Of a stretch of DNA of 64,000 nt, positions 1 to 64,000 are shown one piece after another. Both the position numbers and the translations under genes were made by a program. The first letter of the stretch is position 1. The number at the start of each line of letters is the position of its first letter. Below the pieces are notes generated by a model that worked only from the letters and a program-made list of their open reading frames with translations, searched no databases and was not told where the DNA came from. Origin of the DNA: Alphaproteobacteria bacterium (GTDB lineage Bacteria; Pseudomonadota; Alphaproteobacteria; RF32; CAG-239); contig SUUZ01000006.1 in NCBI GenBank assembly GCA_015062235.1, positions 11,258 to 75,257 of the forward strand, read 5' to 3'.

Positions 1-2
1 TT

Positions 3-422
3 TTGTTGTGCGCTAGATCAGACCATGAAGATTTACACTGGCAATTTCCTCAAGGAGGGGTTGAGGAAGGTGAAGACATAATAGAAGCAGCCAGAAGAGA
101 GCTGTGGGAAGAAACAGGAATAAAGAATGTAAAGTTTGTGTCGAAAATTCCTTTCCTTTTACGATATGATTTTCCAATGGGAGATAAAAAACACTGTTAT
201 TATCCTTATGTAGGACAAGAACAAAGTTGGCTTTTGTTTGAATTTTTTGGCAGTGACAGTGATATTAATTTTGAAGTTGACCCTAAGTGTGTAGAGTTCA
301 AAAAATTTGAATGGGTTGACATAAGTGAGGCTCCAAAAAGAATTGTTGCATTCAAAAAAGATGTATATACACAAGTTGCAAACTATTTTGCTCCAATTAT
401 AAGGAGTTTAAAAAATGAATAA
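3..422 (+). CDS. rppH: NUDIX hydrolase (RNA pyrophosphohydrolase RppH-like), probably 5'-truncated by window edge
   Basis: Nudix box GGVEEGEDIIEAARRELWEETGI near the N-terminus of the ORF. The ORF runs from the window edge. Confidence 0.7.
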   Translation: MLCARSDHEDLHWQFPQGGVEEGEDIIEAARRELWEETGIKNVKFVSKIPFLLRYDFPMGDKKHCYYPYVGQEQSWLLFEFFGSDSDINFEVDPKCVEFKKFEWVDISEAPKRIVAFKKDVYTQVANYFAPIIRSLKNE

Positions 423-954
423 TGATTTTATAAAAGAAAGAGAGTTTGTTTTAGATCTTGCTAAAAAAGGTATAGAAGGAAATATAAAACTTAGTAGACA
501 GCAGAAAAAATATATAAAAAATCTTTTGTTGTTTGCTCTTATGAATGCTTCTGCAAATAGTAGCGTTACTAATAAAAACTTTCTAAAACTAGTAAATAAA
601 CTATTTAAAGGTTTTTTGGTTAAAATAATAAAAGAAAGTCTTGATGATGATGACGACGATATAGAAGAAGCTTTAGATGTTGAATTGAATAAAATTATTG
701 CTAGTGAAAGTTTGTTAAAAATGACAGATTTGCAAGATATTTTTGCACCGAAAAAAATTTTTAGTTTTCTAAAAAATAATACAACAGGTCTATCTCAAAA
801 AGATTTAATAAATCGTTTAACTGCTTTAAGGGATGCTAAGACAAACTATCGTGAAACACCTGAAGAAAGAGAGAAAAGAAAAAACAATCAACGAGAGTTT
901 GAGCTATCTAAAGCAAGGCAAAGAATAATGGTTCGTGATGTAAAAACAAGGTAA
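415..954 (+). CDS. hypothetical protein with poly-Asp tract (DDDDDDIEE)
   Basis: 179-aa ORF overlapping the rppH stop by 8 bp. No recognisable motifs. Lys-rich C-terminus. Confidence 0.4.
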   Translation: MNNDFIKEREFVLDLAKKGIEGNIKLSRQQKKYIKNLLLFALMNASANSSVTNKNFLKLVNKLFKGFLVKIIKESLDDDDDDIEEALDVELNKIIASESLLKMTDLQDIFAPKKIFSFLKNNTTGLSQKDLINRLTALRDAKTNYRETPEEREKRKNNQREFELSKARQRIMVRDVKTR

Positions 955-963
955 CAACATTCG

Positions 964-1662
964 TTATTTAACCGTATCAATAAGGCGATTTAAGTTTTCT
1001 CTCTCAGACTCTTTATATCCTTGAATATTTTCCTCTTTTTCTCCACTCTTTTGGATTGTTTTTTTTATTTTCGGTTGAGCTAGTTTCTCAAATAATTCTA
1101 TAGTTTCGTCATTTTTTTCTTCAGATAGCTCTTTATCGCCATTATCTATATTTGTTGTTCGTTCTTTTATAAGTTTTATTGTTTCTTCAGGAATTAAATC
1201 TTCTATGGGTTTAGCAAAAGATCCTGCTAATTTAAAGTATTTTGATTCTGTTAATATTTCAGATTGTTTATCTTCAGGAATTATCCAATTAACCATTATA
1301 TTAAAAAGAACAACTAGTAAAAAAGCCCTCATAATACCAAAAAACAACCCAAGCAATCTATCCAATCCATTTAGTTTGCTTGTTCGTATTTTACCGATTA
1401 CAGCACTTGTTGAATAAATCCAAATAATAAAAAATAAAATAAATATACATAATGCGGTTAGTATTCCTGCAACAATTCCACTAGATACAAACTTTTTGGT
1501 GAATGGTAAGCAAATAGGAAGTAAATAAATAATAGACATTGTTGCTAAAACCCAACCAACAATAGATAACACTTCTTTTATTAGGCCTCGATTTAGAGCT
1601 ATTAAGGATGAAATAGCAATAACAAACAAAATGATAATATCAAGATTATTTAATTCGTACAT
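964..1662 (-). CDS. cvpA: CvpA family (colicin V production) membrane protein
   Basis: N-terminal multi-TM domain typical of CvpA. Position downstream of radA matches the common radA-cvpA arrangement. Confidence 0.7.
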   Translation of the reverse strand: MYELNNLDIIILFVIAISSLIALNRGLIKEVLSIVGWVLATMSIIYLLPICLPFTKKFVSSGIVAGILTALCIFILFFIIWIYSTSAVIGKIRTSKLNGLDRLLGLFFGIMRAFLLVVLFNIMVNWIIPEDKQSEILTESKYFKLAGSFAKPIEDLIPEETIKLIKERTTNIDNGDKELSEEKNDETIELFEKLAQPKIKKTIQKSGEKEENIQGYKESERENLNRLIDTVK

Positions 1663-1670
1663 TTTTCTTC

Positions 1671-3044
1671 CTAATCAAATAAATTTCTTAATCGTTGAAC
1701 GTTACCAAATTCATAAAGATTTAAATCTATGTTAAATTTTTTATCATTTGATCGCCCTTGAGGTATAATTGCGCTTGAAAATCCTAATTTTTTAGCTTCT
1801 TTTAAGCGTAACGACGGTTGCGAAACAGCTCTAATTTCTCCTGACAAACCTATTTCACCAAAAATTACCATATCTGCAGGTAGGGGCTTATTATTTAATG
1901 AAGAAATCACAGCTAAAGCAACAGCCAAATCCGCAGCGGGTTCTGATATACGTAAACCGCCAGCAATATTAAGATAAACATCTTGAGAACTTAAGTTTAT
2001 ACCACAACGAGCCTCTAAAACAGCTAAAACCATTGATAGTCGATTAGAATCCCACCCAACAACAGCTCTTTTTGGGCTAGCATAACCTGTTGGGCTCACA
2101 AGAGCTTGTATTTCTACCAAAACAGGTCTAGACCCTTCTACACCAGCAAAAACACAAGATCCTGATATATTCCCTTGTCTTTCGGCTAAAAATAATGCTG
2201 ACGGGTTTGCTACTTCCACTAACCCTTTATCTTGCATTTCAAAAACACCTATTTCGTCAGTAGCTCCATATCGGTTTTTAACAGCTCTTAATATTCTGAA
2301 GTGGTGCCCTCTTTCTCCTTCAAAATACAAAACTGTATCAACCATATGCTCTAATACTCGAGGTCCTGCTATTTCACCTTGTTTGGTTACATGACCAACC
2401 AAAAACAAGGTAAAGCCCTTACGTTTAGCCAATTTTATTAGTTCATAACTGCAAGCACGAACTTGAGATACACTGCCTGGAGTTGATTCTATCTCTTCTA
2501 AATACATTGTTTGAATAGAATCTATGACCACAACAGAGGCATTAGCTTTTTCTAATGTTGCAATAATGTCTTTTGTATCTGTGCATGAGGCTAAATTTAC
2601 TGGAGATTTTTCTAAACCAAGTCTTTGAGCTCGTATTCTTACTTGATCAATAGCTTCTTCGCCCGATATATAATAAACATTAGGTTTTTGAGGTAAATCA
2701 GCAACTTTTGAACACGCTTGAAGTAATAGTGTTGATTTTCCTATACCAGGGTCTCCACCAACCAAAATTACCGAACCAGAAACAAGTCCTCCTCCACAAA
2801 CTCGATCTAATTCATTTATTTGTGTTGATAATCTATCGAGCTTTTCTTGAACTCCACTTAAAGAAACAAATTCAATTTCTTTACCTTTTCTTTTATGATA
2901 ATTCATATTTGAAAAACCACCGCCACCTGATATTTCCTCGTTTATGGTATTCCATTCACCACAAGAATCGCATTTACCCTGCCATTTAGGATAAACACTA
3001 CCGCAGTTTTGGCAAACAAACTGTTTAAGTTCTTTTTTAGACAA
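1671..3044 (-). CDS. radA: DNA repair protein RadA/Sms
   Basis: N-terminal C4 zinc finger CQNCGSVYPKWQGKCDSCGEWN. RecA-like Walker A GDPGIGKST. KNRYG motif. Lon-protease-like C-terminal domain. Confidence 0.95.
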   Translation of the reverse strand: MSKKELKQFVCQNCGSVYPKWQGKCDSCGEWNTINEEISGGGGFSNMNYHKRKGKEIEFVSLSGVQEKLDRLSTQINELDRVCGGGLVSGSVILVGGDPGIGKSTLLLQACSKVADLPQKPNVYYISGEEAIDQVRIRAQRLGLEKSPVNLASCTDTKDIIATLEKANASVVVIDSIQTMYLEEIESTPGSVSQVRACSYELIKLAKRKGFTLFLVGHVTKQGEIAGPRVLEHMVDTVLYFEGERGHHFRILRAVKNRYGATDEIGVFEMQDKGLVEVANPSALFLAERQGNISGSCVFAGVEGSRPVLVEIQALVSPTGYASPKRAVVGWDSNRLSMVLAVLEARCGINLSSQDVYLNIAGGLRISEPAADLAVALAVISSLNNKPLPADMVIFGEIGLSGEIRAVSQPSLRLKEAKKLGFSSAIIPQGRSNDKKFNIDLNLYEFGNVQRLRNLFD

Positions 3045-3046
3045 GA

Positions 3047-3811
3047 TTATACTCCTGTTTTTATTGGCCCTTGTGACTGTCCGTTTATAAACTGAACAAC
3101 ATACGGATTTTCCGTTTCATCCATTTCTTTTACGGTTCCTTGCCAAATAATTTCACCTTTATAAAGCATTGCAACTTTATCGGCGATTTTACGAGCTGAT
3201 GCCATATCATGAGTTATTGTTAGAGCTGTGGCGCCAAGCCCTTTGACAGATTCTATAATAAGATCGTTGATAACATCGGCCATAATAGGATCTAAACCTG
3301 TTGTTGGTTCATCAAAAAATATTATTTCTGGTTTTGATATAACAGCTCTTGCTAGACCAACTCTTTTTTGCATGCCGCCAGAAAGTTCTGCTGGAGATAA
3401 ATCAGCGACTTCAGGATCTAAACCGACAGACCTTAACACTCTTATCGCTTCATTTTTAGCATCTTTTTTGCTATATCCCTTGTTTTCAATAAGATCAAAA
3501 GCAACATTCTCCCAAACGCTTAAACTGTCAAAAAGAGCTCCTCCTTGGAATAACATACCCATTTTAGAATGAAGAGCCTCTTTATCATCTTCATCAATAC
3601 CCACAACTTCTTGATCGTCTACAAGTATAGATCCTTCTTCTGGGGTAAGAAGCCCCTGAATACATTTGATTAGAACAGATTTTCCTGTACCAGACCCTCC
3701 TATAACAACCAACGACTCTCCTTTAGCTATATCAAGATTAACTCCTCTAAGAACGTTTTTTTTACCAAAAGACTTATAAACATTTCTCAATTTTATTTTT
3801 GCGCTACTCAT
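3047..3811 (-). CDS. mlaF: ABC transporter ATP-binding protein, MlaF/Ttg2A-like
   Basis: Walker A GGSGTGKS, ABC signature LSGGMQKR, Walker B IIFFDEPTTGLD. 254 aa. Confidence 0.8.
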   Translation of the reverse strand: MSSAKIKLRNVYKSFGKKNVLRGVNLDIAKGESLVVIGGSGTGKSVLIKCIQGLLTPEEGSILVDDQEVVGIDEDDKEALHSKMGMLFQGGALFDSLSVWENVAFDLIENKGYSKKDAKNEAIRVLRSVGLDPEVADLSPAELSGGMQKRVGLARAVISKPEIIFFDEPTTGLDPIMADVINDLIIESVKGLGATALTITHDMASARKIADKVAMLYKGEIIWQGTVKEMDETENPYVVQFINGQSQGPIKTGV

Positions 3812-3822
3812 TTATCATATCC

Positions 3823-4617
3823 TTACCTTGAGAAAAATAGTTCTGTAACTATATAGTTAAATATAAGAATTAAAATAGAAGAAGAAACAACGGCATTTGT
3901 TGTTGCTGTACCAACCCCTTGAGCTCCACCCTTTGATTTGTAACCATTGTAACATCCCATTAAAGCAATTATAAAGCCAAAAACAGCTGCTTTGACAACG
4001 CCTGTTGTAATATCAAGAGCCTGCAAATCATCTAAAGTCGCATTGATGTAATTTGCGGGATTAAAACCTAACTTATAAACACCAACAACATAACCGCCGA
4101 AGATTCCTATAACATCACCAATTAAAACCAATATAGGCATAACAATTAACCCCGCCCAAATACGCGGAGCTACTAAATATTTGAAAGGATTTGTGGATAG
4201 GGTTGTTAGAGCATCTATTTGTTCTGTAACTCTCATGGTTCCTATTTCTGCGGCCATAGCGGCGCCTATTCTACCCGCAACCATTAATGCAGATAGAACT
4301 GGAGCAAGCTCTCTTGTAACAGAAATTAGAACCACACTAGCAACCATACTTTCTGCTCCAACAGATGCAAATCCTGAATAGCTTTGCAATGCTATAACCA
4401 TACCCGCAAAAATAGTTGTTAAACCGACTACTGGTAAAGAATAAAACCCCATATCTATAATTTGACGTATTAAATTTCGCCCATAAAAAGGTGGTGTTAC
4501 ACAGTTGTATATAGATTGAACTATAAATATAAACAATTCCCCAACTTTAAAAATAAAGTTAACTAAGGGCACTCCTTGTCTGCGTAAGAATTTTTCTATT
4601 TTGCGTAAAAAAAACAT
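3823..4617 (-). CDS. mlaE: ABC transporter permease MlaE/Ttg2B-like
   Basis: 264-aa polytopic membrane protein immediately upstream of the mlaF-like gene. Typical MlaE length and hydrophobicity. Confidence 0.75.
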   Translation of the reverse strand: MFFLRKIEKFLRRQGVPLVNFIFKVGELFIFIVQSIYNCVTPPFYGRNLIRQIIDMGFYSLPVVGLTTIFAGMVIALQSYSGFASVGAESMVASVVLISVTRELAPVLSALMVAGRIGAAMAAEIGTMRVTEQIDALTTLSTNPFKYLVAPRIWAGLIVMPILVLIGDVIGIFGGYVVGVYKLGFNPANYINATLDDLQALDITTGVVKAAVFGFIIALMGCYNGYKSKGGAQGVGTATTNAVVSSSILILIFNYIVTELFFSR

Positions 4618-4699
4618 TTTAATATCCTGATATAAAGTTTAATTTTTGTTTTATTCTAATATTTGGAACATAAATAATCAATCGTGATTTTAGAAATCC

Positions 4700-5113
4700 T
4701 CACAGCAAACTTATTGCTGTCAAGAGTTTTGCTGATGCAGAAGCTTCAAAAGGATTTAACTCTATAAAAGGTAATTTTAAATTTTCTATGCTATAATATT
4801 TGTTTTCTGGAAGCCTTTCTATTTTGTCAAGCGTTAAACCAACAACTAAATCTATTTGAGCCTCTGAAATAAAATCTAAGTTTACTATACCTATCCCTCT
4901 AACCTCCATTAATCCCCTTAAATTTATAGGAGCCGAAGCAATTAATTTTTCTCTTATATTTCTTACAATAACCCTATCATCTGCAATTATTTTTGCCTTA
5001 TTCTCAACAATCAATCTTAAGGATAAATCAGATTTACCTGAACCTGATTTTCCGATAAAAAGAACTCCCTTGTTTTTAATTTTTATGGCTGTGGCGTGAA
5101 TATTGGAACTCAT
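4700..5113 (-). CDS. hprK: HPr kinase/phosphorylase C-terminal-domain-like protein (truncated alphaproteobacterial HprK)
   Basis: P-loop GKSGSGKSDLSLRLI and EVRGIGI motif typical of the HprK C-terminal kinase domain. 137 aa. Confidence 0.6.
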   Translation of the reverse strand: MSSNIHATAIKIKNKGVLFIGKSGSGKSDLSLRLIVENKAKIIADDRVIVRNIREKLIASAPINLRGLMEVRGIGIVNLDFISEAQIDLVVGLTLDKIERLPENKYYSIENLKLPFIELNPFEASASAKLLTAISLL

Positions 5114-5574
5114 TTTATTTTTTCTAACCTTTTTATTTTTTCTTCAGACAAAACGTCTACTGTAAAATAACGCCCACTTTCATCAGATGATATTGTTATA
5201 TTAAAAATATCTTTTGGCAACCACTTCCCCGCCTTTTCAGGCCACTCCACCAAAGATATATTTCCATAAATAGCATCTTCAAAGCCTAACTCAAAAACTT
5301 CATCAGAGTGTTTCAATCTATACAAATCAAAATGATAGATATCACAAAAATCAGTTGAATATGTCTGAACAAGAGTAAAAGTAGGGCTGGGTACTTCTTT
5401 TTCGTTTGTTTTTTTCTTTATAAATGCTCGAGCAAAAACACTCTTTCCAACACCCAAAGTACCTTTAAGTGCAAATACATCTCCTGCTTTTGCTATATCA
5501 GCAAACTTTTCCGCTAAAATCGTGGTTTCTTGTTCTGTAACACATTTATATTTTTTTTGCATTTTAACCACCAA
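5110..5574 (-). CDS. tsaE: tRNA threonylcarbamoyladenosine biosynthesis ATPase TsaE (YjeE)
   Basis: Walker-A-like LKGTLGVGKSVFARAFI. Size about 154 aa. 4-bp overlap with the downstream gene. Confidence 0.7.
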   Translation of the reverse strand: MVVKMQKKYKCVTEQETTILAEKFADIAKAGDVFALKGTLGVGKSVFARAFIKKKTNEKEVPSPTFTLVQTYSTDFCDIYHFDLYRLKHSDEVFELGFEDAIYGNISLVEWPEKAGKWLPKDIFNITISSDESGRYFTVDVLSEEKIKRLEKIK

Positions 5575-6529
5575 AAGGATTAAACAAAACCCTACGACGG
5601 GAAGTTGTATCTTTTTTCTTAATTACCTTGATATTTGCTTTGCGATTTTTTATTTTTTGCCAATCCCATGGCATATAAAACTCTCCTTGCCATAATCCTC
5701 TTTTGTTGTTTAATGCTTGATTTTGATAAGGAATGTAGGTTTGTGTTTGACGAATATCGGCCACTGCCCATCCTGAGTTTATTAAAGCTGCTCCAATATC
5801 ATATGGTCCAAGCATGCAGACACCTGTTAATACGCCCCTACTATCTTCTGCTAATATATGGCATTTTATCTGATTATCCGCCAACCAACTATTTAACCAA
5901 GAAATTGATTGCTGTCCACAACGATACCCTCTTCCTGAGGAATCAGCGCATGTTTGCGATATATCTGGCGCGGCAACACCAAAAAATTTAATTATTTTAC
6001 CATTTATCGTTATGGTATCTCCACTAACAATCTTGGAAACACCTATTATTGATGGATATTGTAAGGGATTGAATTTGGATGGTTGTTTTTCTTCTTTTTT
6101 TGAAACAAAACCATCTACAATATTTTCTGATAGAATCGGGTGCTTATCCTCTCCAACTAAATTTACAGTGCCCTCCGTTAAATCCTTTTGATGACCACCT
6201 TCTGTATTTGCAACAACTTCTGATGATGTTTTTATCCCTTGCCCAAGAAATGTTTTTATGTTTTGTTCTATATTATTGATTCCCCCTGAAAAAGCTCCTA
6301 TAGCGTATAAAATAAACAACGTAACAGCAAAAATGATTATCAAAGAAGGAAGACACCCCATAGCTCTCCAAGCCATTTTAGCAAAAATATAAAGCACAAT
6401 AAGCCCTATTATTAAGCCTATAAAACCACCTCCCTGCAACAAAGTGCTATCACTTTGTGTTCCTGCACCTCCAATCAATATGAAAAATAAAGCAGTAATA
6501 CCGAAAATGACTTTTTTAATAAACCCCAT
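5564..6529 (-). CDS. membrane-anchored staphylococcal-nuclease (SNase)-like domain protein
   Basis: N-terminal TM helices. C-terminal region VSGDTITINGKIIKFFGVAAPD...GR.YRCG...GWAVAD resembles the thermonuclease fold pattern. Confidence 0.45.
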   Translation of the reverse strand: MGFIKKVIFGITALFFILIGGAGTQSDSTLLQGGGFIGLIIGLIVLYIFAKMAWRAMGCLPSLIIIFAVTLFILYAIGAFSGGINNIEQNIKTFLGQGIKTSSEVVANTEGGHQKDLTEGTVNLVGEDKHPILSENIVDGFVSKKEEKQPSKFNPLQYPSIIGVSKIVSGDTITINGKIIKFFGVAAPDISQTCADSSGRGYRCGQQSISWLNSWLADNQIKCHILAEDSRGVLTGVCMLGPYDIGAALINSGWAVADIRQTQTYIPYQNQALNNKRGLWQGEFYMPWDWQKIKNRKANIKVIKKKDTTSRRRVLFNPFGG

Positions 6530-6631
6530 TTTAAAACTTCCTTATCGTTTAATTATGCAAAGTAGCATAACATTATCTGTTTTTATAATGCAATTAGATT
6601 AAGTTATTTAGGTAAATATATTATTAAATAA

Positions 6632-6654
6632 AACCCCGTCATCAAACGGGGTTT
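6632..6654. terminator. rho-independent terminator hairpin (AAACCCCGT/ACGGGGTTT) with flanking A/T runs; bidirectional
   Basis: Perfect 9-bp stem with 6-nt loop followed by a T-run. Lies immediately downstream of the 6660-6893 minus-strand gene. Confidence 0.6.
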
Positions 6655-6659
6655 TAAAA

Positions 6660-6893
6660 TTATCCAACTTTTTTACAATAACAATGACAATGACATTCTC
6701 CATCTCTTTCAATATCTGATCGACAAAGTTCTGAAATACAATATCTTTCAGGGTTTTGTCCATCACAAGGACAACGATGCCATTCACTTTCTCCAAACAT
6801 CATTTGTTTTGCATTTGCTATTTTCTGAACATTTTTTGTTGTTGAGTAGCCTGCTTTTTCACAATTTTCTAGCATTTTTTCTAAAATAGTCAT
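6660..6893 (-). CDS. small Cys-rich protein, ferredoxin-thioredoxin-reductase catalytic-subunit-like (CPC...CHC motif)
   Basis: HRCPCDGQNPERYCISELCRSDIERDGECHCHCY matches the CPC-x-C-x-CHC spacing of the FTR catalytic chain. 77 aa. Confidence 0.4.
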   Translation of the reverse strand: MTILEKMLENCEKAGYSTTKNVQKIANAKQMMFGESEWHRCPCDGQNPERYCISELCRSDIERDGECHCHCYCKKVG

Positions 6894-6906
6894 TTTTTAT
6901 CCTTTC

Positions 6907-7881
6907 TTATTCTATAAACTTGATTGAAAACTTTTCTTTTTCATCACCACCCGATTTAAATACAGTGTTTTGTGACATTTTTTCTAACTGTTTCCTTTGG
7001 TTTAATATCTCCACAATCATATCTAATTCTGCTGCTGAAGCATATTGTAAAACCACTTTTCCGCCTCCTTGTTTACTTGGTGAAATTTTTATTCGTAAAC
7101 CTAGCTTTTGTTTTAAAGATTCTTCTATATCCATTAAATCAGTATTTTTAAATAATGATCTGTCATTATCTTTAACTTCCTTATTAGGCGAACTTTTGTT
7201 TCGTTGTTTGGCAACCAATGATTCTACTTGACGAACATTTAAATCCTCTTTTATTATTTTATCAGCCAAAACTTTGGCATTGTCAAGTCCCACCAAACAT
7301 CTAGCATGACCAGCAGATAACTTTCCTGAAGAAACAAGCTCTTTGATATCATCGGGTAGAGACAAGAGACGAAGAGTGTTTGCTACATAACTCCGAGACT
7401 TACCCATTACTCCTGCAATATACTCCTGTGTATGAGAAAAATTATCTATCAATTTTTGATAAGCAATAGCCTCCTCTATTGCCGAAAGATTTTCTCTTAA
7501 AACGTTTTCAATTAAAGCTATTTCTAAAACTTCACCATCTGTTAAATCTTTAATTACAACAGGAACCTCTGTAAGACCAGCCATTTTAGAAGCTCTTAAT
7601 CTTCGCTCTCCAGCAATTAATTCAAAGCCTTTTTCTTTTTTGCGGACAATGAGCGGTTGTAAAACCCCTTTTTCTTTAATAGATTCCGCTAATGATTTTA
7701 TAGCATTATCATCAAATTCTTGACGAGGTTGGTAATTTCCAATAAAAATTTCGTTTATTTTTACTGTATCTCCAAACCTCACAGAAGACAACTCATTATC
7801 TAGAATATCTTCATTCATTTCACCAAGTAAAGCCTCTAAACCCCTTCCGAGACTTTTTTTCTTTTTGTTTTCTTCTAACAT
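6907..7881 (-). CDS. parB: chromosome partitioning protein ParB
   Basis: SLGRGLEALLG N-terminal box. ParB-box region GERRLRAS. HTH. Start chosen at MLEEN, 1 bp after the parA stop; the track ORF extends further upstream. Confidence 0.9.
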   Translation of the reverse strand: MLEENKKKKSLGRGLEALLGEMNEDILDNELSSVRFGDTVKINEIFIGNYQPRQEFDDNAIKSLAESIKEKGVLQPLIVRKKEKGFELIAGERRLRASKMAGLTEVPVVIKDLTDGEVLEIALIENVLRENLSAIEEAIAYQKLIDNFSHTQEYIAGVMGKSRSYVANTLRLLSLPDDIKELVSSGKLSAGHARCLVGLDNAKVLADKIIKEDLNVRQVESLVAKQRNKSSPNKEVKDNDRSLFKNTDLMDIEESLKQKLGLRIKISPSKQGGGKVVLQYASAAELDMIVEILNQRKQLEKMSQNTVFKSGGDEKEKFSIKFIE

Positions 7882-8654
7882 GCTATTAACTCTCTTTCTC
7901 TTTTTAATAGTTCTTTTGTTAACCCTATATATGCCTGAGAACCAGAACATTTAAAATCGTACAATAAAACAGGTTTTCCGTGCGATGGAGCTTCTGAAAT
8001 TTTTACATTTCTAGGAATTACTGTATCATAAACCTTTTTACCAAAAAAACTTCTTACATCATCCTCAACCATTTGAGTTAGATTGTTACGCTTATCGTAC
8101 ATCGTTAACACAACACCATGCAAGGAAAGCTTTGGATTGAAATTTTTCTTTATTATATTAATGTTTCTAATTAAATCAGATATTCCTTCAAGAGCAAGAA
8201 ACTCACACTGTAGAGGAACAATAACGGCATCTGCTGCAACAAGAGCGTTTATGGTAACAAGACTTAAAGAAGGAGGACAATCTATTAAAATATAGTCATA
8301 ATTAACAGCTTCTTTTGATAAGGCGTTTTTTAAAGCAAATTCTCTTTTACTTATATTAACAAGCTCTATTTCTGCAGCAGCCAAATCAGCAGATGAAGGA
8401 ATTATTGAAAAGCCAGGAATTTCTGTCCAAACAATAGCATCTGTCAAACGACATTCTCCAAGTAAAACTTCATATGATGACTTCATAGCCCCTTTTTTAT
8501 TTATTCCCATAGATGTTGATGCGTTACCTTGAGGATCTAAATCAATAACCATAACTTTTTTTCCTGCGGCAGCCATAGCTGTAGCTACATTTATGGTTGT
8601 GGTTGTTTTACCAACACCGCCCTTACGATTCGCAATAGCTAAAATTCTTGGCAT
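7875..8654 (-). CDS. parA: chromosome partitioning ATPase ParA
   Basis: Deviant Walker A NRKGGVGKTTTT. 259 aa. Immediately upstream of parB. Confidence 0.92.
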   Translation of the reverse strand: MPRILAIANRKGGVGKTTTTINVATAMAAAGKKVMVIDLDPQGNASTSMGINKKGAMKSSYEVLLGECRLTDAIVWTEIPGFSIIPSSADLAAAEIELVNISKREFALKNALSKEAVNYDYILIDCPPSLSLVTINALVAADAVIVPLQCEFLALEGISDLIRNINIIKKNFNPKLSLHGVVLTMYDKRNNLTQMVEDDVRSFFGKKVYDTVIPRNVKISEAPSHGKPVLLYDFKCSGSQAYIGLTKELLKRERELIAC

Positions 8655-9278
8655 CTATTTTCTCCCCTTTTTTGAAATATTGTTAATTATTAATATTTTT
8701 CCTTCTTCCGAAACTATGCTTTGAACCACACGACATTTAAAGCGCCAAAATTTATGAGCCTCTGACAGCTCTGACGCGTATTTTTTACCTTTAGGAAAAA
8801 TACAAACCGTATTCTTGTGGCAGAATTTATATGCATATTCAAGCAATTCCTTTAAGGATGCCATTGCACGAGATGTTATAACATCAAAATTCTGCAACGG
8901 AATATTTTCTATTCTATCATTTATTATTGTAACTGGTGTTTTTGTAACATTTGCAACAGCATTTAAAAACAGTGTCTTTTTACGTATACTTTCAACCATA
9001 ACAACATTTAAATACGGCGTTTTTTCACCTGCTATAATAGCTATAACCATAGCAGGGAACCCAGCTCCAGAGCCAAAATCAATTAAACTTTTAGCATTTT
9101 CAGGGATGTACTCAAACAGCTGAGCAGAGTCCTCAAAATGTCTACTCCAAGCATTTTCCATACTTGACTTACTAACCAAATTAAACTTCTTTTGCCACTC
9201 AGCCAGTGTTTGGTTGTAGCTTTTAAGTTTTTCGAAAGTTTCACGTGAAACATTATATTTTTTTATAAAATTCATCAT
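8655..9278 (-). CDS. rsmG: 16S rRNA (guanine527-N7)-methyltransferase RsmG (GidB)
   Basis: SAM-binding DFGSGAGFP motif. 207 aa. Sits in the conserved mnmG-rsmG-parA-parB context. Confidence 0.9.
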   Translation of the reverse strand: MMNFIKKYNVSRETFEKLKSYNQTLAEWQKKFNLVSKSSMENAWSRHFEDSAQLFEYIPENAKSLIDFGSGAGFPAMVIAIIAGEKTPYLNVVMVESIRKKTLFLNAVANVTKTPVTIINDRIENIPLQNFDVITSRAMASLKELLEYAYKFCHKNTVCIFPKGKKYASELSEAHKFWRFKCRVVQSIVSEEGKILIINNISKKGRK

Positions 9279-9409
9279 AAATTATTTTTATATTCTTTAT
9301 AAAAAATTTAAAACACAAAAAAGAGAGTTATAAACACATAAAAACAAAAAAACTAAATTATTTTTTAAATTCAACAAGTTAAACACCATAAATTAATTTC
9401 AACAATTAA

Positions 9410-10240
9410 TTATTTACACAATCTAAAACGATATTTACAGTTGTTTTCTAATAGAAAGTTTTCTACCTCTGAAAAATGGCGCCCTATTTGGGAAACATGA
9501 TGTGAGTCGCAACTAATTATAACAGGTACCTCTCGTAGAATAAGCTCTTTTACTATATTCCAATCAGGAAAAGGTCGCCCTATGCGCTCTATTCCTCCCG
9601 TATTGATTTCAAAGGGTTGTTTTCTAAAAGAGAAAGCATCAATAATTCTATTTTTTACATCATCCCATTCTGGCGTTGTACACAAATTAAACTGGGTGCA
9701 GTAGTCAAAATGAGCTATAAAATCAAAATAACCGCTTTCTATAGCGCCTAGTATATTATCCCAATAACCATTCAAAAGTTCTTGCATGGTGTCTTTGTTA
9801 ATATTTACTGGTAGTTGATTAAGATGATAAATATTACATAAAAAAGATTCGTTAGCAGATCTTATAAAGTGCGATGCGCCAATCAGGTAATCGTAATCTA
9901 AATTTTTTATGATGTTTTCAAACCAATTACGCCATGTTGCTGAAGGAAAAAAGTCGACCTCAAACCCTTTGAAAACTTTAATTTTATGACGCGAAGCAGC
10001 TTCATCAAGCTCATTATACATTTTTTTGTAAATTTCTATTGCTTTTTGAGGGTTGTTAAAAAACATTTTACTAGTGTTTAACGGCACATTAGGATGTACA
10101 CAAAGATGATTACTCACCCCAATTTCTTCAAAACCTAAAGCTTCCGCTTGTGCAATCATTTCTTCGGCGGAACTCTTGCCATCAAAAAAGCCCTGAGAAT
10201 TATTGTGGGTGTGATAACTATATTTTTGAATATTAATCAT
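9410..10240 (-). CDS. PHP-domain phosphoesterase (histidinol-phosphatase HisJ/HisK-like)
   Basis: N-terminal YSYHTHNNSQGFFDG and later GVSNH His-rich metal-binding motifs of the PHP family. Confidence 0.55.
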   Translation of the reverse strand: MINIQKYSYHTHNNSQGFFDGKSSAEEMIAQAEALGFEEIGVSNHLCVHPNVPLNTSKMFFNNPQKAIEIYKKMYNELDEAASRHKIKVFKGFEVDFFPSATWRNWFENIIKNLDYDYLIGASHFIRSANESFLCNIYHLNQLPVNINKDTMQELLNGYWDNILGAIESGYFDFIAHFDYCTQFNLCTTPEWDDVKNRIIDAFSFRKQPFEINTGGIERIGRPFPDWNIVKELILREVPVIISCDSHHVSQIGRHFSEVENFLLENNCKYRFRLCK

Positions 10241-10859
10241 TTTTCAGTCCTAAAATGTGATAAACATCTTCGCCACATAGTTTATCAAAATAACTTTTTA
10301 GTTTGTGTGCTTGTTCTCTTTTATAAGAAATGATTTCTGCAGAAATATGGTATTTTTGGGCAATAAAATCTAATCTTTTATCAATATCTGTTGCGCTCCA
10401 TCCAGCAACGCTTAAATCGCTTATTTGAATCAGCCTATCATAATCATCAAAGGGGTTTTTTGCTATAATCTTAGCTGCACGTAGTATACAGTCAGCATCA
10501 TAAGAACAATAATTTTCTGGTGTAATCTGCTCATCAAAAAAGCTATGACTTAGACACGTGCGGGCAACCTCATCAAACCCCAAATACATCATCTCATCAT
10601 AACCAGCAGTTCCATGAAATAAGCGCCTATCTTTTTGCTCTTGATATTCCCCATAATCATGAAGCAACCCAAGTATATATGCTTTTTCAGAGTTAAGTAT
10701 TTTTGTTTTCTTGGCAATAAGTTTGGCGTGTTTTGCCACCTGCAAATAATGCTTGCGCGAAGCACCTTCTGGCAAACCATTTTTAACATTGTAATAATCT
10801 GTTTTTTGACAAACGTATTCGAAAAGTTCTTGTGCTTCCGCTTTTGTAGGTAATGTCAT
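10233..10859 (-). CDS. HD-domain phosphohydrolase (paralog 1)
   Basis: [12 protein letters not shown] motif. 208 aa. Confidence 0.6.
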   Translation of the reverse strand: MTLPTKAEAQELFEYVCQKTDYYNVKNGLPEGASRKHYLQVAKHAKLIAKKTKILNSEKAYILGLLHDYGEYQEQKDRRLFHGTAGYDEMMYLGFDEVARTCLSHSFFDEQITPENYCSYDADCILRAAKIIAKNPFDDYDRLIQISDLSVAGWSATDIDKRLDFIAQKYHISAEIISYKREQAHKLKSYFDKLCGEDVYHILGLKND

Positions 10860-10880
10860 ATTTCCCCCTCAAAGAAAGGA

Positions 10881-11501
10881 TTATAATGCTCGGATATTTA
10901 ATAATTGGTAAATATCTTGACCAGTTTTATCTTCAAAATAACCTCGCAAGCACAAAGCGTTTTCCATAAGAACGCCCAACAAACGCTTCGGTAAATTGTA
11001 TCGTCGAACAATACCTTTGAAGCGATTCTCAAAATCAACCTTTTGCATACCTTCAAAAAACATATCACAAAGCTGGATTAATCTATCGTAGTCGTCATAT
11101 ATTATTCCAGAAAGTTCTTTGCGTGCCCATTCGAGCCATTCTTGCGGATAAGACAGATAATCCTCATTATCAAAATCTTGTTTTGGGAAGGTGTGTGTTA
11201 GACAAATACGGGCAGCAACAGAATAACCAAGTTTATTTAACTCTTCATAGCCGCTTCGTCCATGGAATTTATTAACCGCTCGTTCATCATACTTTTTTCC
11301 ATAATCGTGAAGCAACCCAAGTATATATGCCTTTTCAGGATCCATGTCGGTTGTTGCCGAAGCAATAATACGTGATGCTTCTGCCACACCGTGAGTATGA
11401 AAAACATATTCTTCTCTTGTTTCAAAGGGTGTTGTTGCACAACGATATTCATACCCATCACGCCAAATTTTATACGCTTCTTCTCGTTTAGGATATGTCA
11501 T
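10881..11501 (-). CDS. HD-domain phosphohydrolase (paralog 2, tandem duplicate)
   Basis: [12 protein letters not shown] motif. 206 aa. Clear paralogy with the adjacent gene ([20 protein letters not shown] shared). Confidence 0.6.
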
Positions 11502-13348
11502 TTTTTGACATATCCTAAAATTGCGGTAATGGCAGCTGGAGTAACACCAGGAATACGAGAAGCTTCCCCGATTGTAGAGGGTTTGACTTTTGACAATTTG
11601 GCAACCATTTCTCGTGAAAGTCCTCCAATTTGAGAATAATCAACATCATCACGCAAACGCAAATTTTCATCTTTTTTGAAGACCTCTATGTCTGCCAATT
11701 GACGTTTGATATAACCAGAGTAACGTGCCTCAATTTCTATTTGTTCAAATATATCTTCCGGCATAGAAGATAATTGAGGCCAAATTTGATTTACTGTTTC
11801 ACGTGAAACATCAATATATGACATAGCATTAAAAACCGTCCGTTTGGTACCGTCTATTTTTATATTGACACCAGCAGCTTCAAGCTCACGCGGCGTGGTA
11901 TAGAGTTCATCACACAGAGAACGATATTTTTCTAAAGCCTCTTTTTTGGCTTTAAATACACTGTATCTATATTCTCCAACACAACCTGTTTGCCACCCCT
12001 TTTCTGTCAGACGCATATCTGCATTATCTGAGCGTAAAAACAGGCGATATTCAGAACGAGAGGTAAACATACGGTAAGGCTCATCAACACCCTTGGTTAT
12101 CAGGTCGTCTATCATGACTCCAATATACCCCTCAGAACGATCAACCAAAAATTCTTTTCCGTCATCAAGGGCTTTATGAGCAGCATTTACTCCGGCCAAA
12201 AGCCCTTGCGCGGCTGCTTCTTCATACCCAGTCGTTCCATTTATTTGTCCCGCCAAAAACAATCCAGAAACCTTTTTGCATTCAAGCTTATTGTTTAATT
12301 CTTGAGGATCAACATAATCATATTCTATAGCGTATGCGGGGCGTAAAATCCTAACATTTTCTAACCCCTCCATAGTGTGAACAAATTGCTCTTGAACATC
12401 TGCTGGTAAAGATGTGGATATTCCATTAGGATAAACAACATCGCAATTTAATCCTTCTGGCTCCAAAAATATCTGATGACTTGTACGATCAGCAAATTTA
12501 ACAAGTTTATCCTCAATACTCGGGCAATAACGCGGACCTATTCCAGTTATCAATCCAGAAAACAAGGCACATTTTGAAAAATTATTACGAATTATTTGAT
12601 GCGTATGCTCGTTAGTATGAGTTATGTAACACTTAATTTGCGGATTAGTTATTTCCTTGGTCAAGTAAGAAAAAGGTTGCGGCTTAGCATCTCCTTCTTG
12701 CTCTGACAATATATTCCAATTTATTGTTTTGCCATCTAAGCGGGCAGGGGTTCCAGTTTTCAAACGGCCTATTTTGAGTCCGCAAGACTTTAAATACGGT
12801 GTTATTCCTTCGCAAGTAACATCATTAACACGCCCTCCTATTGATGTTTCGTGACCAATAAACATAACCCCATTTAAAAAGGTACCTGAAGTTAAAACTA
12901 CGGATTTGGCTTTAATTATTGTTTCGTCAGACAGTTTAATACCGCAAATTTTATTATTATCAAAAACAAACCCTTCAACAGATGCTTCTATTAAATCAAG
13001 GTTTGTCTGTTCGCGTAAATATTGTAACATATATTTTTTATATAGCTCTCTATCTGCTTGAGCGCGAGGCCCTCTGACAGCAGGACCTTTTGAAGCGTTA
13101 AGCATACGAAATTGAATGCCTGCTTTGTCAATAACACGCCCCATTAATCCGTCAAGAGCATCTATTTCTCTTACTAAATGCCCTTTACCTAAACCCCCAA
13201 TTGCTGGATTACAAGACATTTCACCAATTGTTGATATTTTATGTGTTATTAATGCGGTTTTTGCTCCAATACGCGCAGAAGCAGAACATGCTTCACATCC
13301 TGCGTGTCCGCCACCAACCACAATAACGTCATAGTTTTGATTATTCAT
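11498..13348 (-). CDS. mnmG: tRNA uridine 5-carboxymethylaminomethyl modification enzyme MnmG (GidA)
   Basis: FAD-binding [15 protein letters not shown]. Full-length about 616 aa. Start taken at the internal MNNQNYD (ATG at 13348); the track ORF extends 19 codons further. Confidence 0.95.
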
Positions 13349-13420
13349 TATTTTTACCCAAATTTCTTTTAATTGGGTTATAATATAACTAATAAAAGTT
13401 TGCAATAGTTTAAATCAATA

Positions 13421-14764
13421 CTATTTTCCAATACAAAAAGAACCGAATATTTTATCTAAAACCTCATCAATCTCTATTCTTCCTGTAATTTTACCTATTT
13501 CACGAGCTGCTAAACGAATATCTTCTGTTGTTAACTCTATTTCCTTGTTAAAATCGAAGGATTTAAGATATTCTAGAGTATTATACAAAGCTTCACGATA
13601 ACGACGACGACTAATTAACAATCCTGAATTTGATGTAAAACGATTGCTTATATGTTCTTTTATTGCATTAAGCAATATATCTGTACCAATATTTTGTTTT
13701 GCAGAAACAACAAAACAACCACTTTTTTGTAATTCAACTATTTGAGAAGGATTAAGTTTATCTTGTTTATTGGCAACAACAAACACTTTATTTTCAAACT
13801 CTTTTTTATATTTTTCAATACATTGAACAGAGTCTATTGAAGCATCAAATAAAAAAATTACTAAATCAGCCTGTTTAGCCTTATCATAAGCAATCTTAAT
13901 CCCTTTTTGTTCTATTTCTTCAGTTGTTTCACGTAAACCTGCTGTGTCTGTAAACACAACAGGATAACCACCTAAATCAATGTATATATCTATCGAGTCA
14001 CGAGTAGTTCCTGCAATATCAGATACAATCACAGCTTCACGACGGGCTATTTGATTTAATAAACTGGATTTACCAGCATTTGGAGCTCCTATAATAGCAA
14101 CTCGAAAACCTTCTCTTAATCGTTCACCTATACTATCGCTTTGTAAGTGTTCTGTTATATCTTCACAAAGTTTAAATACAGTGTTTTGCTTTTCATATAT
14201 AATATTTTCAGGAATATCTTCTTCTGGAAAATCAATATAAGCCTCTAAATGGGATAATATTTTTAAAAGCTGTTCACGCCAACCATCATATAAACCTTTT
14301 AATTTACCATCCATTTGACGAATAGCATATTTTTGCTGCTCAATTGTTTCTGCATCAATTAAATCAGCTAAGCCCTCAGCTTCAGTGAGATCCATTTTAT
14401 TATTATAAAAAGCTCTTTTTGAAAATTCCCCAGCTTCTGCTAAACGAAAACCCTTTATTTGCGATAAACTATCCATAACAGCGGCTACAACAGCTCGTGA
14501 TCCGTGAGTGTGTATTTCTACAATATCTTCTCCTGTAAAAGAATTTGGAGACTTAAAATATAAAAGTAAACACTTATCTAATAAATCTTTAGATTGAATA
14601 TGATAAAGTTTAGTAAAATACGCATAACGAGATTTTAAAGATGATATATCTATATTTGTCATACAAGAAACACTCTTTAGAGCCTCTTTACCAGAAATAC
14701 GAATAACAGCCACGCCAGATTTTCCAAAAACTGTCGATAAAGCATAAATTGTTTGATTATCCAT
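13421..14764 (-). CDS. mnmE: tRNA modification GTPase MnmE (TrmE)
   Basis: G-domain motifs GAPNAGKSSLLN, DTAG, NKQD. C-terminal CIGK tetrapeptide characteristic of MnmE. Confidence 0.95.
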   Translation of the reverse strand: MDNQTIYALSTVFGKSGVAVIRISGKEALKSVSCMTNIDISSLKSRYAYFTKLYHIQSKDLLDKCLLLYFKSPNSFTGEDIVEIHTHGSRAVVAAVMDSLSQIKGFRLAEAGEFSKRAFYNNKMDLTEAEGLADLIDAETIEQQKYAIRQMDGKLKGLYDGWREQLLKILSHLEAYIDFPEEDIPENIIYEKQNTVFKLCEDITEHLQSDSIGERLREGFRVAIIGAPNAGKSSLLNQIARREAVIVSDIAGTTRDSIDIYIDLGGYPVVFTDTAGLRETTEEIEQKGIKIAYDKAKQADLVIFLFDASIDSVQCIEKYKKEFENKVFVVANKQDKLNPSQIVELQKSGCFVVSAKQNIGTDILLNAIKEHISNRFTSNSGLLISRRRYREALYNTLEYLKSFDFNKEIELTTEDIRLAAREIGKITGRIEIDEVLDKIFGSFCIGK

Positions 14765-14933
14765 TTTTCACCTCTATTCTTCTTATAGAATTATTGTAAA
14801 AATGTTGCAAGTCTAAAAAAGGGTGTTTTTTTAAGTCTACATAACTTTTTTTTGATTTTATTAATAATGTATTATATAAATGTCAAAATACGCTTGTATA
14901 AGCTTCTTACGAACTTGTTTTTTTGAGGTTAAA

Positions 14934-15590
14934 ATGAAAAAACTTATAATTTGGGATTTTGATGGTGTTATATCTAATACAGAATCTTTATGGATATTAT
15001 CCAGAATGGATTTATTAAATAAACACCTAAATTTAAATTGGGATTATCTTACTGCTGAAAAACACTTAGGAGGAAGAAGTGATAAAGATAAAAAACAAAT
15101 ATTGAGAAATTTAGGTATAAGTGTTGATGATTTTATTTGGGATGAAATAAAAAAATTAGATTTAAAAAAAATGGAACAAGGATTAACCCTAACAGAAGGT
15201 ATTGAAAATATATTCAAATTAACTCAATTTGATCAATGTATTGCTACAGGTGGAATATACGAAAAAACAAAAATAAAAATAGAAAAAGTTGGTATAAAAC
15301 AATATTTTTCTTCGAATAAAATATTTACAGTTGATTTGGTAAAAAGAGGAAAACCAGAACCTGATTTATTTTTGCTTGCTGCCGAAAAAATGGGATATAA
15401 ACCTCATGATTGTATAGTAATAGAAGATTCTGTTGTTGGTATAAAAGCTGCAATACAGGCAGGCATGAATCCTGTCGCCTTTGTAAAATATAATACAAAT
15501 GAGAGAATTAAGGAAATAAAAAATATGGGATTAAAAAATATCTTTTATGATATGAAAGATATAAGAAATTTTTTAATAAATATTGTATAA
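14934..15590 (+). CDS. HAD-superfamily hydrolase (beta-phosphoglucomutase-like)
   Basis: HAD motif I IIWDFDGVISNTE. Start placed at ATG 14934 after RBS GAGGTT. Motif IV region IVIEDSVVGIKAA. Confidence 0.7.
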   Translation: MKKLIIWDFDGVISNTESLWILSRMDLLNKHLNLNWDYLTAEKHLGGRSDKDKKQILRNLGISVDDFIWDEIKKLDLKKMEQGLTLTEGIENIFKLTQFDQCIATGGIYEKTKIKIEKVGIKQYFSSNKIFTVDLVKRGKPEPDLFLLAAEKMGYKPHDCIVIEDSVVGIKAAIQAGMNPVAFVKYNTNERIKEIKNMGLKNIFYDMKDIRNFLINIV

Positions 15591-15628
15591 ATAAAACCCG
15601 CTATAATTTTTAATAGCGGGTTTTATTT
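15591..15628. terminator. bidirectional rho-independent terminator between HAD gene and rho
   Basis: AAAACCCGCTAT / ATAGCGGGTTTT 12-bp perfect stem with 10-nt loop, flanked by T/A runs. Confidence 0.65.
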
Positions 15629-16880
15629 AAGAGTTCATGTTAGAGAAAAAATCTTTATTATCTTTACTTATTTTTAATTTATCTAACAAAAATTCCATAC
15701 CATCTGTCATCCCCATTTGCATTAGTACACGGCGAAGTACCCACATCTTTGTTAAAGTGTCTTTATCAACAAGTAATTCTTCTTTACGAGTTCCTGAGCG
15801 TGTAATGTCTATAGTAGGAAATAAACGTTTATCTGTTAATTTTCTATCAAGAATTATTTCTGAATTACCAGTTCCTTTAAATTCTTCAAAAATAACCTCA
15901 TCCATACGGGAACCAGTATCAATAAGAGCAGTTGCAATGATAGTTAAAGATCCTCCTTCTTCAACATTTCTTGCAGCTCCAAGTAAACGTTTTGGTCTTT
16001 GTAAAGCATTTGCATCAACACCACCTGTTAAAACCTTACCTGATGAAGGTATAACAGTATTATAAGCCCTACCAAGACGTGTTATAGAATCTAATAAAAT
16101 TACAACATCTTTTTTGTTTTCCACTAATCGTTTTGCTTTTTCTATAACCATCTCAGCAACTTGAACGTGACGAGTTGCTGGTTCATCAAAAGTTGAAGAT
16201 ATAACTTCTCCTTTAACAGATCTAGTCATATCAGTAACTTCTTCAGGTCTTTCATCAATAAGTAAAACCATAAGATAACATTCAGGGTGATTTGTTGCTA
16301 TAGCATGAGCAATGTTTTGCAACATAACTGTTTTACCTGTACGAGGAGGTGCTACAATAAGACCGCGTTGTCCTTTTCCTTGTGGAGATATTAAATCAAT
16401 AACCCTAGTTGTATAATCTTTCTCACCACAAATAATATCAAAATTTAATTTTTCAGTAGGATATAATGGCGTAAGGTTATCAAAATTTACTCTTAATTTT
16501 GATTTTTCAGGTTCATCAAAGTTAATTTTATTAATATCAACTAGAGCAAAATATTTTTCATTTTCTTTAGGAGCTCTAATTTCACCTTCAACTGTATCAC
16601 CAGTTCTTAAACCATATTTTTTTACTTGAATTGGAGAAACATAAATATCATCTGGTCCTGCTAAATAGTTTGATTCTGATGATCTTAAAAATCCAAAACC
16701 ATCTTGCATAACCTCTATAGTTCCTTCACCTGTAATGGCTTCGTCTTCTCCGACAGTTTTTTTTAATATCGCAAACATTAAGTCTTGTTTACGCATGGAA
16801 GAAGCATCTTCAATACTTAATTCTTCAGCTTTAGCTAATAGCTCAGCAGGAGATTTTTGCTTTAGATCTTTTAAATTCAT
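15627..16880 (-). CDS. rho: transcription termination factor Rho
   Basis: N-terminal RNA-binding domain. Walker [12 protein letters not shown]. RecA-like core. 417 aa. Confidence 0.95.
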
Positions 16881-17350
16881 TTTTACCTTTATGGGATATT
16901 ATGTAGAAAGAAAAACAATTATAAGAGTTGTATATTGTGTTTATATGAAAATGTCAATTATTTTTATTAACATCCGAGAAAACCATAAGTATATTTAAAA
17001 AAGTTGTTGTTATTTGTATATTATTGTGAATGTTGTGAATTAAATTGTAATTAAGTGTTTTTACACAGAAAGAGTTGTTGTTAATAATTTTTTACGAATC
17101 CTAAAAAATATATATAGAATTATGTGTATTTTCAGAATGCTATATATTGAAAATGATTTTTTTATAAATTGTTAGTATATTATGTTATTAACAAGGTGTG
17201 TATATAAAAAACTCTTGTTTATAAGTTTGAAATTTAAATTTTAGACTTTGGTTATAGTTTAAAGTACTGTATCAATATATAGTTGTTTATACACAGATTT
17301 AAAGTGGTTTGTGGAAAAAATATGTAACTTTTTGAAATTTGAGAAAAAAT

Positions 17351-17935
17351 ATGAAATTAGTAGGTATAACAGGTTCTATTGGTTGTGGTAAAACAACATT
17401 AGCTAAAATATTAAAAAAACTAGGATATACTGTTTTTGATATAGATGCTTGGGTTAGAAGGATATATCATAATAAAGATTTCTTGCATAAATTAGAAAAG
17501 GAATTTTGTGGTAGTGTTAAAAATGGTATAGCAGATAAGAAATATTTACGAGGAATAGTTTTTAAAGATTTTGAAAAATTAAAATTATTAGAAGGATTGA
17601 TACACCCTTTTTTAAATGCAAAAATAAGAAATGTTGTTACAAAATATGCTAAAAATGATATTATTTGCTTTTTAGATGCAGCTTTATTATTTGAAAAAGG
17701 GTGGAATAAATATTGTGATATTATAATTTTAGCAGATGTTGATTATGAAATACAAAAAAATAGAGTTATGAAAAGAGATAATATAACAGCTGATGATTTT
17801 GATAGAATTAACAATGTTCAAATAAAAAATAGTGATAAAAAGTTGTTATCTGATATAGTGATTAATACTGATAAGTCTATTAATTTATTAAAAGTTGAAT
17901 TGATTGAAATATTAAAAAAACTGGAACAAATATAA
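17351..17935 (+). CDS. coaE: dephospho-CoA kinase
   Basis: MKLVGITGSIGCGKTT P-loop at the N-terminus. Stop overlaps the dnaQ start. Confidence 0.85.
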   Translation: MKLVGITGSIGCGKTTLAKILKKLGYTVFDIDAWVRRIYHNKDFLHKLEKEFCGSVKNGIADKKYLRGIVFKDFEKLKLLEGLIHPFLNAKIRNVVTKYAKNDIICFLDAALLFEKGWNKYCDIIILADVDYEIQKNRVMKRDNITADDFDRINNVQIKNSDKKLLSDIVINTDKSINLLKVELIEILKKLEQI

Positions 17936-18621
17936 TGGTAAGAGAAATAGTGTTTGATACAGAAACTACAGGTTTTGATTATGTAAAAGGTGATAGATTG
18001 ATAGAAATAGGAGCTGTTGAATTGATTAATCATATGCCAACAGGTCGTACATATCATCAGTACATAAATCCAGAGAGAGAAGTTCCTGATGATGCTGTAA
18101 AAGTTCATGGTCTTACGTATGAGATATTGAAAGAGTATCCTACTTTTGATAAAATAGCTGATAGTTGGATTGATTTTATAGGTGATGCTAAATTAGTGGC
18201 TCATAATGCTTCGTTTGATATGAATTTTGTAAATTATGAATTAAAACAACTTAGTAAACAGGAAATGAATTGGGATAGATGTATAGATACTTTAGAAATT
18301 GCGCGATCAATGTTTCCTGGAGCAAGATGTAGTTTAGATGCTCTTTGTAAAAGATTTAATATAGATAATAGTGCTAGAACATTTCATGGAGCTTTACTTG
18401 ATGCTGAACTTTTAGCAGAAGTTTATTTGGAACTTCTGGGAGGAAAAGAACCAAGTTTATTATTAGATAGTAAAAGTGTTAGTGTAAGTAATTCTGTAAA
18501 AGTTTCTGATGAGAAAAAAAATTATAGAAATCCTAGAACTTTTTATTTAGAAGAAAATTTTGAGGAAATTCATAAACAGTTTTTAGAACAAAAAATAAAA
18601 AATCCTATTTGGAATAATTGA
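17935..18621 (+). CDS. dnaQ: DNA polymerase III epsilon subunit (3'-5' exonuclease)
   Basis: Exo I VFDTETTG. Exo II HNASFDMNFV. Exo III FHGALLDAELLAEVY. Confidence 0.9.
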   Translation: MVREIVFDTETTGFDYVKGDRLIEIGAVELINHMPTGRTYHQYINPEREVPDDAVKVHGLTYEILKEYPTFDKIADSWIDFIGDAKLVAHNASFDMNFVNYELKQLSKQEMNWDRCIDTLEIARSMFPGARCSLDALCKRFNIDNSARTFHGALLDAELLAEVYLELLGGKEPSLLLDSKSVSVSNSVKVSDEKKNYRNPRTFYLEENFEEIHKQFLEQKIKNPIWNN

Positions 18622-18689
18622 TTTTAATTGATTTAATTTTTTTGTTTGGTAAATTTGACTCGTTTGTGAAAATATAAGGAGCTTTTGAT

Positions 18690-19352
18690 GTGGTTTTAGG
18701 TAAAAACATAATTATTTATGATTTAGATGATACTTTATATAATAAAACTCAAGAATTTGCAAATATTTTAGATACAACAATGGCAGAGGCTTTAGTTTAT
18801 GATTTGGGTCTAAAAATGGATATATCTAAAGCGAAAGAGTTGGTTACAGAATCTTATAGAATATACAGGGATGGTGGAGAAATATTTTATAGAGACTATA
18901 ATATAAAACCACAGGATTTATTTATAGCTTATCATAAACGTAAACCTGTTGAAAAAATAGTACCTTACAATAATTTAATTGATAAGATAAAAAAAGTTCC
19001 AGCTAATCAATATATATTTACAGCTAGTGATAGGTATGCATCCGAAAAAATATTAAAACATCTTGGTTTGTTTGAGTTTTTTAAGGATAGATATTTTTCG
19101 GTTGAGGATTTTGGTGTTTTTAAGAAAAATGAAAATGCTGATGTTTATTATAAATTTTGTGAAAAAATAAAAGTTTCTCCAAGAGATTGTGTTTTTGTTG
19201 ACGATAGTTATTCTAATTTAGAATTTGCTAAAGAGGCAGGGATGACAACTGTTAGAATTTATTATGGAAATAATTCAGCTAAAGATAAGAAATATATAGA
19301 TTATGCTTATAAAGGAATATTGAGTTTTTTAGATGATATTTTAGAAAACTAA
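18690..19352 (+). CDS. HAD-like hydrolase (pyrimidine 5'-nucleotidase-like)
   Basis: IIYDLDDTLY HAD motif I. C-terminal VFVDDS motif. GTG start with AAGGAG RBS. Confidence 0.55.
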   Translation: MVLGKNIIIYDLDDTLYNKTQEFANILDTTMAEALVYDLGLKMDISKAKELVTESYRIYRDGGEIFYRDYNIKPQDLFIAYHKRKPVEKIVPYNNLIDKIKKVPANQYIFTASDRYASEKILKHLGLFEFFKDRYFSVEDFGVFKKNENADVYYKFCEKIKVSPRDCVFVDDSYSNLEFAKEAGMTTVRIYYGNNSAKDKKYIDYAYKGILSFLDDILEN

Positions 19353-19358
19353 AAAACA

Positions 19359-20018
19359 CTAAAGACAAAGAGAATTTTCATAATGGTAATTGTTTGGATT
19401 ATCAAGTTTTTGTTGTTCTGTTAACATTTCTTTTTTTATATAATTAACTAAGGGTGTTAGTTTTTTATTATATATCTTTGTCAACTCAGCTGTTGCATTT
19501 TTTATATTATTTATATCTGATACATGGATAGGTCTTATCTTTTTTATGATAGATGTTACTGATTTTTTGAATAAAGGTAAATAATATTCTAAAGTTGATT
19601 TATTAATCTGTTGATGTACTTTTTCATGTCTTAAAACAACGTTATATTGGCAGGAATTTTGGGATAATTCTTTTGACAGATATATTGTAGGATTTTCTAA
19701 GCCTAAAAATATGATAACCTCTGTTGGTGTTACACAAAATTCAGAATTTCCCATGATATTACTAAAAGTGTTAATTGTTATATCGAAATTAACATTAACG
19801 GTTGATAATCCTGATGCAAATAAACCTGTTTCTACGAGATTAAATTTTTTTGCTATATTTGTTATTTCTTTAGTGGTTTTAGAGGTATCATAGTTTAATT
19901 TTCCATAAGATGATTTTATAGTTATTTTAGGATCAACATTTAAAAAGCTACAATCAGCTGCTAAAGAACTAGAGCTAATGAAAAAAAATGTTGTTAATAT
20001 AAAAAAAAGATTTTTCAT
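19359..20018 (-). CDS. secreted hypothetical protein
   Basis: N-terminal signal peptide MKNLFFILTTFFFISSSSLAADCS. No conserved motifs. Confidence 0.4.
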   Translation of the reverse strand: MKNLFFILTTFFFISSSSLAADCSFLNVDPKITIKSSYGKLNYDTSKTTKEITNIAKKFNLVETGLFASGLSTVNVNFDITINTFSNIMGNSEFCVTPTEVIIFLGLENPTIYLSKELSQNSCQYNVVLRHEKVHQQINKSTLEYYLPLFKKSVTSIIKKIRPIHVSDINNIKNATAELTKIYNKKLTPLVNYIKKEMLTEQQKLDNPNNYHYENSLCL

Positions 20019-20065
20019 AATATAATCATTTTAGAGGTTATTAGTTAAATTATGGTTGATGAAGT

Positions 20066-20485
20066 ATGAAAAAAGGAATAGTTGTTGTTTTATTTTTTGT
20101 TGTGTTTTCTTTTTTAGCAGATGCTCATTATGTTAGAAAAGTAAGAGAGCCTGATTTTTTTATTCCAGAGGCTGATAGAATGCATAAACCAGAAGTTATA
20201 CCGAAAATAAGATATGTTCAAGAAAACAAAAAAGAAATAAAAACCGAAGAGAACAAGGTTAAAATGTCTATACCTGAATATAAAAATAAATATAGTCGAT
20301 ATATAGAAGATATGGTTGTTTTTGCTAAGAGTAAAGTTATGCCAGAGAATGAAGAATTAAAAAAAGATCTAAATTATATGTTGACAGGAGAGGTTTTTGA
20401 GGTAACAGAAAACGTTCCTGAGGCTATAACATCTTTACAACAAGAAGAGTTTTATAGGATAACAAATAAAATATTAGAAAATTAA
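20066..20485 (+). CDS. secreted hypothetical protein
   Basis: Signal peptide MKKGIVVVLFFVVFSFLADA. Lys/Glu-rich mature part. Confidence 0.4.
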   Translation: MKKGIVVVLFFVVFSFLADAHYVRKVREPDFFIPEADRMHKPEVIPKIRYVQENKKEIKTEENKVKMSIPEYKNKYSRYIEDMVVFAKSKVMPENEELKKDLNYMLTGEVFEVTENVPEAITSLQQEEFYRITNKILEN

Positions 20486-20952
20486 AATTCTATGGCATAT
20501 ATATCTGTGATAATCCATTTTGAATTTATATTTTTCATAATGTATACAATATTTCCATTGCATAATCCAAACCAATTACCATTACAAGAGCTTTGAGTAT
20601 ATACTTCTACAGTTCCATCGTTTCTAGGTGATAGTTTTGTTATTTTGTATGATTGAAAAGTAGGTCTTTTAAGACTATCATCTTGCATAAAAATAAAGGC
20701 TGGTAAACTATTTTTTATTTTATTACATTCTGAAAATGAAGGATTTAAAGTACATTTTACAGCGGTGTTTATTGTACAAATCATATCAGAATTACTAGAA
20801 CAACCTTCTTGTAAGTTGTTGACATCAAATGAAAAAACAGTGTTTTTATTGATGTTTTTTTCAGCTTCTTTGGTTTTTTCTGCTGTGTTGTTGCTATCGT
20901 GGCAAGAAGTTACAAGTACAGCAATTAATATGATAGATAAAAGTTTTTTCAT
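20482..20952 (-). CDS. putative lipoprotein
   Basis: Signal peptide plus lipobox-like LVTSC. Cys-rich mature domain. Confidence 0.4.
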   Translation of the reverse strand: MKKLLSIILIAVLVTSCHDSNNTAEKTKEAEKNINKNTVFSFDVNNLQEGCSSNSDMICTINTAVKCTLNPSFSECNKIKNSLPAFIFMQDDSLKRPTFQSYKITKLSPRNDGTVEVYTQSSCNGNWFGLCNGNIVYIMKNINSKWIITDIYAIEF

Positions 20953-21055
20953 TTTGTTATATCTTTACATGAAAAGGATTTGTTTTTATTAATATAGTTT
21001 GGATAAAAGAAAAAGGAAGAGTTAATCTTCCTTTTTCTTTTATTTTTTTATTATA

Positions 21056-21583
21056 CTAGAAAGCGTATTTTACACCCAAAGAGAATTCTGTAAAAGAATC
21101 AACGCCTTCTAATTTATCCATCCAAACATAACGACCGAGAGCACGAACAGCAATATCGTTTGTAATACTGTATTGAACACCAGCACCCAAACGATAACCT
21201 AAACCATTATCTTCGCCTTTACCATCGTCTTTTTTAATATCTAGATCGTAATTAGCAATACCTGCTGTTGCAAAAGCAGACCAAACCCTATCACAACCAA
21301 GAGGAAGATAAGCATAAGCATCTAAACCATATGTTTCAAAATCAGATTCAACACCACCATCTTCGTCTTCATCGGATAGTTGGTAAAAAACTTCTGTTCC
21401 AAAGAATCTGTTGTATTCTGTTCCTATTATAACAGAACCAGAATTAAATTTAGGTTCAACTTCAGCATCAACAGTTGTATAGTTATATTGCATGCCAACG
21501 TATGGTCTAAATTCTAAAGCGTTTGCGTTAGAAGTTAATGCTAAAGTAGATACAGCAGCTAATAAAGCGATTTTTTTATTCAT
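21056..21583 (-). CDS. outer-membrane beta-barrel protein (OmpA-like/Omp25-family small porin)
   Basis: Signal peptide. Alternating hydrophobic beta-strand pattern. C-terminal aromatic residue (…KYAF). Strong terminator hairpin downstream at about 21001-21050. Confidence 0.55.
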   Translation of the reverse strand: MNKKIALLAAVSTLALTSNANALEFRPYVGMQYNYTTVDAEVEPKFNSGSVIIGTEYNRFFGTEVFYQLSDEDEDGGVESDFETYGLDAYAYLPLGCDRVWSAFATAGIANYDLDIKKDDGKGEDNGLGYRLGAGVQYSITNDIAVRALGRYVWMDKLEGVDSFTEFSLGVKYAF

Positions 21584-21721
21584 TAAAGGATCCTCACTAT
21601 AGTATTAAGTTTTAATTACAGCTATACTATAGACTTATAAAAGAAAAAAGAAAAGTAAAAAATAATTTATTGTTTATCTAATATTTTAATGTTATTGTTA
21701 ATTATGATGTTGGAGGATGAT

Positions 21722-22345
21722 ATGTTTAGGTATAAAAATAATCAGGATGGAGCAACAATGTTGGAGACGTTGGGTGTATTAACGATTGTTATTATGCTTG
21801 GAATATCTTCTATAAAACTAATTGGCAATATCATGGCAATGTTTAAGCAGAGTATGGTGGTAAGTGAAATTCAAGATTTACAAAAAGCTATAACTGATAG
21901 ATATAAGTTTGAAGGAAGTTACAAGTCTTTATTTGAAGGAAGATCAGATGAAGATATTGTGCAATATCTTTGTGAGAATAAAATAGCTCCTTTTCAGATG
22001 TGTTCTGGAGATAGAATGTATCACAGAATGGGAGGTGCTGTATGGGTTGTACCTAGCGGATATTATGAAGACGATGTGTTTGTTGCTGATTATAATAAAT
22101 ATGCTATGACTTTTTATAAATTAACAGATAAAACATGTTTACTTGCAGCTCAAATAAATTGGAACAAGCAAAAAACATCTAGTATTTTTAAAATGATAAT
22201 AAATTCAGACAAAGTAAATAAATTAGTTGTTGATGTTCCATATAACATGCAAACAGGTTCTAAAACTTTTCCTGCGGATGTTTCAGATATTACTAAAGCT
22301 TGTAGTTATGATGATAATAATACAATTGAATGGGTGTTTTTTTAG
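21722..22345 (+). CDS. type IV pilin/pseudopilin-like protein
   Basis: Prepilin-like N-terminus QDG/ATMLETLGVLTIVIMLG with Glu at +5 after the predicted cleavage-site Gly. Start set at ATG 21722 with GGAGGA RBS. Confidence 0.4.
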   Translation: MFRYKNNQDGATMLETLGVLTIVIMLGISSIKLIGNIMAMFKQSMVVSEIQDLQKAITDRYKFEGSYKSLFEGRSDEDIVQYLCENKIAPFQMCSGDRMYHRMGGAVWVVPSGYYEDDVFVADYNKYAMTFYKLTDKTCLLAAQINWNKQKTSSIFKMIINSDKVNKLVVDVPYNMQTGSKTFPADVSDITKACSYDDNNTIEWVFF

Positions 22346-22776
22346 AGGGCAAATTGTTTAAGATTAATGAAATAAAAAAATCTGTGGATGTATCAAAAAC
22401 TAAATCTACTAAAAAAGCGGATTTAACAGAAAGTTTTGCAGACTATTTACGAACAAATGTAGAAAAAAATATAGAAAGTGTTCAATCTACTTCAGCGATG
22501 ACGTCTGCTGATGCTATTTTTGCGGCACAAATGGTTGATGGAGAAGAAGAAAAGTTGATTCGTAAGAAATTGGTAAAAAAAGGTAATACATTACTAGATA
22601 GTTTAGAAGAAATACGTCAAGGTTTGTTATTTGGAGAGATATCTAAAGATAAACTAATAGAAATATCTCGAATAGTTAAACAAAAAAACATTAATAGCAG
22701 AGATGAAAAATTGTTAGAAATTATGCAAGAGATAGAGTTAAGAGTTGAGGTTGAACTTACAAAGTTAATGGGGTAA
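22330..22776 (+). CDS. hypothetical protein (coupled to pilin-like gene)
   Basis: ORF overlapping the end of the upstream gene. Charged, helical composition. No motifs. Confidence 0.35.
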   Translation: MGVFLEGKLFKINEIKKSVDVSKTKSTKKADLTESFADYLRTNVEKNIESVQSTSAMTSADAIFAAQMVDGEEEKLIRKKLVKKGNTLLDSLEEIRQGLLFGEISKDKLIEISRIVKQKNINSRDEKLLEIMQEIELRVEVELTKLMG

Positions 22777-22871
22777 AAAACTTAAAGGAAAAAGTAAGGT
22801 TTTTTATTGAAATTTTATTTGAATAATATATTTTTAGTAAAAAATATGTTGGATGTTTAAGGAGTTAAAAA

Positions 22872-23297
22872 ATGGATAGTGCTGTTATTCTTCCACCAGA
22901 CTATAAACCCTCTGTAAAAGAGGAATATATGAACGAAATGCAATTGGAATATTTTCGTCAAAAGCTATTATATTGGAAAAAATCGTTAATAGGTCAATCA
23001 AAAGATACTTTGGATGATTTAAAACAGGGTGGTTTGAATCAGCCAGATCAAATAGATAGAGCGTCTTTAGAATCTGATAAAGCTTTGGAGTTAAGAACTA
23101 GAGATAGAGCAAGAAAGCTTATTTCGAAGATAGATGAGGCTTTAAAGAGAATAGAAGATGGATCATATGGTTATTGTGAAGAAACAGGTGATCCTATAGG
23201 TTTAGATAGATTGGAGGCTCGTCCTGTTACAACCCTTTCTATTGAAGCTCAAGAACGCCATGAAAGAATGGAAAAAACATATGACGATGAAGCGTAG
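22872..23297 (+). CDS. dksA: RNA polymerase-binding transcription factor DksA (lacks canonical 4-Cys finger)
   Basis: Coiled-coil with the DksA-family acidic tip region. C-terminal GYCEETGDPIGLDRLEARP region. 141 aa. Confidence 0.8.
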   Translation: MDSAVILPPDYKPSVKEEYMNEMQLEYFRQKLLYWKKSLIGQSKDTLDDLKQGGLNQPDQIDRASLESDKALELRTRDRARKLISKIDEALKRIEDGSYGYCEETGDPIGLDRLEARPVTTLSIEAQERHERMEKTYDDEA

Positions 23298-23355
23298 TTT
23301 TTGTTTTTAGTTGTTTGGGGTTTTTAGACATTTATGCTAAAACCCCCTTTTTTAT

Positions 23356-23937
23356 ATGGATGAAATAATGAATAAAAATTTTATATTAGCATCACAGTCA
23401 CAACAACGTAAGGAATTACTCAAGCAAATAAATTTTAATCCTTATAAAGTTGAGCCTGCTGATATAGATGAAAAACCACATATTAATGAAAAACCAAGCC
23501 AATATGTTAAAAGAATGGCTTTGGAAAAAGCAGAGTGTGTTGCAAAAAAACACATAGGAGAGATTGTTTTAGCTTCAGATACTGTTATAGTGTGTGGAAC
23601 TAAAATAATCCAAAAGTCAAAGTCTCATTGTGAGCAAAAAAAAATAATGAATTTGTTATCTGGTAGAACCCATAAAGTTTTAACAGCTGTTTGTGTCATT
23701 AATAGTTTTGGTAAAGCTTCTTTACGCTTAAATACAACAAAAATTAAAATGAAAAAACTTTCACAGAAAGAAATCTTAGATTATGTAGAATCTGAAGAAT
23801 GGATTGGGTGCGCAGGGTATAGAATAGAAGGAATTTTAGGTGGTTTTGTTCAACAGATAATGGGTTCTTATAGTGGTGTTGTTGGATTACCCCTTTATGA
23901 GACGCGTTGTTTACTTGTAGGAGCAGGAGTGCATTAA
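23356..23937 (+). CDS. maf: Maf-like nucleoside triphosphate pyrophosphatase
   Basis: FILASQSQQRKELL N-terminal Maf signature. 193 aa. Confidence 0.85.
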   Translation: MDEIMNKNFILASQSQQRKELLKQINFNPYKVEPADIDEKPHINEKPSQYVKRMALEKAECVAKKHIGEIVLASDTVIVCGTKIIQKSKSHCEQKKIMNLLSGRTHKVLTAVCVINSFGKASLRLNTTKIKMKKLSQKEILDYVESEEWIGCAGYRIEGILGGFVQQIMGSYSGVVGLPLYETRCLLVGAGVH

Positions 23938-23939
23938 AA

Positions 23940-25091
23940 ATGTTTGATAAAATATTAGTTAGAGAAGAAGGAAGTATAAAACAAATTGCAGGAATGAAAG
24001 ATGGTGATTTAAGGGAGTTTGTAGTTATTGATAGCAATAAGGCTAATGAAGGGAATATTTACTTAGGAAAAATTGTTAAAAAAATTCAAACAGCAAATGG
24101 ATATTCTGGATATTTTGTAAACATTGGAGGAGATAAAGAAGCGTTTATAAATGCGGAGGAAAGAAAACTAGAAAACTTAAACGCTTGTGAGGGGCAAAGT
24201 ATTATTGTTCAAGTGTTGCAAGAACAAAGAGCGGAAAAAGGGGCTCGTGTAACAAGGTTTTTACAGATTGTGGGTACTTTTTTAGTTTATAGTCCATATG
24301 GAGAAGATATATTAGTATCCGCTAAGATTGATGATGAAGAAAAAAGGGAAGAACTAGGTAATTTAATAGCTGATAATGTTGATCAAGGCGGGTGGATGGT
24401 TAGAACACAAGCTCTGGATGCCCAAAAAGAAGACATATTAAAAGAGTTGAAAATTTTACAAAGTGTTTTTAACAATATATTAATAAGAGTTAAAAACTTA
24501 AAAGCTCCAGCATTATTATTTACAAATGATAATTATTTAGATGAAATGATTAAAAGAAGCCAAAGCTGTTCGCTTAAAATAGAGGTTAATAGTCACATTC
24601 TGGAAAAAGAATTGTCAGATAAAGCGGTCGTTTTGTTTAATGCTAAAGCTTTTGAGGAAGCGGGTATTGAAGAAAAAATTAATAACGCTCTAAGTAAGAA
24701 TGTAAAATTAAATTGTGGTGGTAGAGTTATTATTGAAGAAACTAAAGCTTTTGTAGCTATAGATGTTGACAGCGGAGAAGGCTTTACGCAAGGGGGTATT
24801 AATCGTTTGAATCAAGAGGCAGCTCATGAAATTGTTAGACAAATTTTATTGAGGAATTTATCGGGGAAAATTATAATTGATTTTGCAGGAAATAATGAAT
24901 TTAAATTTTTAAAATCAGTTATTGATATTTTGGTTAAAGGCTTGGCTCAAGATGTTTCGAAAGCTAAAGTTTTAGGGGTAAGTAGAGCGGGCAATGTTGA
25001 AATAGTTCGCAGTCGTAAGCGCCCAAGTTTGAGAGATTTATTTTCTGAGGAATGTGTAACTTGTCAGGGAACAGGGAGGGTTGAAAAATGA
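23940..25091 (+). CDS. rng: RNase E/G family ribonuclease (Rng/CafA-like)
   Basis: S1 domain GNIYLGKIVKK. Conserved DNase-I-like catalytic core. Start placed at ATG 23940, directly after the maf stop. Confidence 0.8.
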   Translation: MFDKILVREEGSIKQIAGMKDGDLREFVVIDSNKANEGNIYLGKIVKKIQTANGYSGYFVNIGGDKEAFINAEERKLENLNACEGQSIIVQVLQEQRAEKGARVTRFLQIVGTFLVYSPYGEDILVSAKIDDEEKREELGNLIADNVDQGGWMVRTQALDAQKEDILKELKILQSVFNNILIRVKNLKAPALLFTNDNYLDEMIKRSQSCSLKIEVNSHILEKELSDKAVVLFNAKAFEEAGIEEKINNALSKNVKLNCGGRVIIEETKAFVAIDVDSGEGFTQGGINRLNQEAAHEIVRQILLRNLSGKIIIDFAGNNEFKFLKSVIDILVKGLAQDVSKAKVLGVSRAGNVEIVRSRKRPSLRDLFSEECVTCQGTGRVEK

Positions 25092-25270
25092 AATGCCCAA
25101 TTTGTAACAAAGAGTTTGATGATGCAAAATATAAACCTTTTTGTTGTAAAAGATGTGCAGATATAGATTTGGGTAATTGGTTTAGTGAAAAATATACAAT
25201 AGCCGCAGAAAACCTGAATGAAAAAGATTTAGAAGAACTGAATAAAGCATTATTATCTAGCGAAAAATAA
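25088..25270 (+). CDS. yacG: DNA gyrase inhibitor YacG (zinc finger)
   Basis: CPICNKEF...CCKRCADIDLGNWF zinc-ribbon. 60 aa. 4-bp overlap with rng. Confidence 0.8.
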   Translation: MKCPICNKEFDDAKYKPFCCKRCADIDLGNWFSEKYTIAAENLNEKDLEELNKALLSSEK

Positions 25271-25299
25271 CAAAGACCTCAAAACATGGTCTTTGTTAT
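25271..25299. terminator. bidirectional terminator hairpin between yacG and virD4-like gene
   Basis: CAAAGACC ... GGTCTTTG 8-bp stem followed by TTATTT. Confidence 0.5.
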
Positions 25300-27519
25300 T
25301 TAATCGTTTTGTTCTTCTTCGTTTTCAAATTCTTCAGCATACTGATCAAAATCTTCGTTAGGATCATAGTCTATACCAAGTTTTGCAAGCATATCATCGT
25401 TTATATCCTCACGTTGAGCAACAATCCAATCAGGAACATTTGGTGCAGGAGGTATTTTTGCTAAAGCTTTCATTTTTGGGTCAAGATACCAACGAGGAGA
25501 ATCGGCCATAATAGGTCTATCGATGAAACTTTGCATTAGAACCACTTGTTTTGACGTCGGTAAACTTAGTAGTTGAGTGGTTGATATAACATTAACTCCT
25601 TGTAGAGAGTAAGATACATTTTTTGCAAAAGGATTGGCTCCTTTTGCAAAGCCTTCATTTTTAGAGTATGACGTTGTTTGAACTGTTTTTTTACCTATCA
25701 TTTTTGAGAATCGATCCGCAGTTACCTCATTGTTTTGTGATAAGATAACTTTACATGCGGTGGTAGATATAACCGTTTCAAGATCGTCTTTACCATATTT
25801 ACCAGAAATTTGTCCTAAATCTTGACCGATAAGCAAGTAAGAAACTTTTTGACCTCGACCAACAGCTGGACCATCAATAACAGCTTTTAATTTTGGTAGT
25901 GTTGGGAACTCGTCTATAGCAAATAAACAAGGGAAAGGTCCCATTTTACCGTCTGTAGGATTAACAAAATTAGGAGGGTTAGCTATTAAATATGAAGACA
26001 TTAAGTCAAAAAAAGTACCAGAAATGACGCTTAAAGCTCGAGCATCAACCTGATTTACTGACAAATAAACAGATATAGGTTTAAATTCTCCAGTAATAGG
26101 ATCTTTTAATCCACGTAAATCCTTGAATTGAATATCTGAGAAGCTTGTTCTTGCAACTACAGCAGAGTTTTTAAATATACCTATGCCAGCGAAAGCTGTA
26201 GACATTACGGAACCACGTTCTTTGTCAGGCATAGAGCTTAATTGACTTAATTCAACAATACAGCGTGCAGAGTATCCAAATTTACGAGCCTCTTCAATAG
26301 CAGCCTCTAAAAGATCACGCATAGGGTCTGCCATAGCAGCCATTTGATCGCCCTCATCCATACGGCGTTTTATTTCTTGAGATTGTTTGATTTGAGCTTC
26401 GGTAATCCACTCAAGAATCATTGCAAGACACGATTCGTGACCAATCCATTTGTCTGGTAGTAATGCCCAAGTTCCAATAGGAAGGTAGTTATCAATGTTT
26501 AAAGTTCCTGCTCTTAAGTTTTGGAGAGCCCTAGGAGCCATAGGGTCGTTCATTTCAAGGTAATATCCTTCAAGAACTTTTTTATCCTCTTCGTCTATTT
26601 TTCCTTCGTATACACGGCCTATAAAATAATCGTTAGCACGGGCTTTTTCGCATTTTGAAACAATAAAATGGATAAAACCATTTAATGCGGCGCGACCTGT
26701 TTTAGACCAGTGAGGATCTGCACCACCTTTAGGGTCTTCTACAAGGGTGTTGCACATAGAATCAACATACATGTCTCGACCAGGACCAGGAGATGGCACA
26801 GCGCCAGGTGATAACGGATTCCAGCTTGGATAATATATGCCTTCTTCAGGATTATCCTCCATACCCCAGTTAATAATGAAAACAGGTCCTACTTTGGCTC
26901 GGGCTCCAGATGTTGAATAGCATAATTCTGGTTTAGGATCATTTACAACAATACTCATGCCTGGTGAATTAAAAATTGTTGGAATAACAACACCAACTGT
27001 TTTACCAGTACCTGGAGGAGCACAACAGAGAACAGATAGAGTTTCATTCATTCTTAAAAGACGACCTTTGAACTTTCCAACAACGATACAGAATCCATCA
27101 AAAAGTCCCATTTTTTTTATGTCTTTTTCTGTAGCAAGTCTAGCTGACCCATGAATATTTGATTGAAATCTATAAGGGTTGGTTAATATACCAAAAATTA
27201 TGCCAATTGGTAGGCTTATAAAAGGTAATATAGGAACCCAAAGACTAACTGAGAAGGGACCATTATAGTTGAACAATTGTTTTAACCACACCCAATAACG
27301 ATGATACAAGAATCCGCTTTTGTTGAAGGTTAAAGAGAAAAATTTTGCAACATCACTCATGCTTTCTTTTGATATACCGTTTCCGATAATATAAGCTAAA
27401 GGCATAGATATAAGAGCAAGAAAAAGCGTTATAACTACAGACAAAGTTACAGTAATTACCATCCAACGTACAGCGCTGTTATATTCTTTCCACTCTTCGC
27501 CTTCTTTTTCTAATGCCAT
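25300..27519 (-). CDS. virD4: type IV secretion coupling protein (VirD4/TraG family ATPase) with acidic C-terminal tail
   Basis: Two N-terminal TM helices. Walker A CCAPPGTGKTVGVVIPT. Walker B FAIDEFPTLPKL. Acidic C-terminus EDFDQYAEEFENEEEQND. 739 aa. Confidence 0.85.
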   Translation of the reverse strand: MALEKEGEEWKEYNSAVRWMVITVTLSVVITLFLALISMPLAYIIGNGISKESMSDVAKFFSLTFNKSGFLYHRYWVWLKQLFNYNGPFSVSLWVPILPFISLPIGIIFGILTNPYRFQSNIHGSARLATEKDIKKMGLFDGFCIVVGKFKGRLLRMNETLSVLCCAPPGTGKTVGVVIPTIFNSPGMSIVVNDPKPELCYSTSGARAKVGPVFIINWGMEDNPEEGIYYPSWNPLSPGAVPSPGPGRDMYVDSMCNTLVEDPKGGADPHWSKTGRAALNGFIHFIVSKCEKARANDYFIGRVYEGKIDEEDKKVLEGYYLEMNDPMAPRALQNLRAGTLNIDNYLPIGTWALLPDKWIGHESCLAMILEWITEAQIKQSQEIKRRMDEGDQMAAMADPMRDLLEAAIEEARKFGYSARCIVELSQLSSMPDKERGSVMSTAFAGIGIFKNSAVVARTSFSDIQFKDLRGLKDPITGEFKPISVYLSVNQVDARALSVISGTFFDLMSSYLIANPPNFVNPTDGKMGPFPCLFAIDEFPTLPKLKAVIDGPAVGRGQKVSYLLIGQDLGQISGKYGKDDLETVISTTACKVILSQNNEVTADRFSKMIGKKTVQTTSYSKNEGFAKGANPFAKNVSYSLQGVNVISTTQLLSLPTSKQVVLMQSFIDRPIMADSPRWYLDPKMKALAKIPPAPNVPDWIVAQREDINDDMLAKLGIDYDPNEDFDQYAEEFENEEEQND

Positions 27520-27530
27520 TTTTTCCTCTT

Positions 27531-28775
27531 TTATGCAATACTACGTAATAGTTTTTTTATTTTTTCGAATATAGCCTTATCCACATTACCATCAGCCTCT
27601 TCTAATGTTTTAGCAAATAAAGGTATTTCTTTTGGTGTTCCTCTGTCAATACGAGTTACTTTAACACCGATATCTTTCCAAATGTCTAACATATCTTCGG
27701 CGTTAATTATATTTCCAATTTGTTCAATAACGAAAGGAACAACATCAAAAGATAAATCTGCGTCTTTTAGGGTTTCTTCTAGTGTTAAACGAGCAAGGTC
27801 CACCTTGCGTACAGGAGAAATACGATGTGAGCTTTCTGAAAACCATAAAGGTTCTTCATCGTTGAAGCGCTCTTCATCAGCTAGCCAATCTCCAGGTTCT
27901 TTATCGTTTAAACACATACATATTTGTGTTTTTGACACACCAATGAAATCTATAAATGTGTTTTTGATTGTTGCGCCAGTTATAATATCGTATCCTTTTT
28001 GTTTTAGTAATTCAAAGGAAGAGTTTGCCCCACCTGATTTTTGCTTAATAGGTTGATTTGGTGTTGTTTTTTCAGGTGTTTTTTTCTTGGATTCGTTTTG
28101 ATTGTTTTCTTTTTTAGCAGATGATTCTTCGTTTTTTATAGAAGTATTTTTTTGAGCTGGAGGAGGTGTTTCAGCAAAAAGATCAAAATCAAGAGGTTCG
28201 GTATCACCCATCTCGAACAGAGAGTGAGTGAATTCCTTGGTTTCTGGTTTATTGGGTAGAGGTAAGGAAGAACGAGGTTTTGACTTCATGGTTACACCAG
28301 ATAAAGCGGCTTTGCGTTCCTCATCAAAAATAGATTTTGGTGTTGAATTATCTTCAATAGGACCTCTAACGCTTTTGGGGCGTATTTCTTTGTATGATTT
28401 TTTCTTTTTAACCACCTTAACAGAGGCAGTGTTTGTAATTTTTTTGACTTGTTTTTCAAAAACACTGTTGAATATTTTGATAGGTAGAAAACTAAGAAAA
28501 GCAAAAACAGATCCCCACTTGATAGTACTTAAAGCAGCCCAAACAGTAATCCATACAGGGATAGATGTTAAAACGATAAGAATAAAAGCCCACTCTTTTG
28601 GTTCGTCTATAACCCAACCAGAAAGCCATAAATTCCACGCATGTAACCAATGAGAAGAACGGAAGATATCAAAGTGCCAATTTGTAAGCATAATAACACG
28701 TATTCCCTCAATGAAGAATATGCTCCAAAAAAGGCCTACAAGTACTATTCTTAGCAATATCAGCAATGGTTTCAA
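27531..28775 (-). CDS. membrane protein with cytoplasmic C-terminal domain (paralogous N-terminus to 28841-29323 product)
   Basis: N-terminal polytopic domain shares motifs with the adjacent 160-aa protein (TNWHFDIFRSSHW vs TWNFNFLSIKSW; LPIKIFNSVFEK vs SPIKLFYKIFDGK). 414 aa. Confidence 0.4.
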   Translation of the reverse strand: MKPLLILLRIVLVGLFWSIFFIEGIRVIMLTNWHFDIFRSSHWLHAWNLWLSGWVIDEPKEWAFILIVLTSIPVWITVWAALSTIKWGSVFAFLSFLPIKIFNSVFEKQVKKITNTASVKVVKKKKSYKEIRPKSVRGPIEDNSTPKSIFDEERKAALSGVTMKSKPRSSLPLPNKPETKEFTHSLFEMGDTEPLDFDLFAETPPPAQKNTSIKNEESSAKKENNQNESKKKTPEKTTPNQPIKQKSGGANSSFELLKQKGYDIITGATIKNTFIDFIGVSKTQICMCLNDKEPGDWLADEERFNDEEPLWFSESSHRISPVRKVDLARLTLEETLKDADLSFDVVPFVIEQIGNIINAEDMLDIWKDIGVKVTRIDRGTPKEIPLFAKTLEEADGNVDKAIFEKIKKLLRSIA

Positions 28776-28840
28776 AAAAAATCTCCTGAAAATTTTCTTT
28801 TATTATACTAATATAAAATAGGTTAACAATAGTTTATTTT

Positions 28841-29323
28841 TTAGTTTTTTATCTCTTCGGAGATTTTTTTGGTGATTTCAGATCTGATATTTCCAGCCTC
28901 TTTAGATTTCTCAGGTTTTAAAGATTCTATTTCTGCCTTGATATCATCGATCATTTGTTGGCTTGATTTGATATTTTTTATAACGATACGCTCTGGTTCA
29001 GCATCTATTTTTCCGTCAAATATTTTATAAAATAATTTTATAGGACTTAGTAAAATGTTTATGTATTTTATTTTTAGTGCAAAATAAAAACCAATTAGCC
29101 ACCAAAGAGGAAGGGATAACAAAGATGTTATTAACAAAATATCTGATGATGTTTTTAGAATACCTCCATTATTCCAAAAGGTATAAAGAATTTTCCATGA
29201 CTTAATTGATAGAAAATTGAAGTTCCAAGTTAAAGATATAGCAATATTAGAAATAGAAATAAATACAAAAGTCCAGCTAACAAAGATTAGTATTAAACGA
29301 AATAGTCGTAATATTTTTTTCAT
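28841..29323 (-). CDS. small polytopic membrane protein (paralog of N-terminal domain of 27531-28775 product)
   Basis: See the paralogy motifs listed for 27531-28775. 160 aa. Abuts the upstream gene (1-bp spacing). Confidence 0.4.
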   Translation of the reverse strand: MKKILRLFRLILIFVSWTFVFISISNIAISLTWNFNFLSIKSWKILYTFWNNGGILKTSSDILLITSLLSLPLWWLIGFYFALKIKYINILLSPIKLFYKIFDGKIDAEPERIVIKNIKSSQQMIDDIKAEIESLKPEKSKEAGNIRSEITKKISEEIKN

Positions 29324-31333
29324 TTAGTTAGCCCTTTCGGTGTTTTTAGTTCTAATATCACCAACTTTGAATTGTTTTAATTCTTCTTTGTTGGGAGCGT
29401 TTAGTTGACTTCTTATTTGATTAATTCTACTTCTAACATTGTCTGTTGTTTGCTGTTGAGCTGTCAATTCGGCTTCTCTTTGGCTAAGGTTTGTTAGTTG
29501 TCTTGTATACATTTCTTCAAGAGTCATATCGTTGAAAGCATCGGCAAAAGCAACAGGACCGCGATTTTGTTTTGGGGAGTAGGTTGCTTCAATGGTGTTT
29601 TCTATGGTTTTCCCATCTTTAGATTTTTCCACAAGAGAAGCCACTTCGGCCACTAATGCTTCGCAAGATATTTTTTTTGGGTTGTTATTACCAGTATATA
29701 CACCAGCAAATATTTTAGCGGCTTCTTCGTAATTTTTTTCTGAAAACTCTTTAATAGACTTAGGATCATCAAGAATCGAAGGATTTTTGATAATCTCTTG
29801 AGACAACATAAATTGGTTGTAGTGAGCTGCAAATAAACCCTGTAGGGCAAAAGTTTTTTCGATTTCTGGGCGGTGTTCAATCTTATGAGTGCTTTTAGTT
29901 TGAGCGTATTTGAAAGCTTCAGCAAAACCCTTAACTTCTCCATCTGTTATAGTACGTTTTTTTCCATCGCGAACACTTTGATATATTGTGTTAACAGCGT
30001 TTTTGTATTGCTCCTCGATCTTTTTTCGTGTTTCAGTATTGTTTTGAGGGTTTAAGCGTGCGTTGATGGTTTCTATTTGTTCTGCGTCAAGATCTTTTTG
30101 TATTTTGGTTAGATTTTCTTTGTTGTAGGGATCTTTGTAGGGAATAGTTCTTGAACCACCATCTTTTTCATAAATAAGAATACCTGTATCTGCGAGAATA
30201 TTTCGGTGATTTGCTAGTTCTTTCTCTCTGTGGGATAGTGTTTTCCAATCCTCACCATCGAACGCACTTATATGATCGTTTATCTCTTTAATTCTTTTTT
30301 CATATTCACCACTAAGTAAGAGAAAACCATCTTTTCGTTTGTTTTCGACTTCTTTTTCTTCAGCTGTTTGTTCTTTATCTTTATTTTTAAATACACCATT
30401 CCAACCAGCTTTTGCGCCACGAACCGTAGCATCTTTAACACCACCAAGGAATTGCGATGCTTTTTCCCAAGCGGGTTTGGTTACGCCGTAGTGAACACCA
30501 TGAAGACTTTCATATAAAATCACACCCGCAGGAGCCGCAACAAATTTGTCAAGAGTCCAAGAAGCGCCTTTAAGGATTACTTCTTTCATAAGATAATCAA
30601 TAATATCACCCTGTTCAATTTTTATTTCTTCATCTTCTTTACGCCCCCAATTAGGATCATCCATAAAGTTGAATTCACCTGCATTTTTGGTTTTATCATC
30701 TTTTTCAGAAGATTTGGATTTACTATTTTTTTCTAATTCTTTAGTAAGTCGGTCTCGCTCGAAGTCTCCAACGGAAGCAAGATAATTCTTTTGTTCTTCT
30801 TCATTTAGAGAAAAGAAATCACTATCTGTTTTTAAAGTAATGTTTCCAAGGTTTAATAATTCTTGAGGAATTTCTTTAGCGGTATCTTCATTGTTTTCGC
30901 TATCAGTATATGCACTTTGAATAGCTGGCTTTACAAGGGTTTCAAAAGCTTGTTCCCCATGACTATGAGCCATACTTCCAGCATAGGCTTTTAGGATGTT
31001 TTCTGGACTTAATTCATTTTTGTATTGTTCGTCACTAAAATTGCCACTACTGTCTGGTTTTATTCCTCGTAGTTCAGCAATATGTGCTGCTGCAGCGTAG
31101 TAGTCTTTTACCAAATTGTCAGCTGGTTTAAAGGTCGCATCTTTAGTTGCTCTATACATTGCTGATGCGGCGGCTATTGCTTTACTATCTCTGGCTGTTT
31201 TGTCTGATGCTGAGCGAAAGTCAGAGGAATTTTGCATGACCTGATCTTTGTTTTGCTGCAGAATATTATGAACACTATTTCTTACAGAGTTTGAAATAGA
31301 TGTTTTTGGGGTTGGGTTTTTAGGATCGGCCAT
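29324..31333 (-). CDS. large hydrophilic hypothetical protein (669 aa)
   Basis: Long ORF in an operon with the virD4-like gene. Charged/Lys-Glu rich. No recognisable catalytic motif. Confidence 0.4.
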   Translation of the reverse strand: MADPKNPTPKTSISNSVRNSVHNILQQNKDQVMQNSSDFRSASDKTARDSKAIAAASAMYRATKDATFKPADNLVKDYYAAAAHIAELRGIKPDSSGNFSDEQYKNELSPENILKAYAGSMAHSHGEQAFETLVKPAIQSAYTDSENNEDTAKEIPQELLNLGNITLKTDSDFFSLNEEEQKNYLASVGDFERDRLTKELEKNSKSKSSEKDDKTKNAGEFNFMDDPNWGRKEDEEIKIEQGDIIDYLMKEVILKGASWTLDKFVAAPAGVILYESLHGVHYGVTKPAWEKASQFLGGVKDATVRGAKAGWNGVFKNKDKEQTAEEKEVENKRKDGFLLLSGEYEKRIKEINDHISAFDGEDWKTLSHREKELANHRNILADTGILIYEKDGGSRTIPYKDPYNKENLTKIQKDLDAEQIETINARLNPQNNTETRKKIEEQYKNAVNTIYQSVRDGKKRTITDGEVKGFAEAFKYAQTKSTHKIEHRPEIEKTFALQGLFAAHYNQFMLSQEIIKNPSILDDPKSIKEFSEKNYEEAAKIFAGVYTGNNNPKKISCEALVAEVASLVEKSKDGKTIENTIEATYSPKQNRGPVAFADAFNDMTLEEMYTRQLTNLSQREAELTAQQQTTDNVRSRINQIRSQLNAPNKEELKQFKVGDIRTKNTERAN

Positions 31334-31412
31334 GGTTTTTATCCTTATTAATGAGGTTTATTAGTTTATTATAACAACACTTTTGTTTTTTGTCTATATT
31401 TTTGTACTAAAA

Positions 31413-32297
31413 CTAAGCTTTTAAATTTTTCAAAAATTTACCGAGTCGTTTGTTTATTTTTATTCCGTCCTCAGGTTTTGCTTTTATCATACCAAAAAAG
31501 CGAGATGGTATTTTGTCTATTTGAATAGGGGCAAAAGTTGCAGGATTATTTTCAAGCATTTTTTTTGCTCCCTCAGGATCTTTGCGGACGGTTTTGAAAA
31601 AATTGTTTACTAACATCTCAGCATCAACAGGAAAATTACGCTCTTTGATTGCTGCAATATAATTACGCATTTGATCTCGGCGATGTTGTTGTTCTTCATA
31701 GAGTTTTTTTTCTATTTTGTGTTTTTCATATTTGACGCGACGCAAATTGTATGCTATTTCACAAGCGTCTAACTCAATTAAAGATTCAACGTAAGATATT
31801 AAAGCCATTTGAAGATTTTTATCTGTTGTTTTTTCAGCAAAATTTAAAATTTGTTCGTCAGATGCGTTGGGTGGCAATGAGGATAAACGAACTGGTTGTG
31901 CGGCAATAAGAATTTCCCATGCATTAATTATATCTCTGTTTATAATATTCATTTGTGAGGGGCGGAAGCGGGGAAGCAGGTGTTGAGCTTGTAAGATAAA
32001 ATCACTGTATTCTATTCCTGCTTCATCACCACAAGCTTTAGCGGATTTTGTTAGTTCACAAATAGCCCCATATAAACGTTTTTCTTCTAAGGGAAGTTTT
32101 TCTGCATCAATATCAACAACATCAGCAATAATATTCGATAGAGAAGCAGCTTCATTTTCTGTTGTTGGGTTTGTGTTACTTTCTGTTGTTGGTTTACTTG
32201 TTTCTGTAAAAAATCTTTCAGTATCTTCTAGTTGAGAAGCTATGAAATCATCTAACAATTTATCAAAATCATCTGAAGAAAAATCATTATCAGCCAT
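31413..32297 (-). CDS. acidic hypothetical protein (294 aa)
   Basis: ORF in the same operon. Acidic N-terminus MADNDFSSDDFDKLLDDF. Confidence 0.4.
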   Translation of the reverse strand: MADNDFSSDDFDKLLDDFIASQLEDTERFFTETSKPTTESNTNPTTENEAASLSNIIADVVDIDAEKLPLEEKRLYGAICELTKSAKACGDEAGIEYSDFILQAQHLLPRFRPSQMNIINRDIINAWEILIAAQPVRLSSLPPNASDEQILNFAEKTTDKNLQMALISYVESLIELDACEIAYNLRRVKYEKHKIEKKLYEEQQHRRDQMRNYIAAIKERNFPVDAEMLVNNFFKTVRKDPEGAKKMLENNPATFAPIQIDKIPSRFFGMIKAKPEDGIKINKRLGKFLKNLKA

Positions 32298-32308
32298 GAA
32301 AATAACTC

Positions 32309-32590
32309 CTAATTTATTTTTATTGTTGCAACAGGTTGCTTATTATCGGAAATATTAGTAATTAATATTCTGTCAGAATCACCGCCCCCTTTAACAAGTA
32401 TAAAAATAGAGTCTTGTTCTATTTTGTAGTCAGCAATGAAACTTCCTTTGGGTTGGTTTAACTTGATGTTTGGAATGGGGGTTGTATTGTTTATTTTTTT
32501 ATAGATAGTGCCAAGAGCTGTTAGAGCACCAAAAAAGAGTAAGAATGTTAAAAAAAATACGATAATTTTAACAAATTTTAGCCTATTCAT
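32309..32590 (-). CDS. small exported/membrane-anchored protein (93 aa)
   Basis: N-terminal hydrophobic segment IIVFFLTFLLFFGALTALG. First gene of the minus-strand operon. Confidence 0.35.
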   Translation of the reverse strand: MNRLKFVKIIVFFLTFLLFFGALTALGTIYKKINNTTPIPNIKLNQPKGSFIADYKIEQDSIFILVKGGGDSDRILITNISDNKQPVATIKIN

Positions 32591-32665
32591 GAAAGCCTCT
32601 CTTGAAAGTTTCTTTTTTTATTTTTATTATATTCGCAATTGTTGTTTTAGGTAAAAAACAAATAG

Positions 32666-33637
32666 ATGCTTGATGATAATATTTTTAACACGCCAATAGT
32701 TAATAAAGATTTTAAGGGACAAAGAATAGATAAGTTTTTATCTTTTTGTTTTCCTGATATTTCTCGTTCACAAATCCAAAGGCTTATAGCTTCGGGAAGG
32801 GTTATTTGTGATGATATTACAATTGGCGATAATGCTTATAAAATAAAAGAGGGGGAATCGTTTGTTCTTGAGCTTCCTGAAGCGATAGATGCCGTTCCTC
32901 AACCCCAAAAATTAGATTTGCCAATATTATATCAAGATGATGATATTGTGGTGGTAAATAAACCTGCAGGAATGGTTGTTCATCCAGCACCAGGGGCGTG
33001 GGACAATACAATGGTAAATGCTTTGCTATTTTATTGTAAAGATTTATCGGGTATAGGAGGAGTGAAAAGACCAGGCATTGTTCATAGAATAGATAAAGAA
33101 ACGTCGGGTGTTTTAGTTGTAGCTAAAAATGATATGGCGCATAAATTTTTGTGTGAACAATTTGCCGAACACTCAATAGAAAGAACATATTACGCTGTTG
33201 TTTTTGGTGTTCCAACCCCAACAAAAGGAACAATAACGGGTAATATTGGGCGGAGTTCTTATGATCGTAAAAAAATGACTGTGGTAGAAAAAGGGGGAAA
33301 ACCAGCTATAACGCACTACGAGGTGGTACAGAATTTTAAAGGGGTAGCGAGTCTGGTAAAGTGTAATTTAGAAACGGGACGTACGCACCAAATTAGAGTT
33401 CATTTATCTAAGCTAGGTAATAATTTATTAGGTGATAAACTTTACGTAAAATCAAAAAAAATAAACGAAAAAAGCATTGACGAAGAGAAAAGAAGATTTT
33501 TCAACAATTTTACAAGACAAGCCTTACACGCCCAAAGTCTTGGTTTTGTTCATCCAACGACAAAAGAAAAAATATTTTTTGAAACAGATATGCCAGAAGA
33601 TATGAAGCATTTAATAGATCTTTTGCAACAAATTTAA
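32666..33637 (+). CDS. rluD: 23S rRNA pseudouridine synthase RluD
   Basis: S4 domain. Catalytic HRIDKETSGVLVVAK motif. 323 aa. Confidence 0.9.
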   Translation: MLDDNIFNTPIVNKDFKGQRIDKFLSFCFPDISRSQIQRLIASGRVICDDITIGDNAYKIKEGESFVLELPEAIDAVPQPQKLDLPILYQDDDIVVVNKPAGMVVHPAPGAWDNTMVNALLFYCKDLSGIGGVKRPGIVHRIDKETSGVLVVAKNDMAHKFLCEQFAEHSIERTYYAVVFGVPTPTKGTITGNIGRSSYDRKKMTVVEKGGKPAITHYEVVQNFKGVASLVKCNLETGRTHQIRVHLSKLGNNLLGDKLYVKSKKINEKSIDEEKRRFFNNFTRQALHAQSLGFVHPTTKEKIFFETDMPEDMKHLIDLLQQI

Positions 33638-33774
33638 ATTTTAAATACAGTGTTTTTTTAAACTAAAAGTTATATTGTGATTTTAAACTTTGATTGTAAA
33701 TCAGCCATAAAGGTTACTATTTTAGGATTCTAACGATATTGAACTAAAGTTTTTTATAGTTTAGGAGTTTTAAA

Positions 33775-34650
33775 ATGCAGAAGAATTCAACACTGAAAGG
33801 TATAGATTTTTCGCCAGAAATTAATATGGCAAGATATTTACAAAAAATAAGGTCGTATCCTATTCTTTCTCAAGAAGATGAATATAATTTAGCTGTTAAA
33901 TATCAACAAACAAAAAATCAAGAAATTGCAAAAATTTTAATAACCTCGCATTTGCGTTTGGTGGTTAAAGTTGTATCTAAATATAAAGGATACGGGCTGT
34001 CTACAGCAGAGATGATATCAGAGGGAAATATTGGTTTATTGTATGCTGTTGAAAAATTTGAGCCAGAAAAAGGTTTTAGATTCTCTACTTATGCATTGTG
34101 GTGGATTAGAGCAACAGTACAAAAATATATACTTAATTCGTGGTCTTTGGTTAAAATTGGTACAACAGCAGCTCAAAAAAAATTGTTTTTTAATTTAAGA
34201 AAGATAAAAAATAGGCTAAATCTCGGTGATGATAGAGAGCTTTCGTTAGATGTTTTAAACAAAATAGCTGGAACATTGGATGTTAGTGTGCAAGATGTTA
34301 CAGATATGAATATGAGATTGAAAGCTCACGATGGATCTCTTAACACAATAGTAGATGTTTCGGGAGATGGCGGGGCAGAATGGATGGATTTTATTGCTGA
34401 TTCTAAACCAAATCAAGAAGAAACAACTGCATATAGAGAAATAATGATTTATAGAAAGCATTTGTTCAACAAAGCGTTAGTGGTGTTAAATAAGAGAGAA
34501 AAAGATATTTTGTTTAAGAGGCGCTTAATGGATAAGGCTGTTACTCTTGATGATCTTAGTAGGGTATATGGTATCTCAAAAGAAAGAGTTAGGCAAATTG
34601 AACTAAACTCTATAAAGAAAATTAGTAGGGCAATAGAAACTGTTTCTTAG
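33775..34650 (+). CDS. rpoH: RNA polymerase sigma-32 factor RpoH
   Basis: Sigma-70 regions 2 and 4. RpoH box QKKLFFNLRK. 291 aa. Confidence 0.9.
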   Translation: MQKNSTLKGIDFSPEINMARYLQKIRSYPILSQEDEYNLAVKYQQTKNQEIAKILITSHLRLVVKVVSKYKGYGLSTAEMISEGNIGLLYAVEKFEPEKGFRFSTYALWWIRATVQKYILNSWSLVKIGTTAAQKKLFFNLRKIKNRLNLGDDRELSLDVLNKIAGTLDVSVQDVTDMNMRLKAHDGSLNTIVDVSGDGGAEWMDFIADSKPNQEETTAYREIMIYRKHLFNKALVVLNKREKDILFKRRLMDKAVTLDDLSRVYGISKERVRQIELNSIKKISRAIETVS

Positions 34651-35129
34651 CGATCTTCAGGCATAATATTTGCCCAGTTTTCTTTTAATTTTTCAAGTTT
34701 TGAGTTTATTATTTTTAGGCGATGCTGAGCAGAATTTTTGAAGATATAAGCAAATATATCTGGTAAGATATGATACAAAACCATGCCCAAAGCAGCTGCT
34801 GCTAACATAATAATTATGTTATAAATGTTATCAGTTATAGAAAAAACATTTGGAGATTGAAATTGATTAAAAATGCTATTCAAACATATCATAACACCAG
34901 AAATATTAAAACATCCAATAGTTGTTATTTTATTGATGTTTTTAGTGTCTGTGACAACGATTGTTAGAGTTGGTAAGAGGCCTAAAAACAAGACAACAAC
35001 TGCGGGCAAGACAGTAAAAGAAATAATTAAAAAAGCTATAAATATTAACACTTTTTGGAAAAGGTTAAGATGAATCTTACTTTTTTTTGGGTTTTTTTTA
35101 GAAGTTAAATTGTTTATAGGTTTTGTCAT
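34647..35129 (-). CDS. small polytopic membrane protein, translationally coupled to upstream kinase-like gene
   Basis: 4-bp ATGA overlap with the 35126-37126 gene. 3-4 predicted TM helices. Confidence 0.4.
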   Translation of the reverse strand: MTKPINNLTSKKNPKKSKIHLNLFQKVLIFIAFLIISFTVLPAVVVLFLGLLPTLTIVVTDTKNINKITTIGCFNISGVMICLNSIFNQFQSPNVFSITDNIYNIIIMLAAAALGMVLYHILPDIFAYIFKNSAQHRLKIINSKLEKLKENWANIMPEDR

Positions 35130-37126
35130 TTCATTATCCAGTATATTAAGCTAAAAACGAAAGCACTTAGCATTGTTAAAACGGCTAAAATAGAAGTAAA
35201 ACGTTTAGCAAGGTCGCGAGCTTCTTCCTCAATTTTTGAATCGCCTGACAATATTTTGTTTTTTTCTGTGAGTAAGATATTAGTGAGCTTTAACGCTTCA
35301 GAAAATTCAGATTTATCTCTGACCCTAGCTTCTTCATTTTCTAGTATTTCAACAATTTCTATTATTTTTCCATTTTTTGAGATTTGTAAAAGCTCTTGTT
35401 CGAGATATTTTTGATATTTTATATTGTGATAGCTTTGAATCAATGGTTTTGCCATGTTTACGAGCCATTGGGTTAGGCTTGGTAATTGTGCAGGACCATG
35501 TTTATTCTGGATGTTAGCGTATAGACGAATTATAGCTCCAAGCTTTAAAGAGTCTTGATTGGCGTTAATATCAAGAATAATGCCATCAATCTTCTTACCC
35601 ATTTTGCAACGTAAATAAGCGATTATATTTTTATCAAAAGGAAGGGTTTGGTAGTCACCCTTAAAACTATCTAAAGCTTTTAGTAGTCTAGATAGTGAGT
35701 TAACGAACCACCCTTTAAGTAGAGGGCTTATACAAGGTAAATCCTCATCAAAATCATACATAATACGATCAAAACCATAGCCATAATCATTACGGGAAAT
35801 ATAAAGCTTGAATTCTCCTGCGTTGGTAGGAGCTCGTAATGAAGGCTGTTCTTGATACCAAAGTTTAATTATGTCTGTAGCTATTAAGGTTTGTAGAGGG
35901 TTTAGAGAAGTAGCATTTTTTTTATTATAAAAGATAGTTTTGGCTATTCCATTTGGGAAAAGATATCCCTCAGAAGTTTTTAAAGGAAGTGTGTGATCCA
36001 AATATATACAAATACGAGTTAGTAACAAGCTCTTATCAGGTTGGTCTTTTTCTGCTGATATTTGTTTTTCTATTTTGGCATATAGCTTCTCATCTTCTAA
36101 TCCTGTTTTTACCCATTCTAAAAGTTTGCCACTTTGGATTACTTCTATTCCAAAATCAGGATTAGAAAGCATTGTTAAGGCAGCACTCTTTCGTGTGTAG
36201 CATTTTTCACCATTTACGATGAGGGCTCTATTTGAGCGGTCAAAGCTGTCGCTAGAAGTAAATGATGTTGTCTTACCCTCGTAATAATTAATCAAATGAG
36301 TATAATCACAACGATTTTCTGAATTATCATCAAGGAGAGAGCGTAGAATCATGCTTATTTGATTATGAATTTTTTCATTGTTAGACAAGAAAGTAAAAGA
36401 AGAATTTTTTAATTTCTGGCGAATTTGTTCTCCAGAAGATAAGTCTGAGTGTATATTTTTTCCTAAAGATAAACCCAAAAGAGCAACACCTGATGAATAA
36501 AGGTCATGCTCAAAAAAACCATTTCCTCTAGATTGTGGTTCGCATAGAGCGTTTTCAATAGTTTCATATGGTAATGGTTGGAAAAAGCTAGGAAAAGAGG
36601 CTAAACAATCTCCAAGAACAAGCTCTGATCGAGAAGAGTCTTTGAAAAAAAGATTGTCTAAGCGAATGGCTCGGTGTGTCAATCCAAAAGTTTTTAATAC
36701 ATCACAAGCAGATAAAAGAGAAAGCGCTAAAGATTTGAATATTTCTGGAGTTAGCTTTTGAGTCATTTCATCAAAAGTGTTTGCTTTAGGTCCTGTTGGT
36801 TTGTTGTAAATTAGAGCCATACTTTCAATGTTGTTATCATCATTCACTATTCCATATTCTACAAGCTTTAGAATGTTTGGAGCGTCTATGGATTTCATGT
36901 ATGGCAAATAAGACAAACGAGGAGAAAGCTCTTTTCCGCATATCAAAGCAAAAAGGTTTCTGTTTGGGTTAACATTATCTTTAACCTCAAAAGCTTTAGC
37001 TCCATTAGAATCTAGTTCTGGCAAGGGGGTATCAAAGCATATTTCAAAGCGTTCTTTTAACAAGAAGCTACTAGCGGTATTATCAGTTGTTGTTTCTAAG
37101 ATTTCTTCTGTTGTTTGCTTTTCCAT
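35126..37126 (-). CDS. protein-kinase-like (probable pseudokinase) protein with C-terminal membrane anchor
   Basis: Catalytic-loop-like HRAIRLDNLFF (HRD→HRA) and DFG-like VLGDCLASF. C-terminal TM LAVLTMLSAFVFSLIYWIM. 666 aa. Confidence 0.45.
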   Translation of the reverse strand: MEKQTTEEILETTTDNTASSFLLKERFEICFDTPLPELDSNGAKAFEVKDNVNPNRNLFALICGKELSPRLSYLPYMKSIDAPNILKLVEYGIVNDDNNIESMALIYNKPTGPKANTFDEMTQKLTPEIFKSLALSLLSACDVLKTFGLTHRAIRLDNLFFKDSSRSELVLGDCLASFPSFFQPLPYETIENALCEPQSRGNGFFEHDLYSSGVALLGLSLGKNIHSDLSSGEQIRQKLKNSSFTFLSNNEKIHNQISMILRSLLDDNSENRCDYTHLINYYEGKTTSFTSSDSFDRSNRALIVNGEKCYTRKSAALTMLSNPDFGIEVIQSGKLLEWVKTGLEDEKLYAKIEKQISAEKDQPDKSLLLTRICIYLDHTLPLKTSEGYLFPNGIAKTIFYNKKNATSLNPLQTLIATDIIKLWYQEQPSLRAPTNAGEFKLYISRNDYGYGFDRIMYDFDEDLPCISPLLKGWFVNSLSRLLKALDSFKGDYQTLPFDKNIIAYLRCKMGKKIDGIILDINANQDSLKLGAIIRLYANIQNKHGPAQLPSLTQWLVNMAKPLIQSYHNIKYQKYLEQELLQISKNGKIIEIVEILENEEARVRDKSEFSEALKLTNILLTEKNKILSGDSKIEEEARDLAKRFTSILAVLTMLSAFVFSLIYWIMK

Positions 37127-37264
37127 TTTTTGGATTCTTTCTTTTAGATTTTTCTAAATAATAGGTATTATAACAGTAGATTCTTAAAAAAATACAAATA
37201 TTTTTGCATTGTATTTTTGTAAAATAGATTATAGTATTGCAGAGAAGATAAAAGGCGGTATGGT

Positions 37265-38335
37265 ATGGAGCAACAAGAAAAAATAGAGGATTTTTTGGAA
37301 GGTGATAAAAACCTTGAACTAGCAGGAAATGTAGACAAGAGCATTTTGCAAGAAGCAAAAATATATGGTGTTGATTTAGATAAACTAGAGCAATTTCATT
37401 TTGAAGTTGGTTCGGAAAAATTTGAGCACAAAAAAAGATTAGAAAGTTGGAAAAGTTTAGATATAGGTTTGGCCGATGTTATAAAAATGATTGTTGAAAC
37501 ATCGGAAAGACCAACATTTTTGGTAAGGGATGATATATTAGAATATATTAATCCTGCGGCTATTAGTATTCTTAGTTTGAAAGCAGATACAAATATTGTT
37601 GGAAGTAATTTTTTTAAATTGGTTGTAAAAGAGGATAGAAATCTTTTAGCTGAAAATATTGGGGAAATGATTACCAATGTTAAAACCGTGCGAATTAGAC
37701 TTAAGTCTTTGGATGGTAAAATTGTTCCCATAAATTTTCAGGCTATTTATTTGTCTGATATTGAGCATTTTTCTTTTATTTTGTTAGGAGATCACGTAAG
37801 AAAGGAAGCTCGCTCCTCCTTTAATAATTTATATGATGATGTTACGGGATTACCTAATTTTTTTCTTTTTGAAGATAGACTTCAGGTTGCAATTTCTTTG
37901 GAAGGAGCCAAAGAAAACTCTCAGAGAGCATCAACAGTAGTAGTTGCCGCAATAAGTATTGATAATATTGAGGTTTTTCGTAAAATGCACATAGAAGAAA
38001 TGATTATAAAAAAGGTAGCTAATAATCTGGTGTTAAATTTACCAAAAAATTCGACAGTAGCTAGAGGGTTAAAATATAATTTTTGGATTTTACTTTCAGG
38101 GATTGGAAGTAAAAATGATACAAATCAATATGTGAAAAGAGTTTTTGATGTATTAAAAGAAGGTGTTAGCGATAATTTTACACAGCATGAATTATTGTTT
38201 TCTATTGGTGTTTCATCTTTTCCATATCCAGCGCGTTCTGCAAAAAGGACTATTGAACAAGCTATTGAAGCTATTAAAGAAGCTCAAGCAAATCCTAAAA
38301 GTTCAATAAAATTTTATACAGGAAAAGACGTTTAA
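37265..38335 (+). CDS. PAS-like sensor with degenerate GGDEF domain
   Basis: VTGLPNFFLFEDRL resembles the GGDEF-domain start. The GG(D/E)EF position is replaced by GLKYNFW, implying an inactive cyclase. Confidence 0.4.
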   Translation: MEQQEKIEDFLEGDKNLELAGNVDKSILQEAKIYGVDLDKLEQFHFEVGSEKFEHKKRLESWKSLDIGLADVIKMIVETSERPTFLVRDDILEYINPAAISILSLKADTNIVGSNFFKLVVKEDRNLLAENIGEMITNVKTVRIRLKSLDGKIVPINFQAIYLSDIEHFSFILLGDHVRKEARSSFNNLYDDVTGLPNFFLFEDRLQVAISLEGAKENSQRASTVVVAAISIDNIEVFRKMHIEEMIIKKVANNLVLNLPKNSTVARGLKYNFWILLSGIGSKNDTNQYVKRVFDVLKEGVSDNFTQHELLFSIGVSSFPYPARSAKRTIEQAIEAIKEAQANPKSSIKFYTGKDV

Positions 38336-38853
38336 TTTTGAGCTTTTATTGTATAGATATATTCGATAATGTCCTCTTTGTCCCAATCTACAGCACCTCT
38401 GATACGCCCTATTTCCATAGAGGAATCGTTAACTAGAACAGTGTGTGGGGATGTGAATATTCCAAAATCCGTGGCAAGAGCTGATTTTTTATCGGTATAA
38501 AAATCAAGATTGACTCCTCCATATTTTTTTAAAAAAGATAATTGTTCCCCTTCAGTTTGCCAATCTTCATGCGGAGATACTAAAATGACTTTAATGTTGT
38601 TATCTTGGGTTTTTTTTACAAAAGCGTTTAAATCATCAAGTTCTCGTATGCAAGGAATACAAGTTTTTGACCAAAAAACAATAATTAAAAAATCACCAGC
38701 AAAATCTTTGAGTTGAAAAGCCTGTCCGTATTGGTTAAATATCTTGGATTCTGGGACGGGTCTTGGGTAGGCAAAAATATTTGCACCACGATAAGCCAAT
38801 GCGGTGTTTGAAAAACAAAAAAGAAATAAAACTAATAGAAATTTTCTAAACAT
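38332..38853 (-). CDS. thioredoxin-fold thiol:disulfide oxidoreductase (TlpA/ResA-like), exported
   Basis: Signal peptide. CxxC active site WSKTCIPCIREL. 173 aa. Confidence 0.65.
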   Translation of the reverse strand: MFRKFLLVLFLFCFSNTALAYRGANIFAYPRPVPESKIFNQYGQAFQLKDFAGDFLIIVFWSKTCIPCIRELDDLNAFVKKTQDNNIKVILVSPHEDWQTEGEQLSFLKKYGGVNLDFYTDKKSALATDFGIFTSPHTVLVNDSSMEIGRIRGAVDWDKEDIIEYIYTIKAQN

Positions 38854-38936
38854 TTATTTTGTATAACTTAAATTTTGTTTAACCCTTACGTAAATATGTG
38901 TGTATTATATAAGTAAATAGGTAAAGGAATTGTATA

Positions 38937-39066
38937 TGAAAAAAATATTTATGTTTCTTTTTTTTAGTGTGGCTTTTTTAACTTTAGTATCTTGTGGTAA
39001 GGCGGCTAAACCCATTCCTTATCCAGATAGTGGGTATCCACATACATATCCGTATGATAAGTAAGA
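38937..39066 (+). CDS. small putative lipoprotein (43 aa; below ORF-track threshold)
   Basis: MKKIFMFLFFSVAFLTLVSCGK lipobox followed by a Pro/Tyr-rich tail. Weak support. Confidence 0.3.
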
Positions 39067-39073
39067 TGAAGGA

Positions 39074-39766
39074 TTGAAAATGGTTTTAAGTAATGTTGAT
39101 GATGAAATGATACCATACGTTGAGTTTGCTGATAACGCAAACGAGCGCACCCCTTGTGTTTTGGTTTTGGATTGTTCTGGATCAATGAGGGGAGAACCAA
39201 TAAAGCAGCTTAATATTGGGTTGAAGGCGTTAGAACAAGAATTAAAAGATGATATTGATGCGTCATCGAGAGTTCAGTTGCTTATAATTAAGGCTTTTGG
39301 AAAAGATGAGGCGGTTATTTCTTCAGACTGGATTGATGCTATGAATTTTGAGGCGCCAGAAATGGAAGCAGGGGGATTGACGCCTTTGGGCAAGGCTATG
39401 GAGCTTGCTTTGAAAAAAATAGAAGAACAAAAATGTCTTTATGATAGTTGCGGAATAACATCTAAGCGACCATGGATATTTTTAATAAGCGATGGTGAAC
39501 CAACAGATTATGATTGGGAAATTATTGCGAAAAAATGTAGGATAGCACAGCAAAATAAAAAAGTTGTTATTCATGCTGTGGGAACGCAAGGTGCAAATTT
39601 AGATAAACTAGCTTTATTTTCAACGAATCCTCCAAAAAGATTGAGTGGTTTGAGGTTTACTGAATTTTTCTTATGGCTTAGTCGAAGTGTTTCTTGTGTT
39701 TCAAGAGCCGCTCCAAATGCTTTGGGTTTGCTTGAAGATACAGGCGATTGGAATGAAGAAGAATAG
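39074..39766 (+). CDS. von Willebrand factor A domain protein (TerY-like)
   Basis: MIDAS motif VLDCSGSMRGEPI. First gene of a three-gene vWA / PP2C / kinase operon. Confidence 0.7.
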   Translation: MKMVLSNVDDEMIPYVEFADNANERTPCVLVLDCSGSMRGEPIKQLNIGLKALEQELKDDIDASSRVQLLIIKAFGKDEAVISSDWIDAMNFEAPEMEAGGLTPLGKAMELALKKIEEQKCLYDSCGITSKRPWIFLISDGEPTDYDWEIIAKKCRIAQQNKKVVIHAVGTQGANLDKLALFSTNPPKRLSGLRFTEFFLWLSRSVSCVSRAAPNALGLLEDTGDWNEEE

Positions 39767-40499
39767 TTGTAAAAAACCTAAGTTTATTGCCGCTAGTGTT
39801 GCAGGGCAACTTCATGTTAGTAAAAAAATACCTTGTCAGGATTTTTATCAGTATGCTGTAGGACGTAATATTGTTGCTGTAGTTTCAGATGGAGCAGGAT
39901 CTGCAAAGCATGGTAGAATAGGAGCAAGGATTTTATGTTCTACTATTTGTGATTTGCTGAAAAATAGTAGTTTTGATAAAATAGAAGATAAAGTTATTCA
40001 AGCAATCAGGGTTATTAGACAAAAGCTGTTATTTCATAGGTTTAATAAAACCAAAGATGAATTAGGTCTTTCATCGTTTGCGGCAACATTAGTTGGAGTT
40101 GTCTACAACAGAGGACGGGGTGTTTTTTTTCATATTGGGGATGGAGCAGCAATATCGTTAGGCAAAGCGTATGATTTTGTGGCATCAAGGCCTGAAAATG
40201 GAAATTTTTCTTGTGAAACTTTCTTTTTTACGCAATTAGCATGGAGAGAAAACTTAAGATTTACAAAATTTTCAAAAGCATCAAGTATTTTGTTAATGTC
40301 TGATGGTTTAACTTCATTTGCTTTTCAACCAGATTTTTTAGATGTTGAATACAAGTTTATTAAACCTATAAATGATTTTCTGTTATCAGAGAAAAGTGTT
40401 GTTAGAGCTCGTAGGGCACTAGTTAATACACTTAATACTCCTAAAGCTCAAAAATTAAACCCTGATGATAAAACGCTTGTTTGGATTGGAGCGTTATAG
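39753..40499 (+). CDS. PP2C-family Ser/Thr protein phosphatase
   Basis: AVVSDGAGSAKHGRIGA, HIGDGAAI and LLMSDGL motifs. Start set at ATG 39753, overlapping the upstream gene end. Confidence 0.7.
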   Translation: MKKNSCKKPKFIAASVAGQLHVSKKIPCQDFYQYAVGRNIVAVVSDGAGSAKHGRIGARILCSTICDLLKNSSFDKIEDKVIQAIRVIRQKLLFHRFNKTKDELGLSSFAATLVGVVYNRGRGVFFHIGDGAAISLGKAYDFVASRPENGNFSCETFFFTQLAWRENLRFTKFSKASSILLMSDGLTSFAFQPDFLDVEYKFIKPINDFLLSEKSVVRARRALVNTLNTPKAQKLNPDDKTLVWIGAL

Positions 40500-41954
40500 A
40501 TGGAGGAAAAAAGACAGACATTTAACGCTGTTTATCCTGATGGTTCTTTTGGAAAGATAACGCTCGGTAAAATGGTGAACAAAGGGGGAGCTTCAGGTAA
40601 AATTTATTTGGTTGAGGGGCGTCCAGAAAGTGTAGTTAAAATTTTTCATAATATTGAGAAATCAGCTACAAATAGAAAGAAACTTCAAGCAATGCTATTA
40701 AATAAACCTAATTTTCAGCCTGTAGAAGCAAAAGGTATAGAATATATTCAAATAGCGTGGCCTGAAGCATTGTTGGATGATGAAAAGGGGTTTTGTGTTG
40801 GATATATGATGCCGCTTATAAATATGGATAAAGCTGTGTCACTGGATCATCTTATGCAAAAAGCTGTTAGAAAAAAATTAGGACTTTCAGAAAAATATGC
40901 TTATAGGATTTTTGCAGCATATAATGTTGCTTCGATGGTTGCTGCGTTACATAAATGTGGGCATTATATTATAGATTTAAAGCCTTCTAACTTATCAGTA
41001 TATAAAGAGAATATGCTGGTTGCTATGGTTGATTGCGATGGTTTTTCGATTAAAGGTGAAAAAAATAGGTACCCTGCAGAGTTTGTTTCAGAAGAATATA
41101 TTTATCCTGAAGGGATGACACAATCTTGTGAAGAAATGGGAGAAGAACAGGATAGATTTGCGCTAGCTGTGATTGTTTTTCGATTGCTTAACAATGGTAT
41201 TCACCCTTTTTCTGGGGTACCTAAAAGTGTTAACGCAGATATGTTGACCATACAAGGAAGAATTGAGCAATATCACTATGCTTATGGGTTGTGGCCAGAT
41301 AGGTATCAAAGCCCCCATCCATATAGTATACATGAGTATTTTAGTAAAGAAACGTTGGAGCTTTTTGAAAGGGCTTTTACTAAAGGATGTCAAAGGCCAT
41401 CTGCTTATGAGTGGCAAGAACATTTATGGAAATTGATGCATAGTTTGAAATCGTGTAAAGAAAATAGTAATCATGTTTTTTTTACATCAAAAGGATGTGG
41501 TTTATGTTCTGTAGAGAGTAAATTTAATAAAAAATTGAGTGTTATAAAAAAACAACGGATAGAACCAGAAAAAATTAGAGGAATAGAAGTAACACGATTG
41601 TTACCAGAAAACGTTAAAGAGGAAAAGAAAAGAAAATATGCTTATAATGTAAAAATGCAGAAAATTTTTTGGTCTTTTATTTTTGTATATATGCTATTTT
41701 TTGCTTTGCTTTTTAAATTATTGATGCCCTTTAAGGTTTTTTTTAGTAAAATAGGCATAGGTGTTCAGTTTTTGGTTATGGTGTTTTTTTTAATTTTTCT
41801 AGACAGTATGTTAAGAAAATATTCCAAACACTTCAGTTTGCTACAAAACAAAATTATTCGTGATATGTTGCGGGTATACGCCTTTATTTGGATGTTGGTA
41901 ACAATAGTGTTGATAAATGATTTACCAAAAAATTTGTTTGAACTAGCTCCTTAG
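40500..41954 (+). CDS. Hanks-type Ser/Thr protein kinase with C-terminal transmembrane segments
   Basis: Gly-rich loop NKGGASGKIYL. Beta-3 Lys VVKIF. Catalytic loop IIDLKPSNL. DFG-like DCDGF. C-terminal TM helices. Start codon abuts the PP2C stop. Confidence 0.8.
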   Translation: MEEKRQTFNAVYPDGSFGKITLGKMVNKGGASGKIYLVEGRPESVVKIFHNIEKSATNRKKLQAMLLNKPNFQPVEAKGIEYIQIAWPEALLDDEKGFCVGYMMPLINMDKAVSLDHLMQKAVRKKLGLSEKYAYRIFAAYNVASMVAALHKCGHYIIDLKPSNLSVYKENMLVAMVDCDGFSIKGEKNRYPAEFVSEEYIYPEGMTQSCEEMGEEQDRFALAVIVFRLLNNGIHPFSGVPKSVNADMLTIQGRIEQYHYAYGLWPDRYQSPHPYSIHEYFSKETLELFERAFTKGCQRPSAYEWQEHLWKLMHSLKSCKENSNHVFFTSKGCGLCSVESKFNKKLSVIKKQRIEPEKIRGIEVTRLLPENVKEEKKRKYAYNVKMQKIFWSFIFVYMLFFALLFKLLMPFKVFFSKIGIGVQFLVMVFFLIFLDSMLRKYSKHFSLLQNKIIRDMLRVYAFIWMLVTIVLINDLPKNLFELAP

Positions 41955-42460
41955 TCTATTATTTCTTCAAGATATATTCCATAAATACTTTGTTTAGGAA
42001 TCCATCCTTCAATATGTTCAAAAGACATTAAACAGAAGTCGTTGTTTGTAGGGCATTTTTTTATTTCTCCAACAACTCCGTCTTCTATTTTTGCTATGAT
42101 TTGAGAACTGTGGTTGCTTCTTTTATATAAATTGTTTTCGCCAGGGGTAATAATTTTGCCAAATCTTTTGGATGTCAGCATTTGTGCTTTTACCCAACTT
42201 TCGGATCCCTGCCAATCTCGTACTCTACGCCAACCTTCAAATTCTGCTATTATTTCTACAGGGGCATGTTTTTGCATATATATCCACTCTATCGGATATT
42301 TTGTACCAGGTCCAGAGCGGGCGTTAATAGGTTGCGTGCGAAGAGATACAAAACGAGGTAAAGCTACAGTTTTCTTAGTTGCTTGAGGAATAACAGCTTG
42401 GGCTACAGCGGCTAAAACAACAATAATACAAATGAAGAAAACAAGTAAGATTCTTTTCAT
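41951..42460 (-). CDS. secreted hypothetical protein (possible SH3b-like repeats)
   Basis: Signal peptide MKRILLVFFICIIVVLAAVAQA. 169 aa. Confidence 0.35.
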   Translation of the reverse strand: MKRILLVFFICIIVVLAAVAQAVIPQATKKTVALPRFVSLRTQPINARSGPGTKYPIEWIYMQKHAPVEIIAEFEGWRRVRDWQGSESWVKAQMLTSKRFGKIITPGENNLYKRSNHSSQIIAKIEDGVVGEIKKCPTNNDFCLMSFEHIEGWIPKQSIYGIYLEEIID

Positions 42461-42546
42461 TATATAAATCCTTTAAATCTTTTTTTATTACTTAAAGGCT
42501 ATTATCTCACTATTAAGTGAATAAAAAGTAAAAGGAGATTAAAAAA

Positions 42547-43665
42547 ATGAAAGTAATAGAAATTGCTCAAGAGTTAATGAAATTTAGAACAGAGACAGGT
42601 AATGAGCAAGAAATTAACAGTGCAATGGCATATATTAAAAATATGATGTCTTTGATAGGTGCAAGAGTTGATATTTTTCAAAAAAAAGATACTGCACCCG
42701 TAATATTTATTCGTAATAGTAATTCCTATGATTTAGATATTTTAGTTTTAGGACATATAGATGTTGTTCCTGCGGATGACAAAATGTTTATTCCAGAGAT
42801 AAAAGATGGTAAACTTTTTGGTAGAGGTTCTCTTGATATGAAATCCTTTGCGGCGGTTGCTCTTAATACGATGCAATATGTTGTTGAAAATAAGCTGCCC
42901 TTGAATTTTGGGGTTATTTTTTCTTCTGATGAGGAAAAAGGATCTAAAGGTACGAAAGCTTTTTTAGAAAAATATACAAAAATTAAGGCCAATATTGTTT
43001 TAGATAACGATGTTGGAGGAGATATAACAAAGATTATTGCAAAATGTAAAAATCCTGTATTTGTGAAAATAGAAGCCAACGGAAAAGAGGCTCATGGGTC
43101 AAGACCTTGGGAGGGTATTGACGCCAATGAATTAATGTTTAAGGTTATTTCTAACATCAGAAAAATATACCCAGCTTATGATTTGGAAGGGAAAAAACCG
43201 AGAAATAAATGGGTGGATACACTGCATTTTGCAAAAATTCAAGGGGGTAAGGTGTCTAATATTATATCAGATAAATGTGAAGTTTTATGTGATTTTAGAC
43301 TAACAGAAACGAGTTATGTTGATGATTTGATTAAAAACTTGAAAAAATCTATGATAAAGGGCGTTACTTTTGAAGTTGTATCATCCAGTGTTCCTGTTGT
43401 TATGGATGAAAAAAATCATTATATTTTACAGTATAAAAATTTAGCGGAATCTTGTTTAGGGGATAAAATTAAATTTGAATATGAAGGGGGAGCTACAGAT
43501 GCAAGGGAATTTGCTGTCAGAGGGTCTACAGTTATTATGCACTCGGGGTCTGGCGGTGGTATGCATGCTTCGGATGAATATGTTGAAATAGATTCTGTTG
43601 AAAAACTGGCGCAAATTCAAATTGAGTTTTTGAAAAAAATAGCCCTTGCAAAAGGTAAAGAATGA
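42547..43665 (+). CDS. M20-family metallopeptidase (ArgE/DapE-like)
   Basis: VLGHIDVVP metal-binding motif. Dimerisation domain. 372 aa. Confidence 0.75.
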   Translation: MKVIEIAQELMKFRTETGNEQEINSAMAYIKNMMSLIGARVDIFQKKDTAPVIFIRNSNSYDLDILVLGHIDVVPADDKMFIPEIKDGKLFGRGSLDMKSFAAVALNTMQYVVENKLPLNFGVIFSSDEEKGSKGTKAFLEKYTKIKANIVLDNDVGGDITKIIAKCKNPVFVKIEANGKEAHGSRPWEGIDANELMFKVISNIRKIYPAYDLEGKKPRNKWVDTLHFAKIQGGKVSNIISDKCEVLCDFRLTETSYVDDLIKNLKKSMIKGVTFEVVSSSVPVVMDEKNHYILQYKNLAESCLGDKIKFEYEGGATDAREFAVRGSTVIMHSGSGGGMHASDEYVEIDSVEKLAQIQIEFLKKIALAKGKE

Positions 43666-43687
43666 ATATATAAACAATTGTGCGGTG

Positions 43688-43734
<47 letters not shown>

Positions 43735-43809
43735 ATATTTAGAAAAATAGCACATAACATATTGTAATTAGGTAATTTTTTAACAGATTAAAGATTTTAT
43801 AAAAAATGT

Positions 43810-43835
43810 GGTGCCTCAATGGTGCCTCATTTTTT
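43810..43835. repeat. tandem GGTGCCTCA x2 + T-run motif (candidate integrase arm-type/accessory site, left end)
   Basis: GGTGCCTCAATGGTGCCTCATTTTTT. 24/26 match to the copy at 57059-57084, in the same orientation. Confidence 0.5.
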
Positions 43836-44087
43836 AGAAAAAACACCATTTTTTAGATATTAAATTATGGATGAAAATATTTATTTTTTCTCATACCAAG
43901 CACCCTTGGTAGAACCATTTTTAACCAAGAATCCACCATCAACCAATTCTGCTAATGCTTTTTTGTAAAATAAAAATATTTTAAAATTTTTTCATTTTAT
44001 TTTTGCTTTTTCCTAATCAAGTTTGGTAATATACAAATAAAGCAAATAATACTTATTAAACTTAACTATAATTTTATGGGGGTAATT

Positions 44088-44240
44088 ATGAAAGAAAGCA
44101 AACAATTTTTAGAAGAATGGGTAAAGAATTATTCAACAGATAACCAAACAAAAGAATGGTTAAATGAATGGGTTAAAAAAGCATCAGTTGAATCTCAAAC
44201 TAAACAATGGTTAGAAAGTTGGGTTAATTCTTCTAAATAG
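44088..44240 (+). CDS. small repeat peptide (50 aa; below ORF-track threshold) with iterated EWV/EWL motif
   Basis: MKESKQFLEEWVKNYSTDNQTKEWLNEWVKKASVESQTKQWLESWVNSSK. RBS-like GGGGGTAATT upstream. Followed by a terminator hairpin. Confidence 0.3.
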   Translation: MKESKQFLEEWVKNYSTDNQTKEWLNEWVKKASVESQTKQWLESWVNSSK

Positions 44241-44257
44241 CAAATAGTTTCATCATA

Positions 44258-44292
44258 AAAAAGCACAGAATCTCCCACTTCTGTGCTTTTTT
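44258..44292. terminator. bidirectional rho-independent terminator
   Basis: AAAAAAGCACAGA ... TCTGTGCTTTTTT between the convergent small ORF and the 317-aa gene. Confidence 0.55.
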
Positions 44293-45244
44293 ATAATGGA
44301 AATAATCCATAATATTTTAAATTATCTATCAAATCACTAAAAAGTTCATCATTATTTTCAAAATGAAAACCAATACTACTATTAGAATCATAACAAATGA
44401 TTTTACTATTCTGCCTATCAAATGTTATATGTATATTAACAATATCTTCTTTACCTTGTTTAATTACAGCCTCTTGAAGTTTATCCTTGCAAGATGAAAT
44501 GGCATATGCAAGATTATACAATATTTTATCAATAGCAATTGCATATAACATTCTTTTAGTTTCTTGGAATATTTGTGGAGTGCAACTTTTATTATTAACA
44601 ACAATAGGATATATAATCTTGGATTTTCTCATACTTATAATGTCTTGTTTTGCAATTTCTTCTGATAAAGGTATGCCTTTTAAAGAGCAGCCATCTAGTA
44701 GTCCTTGCCAATTTCTATCTAATATATCTAATAAGTCTTTATCTGCAAAATTACTATGATTTCTTACATCTAAAAAAAATACATTATTTCCCCACACATA
44801 TGTAAACAGTAAAAAATTATCATTATATTTTGTTCTTTTATCAAGAGGATGAATATGCAAATGAATTATTCCCCAATCATTTAACATATAGTCATTATAA
44901 GTTAAATGATTAGAATGTGTGCTTAAATATGGTAAAATAGATGAACCTTTTTCAAAGCATTTTTGTATATTATCTATTTTTTTCTTAAATGCTTTATATA
45001 GTTTGGATTTTAATATTTCTTTGGAGTAATATACAGCCTTTTTTCCACAAGGAAGCCTTTGCATATTGTAAATATAACATTTTAACAAGTCTTTATAATC
45101 AGCATCTTTGAGATATTCTTTAGAATGTTTTGTGATTTCTATATTTTGTGTTTTTATAAAATCATTAAATAGTTCAATTAGAAAATCTCTGCAATCTTGC
45201 TTAAAATTATTAAAAATGCTTGTTATATTTACATCATCACTCAT
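44291..45244 (-). CDS. hypothetical protein translationally coupled (ATGA overlap) to Type ISP RM gene
   Basis: 317-aa ORF whose start codon overlaps the stop of the 1613-aa RM gene. No recognisable motifs. Confidence 0.4.
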   Translation of the reverse strand: MSDDVNITSIFNNFKQDCRDFLIELFNDFIKTQNIEITKHSKEYLKDADYKDLLKCYIYNMQRLPCGKKAVYYSKEILKSKLYKAFKKKIDNIQKCFEKGSSILPYLSTHSNHLTYNDYMLNDWGIIHLHIHPLDKRTKYNDNFLLFTYVWGNNVFFLDVRNHSNFADKDLLDILDRNWQGLLDGCSLKGIPLSEEIAKQDIISMRKSKIIYPIVVNNKSCTPQIFQETKRMLYAIAIDKILYNLAYAISSCKDKLQEAVIKQGKEDIVNIHITFDRQNSKIICYDSNSSIGFHFENNDELFSDLIDNLKYYGLFPL

Positions 45245-48200
45245 TTCAAATCCAATTTTGGCAATCTCTTAACAATCTCATTAGTTGCCATACTAACTGT
45301 TATAATGGATAAAATCAAGTCAAGGATATATCTTGGGTTATTGTGTTCCAATCCCCAATCATTAGGGTCATTCTTAATTCCACTATCTTTATCAATCTTA
45401 ACTTGGTATCTATCCATAATCCACTCTATTGCTGATTTACCATTAATAACATAATCATATGCTTCTAATGGAATATTCTCTATTCTGATATATGAATTGT
45501 AAATTAAGGTTGATTTATCAACATCTTTGCCATTTTTGCCAAATGATAGCTTCTCAACATAATATTTTTCACTATCTTCCCCAATAACCTTAACATCTGG
45601 ATATGCTGGAACTGCCTCATAATTTAAGTGAAGTTCTGCTAATTCTCTACCAGCTTTACTAAATGCCCAGAAATCATTAGGAACATCTACAAGAGGTATT
45701 TTTGGCAACATTTTCTTCAAATCTGCTGCAAATTGCTCTCTATAATCTTTGGAATGCAATAAACCATAAACATAATAGAATATATCTTCTTTAACTACTT
45801 TATGACCATATCTTGTTTTGCATTGTTCCAATATAAAATCAGTAATACCATCTCTTCTGATATAATTCTCTTTACCTTGGTCAAATAATGTTCCTATATT
45901 TCCCTTATTTTCTTCATAGTAATATAGTGGGAAACATTGTGAATCACCATTTAAGTGCAAATCAGGTATATGATTTACTATAATTGGAACTCCATTTTTC
46001 ATTGCAGGAAAGCAAATACACACATTTTTATGCTCTGATGTTGGGAATAATTTAGGTATCTGATACATCATTTCATTCAATGGTTTGTATAAAAACAAAT
46101 ATTGTTTATAAAATGGTCTATATACAGCATAAACAATATTACCATCTGAATAATTATATACTTTATTCTTATTTACATCATTTTGAGTTGCTCTTGTCCA
46201 AACTATTTTTGATGGCTCATAAGTAATTTGTAAGGATTTATTATCATTTAACTTATTTCTTTGTTCATTATAAAAATCAATAGTTGTTTTTATATTATTT
46301 TCTAAATCTTTTTTTGATGAATTATAACACCAAGGGTCTCTTTGGGTTTTTAATCCATTTGAATAATATGGAACAAATACAGTTCTAGTATTAGTTTTAT
46401 CATCTTTATCACCAAGAGGTATAAATGAACTAAATAAATCACTTCTTTGATTTAACCAATCATTATGCTCATTAGGTCTTAATGCCTTCCACTCTATTTT
46501 AGAATTATTTATACCCTTAAAATGCTTTAATATCTCTAATTTTTCTGTTCTTTTTAGATAATCACCAATATCATGGTAATAAATTGTTGCTTTTTCATCT
46601 GGATTTTTATTAGGTTTCTTAACAAGAATAGTGATAGCAACACCTGTCATAATATCAAATACATTTTGACCTTCTTTTTGGGCAGCATCTTTGGATTTTC
46701 CTCTAATAGCACCTCTTAAATTAAATATATGAATAGAACTAAACTCTTGTTCTAAACATTGTCTAAACCCATCCATAGAGTTAGATTCAAGCCATCCACC
46801 ATTAGTAATAAAGGCAACTATACCACCATTTTTGTTATCTAATCTATCTGATGACCATCTAAATGCCTTTATATAACTATCATATAAAGCATTTTTATTA
46901 GTGGCTGTTCCCAATTTAGCATAGGTTTCTTCAACTCTACTATCTAATTTAGGATATTTTTGGTTTTGTGCATTATCATTGGCATTTTTCTGACCAACTG
47001 AATATGGTGGATTACCAATAATAATTCTTACTGGTGCTTTCTTTTGTTCAATAACTCTTTCAGAGTTTTGTGGCAACATATCAGAGAATAATTCATCTGC
47101 TTCATCAGATTCTCCTAATTGGAATGTATCTGTTAAGCAAATACCATCAAATGGTTGGTATTCATCTTTAAGTTCCATAATATCATGGTATGCATTTTCT
47201 ATGTTAATAGAGGCAATATAGTAAGCCAATAATACAATCTCATTACAATGTAATTCTTTTGCATACTTATGTGGCAATGCCTTTTTATCAATAAGACCTT
47301 GCTGAATCATTCTTGTAATAAATGTTCCAGTGCCTGTAAATGGGTCTAAAATATGGACATTTTCATCAGATAAACTTCTGTTAAACTCTTTTTTCAATAC
47401 TTGTGCTACTGAATTATTAATAAAATCAACCACTTCAATAGGTGTATATACAATACCTAATTGTTCAACAACTTTTGGGAATGCTGTTTTGAAGAACTTA
47501 TCATATAATTCAACTATAATCTTTTGCTTACCTTCTGCATTATCAATGCCTTCAACCCTTTCTTTTACTGATTCATAGAACTTATTTAAGGTTTCAGCAT
47601 CTTTATCCATTGCTTGTTCTTCAAGTAAATCAATCATTTTCTGTAATGATTTAGATACTGCATTGTTTTGAACAAATGAATAATTCTCAAATAATGCCTC
47701 AAATACTGGTTGTGTTATAAGATGTTGTGCTAACATCTGTATAACTTCATCTTTGGATACAGATGGGTTAATATTCTTTTGTAAACCCTTTAATAAGCTA
47801 TCAAATGCTTTTTTATGCTTACCTTCTGTTGCAATAAGTAAGTTAATTCTCTCAATATATCTTTGTGCAATCTGTGCAACATCTTGTGCCCATTGGACCC
47901 AATATCTCTTATTTCCAACCTTTTGCACCATTTTAGCATAAATTGCATTTTGCAACTGGTCTATTTCAGGTAGTGGTAATGCTAATTGGGTGCTTTCTGT
48001 TGATGATGTTGTTGTATCACCATCAGAATCTGTTGCTTTACTGCCAATTCCACCAACAATAATCTTGTTATTCTTCTTTTTATTCAAATCAATCTTATTG
48101 ATTTCAGCATTAAATCTATCATCATGGGCTCTTAAAGCATTAAGGACTGTCCAAACAACCTTATATCTCTCATTATCATCCAATGCTTCTTCTGGCTTTA

Positions 48201-50082
48201 CACCTGATGGAACAACAATAGGAATAATTATATAGCCATATTTCTTATTAGGTGCTGTTCTCATAACTCTACCAACTGATTGCACCACATCAACTTGGCT
48301 ATTCTTGGCAGATAAGAACATAACAGCATCAAGTGATGGAACATCAACACCTTCTGATAAACACTTAACATTGGTCAATATATGACATTCATTGCTATCT
48401 TTTGGTGCATTTTTTAACCAAGATAACAATTCATCTCTTTGGCTTGCACCCATTGTTCCATCAATATGCTTTGATTCAACACCAACTAATTGGCTTCTTT
48501 CTTCTTGGGTTAAACTATCATAATAAGCATCTTTATGGTTATTAAACATTCCACTTATTTTTTGTGAAACTTTAATATTTTGGCAGAATGCAACTGCTTT
48601 TGTCATAGGTGATTTATCATCATTGAATGCTTCATCTGTTGATAAAACCCTTTTAGACAAAGCATTTATACAACCAATTAACTTACTAATATCATCTGTA
48701 TTGATTTCATTGCTCTTGTCTGAAATAACATTTTGTAATGCTGTTGGAATCTGTTCTTCTTTTAAGGTTAAAATCAATACCTTATAATCTGCTAATAGAT
48801 TTTTTGATACTGCTTCACCAAATCCAATTCTATACATTTCTTGTCCATAGATGCTTTCATCATCCATTGAACACAATATTGCATCATTTTCTTGGGCTTT
48901 TTGCTTACTTGCATCTGTATATAATCTTGGGGTTGCAGTCATATACATTCTTTTTTTAGCAACAATACAGTCATTATTATGGACCTTTGTAAATGATGCT
49001 TCTTCTTTATCTTTTAATACAACACCAGTAGTTCTATGGGCTTCATCACAAATTACCAAATCAAATATACAAGAATCCTTTTGTCTTTTATTGATGGCTT
49101 CTTGGGCTTTGGATATAACATCAATTGATTGATATGTAGAGAATACAACAATCATTCTATCTTTATGTTGCTGTTTTGCTAACTCATATTGATGAATAAT
49201 ATTAGGAACATTGGTTGATGCAGGTAATGCCAAATCAACCACACTCATATCATCATTGTCTGTTTTTTTGGTAATTGCTGGGTCAGAACAAATACAAATA
49301 GGATAAATTGGCTTTTCTGATTCAGCACACCATTCTCTTAATGTCTGCCCTAATAATGCTATTGATGGAACTAAAAATAGCACCAATCCACTTCCATTGG
49401 TTTCTTTTTCAGCAATTTTTAAGGATGTATAGGTCTTACCACAACCACAAGCCATTATTAACTTGCCTCTATCATTGCCTTTAAAATGCTCATTTACATT
49501 AGAAATTGCTTTATTTTGGTGGTCTCTTGGTGTTTTTTTCTGTTTTCTTGCTGATTTTCCTTCTTCTCCATTTACCAATTTATCCCAATCAACATTAGAG
49601 TTCTCTAAATCTGTTAAACTAATTCTGATAAGTGGTGGATTCTGATTTTTTATTGTATTTTCTGCTTCACCATTCCAATGGTTAGTAGTTGAAATCCATA
49701 ATCTTTGGCTAAATTGGACTGTCTCCATATTTTCATTATAAAAACTCTTGCTTGATGTAGATAAAAAACTATCAACACCAGCTTTATCAATGTAAGCATT
49801 TTCCTCATAGCATTTACATTGAACTGCCCAATAATCACCCTCAACTGTCTGTGCAACTAAATCAATTCCAGTATCTTTACCACTGAAATCTTTTCTATAT
49901 GGAAACTCATTCCATAGCCATATCTGCTTGAATCTTCCTTCATATGTTGGTTCTGACAACATATACTTCTTCATTAAGAGCTCAAATCTTGCACCCTTAT
50001 CTCTTTCAGAGAATGCTTCTCTTCTAAACTTTTTTAATACATCACTGAATGATAATATTGGTGTGGTCATATTGCTCTCCAT
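45241..50082 (-). CDS. Type ISP restriction-modification enzyme (Mrr-like nuclease + SF2 helicase-like ATPase + gamma-class N6-adenine methyltransferase + TRD, single polypeptide; LlaGI/LlaBIII-like)
   Basis: N-terminal PD-(D/E)xK-like IDLVAQTVEGDYWAVQCK. Helicase motif I ACGCGKT, motif II ICDEAHRTTG, motif VI QSVGRVMR. MTase motif I DPFTGTGTF and motif IV NPPY. Long C-terminal specificity region. 1613 aa. Confidence 0.85.
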   Translation of the reverse strand: MESNMTTPILSFSDVLKKFRREAFSERDKGARFELLMKKYMLSEPTYEGRFKQIWLWNEFPYRKDFSGKDTGIDLVAQTVEGDYWAVQCKCYEENAYIDKAGVDSFLSTSSKSFYNENMETVQFSQRLWISTTNHWNGEAENTIKNQNPPLIRISLTDLENSNVDWDKLVNGEEGKSARKQKKTPRDHQNKAISNVNEHFKGNDRGKLIMACGCGKTYTSLKIAEKETNGSGLVLFLVPSIALLGQTLREWCAESEKPIYPICICSDPAITKKTDNDDMSVVDLALPASTNVPNIIHQYELAKQQHKDRMIVVFSTYQSIDVISKAQEAINKRQKDSCIFDLVICDEAHRTTGVVLKDKEEASFTKVHNNDCIVAKKRMYMTATPRLYTDASKQKAQENDAILCSMDDESIYGQEMYRIGFGEAVSKNLLADYKVLILTLKEEQIPTALQNVISDKSNEINTDDISKLIGCINALSKRVLSTDEAFNDDKSPMTKAVAFCQNIKVSQKISGMFNNHKDAYYDSLTQEERSQLVGVESKHIDGTMGASQRDELLSWLKNAPKDSNECHILTNVKCLSEGVDVPSLDAVMFLSAKNSQVDVVQSVGRVMRTAPNKKYGYIIIPIVVPSGVKPEEALDDNERYKVVWTVLNALRAHDDRFNAEINKIDLNKKKNNKIIVGGIGSKATDSDGDTTTSSTESTQLALPLPEIDQLQNAIYAKMVQKVGNKRYWVQWAQDVAQIAQRYIERINLLIATEGKHKKAFDSLLKGLQKNINPSVSKDEVIQMLAQHLITQPVFEALFENYSFVQNNAVSKSLQKMIDLLEEQAMDKDAETLNKFYESVKERVEGIDNAEGKQKIIVELYDKFFKTAFPKVVEQLGIVYTPIEVVDFINNSVAQVLKKEFNRSLSDENVHILDPFTGTGTFITRMIQQGLIDKKALPHKYAKELHCNEIVLLAYYIASINIENAYHDIMELKDEYQPFDGICLTDTFQLGESDEADELFSDMLPQNSERVIEQKKAPVRIIIGNPPYSVGQKNANDNAQNQKYPKLDSRVEETYAKLGTATNKNALYDSYIKAFRWSSDRLDNKNGGIVAFITNGGWLESNSMDGFRQCLEQEFSSIHIFNLRGAIRGKSKDAAQKEGQNVFDIMTGVAITILVKKPNKNPDEKATIYYHDIGDYLKRTEKLEILKHFKGINNSKIEWKALRPNEHNDWLNQRSDLFSSFIPLGDKDDKTNTRTVFVPYYSNGLKTQRDPWCYNSSKKDLENNIKTTIDFYNEQRNKLNDNKSLQITYEPSKIVWTRATQNDVNKNKVYNYSDGNIVYAVYRPFYKQYLFLYKPLNEMMYQIPKLFPTSEHKNVCICFPAMKNGVPIIVNHIPDLHLNGDSQCFPLYYYEENKGNIGTLFDQGKENYIRRDGITDFILEQCKTRYGHKVVKEDIFYYVYGLLHSKDYREQFAADLKKMLPKIPLVDVPNDFWAFSKAGRELAELHLNYEAVPAYPDVKVIGEDSEKYYVEKLSFGKNGKDVDKSTLIYNSYIRIENIPLEAYDYVINGKSAIEWIMDRYQVKIDKDSGIKNDPNDWGLEHNNPRYILDLILSIITVSMATNEIVKRLPKLDLK

Positions 50083-50257
50083 AATTGCCCATTTATGGAG
50101 AGCTAAAAATACTAATCAGTTTTTATTTTATTATAACCTATTGCAGCCCTTCTATCTCCAACAATTCTGTGAGTTTAGAGTCCTTTTTTATTTAAATTTT
50201 AATATTTTATCCTTATTCTCAACCTATATAATCTAAATGGGCATCTATTTTATATAT

Positions 50258-50288
50258 CTTTGATAAATAAATATACTATTTATCAAAG
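50258..50288. promoter_or_regulatory. 12-bp perfect inverted repeat CTTTGATAAATA-N7-TATTTATCAAAG immediately upstream of serine recombinase start
   Basis: Palindrome ends 9 bp before the ATG at 50298 and overlaps the RBS. Candidate operator or recombinase site. Confidence 0.4.
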
Positions 50289-50297
50289 GATTATATA

Positions 50298-50900
50298 ATG
50301 ATTTATGGATACATTAGGGTCAGTTCAGACCAGCAAAATTGTGCTAACCAAAGATTTGAATTGGACAATTATGCTGCTAAAAATAAAATAAAAATCAATG
50401 AATATATAGAAGAGACCATATCTTCAAGAAAACATCTAAAAGATAGGAAATTAGGTAAATTACTGGATAAAATTGGTAAAGATGATGTTGTAATTACTAC
50501 TGAAATATCAAGATTAGGTAGGAATATGCTTGAAGTAATGGGTATTCTTCAACAATGTTTAGAGAAAGAATGTGAAATAATCACAATTAAAGAAAATTAC
50601 CATCTTGGTGCTGATATTCAGTCAAAAGTGCTTGCTTTTGCTTTCAGTTTAGCAGCAGAAATTGAAAGACAACTTATCTCCCAAAGAACCAAAGAATGCC
50701 TAAAAAGATTAAAAAATGAAGGTAAACATTTAGGAAGACCATATGGATTTACTTATAAAAAATTAAAAAAGAAGCATAATAAAATAAAAGAACTATTGGA
50801 TAAAAATGTATCAAAAGCAGAAATAGCAAGACTTATGGGATGCACTTGGACCACACTTCATAGATACATAAATGAATATATAAAAAATAAAGAACCATAG
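50298..50900 (+). CDS. serine recombinase (resolvase/invertase family) with C-terminal HTH
   Basis: N-terminal catalytic MIYGYIRVSSDQQ (Ser nucleophile) and SRLGRN. C-terminal HTH MGCTWTTLHRYI. 200 aa. Confidence 0.85.
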   Translation: MIYGYIRVSSDQQNCANQRFELDNYAAKNKIKINEYIEETISSRKHLKDRKLGKLLDKIGKDDVVITTEISRLGRNMLEVMGILQQCLEKECEIITIKENYHLGADIQSKVLAFAFSLAAEIERQLISQRTKECLKRLKNEGKHLGRPYGFTYKKLKKKHNKIKELLDKNVSKAEIARLMGCTWTTLHRYINEYIKNKEP

Positions 50901-50937
50901 ATTTCTCTATGATTCTTCTTATGAAATTAAATGATTT
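50868..50937. repeat. 70-bp direct repeat copy A (includes last 11 codons + stop of recombinase gene and an internal CATAGA-N4-TCTATG palindrome)
   Basis: Identical 70-mer at 52343-52412. Together they bracket the Fic gene and its upstream repeat array. Confidence 0.75.
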
Positions 50938-50957
50938 GTTCTATATATTTCTCTTTT

Positions 50958-52061
50958 TTAAAAATTATTATTACCCTCAACAATATTCAGCAAATTAGCA
51001 AAAACATATGTTGTTGGTCTTTGTCCTGCACCTTTTTTATGAACCTTCAAAATATCAGCATCAACCAACTTAGATAAAATGTTATTACAGGTAGCCTTGT
51101 TATTAATTTTAACATCTTTTAATAATTTTGTTGTGGTTATAAATGGACTTTCAAATAAAGAATCACAAATAGCAGTTGAATGATATGAATGGGTAATAGA
51201 TGGAATTTTTTCTTTAACCAAATCATATAGTTCTAATATTTTCTTTGCTCTTTGTGTATTAGTCTCTGACTGAATAATCACAGCATTCAAAAAGAACTCA
51301 ACCCAAGACTGCCAATCTCCTTCAACTGATATTTTATTGAGTTTATTATAATATTCCCCTCTATTATTTTCTAAATATTCACTTAAGTAAAAAACAGGAG
51401 ACCTCAAATAATTTTTGGAATATAAGAATAAAGGAATAAGGATTCTTCCCATTCTTCCATTTCCATCATTAAAAGGGTGAATAATTTCAAACTGAGAATG
51501 CAAAATGGCTAATTGAACCAATGTTTCCTCATCTTCTTTATGCATATATTTTTCAAAATTATCCAAAGCAGGAAGCATATCAACATATTGAGGAGGAACA
51601 TATCTAGCATTTTCTATTGTATCACCTGCTGCACCAATAAAAACATCTGTTGTTCTAAATTCTCCTCTATTTTTATTATGACCTCTAACACCAGCCAATA
51701 ATCTAAAATGAATATCCTTCAACATATTTAAGCAAAGAGGTCTTTGAGTTAAATCCTCAGTAGCAAAGGCTAAAGCATTTCTATAATTGTTAATTTCCTC
51801 AATATCATTTTCTTTTTCTTGGTCATATTTTTCACCCAAATCTTTTTGATAAATATCTGATAAAGATGCCCTTGTTCCTTCAATTTTAGAAGACAAAACA
51901 GCCTCTTGTTTGGTTAAGGGGGATAAAAGAATTTTAGGATTTACCATATTATGTAAAATTCCATTATAATTAGATAGTTTGGCATTTGCTTTGCCAATTA
52001 GTGGTGCTAATGCTTGCCAATCTAGACCACTAATGGGTAATTTATCTGGAATAAAATACAT
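50958..52061 (-). CDS. Fic-domain protein (AMPylator/Fic-DOC family), class II with N-terminal inhibitory motif
   Basis: Fic motif HPFNDGNGRMGRIL. N-terminal inhibitory-helix motif SSKIEG ([ST]xxxE[GN]). 367 aa. Confidence 0.9.
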   Translation of the reverse strand: MYFIPDKLPISGLDWQALAPLIGKANAKLSNYNGILHNMVNPKILLSPLTKQEAVLSSKIEGTRASLSDIYQKDLGEKYDQEKENDIEEINNYRNALAFATEDLTQRPLCLNMLKDIHFRLLAGVRGHNKNRGEFRTTDVFIGAAGDTIENARYVPPQYVDMLPALDNFEKYMHKEDEETLVQLAILHSQFEIIHPFNDGNGRMGRILIPLFLYSKNYLRSPVFYLSEYLENNRGEYYNKLNKISVEGDWQSWVEFFLNAVIIQSETNTQRAKKILELYDLVKEKIPSITHSYHSTAICDSLFESPFITTTKLLKDVKINNKATCNNILSKLVDADILKVHKKGAGQRPTTYVFANLLNIVEGNNNF

Positions 52062-52342
52062 CTTAACCTCTTTGTTTGAAATTTATACACACTTTATTTT
52101 ACATAATATACATTGTGTAAAATTTAAAAGCAATATATTTTACACAAATTTATTTGTATAAAACCTGTTATTCACAAAACAATTTGTGTAAAATATTTAA
52201 GAGGTAAGTTATACACAAAACATTTTGTGTATAATAAAATTGACACTAAATTATTTGTGTATAAAAAAATCAAAAAATTTTTACACAAATACAAGTGTGC
52301 AGAATTCTCATTTCTGTTTATTTCTATAAAATTCAACAAGAT
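52062..52342. repeat. iteron-like array: at least 7 copies of TTTGTGTA(A/T)AA / TTTTACACAAA in both orientations incl. palindrome TATACACAAAA-CA-TTTTGTGTATA
   Basis: Copies read directly at about 52113, 52138, 52158, 52178, 52190, 52220, 52232, 52255 and 52285. AT-rich. Lies upstream of Fic and inside the 70-bp-DR-bounded cassette. Confidence 0.6.
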
Positions 52343-52412
52343 ATAAATGAATATATAAAAAATAAAGAACCATAGATTTCTCTATGATTCTTCTTATGAA
52401 ATTAAATGATTT
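52343..52412. repeat. 70-bp direct repeat copy B
   Basis: Identical to 50868-50937. Confidence 0.75.
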
Positions 52413-52466
52413 ATTATACATAATAATAAAAAGGGCTCATAATTGCCCTAAATTGCTTTATTTTAA

Positions 52467-53189
52467 TTACAATTCCATCATTTCCTTATGTGTAACATAT
52501 TTGTTTTCTATTTCATCTAATAGTAAAATCATTGCATTACTATCAACAATTCTTGCTAAATCTTGACAATCTAAATTAACAATAGGTATTGGACATACTG
52601 TGCTTCCATTATAGTAATTTAACAAACTTGTTAAATACTGCCATTTGTTGAACACTGTAATGTGGGTAGCAAGAATGCCATAATTATCTGGCAGACTATT
52701 TATATTTGCTCCTTTTTCTAATAGATATTCAACTAAATAGGTATCATTCTTTCTCAATGCTAATATTAGGGCACTTTCACCTAAATCATTAGTAGCATCA
52801 ATATCTTCCCCCTTATCTAATAGGACATCTATAACAATTTTTTTATCAAACTTACATATTTTTGGATTTGCTACCACTGCCATCAATAATGTGTAGTTAT
52901 TCTTATGTTTCTTTTGGATATTTAAAATATCAATCTCTGGCAGAAGTCTTGTATAATTTTCTTCTTCTAAAAATAATCTAAATAAATCATCATTACCCAT
53001 AATTGGGTAGAATTGTTGCAATAATTGCTCTTCTGTTATGAAGGACAATCTATTAATTAATTTTTGAATATATTTGGCATTAGGGGACATAAGGAATGAA
53101 GGTATTGTCTCCTTATAAACTGATTTGAATAAATCAATTATTTCTTTTTTTGTAATACCACTAAAATCAACTTTATTACTATTATCCAT
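52467..53189 (-). CDS. ankyrin-repeat protein
   Basis: At least 2-3 ANK repeats: DATNDLGESALILALRKNDTYLVEYLLEKGANINS. 240 aa. Confidence 0.7.
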   Translation of the reverse strand: MDNSNKVDFSGITKKEIIDLFKSVYKETIPSFLMSPNAKYIQKLINRLSFITEEQLLQQFYPIMGNDDLFRLFLEEENYTRLLPEIDILNIQKKHKNNYTLLMAVVANPKICKFDKKIVIDVLLDKGEDIDATNDLGESALILALRKNDTYLVEYLLEKGANINSLPDNYGILATHITVFNKWQYLTSLLNYYNGSTVCPIPIVNLDCQDLARIVDSNAMILLLDEIENKYVTHKEMMEL

Positions 53190-53226
53190 TGTAGTTCCTT
53201 TTATTATAATAATATTTATTCAATTC

Positions 53227-54165
53227 CTAATATGAATTGGCAAATAATACATCTTGTTTATTGTAGATTTTGGATATCTTATTGTAAAAATCCATTCCTA
53301 ATAACTGCTTTTTCTCATCTGTTATGTCTTCTTTTATTGAATATGAATAAATGCCATCATTTTTAACTTTACCTAATTCAATATCTAATTTGGGATATTT
53401 GGGATTTAGATAGGTAAGGGAATAAAATATTATTTCACCTGTTTTTTTATCTATATGTTCCTTCTTTTTTGCCAAATTATGTTGGGGGAACTTACATATT
53501 TCTTTATCTATTCCTTTATTTTTACAATATATGATGCCATCAACATTTTCTAAATCATTACATTCTATTGTATCATAATGATTTTTATGAAGATTTAAAA
53601 GATTATAAAATATAAAATCTTTTAGTTCTTTTGCTTCATCATCTGTTACATCAATTAGTAGATGATAATGGGTATGTTCTTCTACATCCCTAACTTTCCC
53701 ATTTTCTTCAAATAAGAAGAATTTAGGTATTTTATCTAATTTCTTATACCATCTTTTACCTAATTTATTGCTGTAATAGAATCTCAATATATTATGTAAT
53801 TCATTGAATAATTGATTTTCTTCATTCCAAGTTTTAGGATTTATTGATATAAATTGGGGATTTGTCATCAATTGATGTATTGTATCAGTTGTTGTTTCCA
53901 ATTTTGGAAGTGATTTATCTTGCTCTCTTATTTTAAAATTTATTTCATTCACTAATGAATTAAAATTATATTCATCAATTGCTTTTAATTCAGTTATGTA
54001 ATTTGAATCAATAAATTGATATTTCTTTAATTGTTCAATATTTCTATCTTTAATTGCTTTAAATGACAGATTTAATTTGTTTAATCTTTTGATTTTATTA
54101 TAAAAATCAATTTGTTTTAATTCTCTTGCTGTATATTTTGTTCCTACAATATTACTCATAATCAC
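53227..54165 (-). CDS. hypothetical protein with possible HUH-endonuclease-like motifs (HTHYHLLI ... IIYCKNK)
   Basis: His-hydrophobic-His motif at about residue 165 and a Tyr/Lys motif about 40 aa downstream, as in rolling-circle Rep/relaxase proteins. Otherwise unassignable. Confidence 0.3.
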   Translation of the reverse strand: MIMSNIVGTKYTARELKQIDFYNKIKRLNKLNLSFKAIKDRNIEQLKKYQFIDSNYITELKAIDEYNFNSLVNEINFKIREQDKSLPKLETTTDTIHQLMTNPQFISINPKTWNEENQLFNELHNILRFYYSNKLGKRWYKKLDKIPKFFLFEENGKVRDVEEHTHYHLLIDVTDDEAKELKDFIFYNLLNLHKNHYDTIECNDLENVDGIIYCKNKGIDKEICKFPQHNLAKKKEHIDKKTGEIIFYSLTYLNPKYPKLDIELGKVKNDGIYSYSIKEDITDEKKQLLGMDFYNKISKIYNKQDVLFANSY

Positions 54166-54415
54166 TCCTAATAATTAAGTATAAAAAGAACAACAGAAGG
54201 TTTTACCTCTGTTTTTTCACTCTCAATAATGTGGATTTACCTACATTATCTTACTGATTTTGAAATCAAATGGGTGTGTCCTAAATCTATTTATTAGAAT
54301 ACCATTCCATCTTGGAATTTTTAAAAATTAAAATTTTAAAATCTAAAAATAATTATTTTGACTTTTGCTTAACTTGTTGGAAATCAATAAAAAGTGATAA
54401 ATAGATATAATTACT

Positions 54416-54793
54416 ATGGGGAATTATATGAATATAATAGAAAGCATCCAACAACAGAACCAATTAAGGAAGATAAAAAAAGAAGTTAATAGAATTGCAC
54501 TGCCTAATAAGGCAATTGCTTTTTTAAAAAAATGTTATGGATTAGTTGCTGATGAATTGAAACTAATTGAATCTCAATATGAGTTTAGCAGGCAGATAAT
54601 GAATACTAATCAATTTTATTATGCTAAAATGATTTGTGAAGGCAAATCACCTTCTATATCTTGTATCTCCACAATTGTTGAGAATATTAAGACATTAAAA
54701 GAATTACCTAACCTAAATAAAAGTATATTGAAGCAAATTGATGCTTTATATGATGAAGGGCAACAAATTATATATCAGAAATTGTTGAAGTGA
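54416..54793 (+). CDS. hypothetical protein (125 aa)
   Basis: ORF with RBS-like sequence. No motifs. Confidence 0.3.
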   Translation: MGNYMNIIESIQQQNQLRKIKKEVNRIALPNKAIAFLKKCYGLVADELKLIESQYEFSRQIMNTNQFYYAKMICEGKSPSISCISTIVENIKTLKELPNLNKSILKQIDALYDEGQQIIYQKLLK

Positions 54794-54883
54794 TAAAAAT
54801 TGATGAACTCAATATCTTTTTTATAATAAAATAAGTTTTATCTTGCCTTTTTTATTTTTGAACTATAAACATAGTTAAGGTAT

Positions 54884-54960
54884 ACTGGTGTAGCTCATCT
54901 GGATAGAGCACAGGTTTCCTAAACCTGGGGTAGGGGGTTCAAGTCCCCCCACTAGTGCCA
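54884..54960 (+). tRNA. tRNA-Arg (anticodon CCT), intact, island-borne
   Basis: Manual cloverleaf: acceptor ACTGGTG/CACTAGT. D-arm GCTC-ATCTGGATA-GAGC. Anticodon arm CAGGT-TTCCTAA-ACCTG. T-arm GGGGG-TTCAAGT-CCCCC. Encoded CCA. 77 nt. Confidence 0.88.
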
Positions 54961-55899
54961 GTTTCTGTGTTTTATCTGATGTGTTGCCTCATATTCTTCT
55001 ATATCTTTTAACTTATAAAATACTTTGCTACCTATTTTAATATAGTTAGGACCTTCCCTTCTGACTCTCCATCCCATTAGGGTATTTTCTTTCATATTCC
55101 AGTAATCTGCCAATTCTTTGGTGGTCAGCATATCTTTTTCAATTTTTTGAGAATCTGATTGTTTTACCTTTACATCATTGGTAATAATTTTAATTCCATT
55201 GCTGTCCTTATGTTGTAATTGTAGTTTTTCAATTTCATTAGCATATAGGTCAAATTTTGAGTTTTTTAGTGAATTTTTGAATATTTCCAAGCATTTTATG
55301 AAATCTTGCTTGTGTTTTCCTTTGAAATCAATATTCAACATTTCAAACTTTTCACCAAATATTGTCTTTGTCATCCAGAATAAATTATGGAAAATAGAAT
55401 CCTTAATACAACTGTTCATATTCCAATCTCTTCCATAGAAAGATACTTCATCTTTGAACTCTGTGTTATAGAATTGGAGTCCCTTATCATCATTGTGGTG
55501 TTTTGTTTCTTCTATATCACATCTAAATGTTGCTTCTTTATAAAAGATAACTCTATCAAATACTGTGTTTTTATTAAAAATAGAATCCTTGAAAAAGACA
55601 GAATCCTTAAACTTTATGTCTTTAAATTTTAAATATGTTTTGAATGATGTATTACTAAAATTGACAATATCATTAAAATCACAGTTATTAAATGATAGGG
55701 ATGAGGTGATTTTTAATTCATTTCCTTCAATTTTACCAAACTTACAGTTATCAAACTTTGTATTTTTTGTTTCTAATAATAGAATCTCTACCAATTCACT
55801 ATTATCTGCTTGTGTAAAGTCAATATCCTTAAAATTAGCAATTTTTTGCTGAATAAACTTCTCTTGATTAAAGTGTGTCTCTCTTTTGTATTTTCTCAT
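54952..55899 (-). CDS. Xis/AlpA-like HTH (excisionase-family) protein with N-terminal Phe-rich 5-6-residue tandem repeat domain
   Basis: C-terminal LTTKELADYWNMKENTLMGWRVRREGPNYIKIGSKVFY matches the excisionase/MerR-like HTH. N-terminal region has F at 5/6-residue intervals (beta-solenoid-like). Stop overlaps the tRNA 3' end. Confidence 0.5.
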   Translation of the reverse strand: MRKYKRETHFNQEKFIQQKIANFKDIDFTQADNSELVEILLLETKNTKFDNCKFGKIEGNELKITSSLSFNNCDFNDIVNFSNTSFKTYLKFKDIKFKDSVFFKDSIFNKNTVFDRVIFYKEATFRCDIEETKHHNDDKGLQFYNTEFKDEVSFYGRDWNMNSCIKDSIFHNLFWMTKTIFGEKFEMLNIDFKGKHKQDFIKCLEIFKNSLKNSKFDLYANEIEKLQLQHKDSNGIKIITNDVKVKQSDSQKIEKDMLTTKELADYWNMKENTLMGWRVRREGPNYIKIGSKVFYKLKDIEEYEATHQIKHRNWH

Positions 55900-55903
55900 A
55901 TTA

Positions 55904-57046
55904 CTATCCTATCATCTTCTTAACTGTGTCATTTAGTGTTTCTCTTAGTTGCTCAACATCAAGGTTCACATAAATCTGTGTGCTTTGAATATTAGAATGA
56001 GTTAGTGCTTTTTTCACTTGGAAAGCATTGGCACCATATGAGACCATATATGTTGCCAATGTATGTCTTAAATCATGGAGGTGTAAATTAGTAATTTCTG
56101 CTTGGGTTAATATAGATTTCCAAGTTCCTCTAACCTCTGTGATATGCCCTGTTTTAGATTCAGTTGAGAAGAATACATATTCATTGTATTTTGTTTCTGC
56201 TAATCTTTTTAATATTTTAACAGCACTATCTACCAAGGCAACAGACATATTTTTGCCTGTTTTTGTTTCTGGGATTACCCAAGTTTTACTTTCCAAATCC
56301 ACATCTTGCCATCTCATAGAAAATACATTGCTTCTCCTTGCTCCTGTCATCAATAGCAACCAAATAGCATCTTTGGATATAGAATCTGGATAATTATTGA
56401 TGACCTCAACAAACTTTTCCATTTCTTTTTTGGTTAAATACCTAATTCTTGGGGATTCTTTATTCAACTGAACTGGAACTACTGGGTTTCTGCCATCATA
56501 AAGGTTTCCTTTAATGAAATAATTAAAGATGGTTTTGGAAAATACAATAGAATGATTGGCACACCTTTTACCATTATTAGTGGTGATTTTTTTATGTAAT
56601 TTTTTGAAATCATCAGTGGTTAATTGAGATATTTTCTTGTTTCCAAGAACATTTAAATAGTTTTTCCATAGTCCTTTATAACCATCAATAGTTCTTGGTT
56701 TTAGGTGTTGTTCTTTTTCCTCTATGAATTTTTCATACATAACTTTAAAAGAATCCTCTTGATTTAATTTCTTCTTTTCAGCAATAGGATTCTTGCCTGA
56801 ATTCAACATAATTTTAGTTTTTCTTGCCTCATTTCTTGCTTCATCAACACTCATAAATGATGGTTCACCAAGTTTTACTCTTATCTGATTACCAAGAACT
56901 CTACCTCTTAAATAATAACTTTTATTACCACTTGGAGTTAATAGAAGGGATAAACCTTTCTCTTCTGTGTCATAAACATAGACCCTTTTATTTTGAGGTT
57001 TCAGATTCTTAATATTAGCATTAGTAAACTTGAACTTGTTGCTCAT
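55904..57046 (-). CDS. int: tyrosine recombinase, P4-type integrase
   Basis: N-terminal arm-binding domain (FTNANIKNLKPQNKRVYVYDTEEKGLSLLLTPSGNKSYYLR). C-terminal catalytic HDLRHT...Y motifs. 380 aa. Confidence 0.9.
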   Translation of the reverse strand: MSNKFKFTNANIKNLKPQNKRVYVYDTEEKGLSLLLTPSGNKSYYLRGRVLGNQIRVKLGEPSFMSVDEARNEARKTKIMLNSGKNPIAEKKKLNQEDSFKVMYEKFIEEKEQHLKPRTIDGYKGLWKNYLNVLGNKKISQLTTDDFKKLHKKITTNNGKRCANHSIVFSKTIFNYFIKGNLYDGRNPVVPVQLNKESPRIRYLTKKEMEKFVEVINNYPDSISKDAIWLLLMTGARRSNVFSMRWQDVDLESKTWVIPETKTGKNMSVALVDSAVKILKRLAETKYNEYVFFSTESKTGHITEVRGTWKSILTQAEITNLHLHDLRHTLATYMVSYGANAFQVKKALTHSNIQSTQIYVNLDVEQLRETLNDTVKKMIG

Positions 57047-57058
57047 CTATACCCCCTT

Positions 57059-57084
57059 GGTGCCTCATTGGTGCCTCACTTTTT
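57059..57084. repeat. tandem GGTGCCTCA x2 + T-run motif (right-end copy, 13 bp upstream of int start codon)
   Basis: GGTGCCTCATTGGTGCCTCACTTTTT. Matches 43810-43835. Confidence 0.5.
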
Positions 57085-57205
57085 ATCAATTTTGATAAAT
57101 TTAAATCAATACACAAGAAAAATAAAATGCTTGATTTTTATTGAAATACAGTATATTAAGAAGAATATTGGGTGTCAATGAAAAAGATAAAAAACCTTGC
57201 TTCCA

Positions 57206-57255
57206 CAGTTTCCTAAACTGTGGGTAGGAGGTTCGAGTCCTCTCACTGGCGCCAT
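57206..57255 (+). pseudogene. 3' portion (anticodon arm to CCA) of the disrupted host tRNA-Arg(CCT); includes right 20-bp direct repeat (57206-57225)
   Basis: ACAGT-TTCCTAA-ACTGT-GGGTA-GGAGG-TTCGAGT-CCTCT-CACTGGC-G-CCA. Followed by a strong terminator. Confidence 0.7.
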
Positions 57256-57256
57256 A

Positions 57257-57296
57257 AAAAACTCCCCTCAACTATTTAATTAAGGGGAGTTTTTGA
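57257..57296. terminator. rho-independent terminator (CTCCCCT ... AGGGGAG + T-run), bidirectional
   Basis: 7-bp GC-rich stem with 14-nt loop and TTTTT. Lies downstream of the tRNA remnant and of the convergent BI-1 gene. Confidence 0.6.
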
Positions 57297-57313
57297 TTTG
57301 TTATTTGTTAAAA

Positions 57314-58033
57314 TTAGCGCCTATCTCCTAAAAAACGTAGTAAGTATAGAAATAGATTTATAAAATCAAGGTATAGTTTTAATGCGCCAGTTAAAGCTTT
57401 TTTTGTAGCGATATCACTACTATCAGCAAAACTATAAAAAGAACGAATCATTTGAGAGTCATAAGCTGTAAAAGCGCTGAATAAACCTACGCCAATGATA
57501 GATAGGGCCCAATCAAAACCAGAGCTTTTTAAAAAAATATTAACAATTGAGGCGATGATTAAACCAAACAAACCCATAATTAGAAATGACCCCATTCCTG
57601 ACAAGTCTTTTTTTGTTGTGTAGCCATAAAGACTTAGGGCGCCAAATGCACCTGCAGTAATTAGGAATACTCGGACAAGGCTAGCCTGGGTGTACAACAA
57701 AAATATAGGAGCAAATCCTATGCCGTTTAAAGCAGCATAAGACCAGAAAAGAAGTTTTACTTGCGATGGAGTTCCTGAGTTTACCACCCATCCAAACGCA
57801 AAAACCAAAACTATAGGAGCAATCAAAGCTAGCCAGCCGAATCCTGATAAAGTCATCCCTTGAGGTGTAATAGAATAAAAAGCGTTTAGTAAGGGTGTGT
57901 TTAATACTATCCAAGCGGCTAAAGCTGTTAAACAAAGACCTCCTGCCATAAAGTTATATACTTTTAGCATATAACTGCGTAAACCCTCATCAATAGTTGT
58001 TGATTTTATGGATGAAAAAGTATCGTTTTGCAT
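57314..58033 (-). CDS. Bax-inhibitor-1/YccA family membrane protein
   Basis: 7-TM protein with the characteristic N-terminal LRSYMLKVYNFMAGGL motif. 239 aa. Confidence 0.7.
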   Translation of the reverse strand: MQNDTFSSIKSTTIDEGLRSYMLKVYNFMAGGLCLTALAAWIVLNTPLLNAFYSITPQGMTLSGFGWLALIAPIVLVFAFGWVVNSGTPSQVKLLFWSYAALNGIGFAPIFLLYTQASLVRVFLITAGAFGALSLYGYTTKKDLSGMGSFLIMGLFGLIIASIVNIFLKSSGFDWALSIIGVGLFSAFTAYDSQMIRSFYSFADSSDIATKKALTGALKLYLDFINLFLYLLRFLGDRR

Positions 58034-58110
58034 ATAATTTTCCTTTGTTTTAAGTTGTCATTACTATAAATATAGGAAAATAGTTTTAAAAAATCAATAA
58101 AGATAAAAAC

Positions 58111-58818
58111 TTAAATGTAGTTATATAGAGTTTTTCCTTTGATTTTTAACCACTGTTTACCTTCTTTATAGTTTGGACAAATACTTTCAAGAGTGTGCCA
58201 AAAGTTAGTAGAATGATCGGGGTGCTTTAAATGGCTTACTTCGTGGCAAACAAGGTATTCTATAACATATAGTGGCGCCATAGAGATTCGCCAATTATAA
58301 TTAATATTACCACGAGTTGAACAACTTCCCCAACGAGATTTTGTGTCTTTTACTGATATTGTGTTTACTTTTACATCAAGTTGTTTTGCTTTTTCAATAG
58401 TTAGTTGTGATAAGAGTTTCAGTGCTTGTTGTTTCAGAAAATCGGTGGTTCTTCGATGGAGAAACTCTATATTCCCTCCAATTTTCAATAGATTGTTTTC
58501 AAAACAACTACCTCGTAATAGAGGGTTGTGTTGAATTGTATATTTTTTATTCCAAAAAGATAACTCTGCACCATCGAAAAAATGGGTGTTTTGAGGAAGG
58601 TGAGCCATCATATTTGTTATCCAATCTTTATTAGAATCTAAAAATAATAAAGCTTGTTTTTGGCTACATGTTTTAGGAATAGTTAAAACAGCACAATGTA
58701 ATTTTTCATCAATTCGTAAAATTAGTTTTTTTGCTTTTAAAGATTTAATGATTTTAATTTTAAAAGGGAATTTATTAGAAAAATTAAAGATCTGGCCAGT
58801 CAACAATGTAATCTTCAT
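58111..58818 (-). CDS. YgjP/DUF45-family zinc metallohydrolase
   Basis: HEXXH motif VCHEVSHLKHPDH near the C-terminus, typical of the YgjP/WLM family. 235 aa. Confidence 0.65.
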   Translation of the reverse strand: MKITLLTGQIFNFSNKFPFKIKIIKSLKAKKLILRIDEKLHCAVLTIPKTCSQKQALLFLDSNKDWITNMMAHLPQNTHFFDGAELSFWNKKYTIQHNPLLRGSCFENNLLKIGGNIEFLHRRTTDFLKQQALKLLSQLTIEKAKQLDVKVNTISVKDTKSRWGSCSTRGNINYNWRISMAPLYVIEYLVCHEVSHLKHPDHSTNFWHTLESICPNYKEGKQWLKIKGKTLYNYI

Positions 58819-59302
58819 AATTTTTGACCTCTGTTTCTGATATTAAAGGGCGATTTTTCAGTGATTGGTTTGCCTGGTGAACAGAAGAAGCTTCTTTGGT
58901 TATCAAAGGATGCCAAGATGGTAAAGATTTACCCTCGGCCAATAAACGATAAGCACACGTTTTGGGGAGTATTTCTGGTTCTGATATAACCGTATGTAAG
59001 TTTATATCTCGGCAATCACTGACTTTTTCAAAACGGTGTTCATAAATTTGGCAGAGGCAAGTGTTAGGATCTAAAAAACGGCATCGAGCATTAGTAAAAC
59101 AAACTTTTCCTCTTATATCTATTTTGTTTAAACAGCATTTGCCACAACCATCACATAAAAGTTCCCATTCTTCTTTACTCATTTTTTCTAATGGTTTTTT
59201 TTGCCAGAAAAATGGTTCAAAATTATTTATTTTTGCAAAACGATCTTGATTGGTATGTTTTTTTCTAGGCCATTCAAACATTTTAAAATTCCTCATCTTC
59301 AA
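58784..59302 (-). CDS. YcgN/UPF0260-family Cys-rich protein (paralog 2; true start may be internal Met at ~59281)
   Basis: CDGCGKCCLNK...C...C motif. Paralogous to the adjacent upstream gene. Confidence 0.55.
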   Translation of the reverse strand: MKMRNFKMFEWPRKKHTNQDRFAKINNFEPFFWQKKPLEKMSKEEWELLCDGCGKCCLNKIDIRGKVCFTNARCRFLDPNTCLCQIYEHRFEKVSDCRDINLHTVISEPEILPKTCAYRLLAEGKSLPSWHPLITKEASSVHQANQSLKNRPLISETEVKNYEDYIVDWPDL

Positions 59303-59711
59303 TTATATAATCTTCTAGATATTTTTCATCAACCAGATTATTTTTTATTAGATTGTTTGGAAGGGATGGTTTTGGAGTATTTTCTTTCAAAGGATGCCAA
59401 GAGGGTAAGTCTTTGGTTTCCAAAAGTATACGATAAGTACACTTTTTTGGCATCCAAGTTATATTTTGAATGTTTTTTGGGGTAATTTTAATGCATTCTG
59501 GTACTAAAGAACAGCGGTCGGCATATTTTGTGCAAAGGTGTTTTTCTGTGTCAAACAGATGACATATAATATTTGTATAGTAAATATCGTTTGTTTCATC
59601 ATCTTGTAATTTTATTAAACAACACCTTCCACAATGACAACAAATTTGTTCCCATTCGTCTTCAGATAATTCTGATAATTCCTTGTTTTCCCAAAAATTT
59701 TTTTGTTTCAA
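59283..59711 (-). CDS. YcgN/UPF0260-family Cys-rich protein (paralog 1)
   Basis: CCHCGRCCLIK ... SWHPL motif shared with the downstream paralog. 142 aa. Confidence 0.55.
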   Translation of the reverse strand: MKQKNFWENKELSELSEDEWEQICCHCGRCCLIKLQDDETNDIYYTNIICHLFDTEKHLCTKYADRCSLVPECIKITPKNIQNITWMPKKCTYRILLETKDLPSWHPLKENTPKPSLPNNLIKNNLVDEKYLEDYIIEDEEF

Positions 59712-59714
59712 TGG

Positions 59715-61190
59715 TTATACCCCTATGCGTTCTGGTAGATATTCTTCACGTGCAAGATTACCAAATTGAGCATAATCGCCATTCCAAAATAGTTGAACAG
59801 TTCCTGTGGGACCGTGTCGTTGTTTACCAATGATAACTTCACCAATATTTTTTGTAGCTCTTACACGAGCTTCCCATTCATCTATTCTTTTTTGTAAATG
59901 TTCAGGTGTTTCACCTGATTTGGGCTTAGGTTCTTCGTTTTGAATATAATAATTCTCGCGAAAAACAAACATAACAATATCAGCGTCTTGTTCTATAGAT
60001 CCAGATTCTCTTAGATCAGACATTAAAGGTCTTTTGTCATCGCGACTTTCAACGCCGCGATTGAGTTGAGATAAAGCTATTACAGGAACTTGTAGTTCTT
60101 TCGCTAAAATTTTTAATCCTCGCGAAATTTCAGAAAGTTCTTGAACTCTGTTTCCTTCATTTTTTTTATTGCCAGTACCATTAATGAGTTGGATGTAATC
60201 AATAACTATTAATCCTAATCCTTTATTGCGTTTTAAGCGGCGAGCTCGGGTTCGTATTGCATTAATATTAAGCCCTGGTGTGTCGTCTATAAATAAGGGG
60301 ATCTGTTCAAGTTCGCGAACGGCAGCAGCAATACGAGTGAACTCAGCGTTATCAAGTTCCCCTGTACGCATTTTATGTCCATTTGTTTGTGTAACCGTTG
60401 ATAAAATTCGGGATGCAAGTTGGTCCGCAGACATTTCAAGGGAGAAAAATGCAACTCCACGATTTTTTATAGGGGTATTTTTGTTGTGAGCAAAAAAATC
60501 TGCAACATTGTAAGCAATGTTTGTTGCTAATGCTGTTTTTCCCATAGCGGGGCGTCCAGCCAATATTATTAAGTCAGAATCGTTAAGTCCACCAGTTTTT
60601 GCATCAAGAGCATCTAGTCCTGTTGGGACTCCTGATATTTTACCTTCTTTTTGATATGCAGATTCTATACGTTTTACAGAATCGGTTAAAGCTGTTGCAA
60701 AATCTATAAAACCCGTTTGAGTTTCTCCTTGATTAGCAAGATCAAAAAGACGTTTTTCAGCATTTTCGATTTGCTCGGAAGCATCGCTATCAATATCTTC
60801 TTTTGTTGCATTATTTACAATTTCAAATCCTGTGGCTATTAATTCTCGTCGTAAATATTTATCATATATAAATTGTGCATAGTACTCGGCGTTGGTAAGA
60901 GGTGTTGCAGAATCGGCTAATTTGATGAGATATTTATAGCCACCGACTTCTTCGAGAGATCCATCTTGTTCAAAATAGTTTTTAAGAGTTATAGTGTCTG
61001 CAACATGACCTTTTGTTATTAATTTTGATATGATTTCATAGATTTTAGCATGAATTGGGTCTGCAAAATGATCTGATCTTAGAAACTCAGAAACCTTTTC
61101 AAAAGTTTTATTGTTGGCGAGTATTGCGCCAATCAAAGCTTGCTCTGCTTCAATATTTTTAGGTAATTGTTCTGGTTGCAAATTTTCCAT
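59715..61190 (-). CDS. dnaB: replicative DNA helicase DnaB
   Basis: N-terminal IEAEQALIGAIL. Walker A AGRPAMGKTALA. RecA-like C-terminal domain. 491 aa. Confidence 0.95.
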   Translation of the reverse strand: MENLQPEQLPKNIEAEQALIGAILANNKTFEKVSEFLRSDHFADPIHAKIYEIISKLITKGHVADTITLKNYFEQDGSLEEVGGYKYLIKLADSATPLTNAEYYAQFIYDKYLRRELIATGFEIVNNATKEDIDSDASEQIENAEKRLFDLANQGETQTGFIDFATALTDSVKRIESAYQKEGKISGVPTGLDALDAKTGGLNDSDLIILAGRPAMGKTALATNIAYNVADFFAHNKNTPIKNRGVAFFSLEMSADQLASRILSTVTQTNGHKMRTGELDNAEFTRIAAAVRELEQIPLFIDDTPGLNINAIRTRARRLKRNKGLGLIVIDYIQLINGTGNKKNEGNRVQELSEISRGLKILAKELQVPVIALSQLNRGVESRDDKRPLMSDLRESGSIEQDADIVMFVFRENYYIQNEEPKPKSGETPEHLQKRIDEWEARVRATKNIGEVIIGKQRHGPTGTVQLFWNGDYAQFGNLAREEYLPERIGV

Positions 61191-61345
61191 TTGTTGGAGT
61201 CCTTTTGAAGAAAGTTATTTGTCTTTGTATACCAATAAAATATCAAAACTCAAAAGCTTTTTGCTAAATGAAAAACAAGGACTGTGAATATTGGGGATAA
61301 AAAAGCTCCGCTAGGTTGATAGCGGAGCTTAAAGAAACTTAAAAA

Positions 61346-61636
61346 CTATTTAGCAGAAGCTTTTTTCTTTGCGATAGCTTTTTTGATTTTTTTAGCTTCA
61401 TCTGTTAGTTTGTTGCTTGATGTGTTTTCAAGATAAGAATCTAAACCACCATTATGCTCAATAGTACGTAATGTTTTAGAACAAACCTTTAATTTGAAAA
61501 CTTTTCCTAAAACATCACTCAACAAAGAAACGATTTGCAAGTTAGGCAAAAAACGACGACGAGTACGGTTGTTAGCGTGGCTAACATTGTTACCACTCAT
61601 AGCGCCGATGCCTGAAATATCACATTTTCTAGCCAT
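61346..61636 (-). CDS. rpmB: 50S ribosomal protein L28
   Basis: MARKCDISGIGAMSGNNVSHANNRTRRRFLPNLQ is a typical L28 N-terminus. 96 aa. Confidence 0.8.
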   Translation of the reverse strand: MARKCDISGIGAMSGNNVSHANNRTRRRFLPNLQIVSLLSDVLGKVFKLKVCSKTLRTIEHNGGLDSYLENTSSNKLTDEAKKIKKAIAKKKASAK

Positions 61637-61798
61637 TGTTTTAATTCCTTTTTATAAAAACTCGTTGCCCTTTAATACATATTATTGGCTGAATAGTCAA
61701 GAGAAATTTTGCTTTGAAGCTTTTTTTATTAAGGATTTTATAAATTTTACTGGAATTTTCAATAAAAGAGGTGTAGTTAGAAAATGTTTTGGTAAAAT

Positions 61799-61875
61799 GT
61801 ACCCGTAGCTCAGATGGATAGAGTATCAGCTTCCGACGCTGAGGGTCGAGGGTTCGAATCCCCCCGGGTACGCCA
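61799..61875 (+). tRNA. tRNA-Arg (anticodon CCG)
   Basis: Manual cloverleaf: acceptor GTACCCG/CGGGTAC. D-arm GCTC-AGATGGATA-GAGT. Anticodon arm TCAGC-TTCCGAC-GCTGA. T-arm with TTCGAAT loop. Encoded CCA. Confidence 0.85.
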
Positions 61876-61915
61876 AAAAAGCACCTTTAAAAAAAATAAA
61901 GGTGCTTTTTGATTT
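61876..61915. terminator. bidirectional rho-independent terminator after tRNA-Arg(CCG) / dps
   Basis: AAAGCACCTTT ... AAAGGTGCTTT hairpin followed by TTTTTGATTTT. Confidence 0.6.
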
Positions 61916-61927
61916 TGAGTTGTTAAA

Positions 61928-62398
61928 TTATTCAAAATCTCGAGGTTCTTCTTCTAATATAGCTCTCATCATCCAAGAATTTTTTGCATAATTTTTTAGG
62001 TAGTCTTCCATGAGGTTTACTATTAAAAAATTTCCTTGTGTACTAGCTTCTTCTCGGGCTTTATTAGCTTGATTTATTATTTTGTCATAATCATTATTTA
62101 ATATTTCTAACACCTCATCTGTTTGATAAGGTCTGCTTTCAACTTCTTCTATGTTTGTGTTGTTTTTATAATCGGTGATTCGAGCGAAAGGAAATTGATT
62201 ATGCATTTTCATTATTTCTGCTACTTCATCAAATTGTTCTTGTATCATTTCATAAATTTTTTCCGTCATTTTGTGAATAGATTTAAATTCTGTTCCAACG
62301 ACATTCCAGTGTAAATTGTGTACTTTAATATTCATTACAGCTAAATCAGCCAAGAAAATATTAAGTTCTTTATATTTTGAAACCATTTTTTTCTCCAT
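61928..62398 (-). CDS. dps: Dps (DNA-binding ferritin-like protein)
   Basis: Ferritin-like four-helix motifs HWNVVG...F..H...E...E. 156 aa. Confidence 0.8.
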   Translation of the reverse strand: MEKKMVSKYKELNIFLADLAVMNIKVHNLHWNVVGTEFKSIHKMTEKIYEMIQEQFDEVAEIMKMHNQFPFARITDYKNNTNIEEVESRPYQTDEVLEILNNDYDKIINQANKAREEASTQGNFLIVNLMEDYLKNYAKNSWMMRAILEEEPRDFE

Positions 62399-62497
62399 AT
62401 TAAATAAATTTTATCCATTTATATAAATAATGTTGGGAAAATATTTTTTTAGAACTATAAGTCGAAAAGATAGTGTCTATAATAGAGGGCAAGATAG

Positions 62498-62932
62498 ATG
62501 AGTGATAAAATTTATATTGAATGGTCTGATTTTCATCAAGATGTTAAGTTTTTATGTCAAAAAATAAAAGAGAGCGGAAGTTATAATAGGATTATTGCTG
62601 TGAGTAGAGGGGGGATGATTCCTGCAGGCATTATATCGTATGAATTAAGTATTCGTAATACAAATGTGATAAATATGGTTACATATGTTGGAAATAAACA
62701 TCTTGAGATTAGTGAAGTTGAAGGGGTTGATGTTATTGGTGATGTAGATGAAAAAACGTTGATTATTGACGATTTAACCGATAGCGGTCAAACATTTAGA
62801 GTGTTACGTAAATATTTTTCTAAAGCAAAATTTGTTTCTGTTTATGCCAAGAAAGAAGGAGAGCCAGAGGTGGATATTGTAGCAAGAAAGCTTCCTAATA
62901 ATTGGGTGGTTTTTCCTTGGGATGTTGATTAA
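62498..62932 (+). CDS. gpt: xanthine-guanine phosphoribosyltransferase
   Basis: PRTase motif LIIDDLTDSGQT. N-terminal IEWSDFHQDV typical of Gpt. 144 aa. Confidence 0.8.
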   Translation: MSDKIYIEWSDFHQDVKFLCQKIKESGSYNRIIAVSRGGMIPAGIISYELSIRNTNVINMVTYVGNKHLEISEVEGVDVIGDVDEKTLIIDDLTDSGQTFRVLRKYFSKAKFVSVYAKKEGEPEVDIVARKLPNNWVVFPWDVD

Positions 62933-63020
62933 TTTTTATAATTGACAGAATTTCGTAAAAATGATATATTTGTTTTGATAAAATTATATTTTGTTTTCTA
63001 ATTTAATAAACTATTAAACT

Positions 63021-63590
63021 ATGAAAAAAATTTTGGTTTTACACTGGAGTGCTTTGCAGGAAAGCTCCTTGTCGGTCATCCATGAATGTTATTTAGCTGC
63101 GTTTGCCGCAATTGGATGTGATCGTTCTACAACGTGGGTATTGGAGGATACAGCTGAGCGCATAGGAGTTCCTCCCGAGGTCACTTGGAGTTCAGAGAGG
63201 TTGTGGCATGGTCGTGCTGCGGAAGCTAAAGAGGCTTTTTATGCAAAGTTTAAGGAGTTTTCAACGCTTCCTTTGCGTAAGGGTGCTAAGGAAATGATGC
63301 TTAAGCTCGCTGAAGAAGGTCAGAAGTTCTGTATTGTGTCCATGAAGACACGAGAGCTCATGTTGAAGGAAATCGGCAGGCTCGGCGTTGCGGCTTTGGC
63401 TCAGGCCTATTTTGCTCCAGCAGAGGGCGAGAAACCATTTAAAGAAGAGCTTTTGCTTAAAGCGGAAGACTTTTTTGGTTCAGATAATGAGTTTGTCTTT
63501 GTAGGAGATGCTCGCTATAAAGAGGCTGTAGAGGGACTGAGATGGCGTTTTGTAGAGGCTTCAGAGGAAGTTTTTGCAACAATTAAGTAA
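63021..63590 (+). CDS. hypothetical protein, compositionally atypical (GC-rich) – probable horizontally acquired gene
   Basis: Visibly higher GC and GC3 than all neighbours. Possible HAD-like C-terminal motif FVFVGDARYKE. Hairpin terminator downstream. Confidence 0.4.
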   Translation: MKKILVLHWSALQESSLSVIHECYLAAFAAIGCDRSTTWVLEDTAERIGVPPEVTWSSERLWHGRAAEAKEAFYAKFKEFSTLPLRKGAKEMMLKLAEEGQKFCIVSMKTRELMLKEIGRLGVAALAQAYFAPAEGEKPFKEELLLKAEDFFGSDNEFVFVGDARYKEAVEGLRWRFVEASEEVFATIK

Positions 63591-63624
63591 AAAATGATAA
63601 GTTTTTTGGCCTAGTATGTTAGTA

Positions 63625-64000
63625 CTAGGCTTTTTTTGTTAATTTATTGTCTAAACGATCTTCTTCTATACCAACGGGATCTTGATGAATTATTATTTGA
63701 GAATTTGGATAAACTTTCTTTATTAAAAATTCGATTTCTTCAGTATATTTGTGTGCTGTATATAAGTTTAAATTTCCATCCAATTCTAGATGAAATTCGA
63801 AAAGGTAGCAGCCTCCCAAATCACGAGAACGTAAATCGTGGATTTTTGGGGATAGAGGGTGTGACGCAATGATATCAAAAATTGATAAACGTATATTGTT
63901 ATTAAGTTCTCTATCTAAGAGTAAATTGATAGCTTCAAGTCCAAGTTTGTACGCGTTATATAAGAGATATGTAGATATAGCACCAGCAATTAAAGGGTCT
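63625..64000 (-). CDS. cation diffusion facilitator (CDF) family transporter, C-terminal part (gene continues beyond window)
   Basis: Minus-strand ORF is open to the window edge (…DPLIAGAISTYLL…). C-terminal cytoplasmic domain motifs IHDLRSRDLGG…HLELDG…IIIHQDP are typical of CDF proteins. Confidence 0.55.
   Translation of the reverse strand, partial: DPLIAGAISTYLLYNAYKLGLEAINLLLDRELNNNIRLSIFDIIASHPLSPKIHDLRSRDLGGCYLFEFHLELDGNLNLYTAHKYTEEIEFLIKKVYPNSQIIIHQDPVGIEEDRLDNKLTKKA

What the first reader, a model, noticed from the sequence alone, without database searches (positions are those of the whole stretch)
25300..32590. Orphan VirD4/TraG-type coupling ATPase with five unknown operon partners, wedged between conserved yacG and rluD-rpoH
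A 739-aa coupling protein has intact Walker A and B motifs and a strongly acidic C-terminal tail. It is the last gene of a six-gene minus-strand operon inserted between divergently oriented housekeeping genes. None of the partners looks like a VirB/Trb component or a relaxase. Two of them (414 aa and 160 aa) share a paralogous polytopic N-terminal domain. The long acidic tail plus a dedicated inner-membrane partner is reminiscent of a DotL/DotM-type coupling subcomplex. That would be unusual in this genomic context.
Basis: partly seen in the sequence, partly recalled or inferred. Interest (0 to 1): 0.7.

Follow-up and report, generated by a model that had tools for sequence, protein, structure and literature searches.

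The report
Domesticated orphan VirD4 coupling-protein operon
A DNA-pumping ATPase normally found in bacterial conjugation machines has become a strictly conserved core chromosomal gene in a whole clade of gut Alphaproteobacteria, next to a membrane-anchored nuclease-like partner and with no secretion channel genes nearby, which suggests an undescribed use of this motor.

Summary
Six co-directional minus-strand genes lie at 25300-32590. The last encodes a 739-aa VirD4/TraG-type coupling protein (T4CP) with invariant Walker A/B motifs and an acidic tail.

The block is not an insertion. The same six genes sit beside rluD-rpoH in all 80 related species genomes examined, all gut Alphaproteobacteria MAGs. 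All six are under purifying selection (T4CP dN/dS 0.01-0.02; 74-98% identity, comparable to RpoH).

The 414-aa and 160-aa proteins share a two-helix membrane domain (hhalign 99.1%). The 414-aa protein is not DotM-like. Its C-terminal domain has a PD-(D/E)xK (NERD-like) nuclease fold with conserved D276/D291/E293.

The T4CP belongs to a monophyletic clade of chromosomal T4CPs with no VirB genes nearby in any of 12 independent contexts. Its sister group is T4CPs of VirB operons on alphaproteobacterial megaplasmids. In the other subclade, the gene directly upstream is a pentapeptide-repeat protein.

Best reading: a domesticated T4CP-centred inner-membrane DNA-handling complex. Its route out of the cell (a type IV secretion system (T4SS) encoded elsewhere, pilus-linked, or none) could not be tested. 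I found no description of it in the literature I could search.

The parts
25265..25301 (.). Perfect 14-nt inverted repeat (AAATAACAAAGACC / GGTCTTTGTTATTT, 9-nt loop). It spans the convergent stop codons of yacG and the T4CP gene and is probably a bidirectional terminator.
   Evidence: the function is inferred from position only
25300..27519 (-). T4CP, 739 aa, a VirD4/TraG-type coupling ATPase. It has two N-terminal TM helices (about residues 21-39 and 95-113) and a roughly 55-aa periplasmic loop. It is the last gene of the operon.
   Evidence: Pfam T4SS-DNA_transf 1.2e-56, TraG-D_C and TrwB_AAD_bind. NCBIfam VirD4/TraG hits are all far below equivalog cut-offs. Hydropathy. 74-98% identity across 80 species. 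dN/dS 0.01-0.02.
26998..27021 (-). Walker A motif APPGTGKT (residues 167-174)
   Evidence: invariant in 81/81 sequences; coordinates verified
25903..25923 (-). Walker B region FAIDEFP (residues 533-539); D536, E537, F538 and P539 are invariant
25303..25422 (-). Acidic, aromatic-containing C-terminal tail of the T4CP (residues 700-739). The sequence varies but the composition is conserved.
   Evidence: 17 D/E against 2 K/R in the last 45 residues; clade mean 15.6 D/E in the last 40
27531..28775 (-). p414, a membrane-tethered nuclease-fold partner with a TTG start, 11 bp upstream of the T4CP gene. In order it has a two-TM hairpin, a basic KKKKSYKEIRP motif, an acidic HSLF-x-DFDLF motif, a low-complexity linker and a C-terminal domain.
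   Evidence: alignment A1; AF2 model; 1007 homologues, all unnamed and without Pfam domains; dN/dS 0.04-0.12
27534..28028 (-). C-terminal domain of p414 (residues 250-414), with a PD-(D/E)xK / NERD-like fold. D276, D291 and E293 are invariant. An invariant acidic loop spans residues 291-324.
28428..28775 (-). N-terminal membrane domain of p414 (residues 1-116): two TM helices with a Trp-rich periplasmic loop. It is paralogous to the N-terminal domain of p160.
28841..29323 (-). p160, a two-TM protein with the same membrane domain as p414 and a short basic cytoplasmic tail
   Evidence: alignment A5; hhalign 99.1% against p414; no Pfam, NCBIfam or PDB match
29324..31333 (-). p669, a hydrophilic protein that evolves fast and varies in length (450-755 aa across the clade). 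It has no TM helix or signal peptide. Its stop codon abuts the p160 start.
   Evidence: median 17% identity in a global alignment with the window protein, yet always present; dN/dS 0.07-0.35; no Pfam or NCBIfam match
31413..32297 (-). p294, a cytoplasmic all-alpha helical-bundle protein. It has a conserved acidic N-terminal helix (DDFDKLLDDFI) and a basic C-terminus.
32309..32590 (-). p93, a DUF6476-family bitopic protein with an N-terminal TM helix and a roughly 65-aa periplasmic domain. It is the first gene of the operon and runs divergently from rluD.
   Evidence: the window copy scores 20 bits against a 24-bit cut-off; 45 of 53 orthologues match DUF6476, best E 3.2e-10
32626..32655 (-). 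Promoter-like site (TTTACC-18-TATAAT) in the 75-bp rluD/p93 intergenic region
   Evidence: consensus match only; the region has no more such sites than shuffled sequence

Best explanation
**Shown**
- The six genes form an ancestral, vertically inherited core operon of a clade of gut Alphaproteobacteria.
- The T4CP is an intact ATPase of VirD4/TraG type.
- It belongs to a monophyletic group of chromosomal T4CPs with no VirB genes nearby. The sister group is the T4CPs of virB operons on alphaproteobacterial megaplasmids. This points to a conjugative coupling motor that was domesticated long ago.
- In every lineage examined, a dedicated gene sits directly upstream of the T4CP, or overlaps its start. 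In this lineage that gene is p414, a two-TM protein. Its cytoplasmic C-terminal domain has a PD-(D/E)xK (NERD-like) nuclease fold and a conserved acidic triad.

**Inferred mechanism**
- The products assemble into an inner-membrane complex. The T4CP hexamer is flanked by the paralogous membrane anchors p414 and p160.
- The tethered nuclease-fold domain of p414 binds DNA and probably nicks or cuts it beside the motor. PD-(D/E)xK (MOBC) relaxases do this in some conjugative systems.
- The T4CP then uses ATP to pump the DNA or nucleoprotein at the membrane.
- p294 (a helical bundle with acidic and basic termini) and the fast-evolving p669 act as cytoplasmic adaptor, accessory or cargo proteins.
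- p93 provides the only sizeable periplasmic domain.

**Unresolved**
- The route beyond the inner membrane is unknown. It could be a VirB-type channel encoded elsewhere, a type IV pilus-like apparatus, or none.
For: **Gene structure and conservation**
- ORFs and tight spacing.
- Conserved six-gene synteny next to rluD-rpoH in 80 species genomes.
- dN/dS below 1 for all six genes, and 0.01-0.02 for the T4CP.
- Walker A/B invariant and 313 of 739 positions invariant.

**Family and origin of the T4CP**
- Pfam T4CP domains.
- The nearest annotated relatives, at about 35% identity, all lie in virB2-virB11/virD4 operons.
- The NJ tree supports monophyly of the orphans in 169 of 200 bootstraps and the joint clade with the VirB-megaplasmid T4CPs in 200 of 200.
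- There are no VirB genes in 1.57 Mb of flanks or in the 10 sister-lineage contexts.

**The partners**
- p414 C-domain fold.
- D276/D291/E293 are conserved in the 55%-identity sister lineage, whose upstream gene is a true p414 homologue (hmmsearch 1.2e-55).
- p414/p160 paralogy.
- Positive-inside topology places the nuclease-fold domain in the cytoplasm with the T4CP motor. This is read directly from the sequence.
- In the other subclade the upstream partner is a pentapeptide-repeat protein in 6 of 6 contexts. From general knowledge, that fold mimics B-form DNA (MfpA, Qnr). Both partner types therefore point to DNA.

**Precedent**
- PD-(D/E)xK relaxases working with T4CPs are an established family, MOBC (PMC12857230, read).
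Against: **No direct evidence for DNA handling**
- No activity was tested.
- The canonical (D/E)xK lysine is absent, so the nuclease domain could be inactive.
- Foldseek support for the fold is statistically weak.
- The most conserved segment of p414 is a very acidic loop (residues 291-324). That looks more like a protein-binding or metal-binding surface than a DNA-binding one.

**Signs that favour protein substrates**
- From general knowledge, all known T4CPs work with a T4SS channel, and many deliver proteins rather than DNA.
- The pentapeptide partners carry basic C-terminal tails like VirB/D4 protein-translocation signals.
- A pentapeptide-repeat protein binds the Rickettsia T4CP as a candidate effector (PMC11077975).

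**Limits of the sampling**
- No oriT, relaxase or DNA-binding accessory protein was identified.
- Only about 1-3% of each genome was visible, so a T4SS elsewhere cannot be excluded.
Confidence: 0.42

Rival explanations
1. The operon encodes a substrate-receptor complex for protein effectors. The T4CP, with p414 and p160 as membrane partners and p294 as adaptor, recruits protein cargo such as the fast-evolving p669. It feeds that cargo to a VirB-type T4SS channel encoded elsewhere in the genome, with genes scattered as in the Rickettsiales rvh system. On this view the nuclease-fold domain is a degenerate protein-binding module. This is the functional core of the first reader's DotL/DotM analogy.
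For: - The T4CP tail is acidic. p294 and the sister-clade pentapeptide partners have basic C-termini that resemble VirB/D4 translocation signals.
- p669 is hydrophilic, variable in length and the least constrained gene (dN/dS up to 0.35), as effectors often are.
- A pentapeptide-repeat protein co-precipitates with the Rickettsia T4CP (PMC11077975).
- The T4CP's TM region and periplasmic loop are conserved (62-79% per 20-aa bin), as expected if they dock to a channel.
- The canonical catalytic Lys is missing in p414.
Against: - No VirB gene lies within 10 kb (where the contig extends that far) in 80 clade genomes or in the 10 sister-lineage contexts.
- The partners do not resemble DotM, DotN, IcmS/W or any known adaptor.
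- The D276/D291/E293 triad is strictly conserved, even in a lineage whose T4CP is only 55% identical. This argues that the site is still used.
- T4CP identity of 74-98% across an order is unusually high for an effector system.
Confidence: 0.3
2. The operon is an anti-plasmid or anti-phage defence system, or an entry-exclusion system. A membrane ATPase and a membrane-anchored nuclease would intercept foreign DNA as it enters the cell.
For: - A type ISP restriction enzyme lies elsewhere in the window.
Against: - None of the six proteins hits PADLOC.
- The locus is fixed, syntenic and vertically inherited in every genome examined, whereas defence islands are patchy and mobile.
- The T4CP dN/dS of 0.01-0.02 is that of a housekeeping gene.
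- The nuclease domain is predicted to be cytoplasmic.
Confidence: 0.07
3. The block is a decaying remnant of an integrated conjugative or mobilisable element that no longer has a function.
For: - T4CPs normally belong to mobile elements, and the nearest annotated relatives are on plasmids.
- One metagenome copy of the same organism has the T4CP split into 182 + 552 aa (L093).
Against: - All six ORFs are intact in 80 species, and all are under purifying selection.
- The catalytic motifs are invariant.
- There is no integrase, att repeat or tRNA at the borders.
- No viral contig carries it.
Confidence: 0.02

Closest known systems
VirD4/TraG-type type IV coupling proteins of VirB/D4 (MPF_T) conjugation systems. 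The closest examples are the virD4 genes in the virB operons of the Erythrobacter aureus, Sphingosinicella and Microvirga megaplasmids.
   Same: - The same Pfam domains (T4SS-DNA_transf, TraG-D_C, TrwB_AAD_bind).
- Two N-terminal TM helices, Walker A/B motifs and an acidic C-terminal tail.
- About 35% identity, and the sister clade in the tree.
   Different: - It is chromosomal, a core gene and vertically inherited, with no adjacent virB2-virB11 genes or relaxase.
- It scores far below every NCBIfam equivalog cut-off (for example 133 against 728 bits for VirD4).
- It is much more conserved than conjugative T4CPs.
- Its operon partners are different and unannotated.
Legionella DotL-DotM(-DotN-IcmSW-LvgA) type IVB coupling complex
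   Same: The resemblance is architectural only. A coupling ATPase with an acidic tail is encoded directly downstream of a dedicated inner-membrane partner that has N-terminal TM helices and a cytoplasmic C-terminal domain. Further small partners lie in the same operon.
   Different: - There is no sequence or fold relationship.
- The T4CP is of VirD4 type, not DotL type.
- No homologues of DotN, IcmS, IcmW or LvgA were found.
- No Dot/Icm channel genes are nearby.
MOBC relaxases (CloDF13 MobC, pAD1 TraX), together with the plasmid-encoded T4CP of CloDF13
   Same: A PD-(D/E)xK-superfamily enzyme is paired with a coupling ATPase and has no channel genes of its own (PMC12857230; the CloDF13 MobB/MobC pairing is from my own knowledge).
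   Different: - p414 matched no Pfam or NCBIfam family at all, so no relaxase family.
- It is anchored in the membrane by two TM helices, so it cannot pilot DNA into a recipient cell.
- No oriT was identified.
- The locus is not on a mobile element.
NERD (nuclease-related domain, PF08378) and other PD-(D/E)xK nucleases
   Same: The alpha-beta-beta-beta-alpha-beta core, with conserved acidic residues on strands 2 and 3. There are weak NERD hits in 10 of 67 family members.
   Different: - All NERD hits are weak (best E-value 0.002), and only 10 of 67 members match at all.
- The motif lysine is replaced (D276 ... D291-K292-E293). From my own knowledge this resembles the BamHI-type D/E/E variant.
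- A 34-residue invariant acidic loop is inserted after strand 3.
Rickettsiales rvh T4SS, with its coupling protein RvhD4 and candidate effectors
   Same: An alphaproteobacterial, chromosomal, vertically inherited T4CP whose components are scattered around the genome. A pentapeptide-repeat protein interacts with the T4CP (PMC11077975).
   Different: From my own knowledge, rvhD4 lies in a virB8-B9-B10-B11-D4 cluster. Here no VirB gene is linked in any lineage. Whether these genomes have any T4SS is unknown.

Membership tests
VirD4/TraG-type T4CP (Pfam PF02534 / PF12696) | T4SS-DNA_transf and TraG-D_C domains score above the Pfam gathering cut-off | tested here: met
   193 bits against 20.1, and 78.6 bits against 22
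VirD4/TraG-type T4CP (Pfam PF02534 / PF12696) | Intact Walker A and Walker B NTPase motifs | tested here: met
   APPGTGKT and DEFP are invariant in 81/81 sequences
VirD4/TraG-type T4CP (Pfam PF02534 / PF12696) | N-terminal membrane anchor of two TM helices with a periplasmic loop | tested here: met
   Kyte-Doolittle peaks at residues 21-39 and 95-113. This is a hydropathy prediction only.
VirD4/TraG-type T4CP (Pfam PF02534 / PF12696) | Orthology to a characterised VirD4, TraG or TraD (NCBIfam equivalog cut-offs) | tested here: not met
   Best scores are 137 against 250 (CD1115), 133 against 728 (VirD4) and 123 against 674 (IncP TraG)
VirD4/TraG-type T4CP (Pfam PF02534 / PF12696) | Genetic linkage to a T4SS channel (VirB4 etc.) or a relaxase | tested here: not met
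   tblastn finds no VirB2-B11 hit in the window or in the 80 loci (1.57 Mb), and none appears in the 10 sister-lineage contexts. Genome-wide presence could not be tested with these tools.
DotL/DotM type IVB coupling complex | DotL/IcmO-type coupling ATPase | tested here: not met
   No DotL/IcmO family appears among the NCBIfam hits. The only PDB sequence hit is H. pylori Cag5, a VirD4 homologue.
DotL/DotM type IVB coupling complex | DotM/IcmP homologue as the membrane partner | tested here: not met
DotL/DotM type IVB coupling complex | Adaptor subunits DotN, IcmS, IcmW or LvgA | tested here: not met
PD-(D/E)xK / NERD nuclease superfamily (p414 C-domain) | Core alpha-beta-beta-beta-alpha-beta fold | tested here: met
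PD-(D/E)xK / NERD nuclease superfamily (p414 C-domain) | Sequence match to a curated family (NERD, PF08378) | tested here: inconclusive
   10 of 67 members hit, best E 0.002. The window protein does not hit.
PD-(D/E)xK / NERD nuclease superfamily (p414 C-domain) | Catalytic D ... (D/E)xK motif | tested here: inconclusive
   D276, D291 and E293 are invariant and are kept in the L083 homologue. The Lys position is Glu.
PD-(D/E)xK / NERD nuclease superfamily (p414 C-domain) | Nuclease or DNA-binding activity | not testable with these tools
   Needs biochemistry
MOBC relaxases | Sequence membership in the family, a soluble pilot protein, and a cognate oriT | tested here: not met
   p414 matched no Pfam or NCBIfam family at all, so no relaxase family. 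It has two TM helices. oriT was not searched for. Only the superfamily fold is shared.
DUF6476 (p93) | Match to PF20082 | tested here: met
   45 of 53 orthologues match, best E 3.2e-10. The window copy itself scores 20 bits against a 24-bit cut-off.
Integrated mobile element (ICE / IME / prophage) | Patchy distribution, integrase, flanking att repeats or tRNA, deviating composition | tested here: not met
   The locus is present and syntenic in 80 of 80 genomes. No tRNA lies nearby. Only chance AT-rich repeats were found. The GC rise is modest (0.34-0.40 against 0.29-0.33). No viral contig carries it.
Known anti-phage defence systems (PADLOC) | Match of any component to a PADLOC model | tested here: not met
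   0 hits for all six proteins at E <= 0.1

The most novel reading that the evidence does not exclude
This clade of chromosomal coupling proteins may work without any VirB-type secretion channel. On that reading it is an autonomous, housekeeping inner-membrane DNA (or nucleoprotein) translocase built from a domesticated conjugative motor plus a tethered nuclease-fold partner, or a pentapeptide DNA-mimic partner in the other subclade. It might hand over to a type IV pilus-like apparatus. Pilin-like genes or a prepilin peptidase lie within 3 kb of the T4CP in 4 of 12 independent lineages. This would be the first T4SS-independent role for a T4CP.
Probability: 0.25. Interest if true: 0.85.

Novelty: new variant of a known kind. 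Interest (0 to 1): 0.66.

Why it matters
Coupling proteins are known only as the substrate receptors and motors of type IV secretion and conjugation systems. They are usually carried on mobile elements and evolve fast.

Here a T4CP is a core chromosomal gene conserved to about the same degree as RpoH across a whole clade of abundant but uncultured gut and rumen Alphaproteobacteria. It is part of a wider monophyletic family of chromosomal T4CPs with no VirB genes nearby, each with a dedicated upstream partner.

This has two consequences:
- It identifies a domestication event of a conjugation motor.
- It gives a natural system in which to test an old question: can a T4CP act on its own as an inner-membrane DNA pump (the 'shoot and pump' idea), and what does it then do for the cell?

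It also assigns a fold to a 1000-member family of unnamed proteins (p414). And it defines four further conserved families of unknown function that are tied to the motor.

Tried and rejected
**Partner searches that found nothing useful**
- Pfam and NCBIfam on all six proteins. Only the T4CP and a weak DUF6476 hit matched.
- PADLOC gave nothing.
- Profile searches of p414, p294, p160 and p93 against PDB sequences gave nothing meaningful.
- Per-member Pfam scans of p294 gave only scattered single hits.

**Readings rejected**
- DotM-like partner: rejected on fold.
- Mobile-element insertion: rejected.
- Rosetta-stone fusions: the long T4CP relatives turned out to carry inteins or acidic tails, not fused partners.
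- Duplication of the p294-p669 pair in L023 as evidence of a functional pair: the two copies are 99.96% identical at DNA level and include a truncated p160. This is probably an assembly artefact or a very recent event, so it is uninformative.

**Literature**
- Searches for RF32 secretion systems, orphan T4CPs, and pentapeptide plus VirD4 found no description of this system.

**Tool failures**
- The afdb50 fold library was unavailable.
- The only metagenome-contig scan was lost to a tool error.

**Not achievable**
- A genome-wide search for VirB genes in these MAGs.

Full report
**1. The observation**

| Gene | Coordinates | Length |
|---|---|---|
| T4CP | 25300-27519 | 739 aa |
| p414 | 27531-28775 | 414 aa |
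| p160 | 28841-29323 | 160 aa |
| p669 | 29324-31333 | 669 aa |
| p294 | 31413-32297 | 294 aa |
| p93 | 32309-32590 | 93 aa |

- The gaps between the genes are 11, 65, 0, 79 and 11 bp.
- On the + strand, dksA, maf, rng and yacG converge on the T4CP end. rluD and rpoH diverge from the p93 end.
- A perfect 14-nt inverted repeat (25265-25301) spans the two convergent stop codons. It looks like a bidirectional terminator.
- The promoter-like sites found are no more frequent than in shuffled sequence.

**2. The coupling protein**

- The 739-aa product matches Pfam T4SS-DNA_transf (1.2e-56), TraG-D_C and TrwB_AAD_bind.
- Every NCBIfam VirD4/TraG/TraD model scores far below its equivalog cut-off. The only PDB sequence hit is a weak one to H. 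pylori Cag5. It is therefore a divergent VirD4/TraG-type T4CP and not a DotL.
- Hydropathy predicts two N-terminal TM helices around a roughly 55-aa loop.
- In an alignment of 81 orthologues, Walker A (APPGTGKT) and Walker B (DEFP) are invariant, and 313 of 739 positions are invariant. The C-terminal 40 residues carry a mean of 15.6 acidic residues, although their sequence varies.

**3. Not an insertion: a core locus of a clade**

- The T4CP has homologues at 73-98% identity in at least 166 species-representative genomes. All are gut or rumen MAGs labelled Alphaproteobacteria (for example Proteobacteria bacterium CAG:495 and Candidatus Scatocola), apart from a few mislabelled bins.
- NCBI places Ca. 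Scatocola in Rhodospirillales incertae sedis. From my own knowledge, GTDB calls this group order RF32.
- In the 80 loci fetched, all six genes appear in the same order next to rluD-rpoH wherever the contig extends that far. The yacG side is conserved only in the nearer relatives.
- Median identity to the window protein is 80% for the T4CP, 57% for p414, 43% for p294, 43% for p93, 35% for p160 and 17% for p669. For comparison, RluD is 55-91% and RpoH 58-90% identical.
- Nei-Gojobori dN/dS in six close pairs is 0.01-0.02 for the T4CP and 0.04-0.12 for p414. It is 0.02-0.10 for p294, 0.09-0.17 for p93 and 0.07-0.35 for p669. For p160 it is mostly 0.06-0.13. All six are real, constrained genes.
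- There is no nearby tRNA, no flanking att-like repeat and no copy in viral contigs. G+C rises only modestly.
- The rest of the window is ordinary core chromosome (parAB, radA, rho, mlaEF, tsaE and others), plus a type ISP restriction enzyme.

**4. The partners**

*p414*
- It has 1007 database homologues, none named and none with a Pfam domain.
- Alignment shows, in order:
  - a two-TM hairpin with a Trp-rich loop;
  - a KKKKSYKEIRP motif;
  - an acidic-aromatic HSLFxFDDxDDFDFD motif;
  - a variable low-complexity linker;
  - a roughly 165-aa C-terminal domain containing the almost invariant stretch DKEPGDWLADEERFNDEEPLWFSESSHRISPVRK.
- The AlphaFold2 model has pLDDT of about 90 in the C-domain core. 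Its topology is alpha-beta-beta-beta-alpha-beta.
- Foldseek finds the same families, but only at E >= 0.02. Ten of 67 family members give weak Pfam NERD hits.
- D276 on strand 2 and D291/E293 at the end of strand 3 are invariant. They are retained in a homologue from a sister lineage, where the neighbouring invariant Cys288 is not.
- The canonical Lys is absent. From my own knowledge, a D/E/E arrangement occurs in BamHI. Catalytic competence is therefore plausible but unproven.
- The positive-inside rule places the domain in the cytoplasm, beside the T4CP motor.

*p160*
- It shares the p414 membrane domain (BLASTP E = 4e-6; hhalign 99.1%, E = 4.6e-19).
- It ends in a short basic tail.

*p294*
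- It is predicted with confidence (pLDDT 87.6) to be an all-alpha bundle with a 60-residue helix. It has an acidic N-terminal helix (DDFDKLLDDFI) and a basic C-terminus.
- Fold search gives only generic helical bundles.

*p669*
- It is hydrophilic, has no TM helix, ranges from 450 to 755 aa across species and has almost no conserved residues.

*p93*
- It belongs to DUF6476 (45 of 53 orthologues match).
- It is the only product with a sizeable periplasmic domain.

None of the partners matches a PADLOC defence model.

**5. Wider family and origin**

- The closest annotated T4CPs, at about 35% identity, are on megaplasmids of Erythrobacter, Sphingosinicella and Microvirga. Each is the last gene of a complete virB2-virB11/virD4 operon. 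Ordinary TraG/VirD4 proteins are 24-29% identical.
- An exhaustive search of 1.84 billion cluster representatives found full-length relatives at 35-55% identity.
- Their genomic contexts are all chromosomal. The neighbours are housekeeping genes such as ruvB, obg, plsX, hfq-hflX, addAB and tRNA synthetases. G+C ranges from 33% to 61%. None contains a VirB gene.
- tblastn with the Erythrobacter VirB2-B11 proteins also finds nothing in the window or in the 80 loci, 1.57 Mb in total.
- A bootstrapped NJ tree (704 columns, 200 replicates) gives these supports:

| Grouping | Bootstrap support |
|---|---|
| All chromosomal orphan T4CPs as one clade | 169/200 |
| The window's clade | 200/200 |
| A second orphan subclade | 200/200 |
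| Orphans plus the VirB-megaplasmid T4CPs | 200/200 |

- The simplest reading is a single ancient capture of a conjugative coupling protein, followed by vertical descent. This rests on a distance tree with limited sampling.

**6. A dedicated upstream partner is the constant feature**

- In the lineage with 55% T4CP identity (L083 and L084), the gene overlapping the T4CP start is a true p414 homologue (hmmsearch 1.2e-55, both domains). p160, p294, p669 and p93 were not detected there.
- In the second subclade, the gene immediately upstream is a pentapeptide-repeat protein in 6 of 6 contexts (L086, L087, L091, L092, L100, L102). Each has a strongly basic C-terminal tail, and the gene ends within a few bases of, or overlaps, the T4CP start.
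- From general knowledge, pentapeptide-repeat proteins such as MfpA and Qnr mimic B-form DNA.
- A pentapeptide-containing protein has been reported to bind the Rickettsia T4CP as a candidate effector (PMC11077975).
- PD-(D/E)xK enzymes acting as relaxases with T4CPs are an established family, MOBC (PMC12857230).

**7. Interpretation**

- I favour, at about 0.42, an inner-membrane DNA-handling complex. In it the T4CP hexamer works with the tethered nuclease-fold domain of p414, with p160 as a paralogous co-anchor. The arrangement is functionally analogous to a relaxase plus T4CP pair, but fixed at the membrane and used for a conserved cellular function.
- The main rival, at about 0.30, is a receptor complex for protein cargo such as p669 that feeds a T4SS encoded elsewhere.
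- Homology to DotL/DotM itself is excluded.
- Defence (about 0.07) and decaying-remnant (about 0.02) readings fit the conservation data poorly.
- The decisive unknown is whether these genomes contain a VirB-type channel at all. I could not test this because the genome and metagenome scans were exhausted.

**8. Novelty**

- Full-text searches found no description of chromosomal orphan T4CPs of this kind, nor of T4SS features of these gut Alphaproteobacteria. The library is incomplete, so absence of a hit is weak evidence.
- I rate the finding as a new variant of a known kind: a T4CP-based system with new partners and a housekeeping-like evolutionary pattern.
- It would become categorically new if it proved to be independent of a T4SS.

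Noticed in passing
window 21689-22345 (+); L083 13456-13803, 13865-14230, 14252-14776; L085 9503-9958; L090 2690-3394; L092 483-1220: Proteins with an unusual prepilin-like N-terminus (Q-x-G-x-[ST]-M-x-E followed by a hydrophobic helix), or a Peptidase_A24 prepilin peptidase, lie within 0-3 kb of the orphan T4CP in 4 of 12 independent lineages, and 9 kb away in a fifth. In the window's clade the 218-aa pilin-like gene sits next to fliX. The pattern suggests a possible functional link between these T4CPs and a type IV filament system.
   Followed up: partly
L086 8772-10001; L087 8691-10004; L091 4227-5429; L092 9006-9998; L100 8428-9993; L102 8958-9995: In the second orphan-T4CP subclade, the gene directly upstream of the T4CP is always a pentapeptide-repeat protein. 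It has a strongly basic C-terminal tail, and the gene ends within a few bases of, or overlaps, the T4CP start.
   Followed up: partly
proteins P0367, P0395, P0408, P0412, P0416 (relatives of the T4CP): Several longer T4CP relatives carry an intein (a Hint domain, in two also a LAGLIDADG homing endonuclease) in an N-terminal extension ahead of the conserved C-terminal T4CP domains. Others (P0363, P0370, P0374) have C-terminal extensions of 250-300 aa that are acidic and rich in Phe/Asp.
   Followed up: partly
window 45241-50082 (-): A 1613-aa type ISP restriction-modification enzyme with Mrr-like nuclease, helicase, coupler, methylase and specificity domains. A 317-aa ORF of unknown function lies downstream.
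   Followed up: no
window 34647-37126 (-): A 666-aa protein with a weak protein-kinase-like region and a C-terminal TM helix, followed by a 160-aa two-TM protein. Both are conserved just beyond rpoH in most genomes of the clade. Their function is unknown.
   Followed up: no
L093 11257-13474: In one JGI metagenome assembly of the same organism (p414 is 100% identical), the T4CP gene is called as two ORFs of 182 and 552 aa. This is a frameshift, either a sequencing error or a natural variant.
   Followed up: no
L023 2772-8224: An apparent tandem duplication of p294-p669 plus a truncated p160. The two copies are 99.96% identical over 2576 bp, so this is probably an assembly artefact or a very recent event.
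   Followed up: yes
L015 versus L019, whole operon: Synonymous divergence is mosaic. dS is about 0.02 for p669 and p160 but 0.86-1.5 for p414 and the T4CP. This suggests recent recombination within the operon between related strains.
   Followed up: no
window 5110-6529 (-); L092 20565-21910: A TsaE gene lies next to a staphylococcal-nuclease-like gene in both the window and a distant sister lineage. This suggests that the orphan-T4CP lineages share alphaproteobacterial core synteny.
   Followed up: no
L088 1479-9381: In the lineage with 51% T4CP identity, the T4CP gene is divergent from rsmE and a pseudouridine synthase gene, and lies 3 kb from an RpoH-like sigma factor. This echoes the rluD-rpoH neighbourhood of the window, so that neighbourhood may be older than the six-gene operon.
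   Followed up: no

What the first reader, a model, noticed from the sequence alone, without database searches (positions are those of the whole stretch)
39074..41954. TerY-P-like triad: vWA protein, PP2C phosphatase and Hanks kinase in an overlapping operon
The three genes have overlapping or abutting start and stop codons. They encode a MIDAS-containing vWA domain (DCSGSM), a PP2C phosphatase (SDGAGS, SDGL) and a Ser/Thr kinase (DLKPSN, DCDGF) with C-terminal TM helices. This is the architecture described for TerY-phosphorylation triads, which have been implicated in stress and phage-defence signalling. Here it lies just outside the tRNA island, next to other kinase-like genes.
Basis: partly seen in the sequence, partly recalled or inferred. 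Interest (0 to 1): 0.6.

Follow-up and report, generated by a model that had tools for sequence, protein, structure and literature searches.

The report
Conserved TerY-P-type kinase–phosphatase–vWA operon
Three tightly packed genes for a metal-binding vWA protein, a PP2C phosphatase and a membrane-anchored Ser/Thr kinase form a genuine TerY-P-type signalling triad related to E. coli YegL–PphC–YegI, but it is inherited as a core gene block across hundreds of gut Alphaproteobacteria species, which fits housekeeping signalling better than a mobile anti-phage system.

Summary

All three are homologous to the E. coli triad: YegL (42% id, E 7e-47), PphC (E 2e-15) and YegI (E 8e-32, including the C…H…CxxC zinc ribbon). 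The same vWA→PP2C→kinase order occurs on a Sphingomonas plasmid and on Klebsiella ter plasmids. It is therefore a member of the TerY-P class.

A defence role for this locus is not supported:
- The kinase occurs in 270 GTDB species of uncultured gut and rumen Alphaproteobacteria.
- Every complete locus of the 80 examined keeps the block TlpA-like thioredoxin (divergent) | ~42-aa lipoprotein | vWA | PP2C | kinase, while the outer flanks vary.
- Its divergence tracks that of neighbouring housekeeping genes.
- PADLOC does not call it, no relative was found on viral contigs, and it has no OB fold or effector gene.
- The defence island 1.8 kb downstream is a strain-specific 13.5-kb insertion that excludes the triad.

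Two things are new. A conserved small lipoprotein gene heads the operon. The vWA protein is unusually constrained (median 88% identity, against 66% for the kinase and 58% for PP2C).

The most likely function is a membrane-anchored Ser/Thr phospho-switch acting on or through the vWA protein. Its physiological output is unknown.

The parts
38332..38853 (-). TlpA-like periplasmic thiol:disulfide oxidoreductase (signal peptide, CxxC), transcribed divergently from the operon. It is adjacent in every locus that holds the upstream sequence.
   Evidence: Pfam AhpC-TSA E 4.7e-16 and Redoxin. NCBIfam TlpA E 1.6e-17, below its cutoff. Present next to the triad in 77 loci at 33–69% identity. Functional linkage is inferred from synteny only.
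38879..38908 (+). Sigma-70-like promoter candidate (TTAACC-18-TATTAT) in the 82-bp divergent intergenic region, upstream of the lipoprotein gene.
   Evidence: This is weak evidence: the number of promoter-like sites in the region is no higher than in shuffled sequence.
38936..39064 (+). Small lipoprotein gene (42 aa): signal peptide, lipobox …LVSC, then a mature peptide of about 22 residues, CGKAAKPIPYPDSGYPHTYPYDK. It is the likely first gene of the operon and ends 15 nt before the vWA ATG.
   Evidence: Read from sequence. Called as a 42–48-aa gene in relatives. An equivalent ORF lies between TlpA and vWA in 79 of 79 loci, with the motif CGKxxxPxPxxxSGYPHxYP. Mismatch fraction by codon position is 0.21, 0.18 and 0.57, the pattern of a protein-coding gene. 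334 database clusters, none with a Pfam domain and only one named, as 'hypothetical protein'.
39080..39766 (+). YegL/TerY-like cytoplasmic vWA protein (228 aa) with an intact MIDAS motif (D31-x-S33-x-S35, T101, D138). It has a conserved Ser-rich C-terminal helix and tail (W199, S201, S203, S205, S208, P212, W224).
   Evidence: Pfam VWA E 1e-5. 42% identity to E. coli YegL, E 7e-47. 30–31% identity to ter-plasmid TerY proteins. AF2 pLDDT 79.5, pTM 0.78. Foldseek matches vWA and integrin I domains. 80–94% identical across the clade.
39753..40499 (+). PP2C-type Ser/Thr phosphatase (248 aa), homologous to PphC, with all metal-binding Asp motifs intact (D30, D46-GAGS, G-D130-G, D184-G, D238-D239-K-T).
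   Evidence: PF13672 E 5.8e-36. E. coli PphC E 2e-15. Invariant columns. D46 aligns with PphC D46, whose D46N mutant is inactive (bioRxiv 10.1101/303594).
40500..41453 (+). Hanks-type Ser/Thr kinase domain (residues 1–318). It has a Gly-rich loop GGASG, Lys47, the catalytic loop D159-L-K-P-S-N164, and D178-C-D180-G-F in place of DFG.
   Evidence: Pfam Pkinase E 1.1e-10. YegI E 8e-32. Invariant residues. Foldseek top matches are PknB and PknA; the AF2 model is only moderate (pLDDT 68).
41454..41507 (+). Zinc-ribbon-like motif C319-x5-H325-x7-C333-x2-C336, directly C-terminal to the kinase domain.
   Evidence: All four residues are invariant in 47 homologues. The motif aligns with the C…H…C-x2-C of YegI and of the Sphingomonas plasmid kinase. 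Metal binding was not tested.
41655..41924 (+). Membrane region with three predicted TM helices (about 388–408, 417–438, 455–474), followed by a conserved 10-residue tail (N473, P476, L482) predicted to be periplasmic.
   Evidence: Hydropathy scan. AF2 helices with pLDDT 83–93. Invariant polar residues Q423 and N473, with N450 invariant in the 13-sequence alignment. Topology is inferred from the positive-inside rule, not tested.

Best explanation
The locus is a genuine TerY-P-type phosphorylation triad of the YegL/PphC/YegI subfamily. It forms a four-gene operon (small lipoprotein, vWA, PP2C, kinase) that is part of the vertically inherited core genome of a lineage of uncultured gut and rumen Alphaproteobacteria.

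Proposed mechanism:
1. The kinase is held at the inner membrane by three C-terminal TM helices, with its catalytic domain and zinc ribbon in the cytoplasm. It autophosphorylates and phosphorylates a partner.
2. The most likely partner is the cytoplasmic vWA protein, on its invariant Ser-rich C-terminal helix or tail.
3. The PP2C enzyme reverses these phosphorylations.
4. The MIDAS site of the vWA protein binds a divalent cation and an acidic or phosphorylated ligand. Phosphorylation therefore switches which partner the vWA protein holds.
5. The signal probably enters through the kinase's membrane domain, possibly from the co-encoded periplasmic lipopeptide.

Shown: the homology, the intact catalytic and MIDAS residues, the membrane segments, the co-conservation and the backbone location.

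Inferred: the substrate, the direction of signalling, the role of the lipoprotein, and that the physiological role is housekeeping, envelope or stress signalling rather than phage defence.
For: Domain assignments.

Homology to the experimentally characterised E. coli proteins. YegI is an active inner-membrane Ser/Thr kinase (bioRxiv 10.1101/819920). PphC is Mn-dependent and dephosphorylates YegI (bioRxiv 10.1101/303594).

The same gene order occurs on a Sphingomonas plasmid and on Klebsiella ter plasmids.

Intact residues:
- Catalytic and zinc-ribbon residues are invariant in 47 kinases.
- PP2C Asp motifs are invariant.
- MIDAS residues and the C-terminal Ser motif are invariant from this protein through to the ter-operon TerY proteins.

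Distribution and inheritance:
- 270 GTDB species encode the kinase.
- The five-gene block is intact in all complete loci, while the flanks fall into 13 upstream and 6 downstream types, all housekeeping.
- Kinase divergence correlates with that of neighbouring housekeeping genes, rho 0.73–0.79.
- The nearby defence island is a strain-specific insertion that excludes the triad.

Other support:
- vWA shows median 88% identity, against 51–66% for its neighbours.
- The vWA tail (residues 205–228) is predicted to be disordered yet contains invariant residues.
- Foldseek relates the vWA model to ArnB. From my own knowledge, ArnB is an archaeal vWA protein regulated by Hanks-kinase phosphorylation.
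Against: - No experiment or structure links the kinase to the vWA protein as its substrate in any TerY-P system that I could read.
- The physiological role of the E. coli triad is itself unknown, and its genes are barely expressed (PMC13232886).
- Some TerY-P triads do confer phage resistance (PMC7699616; bioRxiv 10.1101/2022.08.12.503731). Being conserved does not exclude a defensive role.
- The lipoprotein and TlpA linkage rests on synteny within a single clade.
- The AF2 kinase model is weak in the activation-loop region (pLDDT below 50).
- I could not measure what fraction of genomes in the lineage carry the block.
Confidence: 0.6

Rival explanations
1. It is an anti-phage TerY-P defence system like those validated by Gao et al. 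2020 and in Pseudomonas aeruginosa. On infection, the kinase–phosphatase–vWA switch triggers protection.
For: - It belongs to the same broad triad class.
- TerY-P systems protect against T7-like phages and Autographiviridae (PMC7699616; bioRxiv 10.1101/2022.08.12.503731).
- The kinase gives weak matches to the defence kinases PD-T4-6, MkoA and PglW.
- A defence island lies 1.8 kb downstream.
Against: - PADLOC gives no TerY-P call. The only hit is the TerY model at E 0.011.
- The kinase has TM helices where the validated defence version has an OB fold (PMC11090510).
- No nuclease or other effector gene is adjacent.
- The triad is conserved in every complete locus examined, across 270 species, with housekeeping neighbours.
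- The vWA protein is under strong purifying selection, and divergence tracks the host genes. Defence genes are usually patchy and fast-evolving.
- No relative was found on viral contigs.
- The adjacent island is a separate insertion.
Confidence: 0.2
2. It is a metal or tellurite stress module of the Ter system. The TerY-like vWA protein would sense metal ions together with TerD/TerB-type proteins.
For: - The vWA protein is 30–31% identical to the TerY proteins of the ter operon and shares all MIDAS residues and the C-terminal motif.
- TerY-P has been proposed to act as a metal-sensing switch (Anantharaman 2012, as cited in PMC11090510).
- The neighbouring TlpA-type reductases act in copper delivery to oxidases in other Alphaproteobacteria (my own knowledge).
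Against: - No TerD homologue was found in the window (tblastn, E up to 10) or in the triad-bearing gut and rumen loci (E up to 1e-3).
- The protein belongs to the YegL subtype, which has an N-terminal EFADNxxxR extension that the ter-operon TerY proteins lack.
- The kinase is much closer to YegI (E 8e-32) than to the ter-plasmid kinase (E 4e-9).
Confidence: 0.15
3. The three genes are functionally unrelated neighbours, and the triad appearance is coincidental.
For: None beyond the general possibility.
Against: - The starts and stops overlap or abut.
- The genes are co-conserved in all complete loci while the flanks vary.
- The same three families in the same order occur in E. coli, a Sphingomonas plasmid and Klebsiella plasmids.
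- E. coli PphC dephosphorylates YegI (bioRxiv 10.1101/303594).
Confidence: 0.02

Closest known systems
E. coli YegL–PphC(YegK)–YegI triad
   Same: - All three proteins are homologous: 42% identity (E 7e-47), 25% (E 2e-15) and 28% (E 8e-32).
- The gene order is the same (vWA, PP2C, kinase), and the first two genes overlap.
- The kinase has the same D-x-D-x-F motif in place of DFG and the same C…H…CxxC zinc ribbon.
- Membrane-spanning segments follow the ribbon at about the same position (residues 391–437 in YegI, 388–474 here).
- YegI is experimentally an inner-membrane kinase (bioRxiv 10.1101/819920).
   Different: - YegI is 648 aa, with two TM helices and a cytoplasmic C-terminal domain of about 210 aa. 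This kinase is 484 aa, has three predicted TM helices, and ends 10 residues after the last one.
- This kinase keeps the canonical DLKPSN catalytic loop, which YegI lacks.
- The E. coli locus has no upstream lipoprotein or TlpA gene, and in K-12 it is interrupted by yegJ.
TerY-P triad as defined by Anantharaman, Iyer & Aravind 2012 (summarised in PMC11090510), including the ter-plasmid TerY3–PP2C–kinase
   Same: It has a TerY-like vWA protein, a PP2C phosphatase and a Ser/Thr kinase fused to a zinc ribbon. The MIDAS residues and the C-terminal W-x-S-x-S…S motif are invariant in the vWA alignment. The gene order is the same.
   Different: - There is no association with Ter genes, McrBC or CoCoNuT systems, type VII secretion genes or DNA-processing genes.
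- It is chromosomal and conserved across a lineage, not carried on an island or plasmid.
- The kinase is only distantly related to the ter-plasmid kinase (E 4e-9).
Stand-alone anti-phage TerY-P (Gao et al. 2020; Pseudomonas variant in bioRxiv 10.1101/2022.08.12.503731)
   Same: The same three domain families occur in one operon.
   Different: The defence kinase carries a C-terminal OB fold (PMC11090510), whereas this one carries TM helices. PADLOC models do not recognise this locus. Its distribution is that of a core gene.
Archaeal ArnA/ArnB with ArnC/ArnD kinases (Sulfolobus archaellum regulation)
   Same: A cytoplasmic vWA protein acts as the phospho-regulated output of Hanks-type kinases and a phosphatase. 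ArnB (PDB 8s05) is among the Foldseek matches of the vWA model. The description of Arn regulation comes from my own knowledge.
   Different: No sequence-level relationship was shown. There is no FHA partner here. The genes, organisms and outputs differ. This is a mechanistic analogy only.

Membership tests
TerY-P phosphorylation triad (broad class) | TerY-like vWA protein with a MIDAS motif | tested here: met
   Pfam VWA is above its cutoff. 42% identity to YegL and 30–31% to ter-operon TerY1–3. D31, S33, S35, D138, W199, S203 and S208 are invariant, and T101 and S201 nearly so. The AF2 model matches vWA folds.
TerY-P phosphorylation triad (broad class) | Adjacent PP2C-family phosphatase | tested here: met
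   PF13672 E 5.8e-36. Homologous to PphC. Metal-binding Asp motifs are invariant. The gene overlaps the vWA stop by 14 nt.
TerY-P phosphorylation triad (broad class) | Ser/Thr kinase fused at its C-terminus to a zinc ribbon | tested here: met
   Pkinase E 1.1e-10. C319, H325, C333 and C336 are invariant and align with the YegI and Sphingomonas plasmid kinases. Zinc binding itself cannot be tested with these tools.
TerY-P phosphorylation triad (broad class) | The three genes are co-conserved as a unit in unrelated genomes | tested here: met
   All complete loci among the 80 GTDB loci, plus the E. coli chromosome, a Sphingomonas plasmid and a Klebsiella plasmid.
TerY-P phosphorylation triad (broad class) | Typical context: Ter genes, restriction or DNA-processing modules, or mobile islands (a usual feature, not a strictly defining one) | tested here: not met
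   No TerD homologue. The neighbours are TlpA, NMO, an SH3 protein with an M20 peptidase, and type IV pilus genes. The nearby island is a separate insertion.
Validated anti-phage TerY-P (Gao 2020 type) | Kinase with a C-terminal OB fold | tested here: not met
   The region C-terminal to the zinc ribbon consists of a charged helix and three TM helices. The OB-fold criterion is taken from PMC11090510.
Validated anti-phage TerY-P (Gao 2020 type) | Recognised by defence-system HMMs (PADLOC) | tested here: not met
   The only hit is the TerY model at E 0.011; the PP2C has no hit at all. As a control, the E. coli triad is not recognised either, so the models are narrow.
Validated anti-phage TerY-P (Gao 2020 type) | Confers phage resistance | not testable with these tools
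   This needs a phage challenge of a host expressing the operon.
YegL/PphC/YegI subfamily | vWA protein with the N-terminal (E/D)FA(D/S)N…R extension, and a kinase with D-x-D-x-F in place of DFG | tested here: met
   Alignment: the extension is present in this protein, in YegL and in the Sphingomonas plasmid protein, but absent from ter-operon TerY1–3. Kinase motif.
YegL/PphC/YegI subfamily | Integral-membrane kinase | tested here: met
   Three hydrophobic segments scoring at least 1.76 on a 19-residue Kyte–Doolittle window, with confident AF2 helices. YegI topology was determined experimentally (bioRxiv 10.1101/819920). This is a prediction only, and the number of TM helices differs (3 here, 2 in YegI).
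YegL/PphC/YegI subfamily | Kinase autophosphorylates and is dephosphorylated by the partner PP2C | not testable with these tools
   Only conservation of the catalytic residues could be checked.

The most novel reading that the evidence does not exclude
In this lineage the TerY-P triad has been fixed as a core trans-envelope signalling device. In this reading, a lipid-anchored periplasmic peptide of about 22 residues (CGKxxxPxPxxxSGYPHxYP), encoded as the first gene of the operon, is sensed by the three-helix membrane domain and the conserved periplasmic tail of the kinase. The near-invariant vWA protein is the phospho-regulated cytoplasmic output. This would be the first physiological, non-defence role and the first identified input for any TerY-P, YegI-type system.
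Probability: 0.2. Interest if true: 0.6.

Novelty: new member of a known kind. Interest (0 to 1): 0.35.

Why it matters
TerY-P triads are widespread. The library of 50%-identity cluster representatives holds 627 relatives of this kinase at E ≤ 1e-30. Even so, the function of the E. coli representative is still unknown, and only a few variants have been tied to phage defence.

Here the triad is universally retained, syntenic and strongly constrained in its vWA component, and it is paired with a conserved small lipoprotein. That suggests these modules can serve a core cellular role. It also offers concrete hypotheses for experiments in E. coli YegL/PphC/YegI:
- the vWA C-terminal Ser motif is the phospho-acceptor;
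- the kinase's membrane domain is the signal input.

It is also a caution for defence-island annotation. A triad sitting 1.8 kb from a restriction-modification island is not part of that island.

Tried and rejected
- **PADLOC on the triad.** No TerY-P call. The control with the E. coli triad was also negative, so this test separates close relatives of the validated defence systems but not membership of the broad class.
- **Viral-contig scan with the kinase alignment.** No relative found.
- **PDB sequence search.** No solved relative of the vWA protein, and only marginal eukaryotic kinase hits for the kinase.
- **Primary TerY-P paper (PMC4104200).** Not held in the library. The definition was taken from PMC11090510 and PMC4978471.
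- **AF2 model of the kinase.** Mean pLDDT is only 68 and the activation-loop region is unreliable. I used it only for the fold class and the TM helices.
- **The 666-aa kinase-like neighbour as a possible paralogue.** No significant similarity to the triad kinase, so I treat it as unrelated.
- **Promoter and terminator scan.** Not above the shuffled background; only a weak promoter candidate.
- **Rfam scan of the window.** Only the two tRNAs.
- **Pfam scan of the small lipoprotein.** No family; the LptM_cons match at E 0.48 is not meaningful.
- **Ter-system membership.** Rejected, because no TerD homologue was found.
Full report
**1. The observation**

- **vWA gene.** It most likely starts at the ATG at 39080. 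An AAGGA lies 7 nt upstream, and gene callers chose this start in the near-identical contig L004. The gene ends at 39766.
- **PP2C gene.** Its ATG at 39753 lies 14 nt inside the vWA gene.
- **Kinase gene.** Its ATG at 40500 follows the PP2C TAG stop directly. It ends at 41954, overlapping by 4 nt a convergent SH3-domain gene.

Pfam assigns all three above threshold: VWA (E 1e-5), PP2C_2 (E 5.8e-36) and Pkinase (E 1.1e-10). All quoted motifs are present. Three hydrophobic segments occupy kinase residues 386–475.

**2. Family**

I fetched the E. coli K-12 yegL–pphC–yegI region and compared the proteins.

| Window protein | E. coli protein | Identity | E-value |
|---|---|---|---|
| vWA | YegL | 42% over 211 residues | 7e-47 |
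| PP2C | PphC | 25% | 2e-15 |
| Kinase | YegI | 28% over 331 residues | 8e-32 |

The kinase alignment runs through a C-x5-H-x7-C-x2-C motif just after the kinase domain. These four residues (C319, H325, C333, C336) are invariant in 47 homologues.

Bell et al. (PMC11090510), citing Anantharaman et al. 2012, define TerY-P as a TerY-like vWA protein, a PP2C-like enzyme and a Ser/Thr kinase fused C-terminally to a zinc ribbon. All three features are met here.

A tblastn search of plasmids with the vWA protein found two kinds of hit:
- the TerY proteins of ter operons, at 30–31% identity;
- a Sphingomonas plasmid protein, at 43% identity.

Both loci show vWA→PP2C→kinase in the same order, and both kinases are homologous to this one (E 8e-26 and E 4e-9).

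In a joint alignment:
- The MIDAS residues and a C-terminal W-x-S-x-S…S motif are invariant or nearly so from this protein through to TerY1–3.
- An N-terminal EFADNxxxR extension is shared only with YegL and the Sphingomonas plasmid protein.

This places the protein in the YegL subtype.

Structure predictions agree:
- The vWA model (pLDDT 79.5) matches vWA and integrin I domains.
- The moderate kinase model (pLDDT 68) matches PknB and PknA.

The catalytic residues are intact:
- Kinase: K47, D159, N164, D178 and D180.
- PP2C: the Asp motifs, including the residue equivalent to PphC D46, whose D46N mutant is inactive (bioRxiv 10.1101/303594).

**3. Genomic setting**

The kinase family returned 593 database hits. 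The top 120 are all about 484 aa long and 64–100% identical, from MAGs labelled Alphaproteobacteria.

A scan of one genome per GTDB species found relatives in 270 species, and all 80 loci listed come from uncultured gut or rumen Alphaproteobacteria. Among those 80 loci:

- Every complete one has the same block: TlpA-like thioredoxin (divergent) | small ORF | vWA | PP2C | kinase.
- The outer flanks are not fixed. There are 13 upstream types (the most common is a PilT-like ATPase of a pilus cluster) and 6 downstream types (NMO in 54 loci, SH3 with M20 peptidase in 18). All of these neighbours are housekeeping genes.
- Kinase identity to the window correlates with that of the neighbouring M20, SH3 and TlpA genes (Spearman rho 0.73–0.79). 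This is what vertical inheritance predicts.

No relative was found on viral contigs, and there is no TerD homologue in the window or in the related gut and rumen loci.

The defence genes near the triad are a PD-T4-7-like gene and a Type ISP restriction-modification enzyme. They lie inside a 13.5-kb insertion (window 43734–57204) that is absent from a 99.7%-identical contig. The insertion carries an integrase, an excisionase-like gene, a resolvase, a Fic protein, an ankyrin protein and tRNA-Arg(CCT). The triad lies 1.8 kb outside it, in the backbone.

**4. New features**

*(a) A conserved small lipoprotein gene heads the operon.*
- A 42-aa ORF (38936–39064) encodes a signal peptide, a lipobox and a mature peptide of about 22 residues. 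It ends 15 nt before the vWA start.
- An equivalent ORF is present in 79 of 79 loci, with the motif CGKxxxPxPxxxSGYPHxYP.
- Differences concentrate at third codon positions (0.57, against 0.21 and 0.18 at the first two).
- 334 database clusters match it, none with a Pfam domain and only one named, as 'hypothetical protein'.

*(b) The vWA protein is far more constrained than any neighbour.*

| Protein | Median identity to window |
|---|---|
| vWA | 88% (range 80–94%) |
| Kinase | 66% |
| M20 peptidase | 63% |
| PP2C | 58% |
| TlpA | 51% |

Its last 24 residues are predicted to be disordered, yet they contain invariant S205, C206, S208, P212 and W224.

*(c) The kinase's membrane module differs from that of YegI.*
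- It has three predicted helices and a conserved 10-residue tail. YegI has two helices plus a cytoplasmic domain of about 210 aa (bioRxiv 10.1101/819920).
- It contains invariant polar residues (Q423, N473; N450 in the smaller alignment).
- Outside this clade, the nearest kinases (44–48% identity) align only over residues ~10–345 and have very different lengths, from 450 to 1,145 aa. The C-terminal module is therefore lineage-specific.

**5. Mechanism**

*Shown:*
- the three families, their intact active-site and MIDAS residues, and the membrane segments;
- tight translational coupling and co-conservation;
- for the E. coli homologues, kinase activity, membrane localisation and dephosphorylation of the kinase by the PP2C (bioRxiv 10.1101/819920 and 10.1101/303594).

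*Inferred:*
- The membrane-anchored kinase phosphorylates the vWA protein on its conserved Ser-rich C-terminal helix or tail.
- The PP2C resets the switch.
- The MIDAS site mediates a metal-dependent interaction with a partner that is altered by phosphorylation.
- The signal enters via the membrane domain, possibly from the co-encoded lipopeptide.

The Sulfolobus ArnA/ArnB system is a mechanistic precedent for a phospho-regulated vWA output. This comes from my own knowledge; ArnB is among the Foldseek matches.

**6. Defence or housekeeping**

Some TerY-P systems do protect against phages (PMC7699616; bioRxiv 10.1101/2022.08.12.503731). This locus, however:
- lacks the OB fold of the validated type (PMC11090510);
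- is not called by PADLOC, although PADLOC misses the E. coli triad too;
- has no adjacent effector gene;
- behaves as a core, vertically inherited, strongly constrained gene set.

I rate a defence role at about 0.2 and a core signalling role at about 0.6.

**7. Verdict**

The finding is a new member of a known kind, the YegL/PphC/YegI-type TerY-P triad. It has an interesting lineage-specific elaboration (small lipoprotein, three-TM kinase, TlpA neighbour) and an unusually conserved vWA component.

It is moderately interesting. It does not overturn anything, but it offers testable hypotheses for a widespread system whose function is still unknown.

Noticed in passing
window 43734–57204: A 13.5-kb integrative island, absent from the 99.7%-identical contig L004; about 20 bp of L004 aligns at both junctions. 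Contents: PD-T4-7-like gene (44291–45244), Type ISP restriction-modification enzyme (45241–50082), resolvase, Fic protein, ankyrin-repeat protein, tRNA-Arg(CCT) at 54884–54960, an HTH/excisionase-like pentapeptide protein and a tyrosine integrase (55904–57046)..
   Followed up: partly
window 34647–37126 (minus strand): A 666-aa kinase-like protein with a C-terminal TM anchor overlaps by 4 nt a 160-aa multi-TM protein. Its Pkinase match is below the Pfam cutoff, and the catalytic HRD Asp is replaced by Ala ('HRAIRLDN'), so it may be a pseudokinase. PADLOC gives an MkoA-like match at E 6.9e-9. It is split into 211-aa and 400-aa ORFs in sister contigs L004 and L005, and is adjacent to the triad only in the closest relatives.
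   Followed up: partly
window 38936–39064; loci L001, L007–L086: A small lipoprotein family of about 40–50 aa with no Pfam domain and essentially no annotation (motif CGKxxxPxPxxxSGYPHxYP). It has 334 database clusters and lies directly upstream of the triad in all 79 loci that hold the TlpA–vWA interval.
   Followed up: yes
window 39080–39766: The vWA protein is 80–94% identical across species in which neighbouring genes are 33–82% identical. Its C-terminal tail, predicted to be disordered, still contains invariant Ser, Cys, Pro and Trp residues. The reason for this constraint is unexplained.
   Followed up: partly
window 37265–38335: A PAS–GGDEF protein whose GGDEF signature appears degenerate ('RGLKYNF' where RxGGDEF is expected). 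It is probably not an active diguanylate cyclase. This was read from the sequence only.
   Followed up: no
loci L001, L002, L003, L090 (flanks): In many relatives the block lies next to a type IV pilus (bundlin/PilS, T2SSE/T2SSF) cluster and an NMO-family gene, instead of the SH3 and M20 genes seen in the window.
   Followed up: no

Follow-up and report, generated by a model that had tools for sequence, protein, structure and literature searches.

A Type ISP restriction-modification (RM) gene and a downstream gene assigned to the PD-T4-7 anti-phage family, joined by a stop/start overlap, probably form a two-layer RM-plus-Abi defence operon within a modular mobile defence island. Both ORFs lie on the minus strand between positions 44291 and 50082 of the window (the whole 64,000-nucleotide stretch of DNA that was analysed), where the original prediction had placed them. 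In our preferred reading the operon is a new combination of known parts, in which the coupling would tie a back-up Abi-type effector to a first-line RM enzyme.

The Type ISP enzyme

The RM gene (45241..50082, minus strand) encodes a single polypeptide of 1613 aa. Pfam places along it, in this order, an Mrr-like nuclease (Mrr_cat_2, 49561-49956), ResIII (48925-49536), Helicase_C (48256-48612), the coupler (ISP_coupler, 47530-47904), a γ-class N6A MTase (Eco57I, 46726-47367) and the TRD (Type_ISP_C, 45316-46374), all on the minus strand. This is the full Type ISP architecture with its domains in the expected order. The catalytic motifs are intact: GCGKT, DEAH, QSVGRVMR, DPFTGTGTF and NPPY were all located, as was the D...QxK signature of the nuclease (TGIDLVA / VQCK). 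The protein matches the PADLOC model REase_MTase_IIG with 2237 bits, and a phmmer search of the PDB aligned its residues 12-1612 with residues 15-1576 of LlaBIII (4xqk, E=0); LlaGI (5ffj) is a second full-length match. The gene encodes a complete, intact Type ISP enzyme, in agreement with the architecture and motifs that had been predicted for it. The integrity of MTase and nuclease, which had been singled out as a point to check, is borne out by the alignment with LlaBIII, in which both are covered with their motifs kept.

By analogy with LlaGI and LlaBIII, the enzyme would methylate an asymmetric site on one strand, use ATP to translocate on unmodified DNA and cut when two enzymes collide. 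It shares with these enzymes the single-polypeptide domain order, homology over the full length and the catalytic motifs. It differs from them in its host (the window belongs to a low-GC alphaproteobacterial MAG), in its diverged TRD and in the presence of a stop/start-coupled downstream defence gene.

The RM gene ends in ...TTG AAA TGA and the ATG of the downstream gene occupies 45244-45242, which gives the ATGA overlap (45241..45244, minus strand) already noted in the original prediction. Since the downstream gene has no upstream region of its own, its product would be made by read-through and termination-reinitiation from the RM message. The presumed promoter region of the operon is the intergenic stretch between the RM gene and a divergent resolvase gene (50083..50297, no strand assigned). 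A consensus promoter scan yielded fewer sites in the AT-rich DNA of the window than in shuffled controls.

A coupled gene of the PD-T4-7 family

The downstream gene (44291..45244, minus strand) encodes 317 aa that had been described as having no recognisable domain. This holds for Pfam and NCBIfam, where searches with the protein returned no domain, but two PADLOC models of PD-T4-7 recognize it nearly over its full length: PDLC04066 with E=1.1e-26, where aa 47-300 align with positions 34-306 of the 337 in the profile, and PDLC04065 with E=2.1e-21. Judged by these family HMMs, the protein belongs to PD-T4-7, a known anti-phage family. The family-invariant residues D118, D123, W124, G125, H130, H163 and R206 of the family alignment are all kept. 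Homologues align with the protein from residue 1 onwards, in support of its start codon. The PD-like family comprises 1468 representatives at E<=1e-3, mostly proteins of 290-310 aa; P0041 and P0058 are longer, with 352 and 353 aa. The 317-aa protein is a distant family member and shares ∼ 27% identity with P0041. In a sequence search of the PDB the family profile had a designed repeat protein as its sole match, which is spurious, and tblastn of phage genomes gave no match.

The founder, PD-T4-7 of E. coli UMB0103 (RRN43039.1), is a single-gene 'RelE toxin-like' abortive-infection system active against T4; its published description is 'RelE plus sheath-like', and Abi protection is reported for this E. 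coli founder only, as a single cloned gene (Vassallo et al. 2022). The AlphaFold model of the 317-aa protein is confident (pLDDT 89.5) and contains an N-terminal helical region (45050-45244), a RelE-superfamily-like core at about aa 68-180 (44705-45043) and a C-terminal α/β domain (44312-44605; all minus strand). The best Foldseek match of the model in the PDB is YafQ (9lew_B, probability 0.98, E=0.065, TM 0.61 on target). RelE-superfamily toxins (YafQ, HigB, RelE, YoeB and ParE) dominate the list, which also holds Cami1 and a tail-sheath protein, and the fold search in this way echoes the published description of PD-T4-7. None of the Foldseek PDB matches reached E<=0.001. The family profile compared by hhalign with single E. 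coli YafQ and RelE sequences gave <1% probability, and we therefore do not claim RelE homology at the level of sequence for the family. The model points to a RelE/YafQ-like core, an assignment that is statistically weak. The protein is a putative translation-targeting RNase, which would be autoinhibited by its flanking domains and released during infection.

Three roles had been suggested for this protein: accessory subunit, anti-restriction control or Abi-like partner. Control of restriction is unsupported because no HTH, DNA-binding or controller-like feature was found in the protein by Pfam, NCBIfam or in the AlphaFold model. The Abi-like role comes closest, as PD-T4-7 is reported to be a single-gene Abi family, but the variation in the gene at this position (see below) speaks against a dedicated partner.

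The GC content of the 317-aa gene is 24.3% versus 30.9% for the RM gene, and this suggests a separate, possibly recent acquisition. The gene could accordingly be a passenger cassette, captured recently and without expression or activity at this locus, and the pairing with the RM gene is indeed known only from 100%-identical contigs. Against such a silent passenger stand an ORF that is intact, of full length and complete in its family-invariant residues, a protein that folds confidently and is identical in 22 contigs from several samples, and a start codon placed for coupled translation. We regard this reading as very unlikely.

An exchangeable slot behind the Type ISP gene

The ATGA overlap is the left boundary of an exchangeable cargo slot. 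DNA homology of ∼ 93% with two related islands (L027 and L030) stops at window position 45245, one base before the start codon of the 317-aa gene. Homology with the helicase-bearing relatives returns at a common terminator hairpin directly 3′ of the cargo stop codon (44250..44298, minus strand; RNA fold -26.9 kcal/mol, z=-8.6), which is the right boundary. The hairpin core, AGCACAGAA-loop-TTCTGTGCT, lies at 44262-44287 and is followed by a T-run; the hairpin occurs once in the window. The same hairpin is found 3′ of a 459-aa gene in L027-L031 and is common to the variants with PIF1-like cargo. The 317-aa gene fills the slot from the RM stop codon to this conserved hairpin. Exchange is ORF-precise, and cargo would therefore inherit the transcription and translation signals of the RM gene.

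Type ISP genes 72-97% identical to that of the window carry other, unrelated genes at the same downstream position. In L027-L035 the cargo encodes a PIF1-like helicase, whereas L036-L038 have genes for a 239-aa protein and a PIN protein; L124 has an ApeA_NTD1 (ApeA-like) protein and L127 a DUF4238 protein. Cargo unrelated to the 317-aa gene is also found behind enzymes that are 88-97% identical, and the stop/start-coupled pair of Type ISP and PD-like genes was found in no contigs other than those 100% identical to the window. That a Type ISP gene should have a tightly linked gene behind it had been called unexpected. This proved not to be so: at 24 of the 72 diverse Type ISP loci whose downstream sequence was long enough, an ORF of >=100 aa in the same orientation starts <=30 nt past the ISP stop codon. 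Tightly linked genes at other loci include SIR2, PDC-S19, a PDC-M71A kinase and an LmuB-like gene.

The prediction had named conserved association with Type ISP genes elsewhere as a check, and such an association is largely lacking. The coupling itself is confined to one lineage, and a PD-like gene within 5-6 kb was found at 0 of 84 other Type ISP loci. A looser, island-level co-residence exists in two other lineages (L124 and L127), where a PD-like gene lies 5.6-5.8 kb from the Type ISP gene as a separate unit behind other genes; the view that association is completely absent was given up on this account, and some functional affinity between the two may exist. Close PD-like relatives are standalone genes, mostly beside a small resolvase gene (L001, L002, L126-L128). 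The L126 island combines its PD-like gene with a Type I RM system in place of a Type ISP enzyme, and other PD-like genes have no RM system nearby (for example L001, L130 and plasmid copies). The copy in the window fits PD-T4-7 in size (317 versus 352 aa), but unlike its standalone relatives it comes second in an operon, where its translation is coupled to that of an RM gene.

These observations bear on the proposed accessory subunit, by which is meant a protein needed for or modulating the Type ISP enzyme, such as a specificity factor, loader or controller. Its tight genetic coupling is the one feature in its favour. The enzyme, however, already possesses all the domains and motifs of LlaBIII and LlaGI, which are self-sufficient, near-identical enzymes are encoded without the 317-aa gene and with unrelated genes in the slot, the PD-like family is overwhelmingly standalone and was missing from all 84 of the loci compared, and the protein has no detected DNA-binding or HTH domain. 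An accessory role is extremely unlikely. The 317-aa gene is one of several interchangeable defence genes at the slot and not a dedicated partner of the Type ISP enzyme.

Abi or toxin genes coupled to RM loci have been described before (Makarova et al. 2012; review PMC12707154). In one of these, PrrC-EcoprrI, the anticodon nuclease PrrC is encoded inside a Type Ic locus and is known to be under the control of the RM complex. PD-lambda-5 is an 'RM+Abi' system. The present locus resembles PrrC-EcoprrI and PD-lambda-5 in that a suicide-type effector (RNA-targeting, putatively so here) lies in or next to an RM locus, providing layered immunity. It differs from PrrC-EcoprrI in that the RM enzyme is of Type ISP and the effector RelE-like, and a slot as variable as this one speaks against a fixed partnership. 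If the wiring were nevertheless that of PrrC-EcoprrI, the Type ISP enzyme would bind and silence the RelE-like protein, with the coupling setting the stoichiometry of the complex; a phage anti-restriction protein that disables the enzyme would free the toxin, and the infection would be aborted. Overlapping stop and start codons are a typical mark of proteins that interact, PrrC and PARIS are established cases of the guardian concept, tightly linked effector-like genes (SIR2, kinase, PIN, ApeA) occur at many Type ISP loci and PD-like genes co-reside with Type ISP genes in L124 and L127. We still consider guarding by the RM enzyme unlikely. Cloned by itself, PD-T4-7 reportedly gives protection, its relatives are mostly standalone and occur where no RM system is near, the PD-like genes of L124 and L127 sit apart from the Type ISP gene, and the finding of unrelated cargo behind enzymes 88-97% identical implies no co-adapted interface. 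A conserved RM-effector pairing of the guardian type was not observed. Tight coupling would also fit a physically interacting pair, and it is from the variable slot that we infer independent action of the two proteins.

A modular mobile defence island

The Type ISP and 317-aa genes belong to a 13.5-kb element that carries an integrase and whose insertion divided a tRNA-Arg gene. Repeat search and comparison of the fragments showed that the 5′ fragment of the host tRNA-Arg(CCT) ends with the left att repeat, ACAGTTTCCTAAACTGTGGG (43714..43733, plus strand), and that the 3′ fragment starts with the identical 20-bp right att repeat (57205..57224, plus strand). The two host fragments joined give a perfect tRNA-Arg(cct) by ARAGORN. 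An intact tRNA-Arg(CCT) carried by the element (54884..54960, plus strand) replaces the disrupted host copy. A tRNA-like repeat at 43667-43727 had been considered as a simple island boundary together with the tRNA at 54884 and was replaced when the matching 3′ fragment was found at 57205. The element encodes a tyrosine integrase (55904..57046, minus strand; Pfam Phage_integrase 7e-33 and Arm-DNA-bind_3) and, adjoining it, a Xis-like HTH_17 / pentapeptide-repeat protein (54952..55899, minus strand).

Divergent from the Type ISP gene is a gene for a small serine recombinase of the resolvase/invertase type (50298..50900, plus strand, 200 aa; Pfam Resolvase 1e-32 and HTH_7). The two genes are a conserved block in related islands and are co-linear in L027, L030, L033 and L036. 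A SoFic-type Fic gene (50958..52061, minus strand; PADLOC SoFic E=2e-107, Pfam Fic_N and Fic) is the third defence gene of the island. Direct repeats of 91 nt lie on either side of it (50857-50947 and 52332-52422), and in L036 the SoFic module has moved elsewhere and is inverted.

Variation at the slot might be programmed, with small serine recombinases swapping or inverting cargo at the hairpin and short repeats. Small resolvase genes flank the Type ISP module in all related islands and accompany PD-like genes, L027 has the hairpin loop in the opposite orientation to L030 and the window, a second resolvase and the SoFic module differ in orientation and position between islands, and direct repeats surround SoFic. 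On the other side, a search for an invertible promoter, and for inverted repeats at the two ends of the cargo or of the intergenic region between resolvase and Type ISP genes, gave nothing convincing. The hairpin is absent from the standalone PD loci, and the left boundary lies within 5 kb of ∼ 90% identical Type ISP sequence, where ordinary homologous recombination would suffice. Site-specific exchange is in our judgement fairly unlikely.

P2/P4 hotspots and ICE hotspots are defence-island hotspots with exchangeable cargo. The slot described here is like them in having conserved flanks with alternative defence genes between them on an integrative element, and unlike them in that the 3′ end of a gene which itself serves in defence, that of the Type ISP enzyme, bounds it on the left, and in that its cargo is exchanged ORF-precisely.

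For the reading that we prefer, an RM-plus-Abi operon assembled from known parts, these results have several consequences. The annotation is corrected, as the 'domain-less partner' falls into an anti-phage family that is already recognised, and its pairing with the Type ISP enzyme is a lineage-specific combination and not a new Type ISP subunit. Defence effectors, known as well as unknown, recurrently land just 3′ of Type ISP genes, and what lands there is highly variable; uncharacterised ORFs at this position, such as those of 239, 345, 611 and 824 aa, are therefore reasonable candidates for new defence genes. A bolder idea, and one that we hold to be improbable, is that this position is a dedicated slot for ORF-precise, translationally coupled effectors of the suicide type, which the Type ISP enzyme would guard and which would fire when phage anti-restriction disables it; small serine recombinases might drive their exchange. 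Such effectors may include RelE-like PD-T4-7, SIR2, PIN, ApeA/HEPN, kinase and PIF1-like helicase proteins, and if this were true, Type ISP enzymes would be general platforms for interchangeable guardians. The island is also a natural test case, in which one RM backbone carries different downstream effectors and which can be used to ask whether co-translation alters the behaviour of an Abi effector.

The Type ISP enzyme and the ORF that overlaps it

Two minus-strand ORFs, of 1613 aa (45241–50082) and 317 aa (44291–45244), overlap by four bases (ATGA), as the original prediction described. Its assignment of the larger product to the Type ISP restriction-modification (RM) enzymes is also correct, because Mrr_cat_2, ResIII, Helicase_C, ISP_coupler, Eco57I-type MTase and Type_ISP_C domains follow one another in this order (2237 bits against the corresponding PADLOC RM model), LlaBIII, a crystallized Type ISP enzyme, can be aligned with residues 12–1612, as can LlaGI with the ORF, and all motifs are found (nuclease D...QxK, GCGKT, DEAH, QSVGRVMR, DPFTGTGTF and NPPY). 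The MTase and nuclease motifs are thus intact. A TRD segment of ∼ 315 bp (45941–46255) has no detectable DNA homology with the Type ISP gene of comparison contig L036, although the two genes are otherwise 88–91% identical; this suggests that the TRD has been swapped and that the recognition site differs.

The 317-aa protein had been thought to lack any recognizable domain. It has no match in Pfam or NCBIfam, yet both PADLOC models for PD-T4-7 cover it over nearly its full length (E = 1.1e-26 and 2.1e-21). PD-T4-7 was obtained by functional selection in E. coli; it consists of one gene, is annotated as 'RelE toxin-like' and was placed among TA-like systems conferring abortive infection (Vassallo et al., 2022), with a phage-sheath-like region also mentioned in the preprint (Vassallo et al.). 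An exhaustive HMMER search found 1468 cluster representatives of the family at E ≤ 1e-3 and 253 at E ≤ 1e-10. Since nearly all are 280–340 aa long, the members are standalone proteins. D118, D123, W124, G125, H130, H163 and R206 are invariant in an alignment of 76 sequences, N122 and H128 nearly so. The GC content of the gene (24.3%, GC3 14.5%) is below that of the Type ISP gene (30.9%, GC3 19.5%), consistent with a separate origin.

With the same alignment as input, AlphaFold2 gave a confident model (pLDDT 89.5, pTM 0.86). The order of secondary structure elements at residues ∼ 68–180 (strand, helices, three strands, helix) points to a RelE-like topology. The top Foldseek match in the PDB is YafQ (probability 0.98, E = 0.065, target TM 0.61), followed by HigB, RelE, YoeB and ParE toxins, then by the ribosome-dependent RNase Cami1 and one tail-sheath protein; none of these matches reached E ≤ 0.001. 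The predicted fold echoes the published annotation independently, at weak statistical support. Comparison of the family profile with the single sequences of YafQ and RelE gave no signal, and a PDB sequence search found no relative of the profile.

The integrative element and its surroundings

Both genes belong to an integrative element of 13,471 bp (43734–57204) bounded by exact 20 bp direct repeats (43714–43733 and 57205–57224). The repeats are the anticodon stem-loop of the host tRNA-Arg(CCT), which the element splits; joining the two host fragments in silico, as on excision, restores a perfect tRNA. The element encodes a tyrosine integrase (55904–57046), an Xis-like HTH_17 protein and its own intact tRNA-Arg(CCT) (54884–54960), which shows compensatory differences in the anticodon stem. 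Its cargo comprises a DUF6626-like gene, a 312-aa unknown, an ankyrin protein, the Fic-type defence gene SoFic (50958–52061, minus strand; PADLOC E = 2e-107), a small serine recombinase or resolvase (50298–50900, plus strand), the Type ISP gene and the PD-T4-7-like gene. The GC content is 27.9%, versus 32.9% in the flanks.

SoFic is flanked by 91-nt direct repeats that are 91% identical (50857–50947 and 52332–52422), and the module is moved and inverted in L036; the orientation of the second resolvase likewise varies from island to island. The 3′ end of the resolvase gene extends into the first repeat, which contains a terminator hairpin. The space between the repeats forms a second slot, with an SNase gene in contig L030 and empty in L027. 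Immediately upstream of the SoFic start (52093–52270), an imperfect palindrome of 72 nt is accompanied by a ∼ 35-nt motif around ACACAAA...TTTGTGT that occurs four times; these elements look like operator sites of a regulator. Just outside the element (39074–41954), genes for a vWA-domain protein, a PP2C phosphatase and a protein kinase form an overlapping operon, after which comes an SH3-domain protein (41951–42460); a 666-aa protein with a weak kinase match is encoded further upstream (35126–37126). This neighbourhood could be a signalling or conflict system.

The variable slot behind Type ISP genes

Type ISP proteins 88–97% identical to that of the window are common, and to their left the order DUF6626, ankyrin, divergent resolvase, Type ISP is preserved. 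The gene directly 3′ of the stop is another matter. In three lineages (L027–L035) a 459-aa PIF1/RecD-like helicase starts 2 nt past the stop, in a fourth (L036–L038) the slot holds a 239-aa protein and a PIN protein, a 72% identical enzyme (L124) is followed by an ApeA_NTD1 protein, and that of L127 by DUF4238.

The boundaries of the slot are sharp. DNA identity of ∼ 93% with L027 and L030 spans the resolvase and Type ISP genes, stops at 45245, one base ahead of the 317-aa ATG, and returns for 35 nt (44294–44258), over the stop codon of the cargo and a hairpin directly behind it. This hairpin (AAAAGCACAGAA-loop-TTCTGTGCTTTTTT; −26.9 kcal/mol, z = −8.6) occurs once in the window, and it also lies directly 3′ of the PIF1-like cargo in L027–L031. 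Exchange is thus ORF-for-ORF, from the Type ISP stop codon to a terminator common to both cargo types, and the cargo therefore comes without an upstream region of its own; its expression would draw on signals derived from the Type ISP gene, fitting translational coupling. For the small serine recombinases, putative drivers of the module movement, a search for inverted-repeat sites yielded none that was convincing. In the hairpin of L027 (12217–12241) the loop is reverse-complemented relative to that of L030 (9160–9185) and the window, and the downstream resolvase lies on the minus strand in L027 and on the plus strand in L036; these features hint at inversions whose breakpoint would lie in the hairpin or at its edge. 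A 54-aa ORF (44076–44240, plus strand) runs towards the 317-aa gene, and one bidirectional terminator serves both. This ORF encodes three repeats rich in Trp, with the pattern QTK(E/Q)WL..WV, has no family match and is called as a gene on every identical contig.

A coupled partner had been considered unexpected for a Type ISP enzyme. Of the metagenome loci, 72 extend for 500 nt or more past the stop; in 24 of these, a co-oriented ORF of ≥ 100 aa starts within 30 nt. Once the four representatives and one short locus are included, such ORFs number 28 and fall into 19 unrelated sequence clusters. A tight downstream gene is therefore common and its identity highly variable: SIR2 (E = 3e-118), PDC-S19/DUF3644 (8e-120), a PDC-M71A protein kinase (1e-116), an LmuB-like ATPase and an integrase are represented, as are several unknowns. 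ORFs of 311, 345, 611, 824 and 275 aa match nothing in Pfam or PADLOC, and a 679-aa ORF directly after the stop in L052 matches LmuB only weakly; by position, these ORFs (L052, L065, L074, L078, L114, L118) are candidates for unrecognized defence effectors.

Coupling of the two genes, looked for from both sides, is confined to one lineage. The exact pair is restricted to contigs that match the window at 100% identity (L004–L011), and an HMM of the PD-T4-7 family found no member within 5–6 kb of the Type ISP gene in 80 further metagenome loci and four representatives. The closest non-identical relatives of the 317-aa protein are 41–48% identical. Their genes follow a divergent small resolvase in integrase-bearing elements on two contigs devoid of RM genes (L001, L002), and likewise a divergent resolvase in L126–L128; the resolvase lies downstream in L012, and a Y-family polymerase gene ends 19 nt before the relative in L130 and L131. 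L124 and L127 have a Type ISP gene in the same island, with the PD-T4-7-like gene a separate unit 5.6–5.8 kb downstream, beyond several other genes. The right-hand island of L127 (pentapeptide-repeat protein, AAA_14/DUF4143, resolvase, PD-T4-7-like gene) is shared by L126, where a Type I RM (HsdS, AAA_13, HsdR) replaces the Type ISP gene, DUF4238 and DUF5677 on the left; therefore RM modules are exchanged too. More distant relatives, in 15 genomes and five plasmids, have assorted defence, TA and mobile genes as neighbours, and none adjoins a Type ISP gene. In L026 (region 2687–8732), a Type III mod/res pair directly precedes one of them, a 242-aa gene, with only an 89-aa ORF between, and a primase/VapE-like gene comes next; this is a further RM-adjacent context for the family.

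How the two proteins may act

The sequences show gene identities, slot structure and mobility; we infer the enzymatic activity and trigger of the 317-aa protein and its independence from the enzyme. We consider it likely that a single message yields two defence proteins that act independently. The Type ISP enzyme would be a first-line barrier resting on DNA modification and the 317-aa protein a back-up, probably a His/Asp/Arg-dependent, RelE-like RNase that targets translation and may be autoinhibited by its own N- and C-terminal domains. The main rival is a PrrC-like guardian, in which the enzyme restrains the toxin until anti-restriction proteins disable it. The stop/start coupling and the many effector-like slot genes make this attractive, but PD-T4-7 is reported to be active as a single gene, its family is distributed standalone and the cargo is interchangeable behind near-identical enzymes, so that we regard it as improbable. 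That the 317-aa protein is an obligate subunit or regulator, in line with the accessory subunit originally suggested, is very unlikely.

RM systems are well known to be linked with genes for Abi or toxins (Makarova et al., 2012). PrrC with EcoprrI, PARIS and PD-lambda-5 are examples, and the present locus follows the same pattern. Both genes are new members of known families, and their pairing is a new arrangement of known parts in one lineage. In the literature searched we found no account of stop/start coupling between a Type ISP gene and a PD-T4-7 homologue, and none of an ORF-precise variable slot behind Type ISP genes. Of the two, the variable +1 slot offers the better lead.
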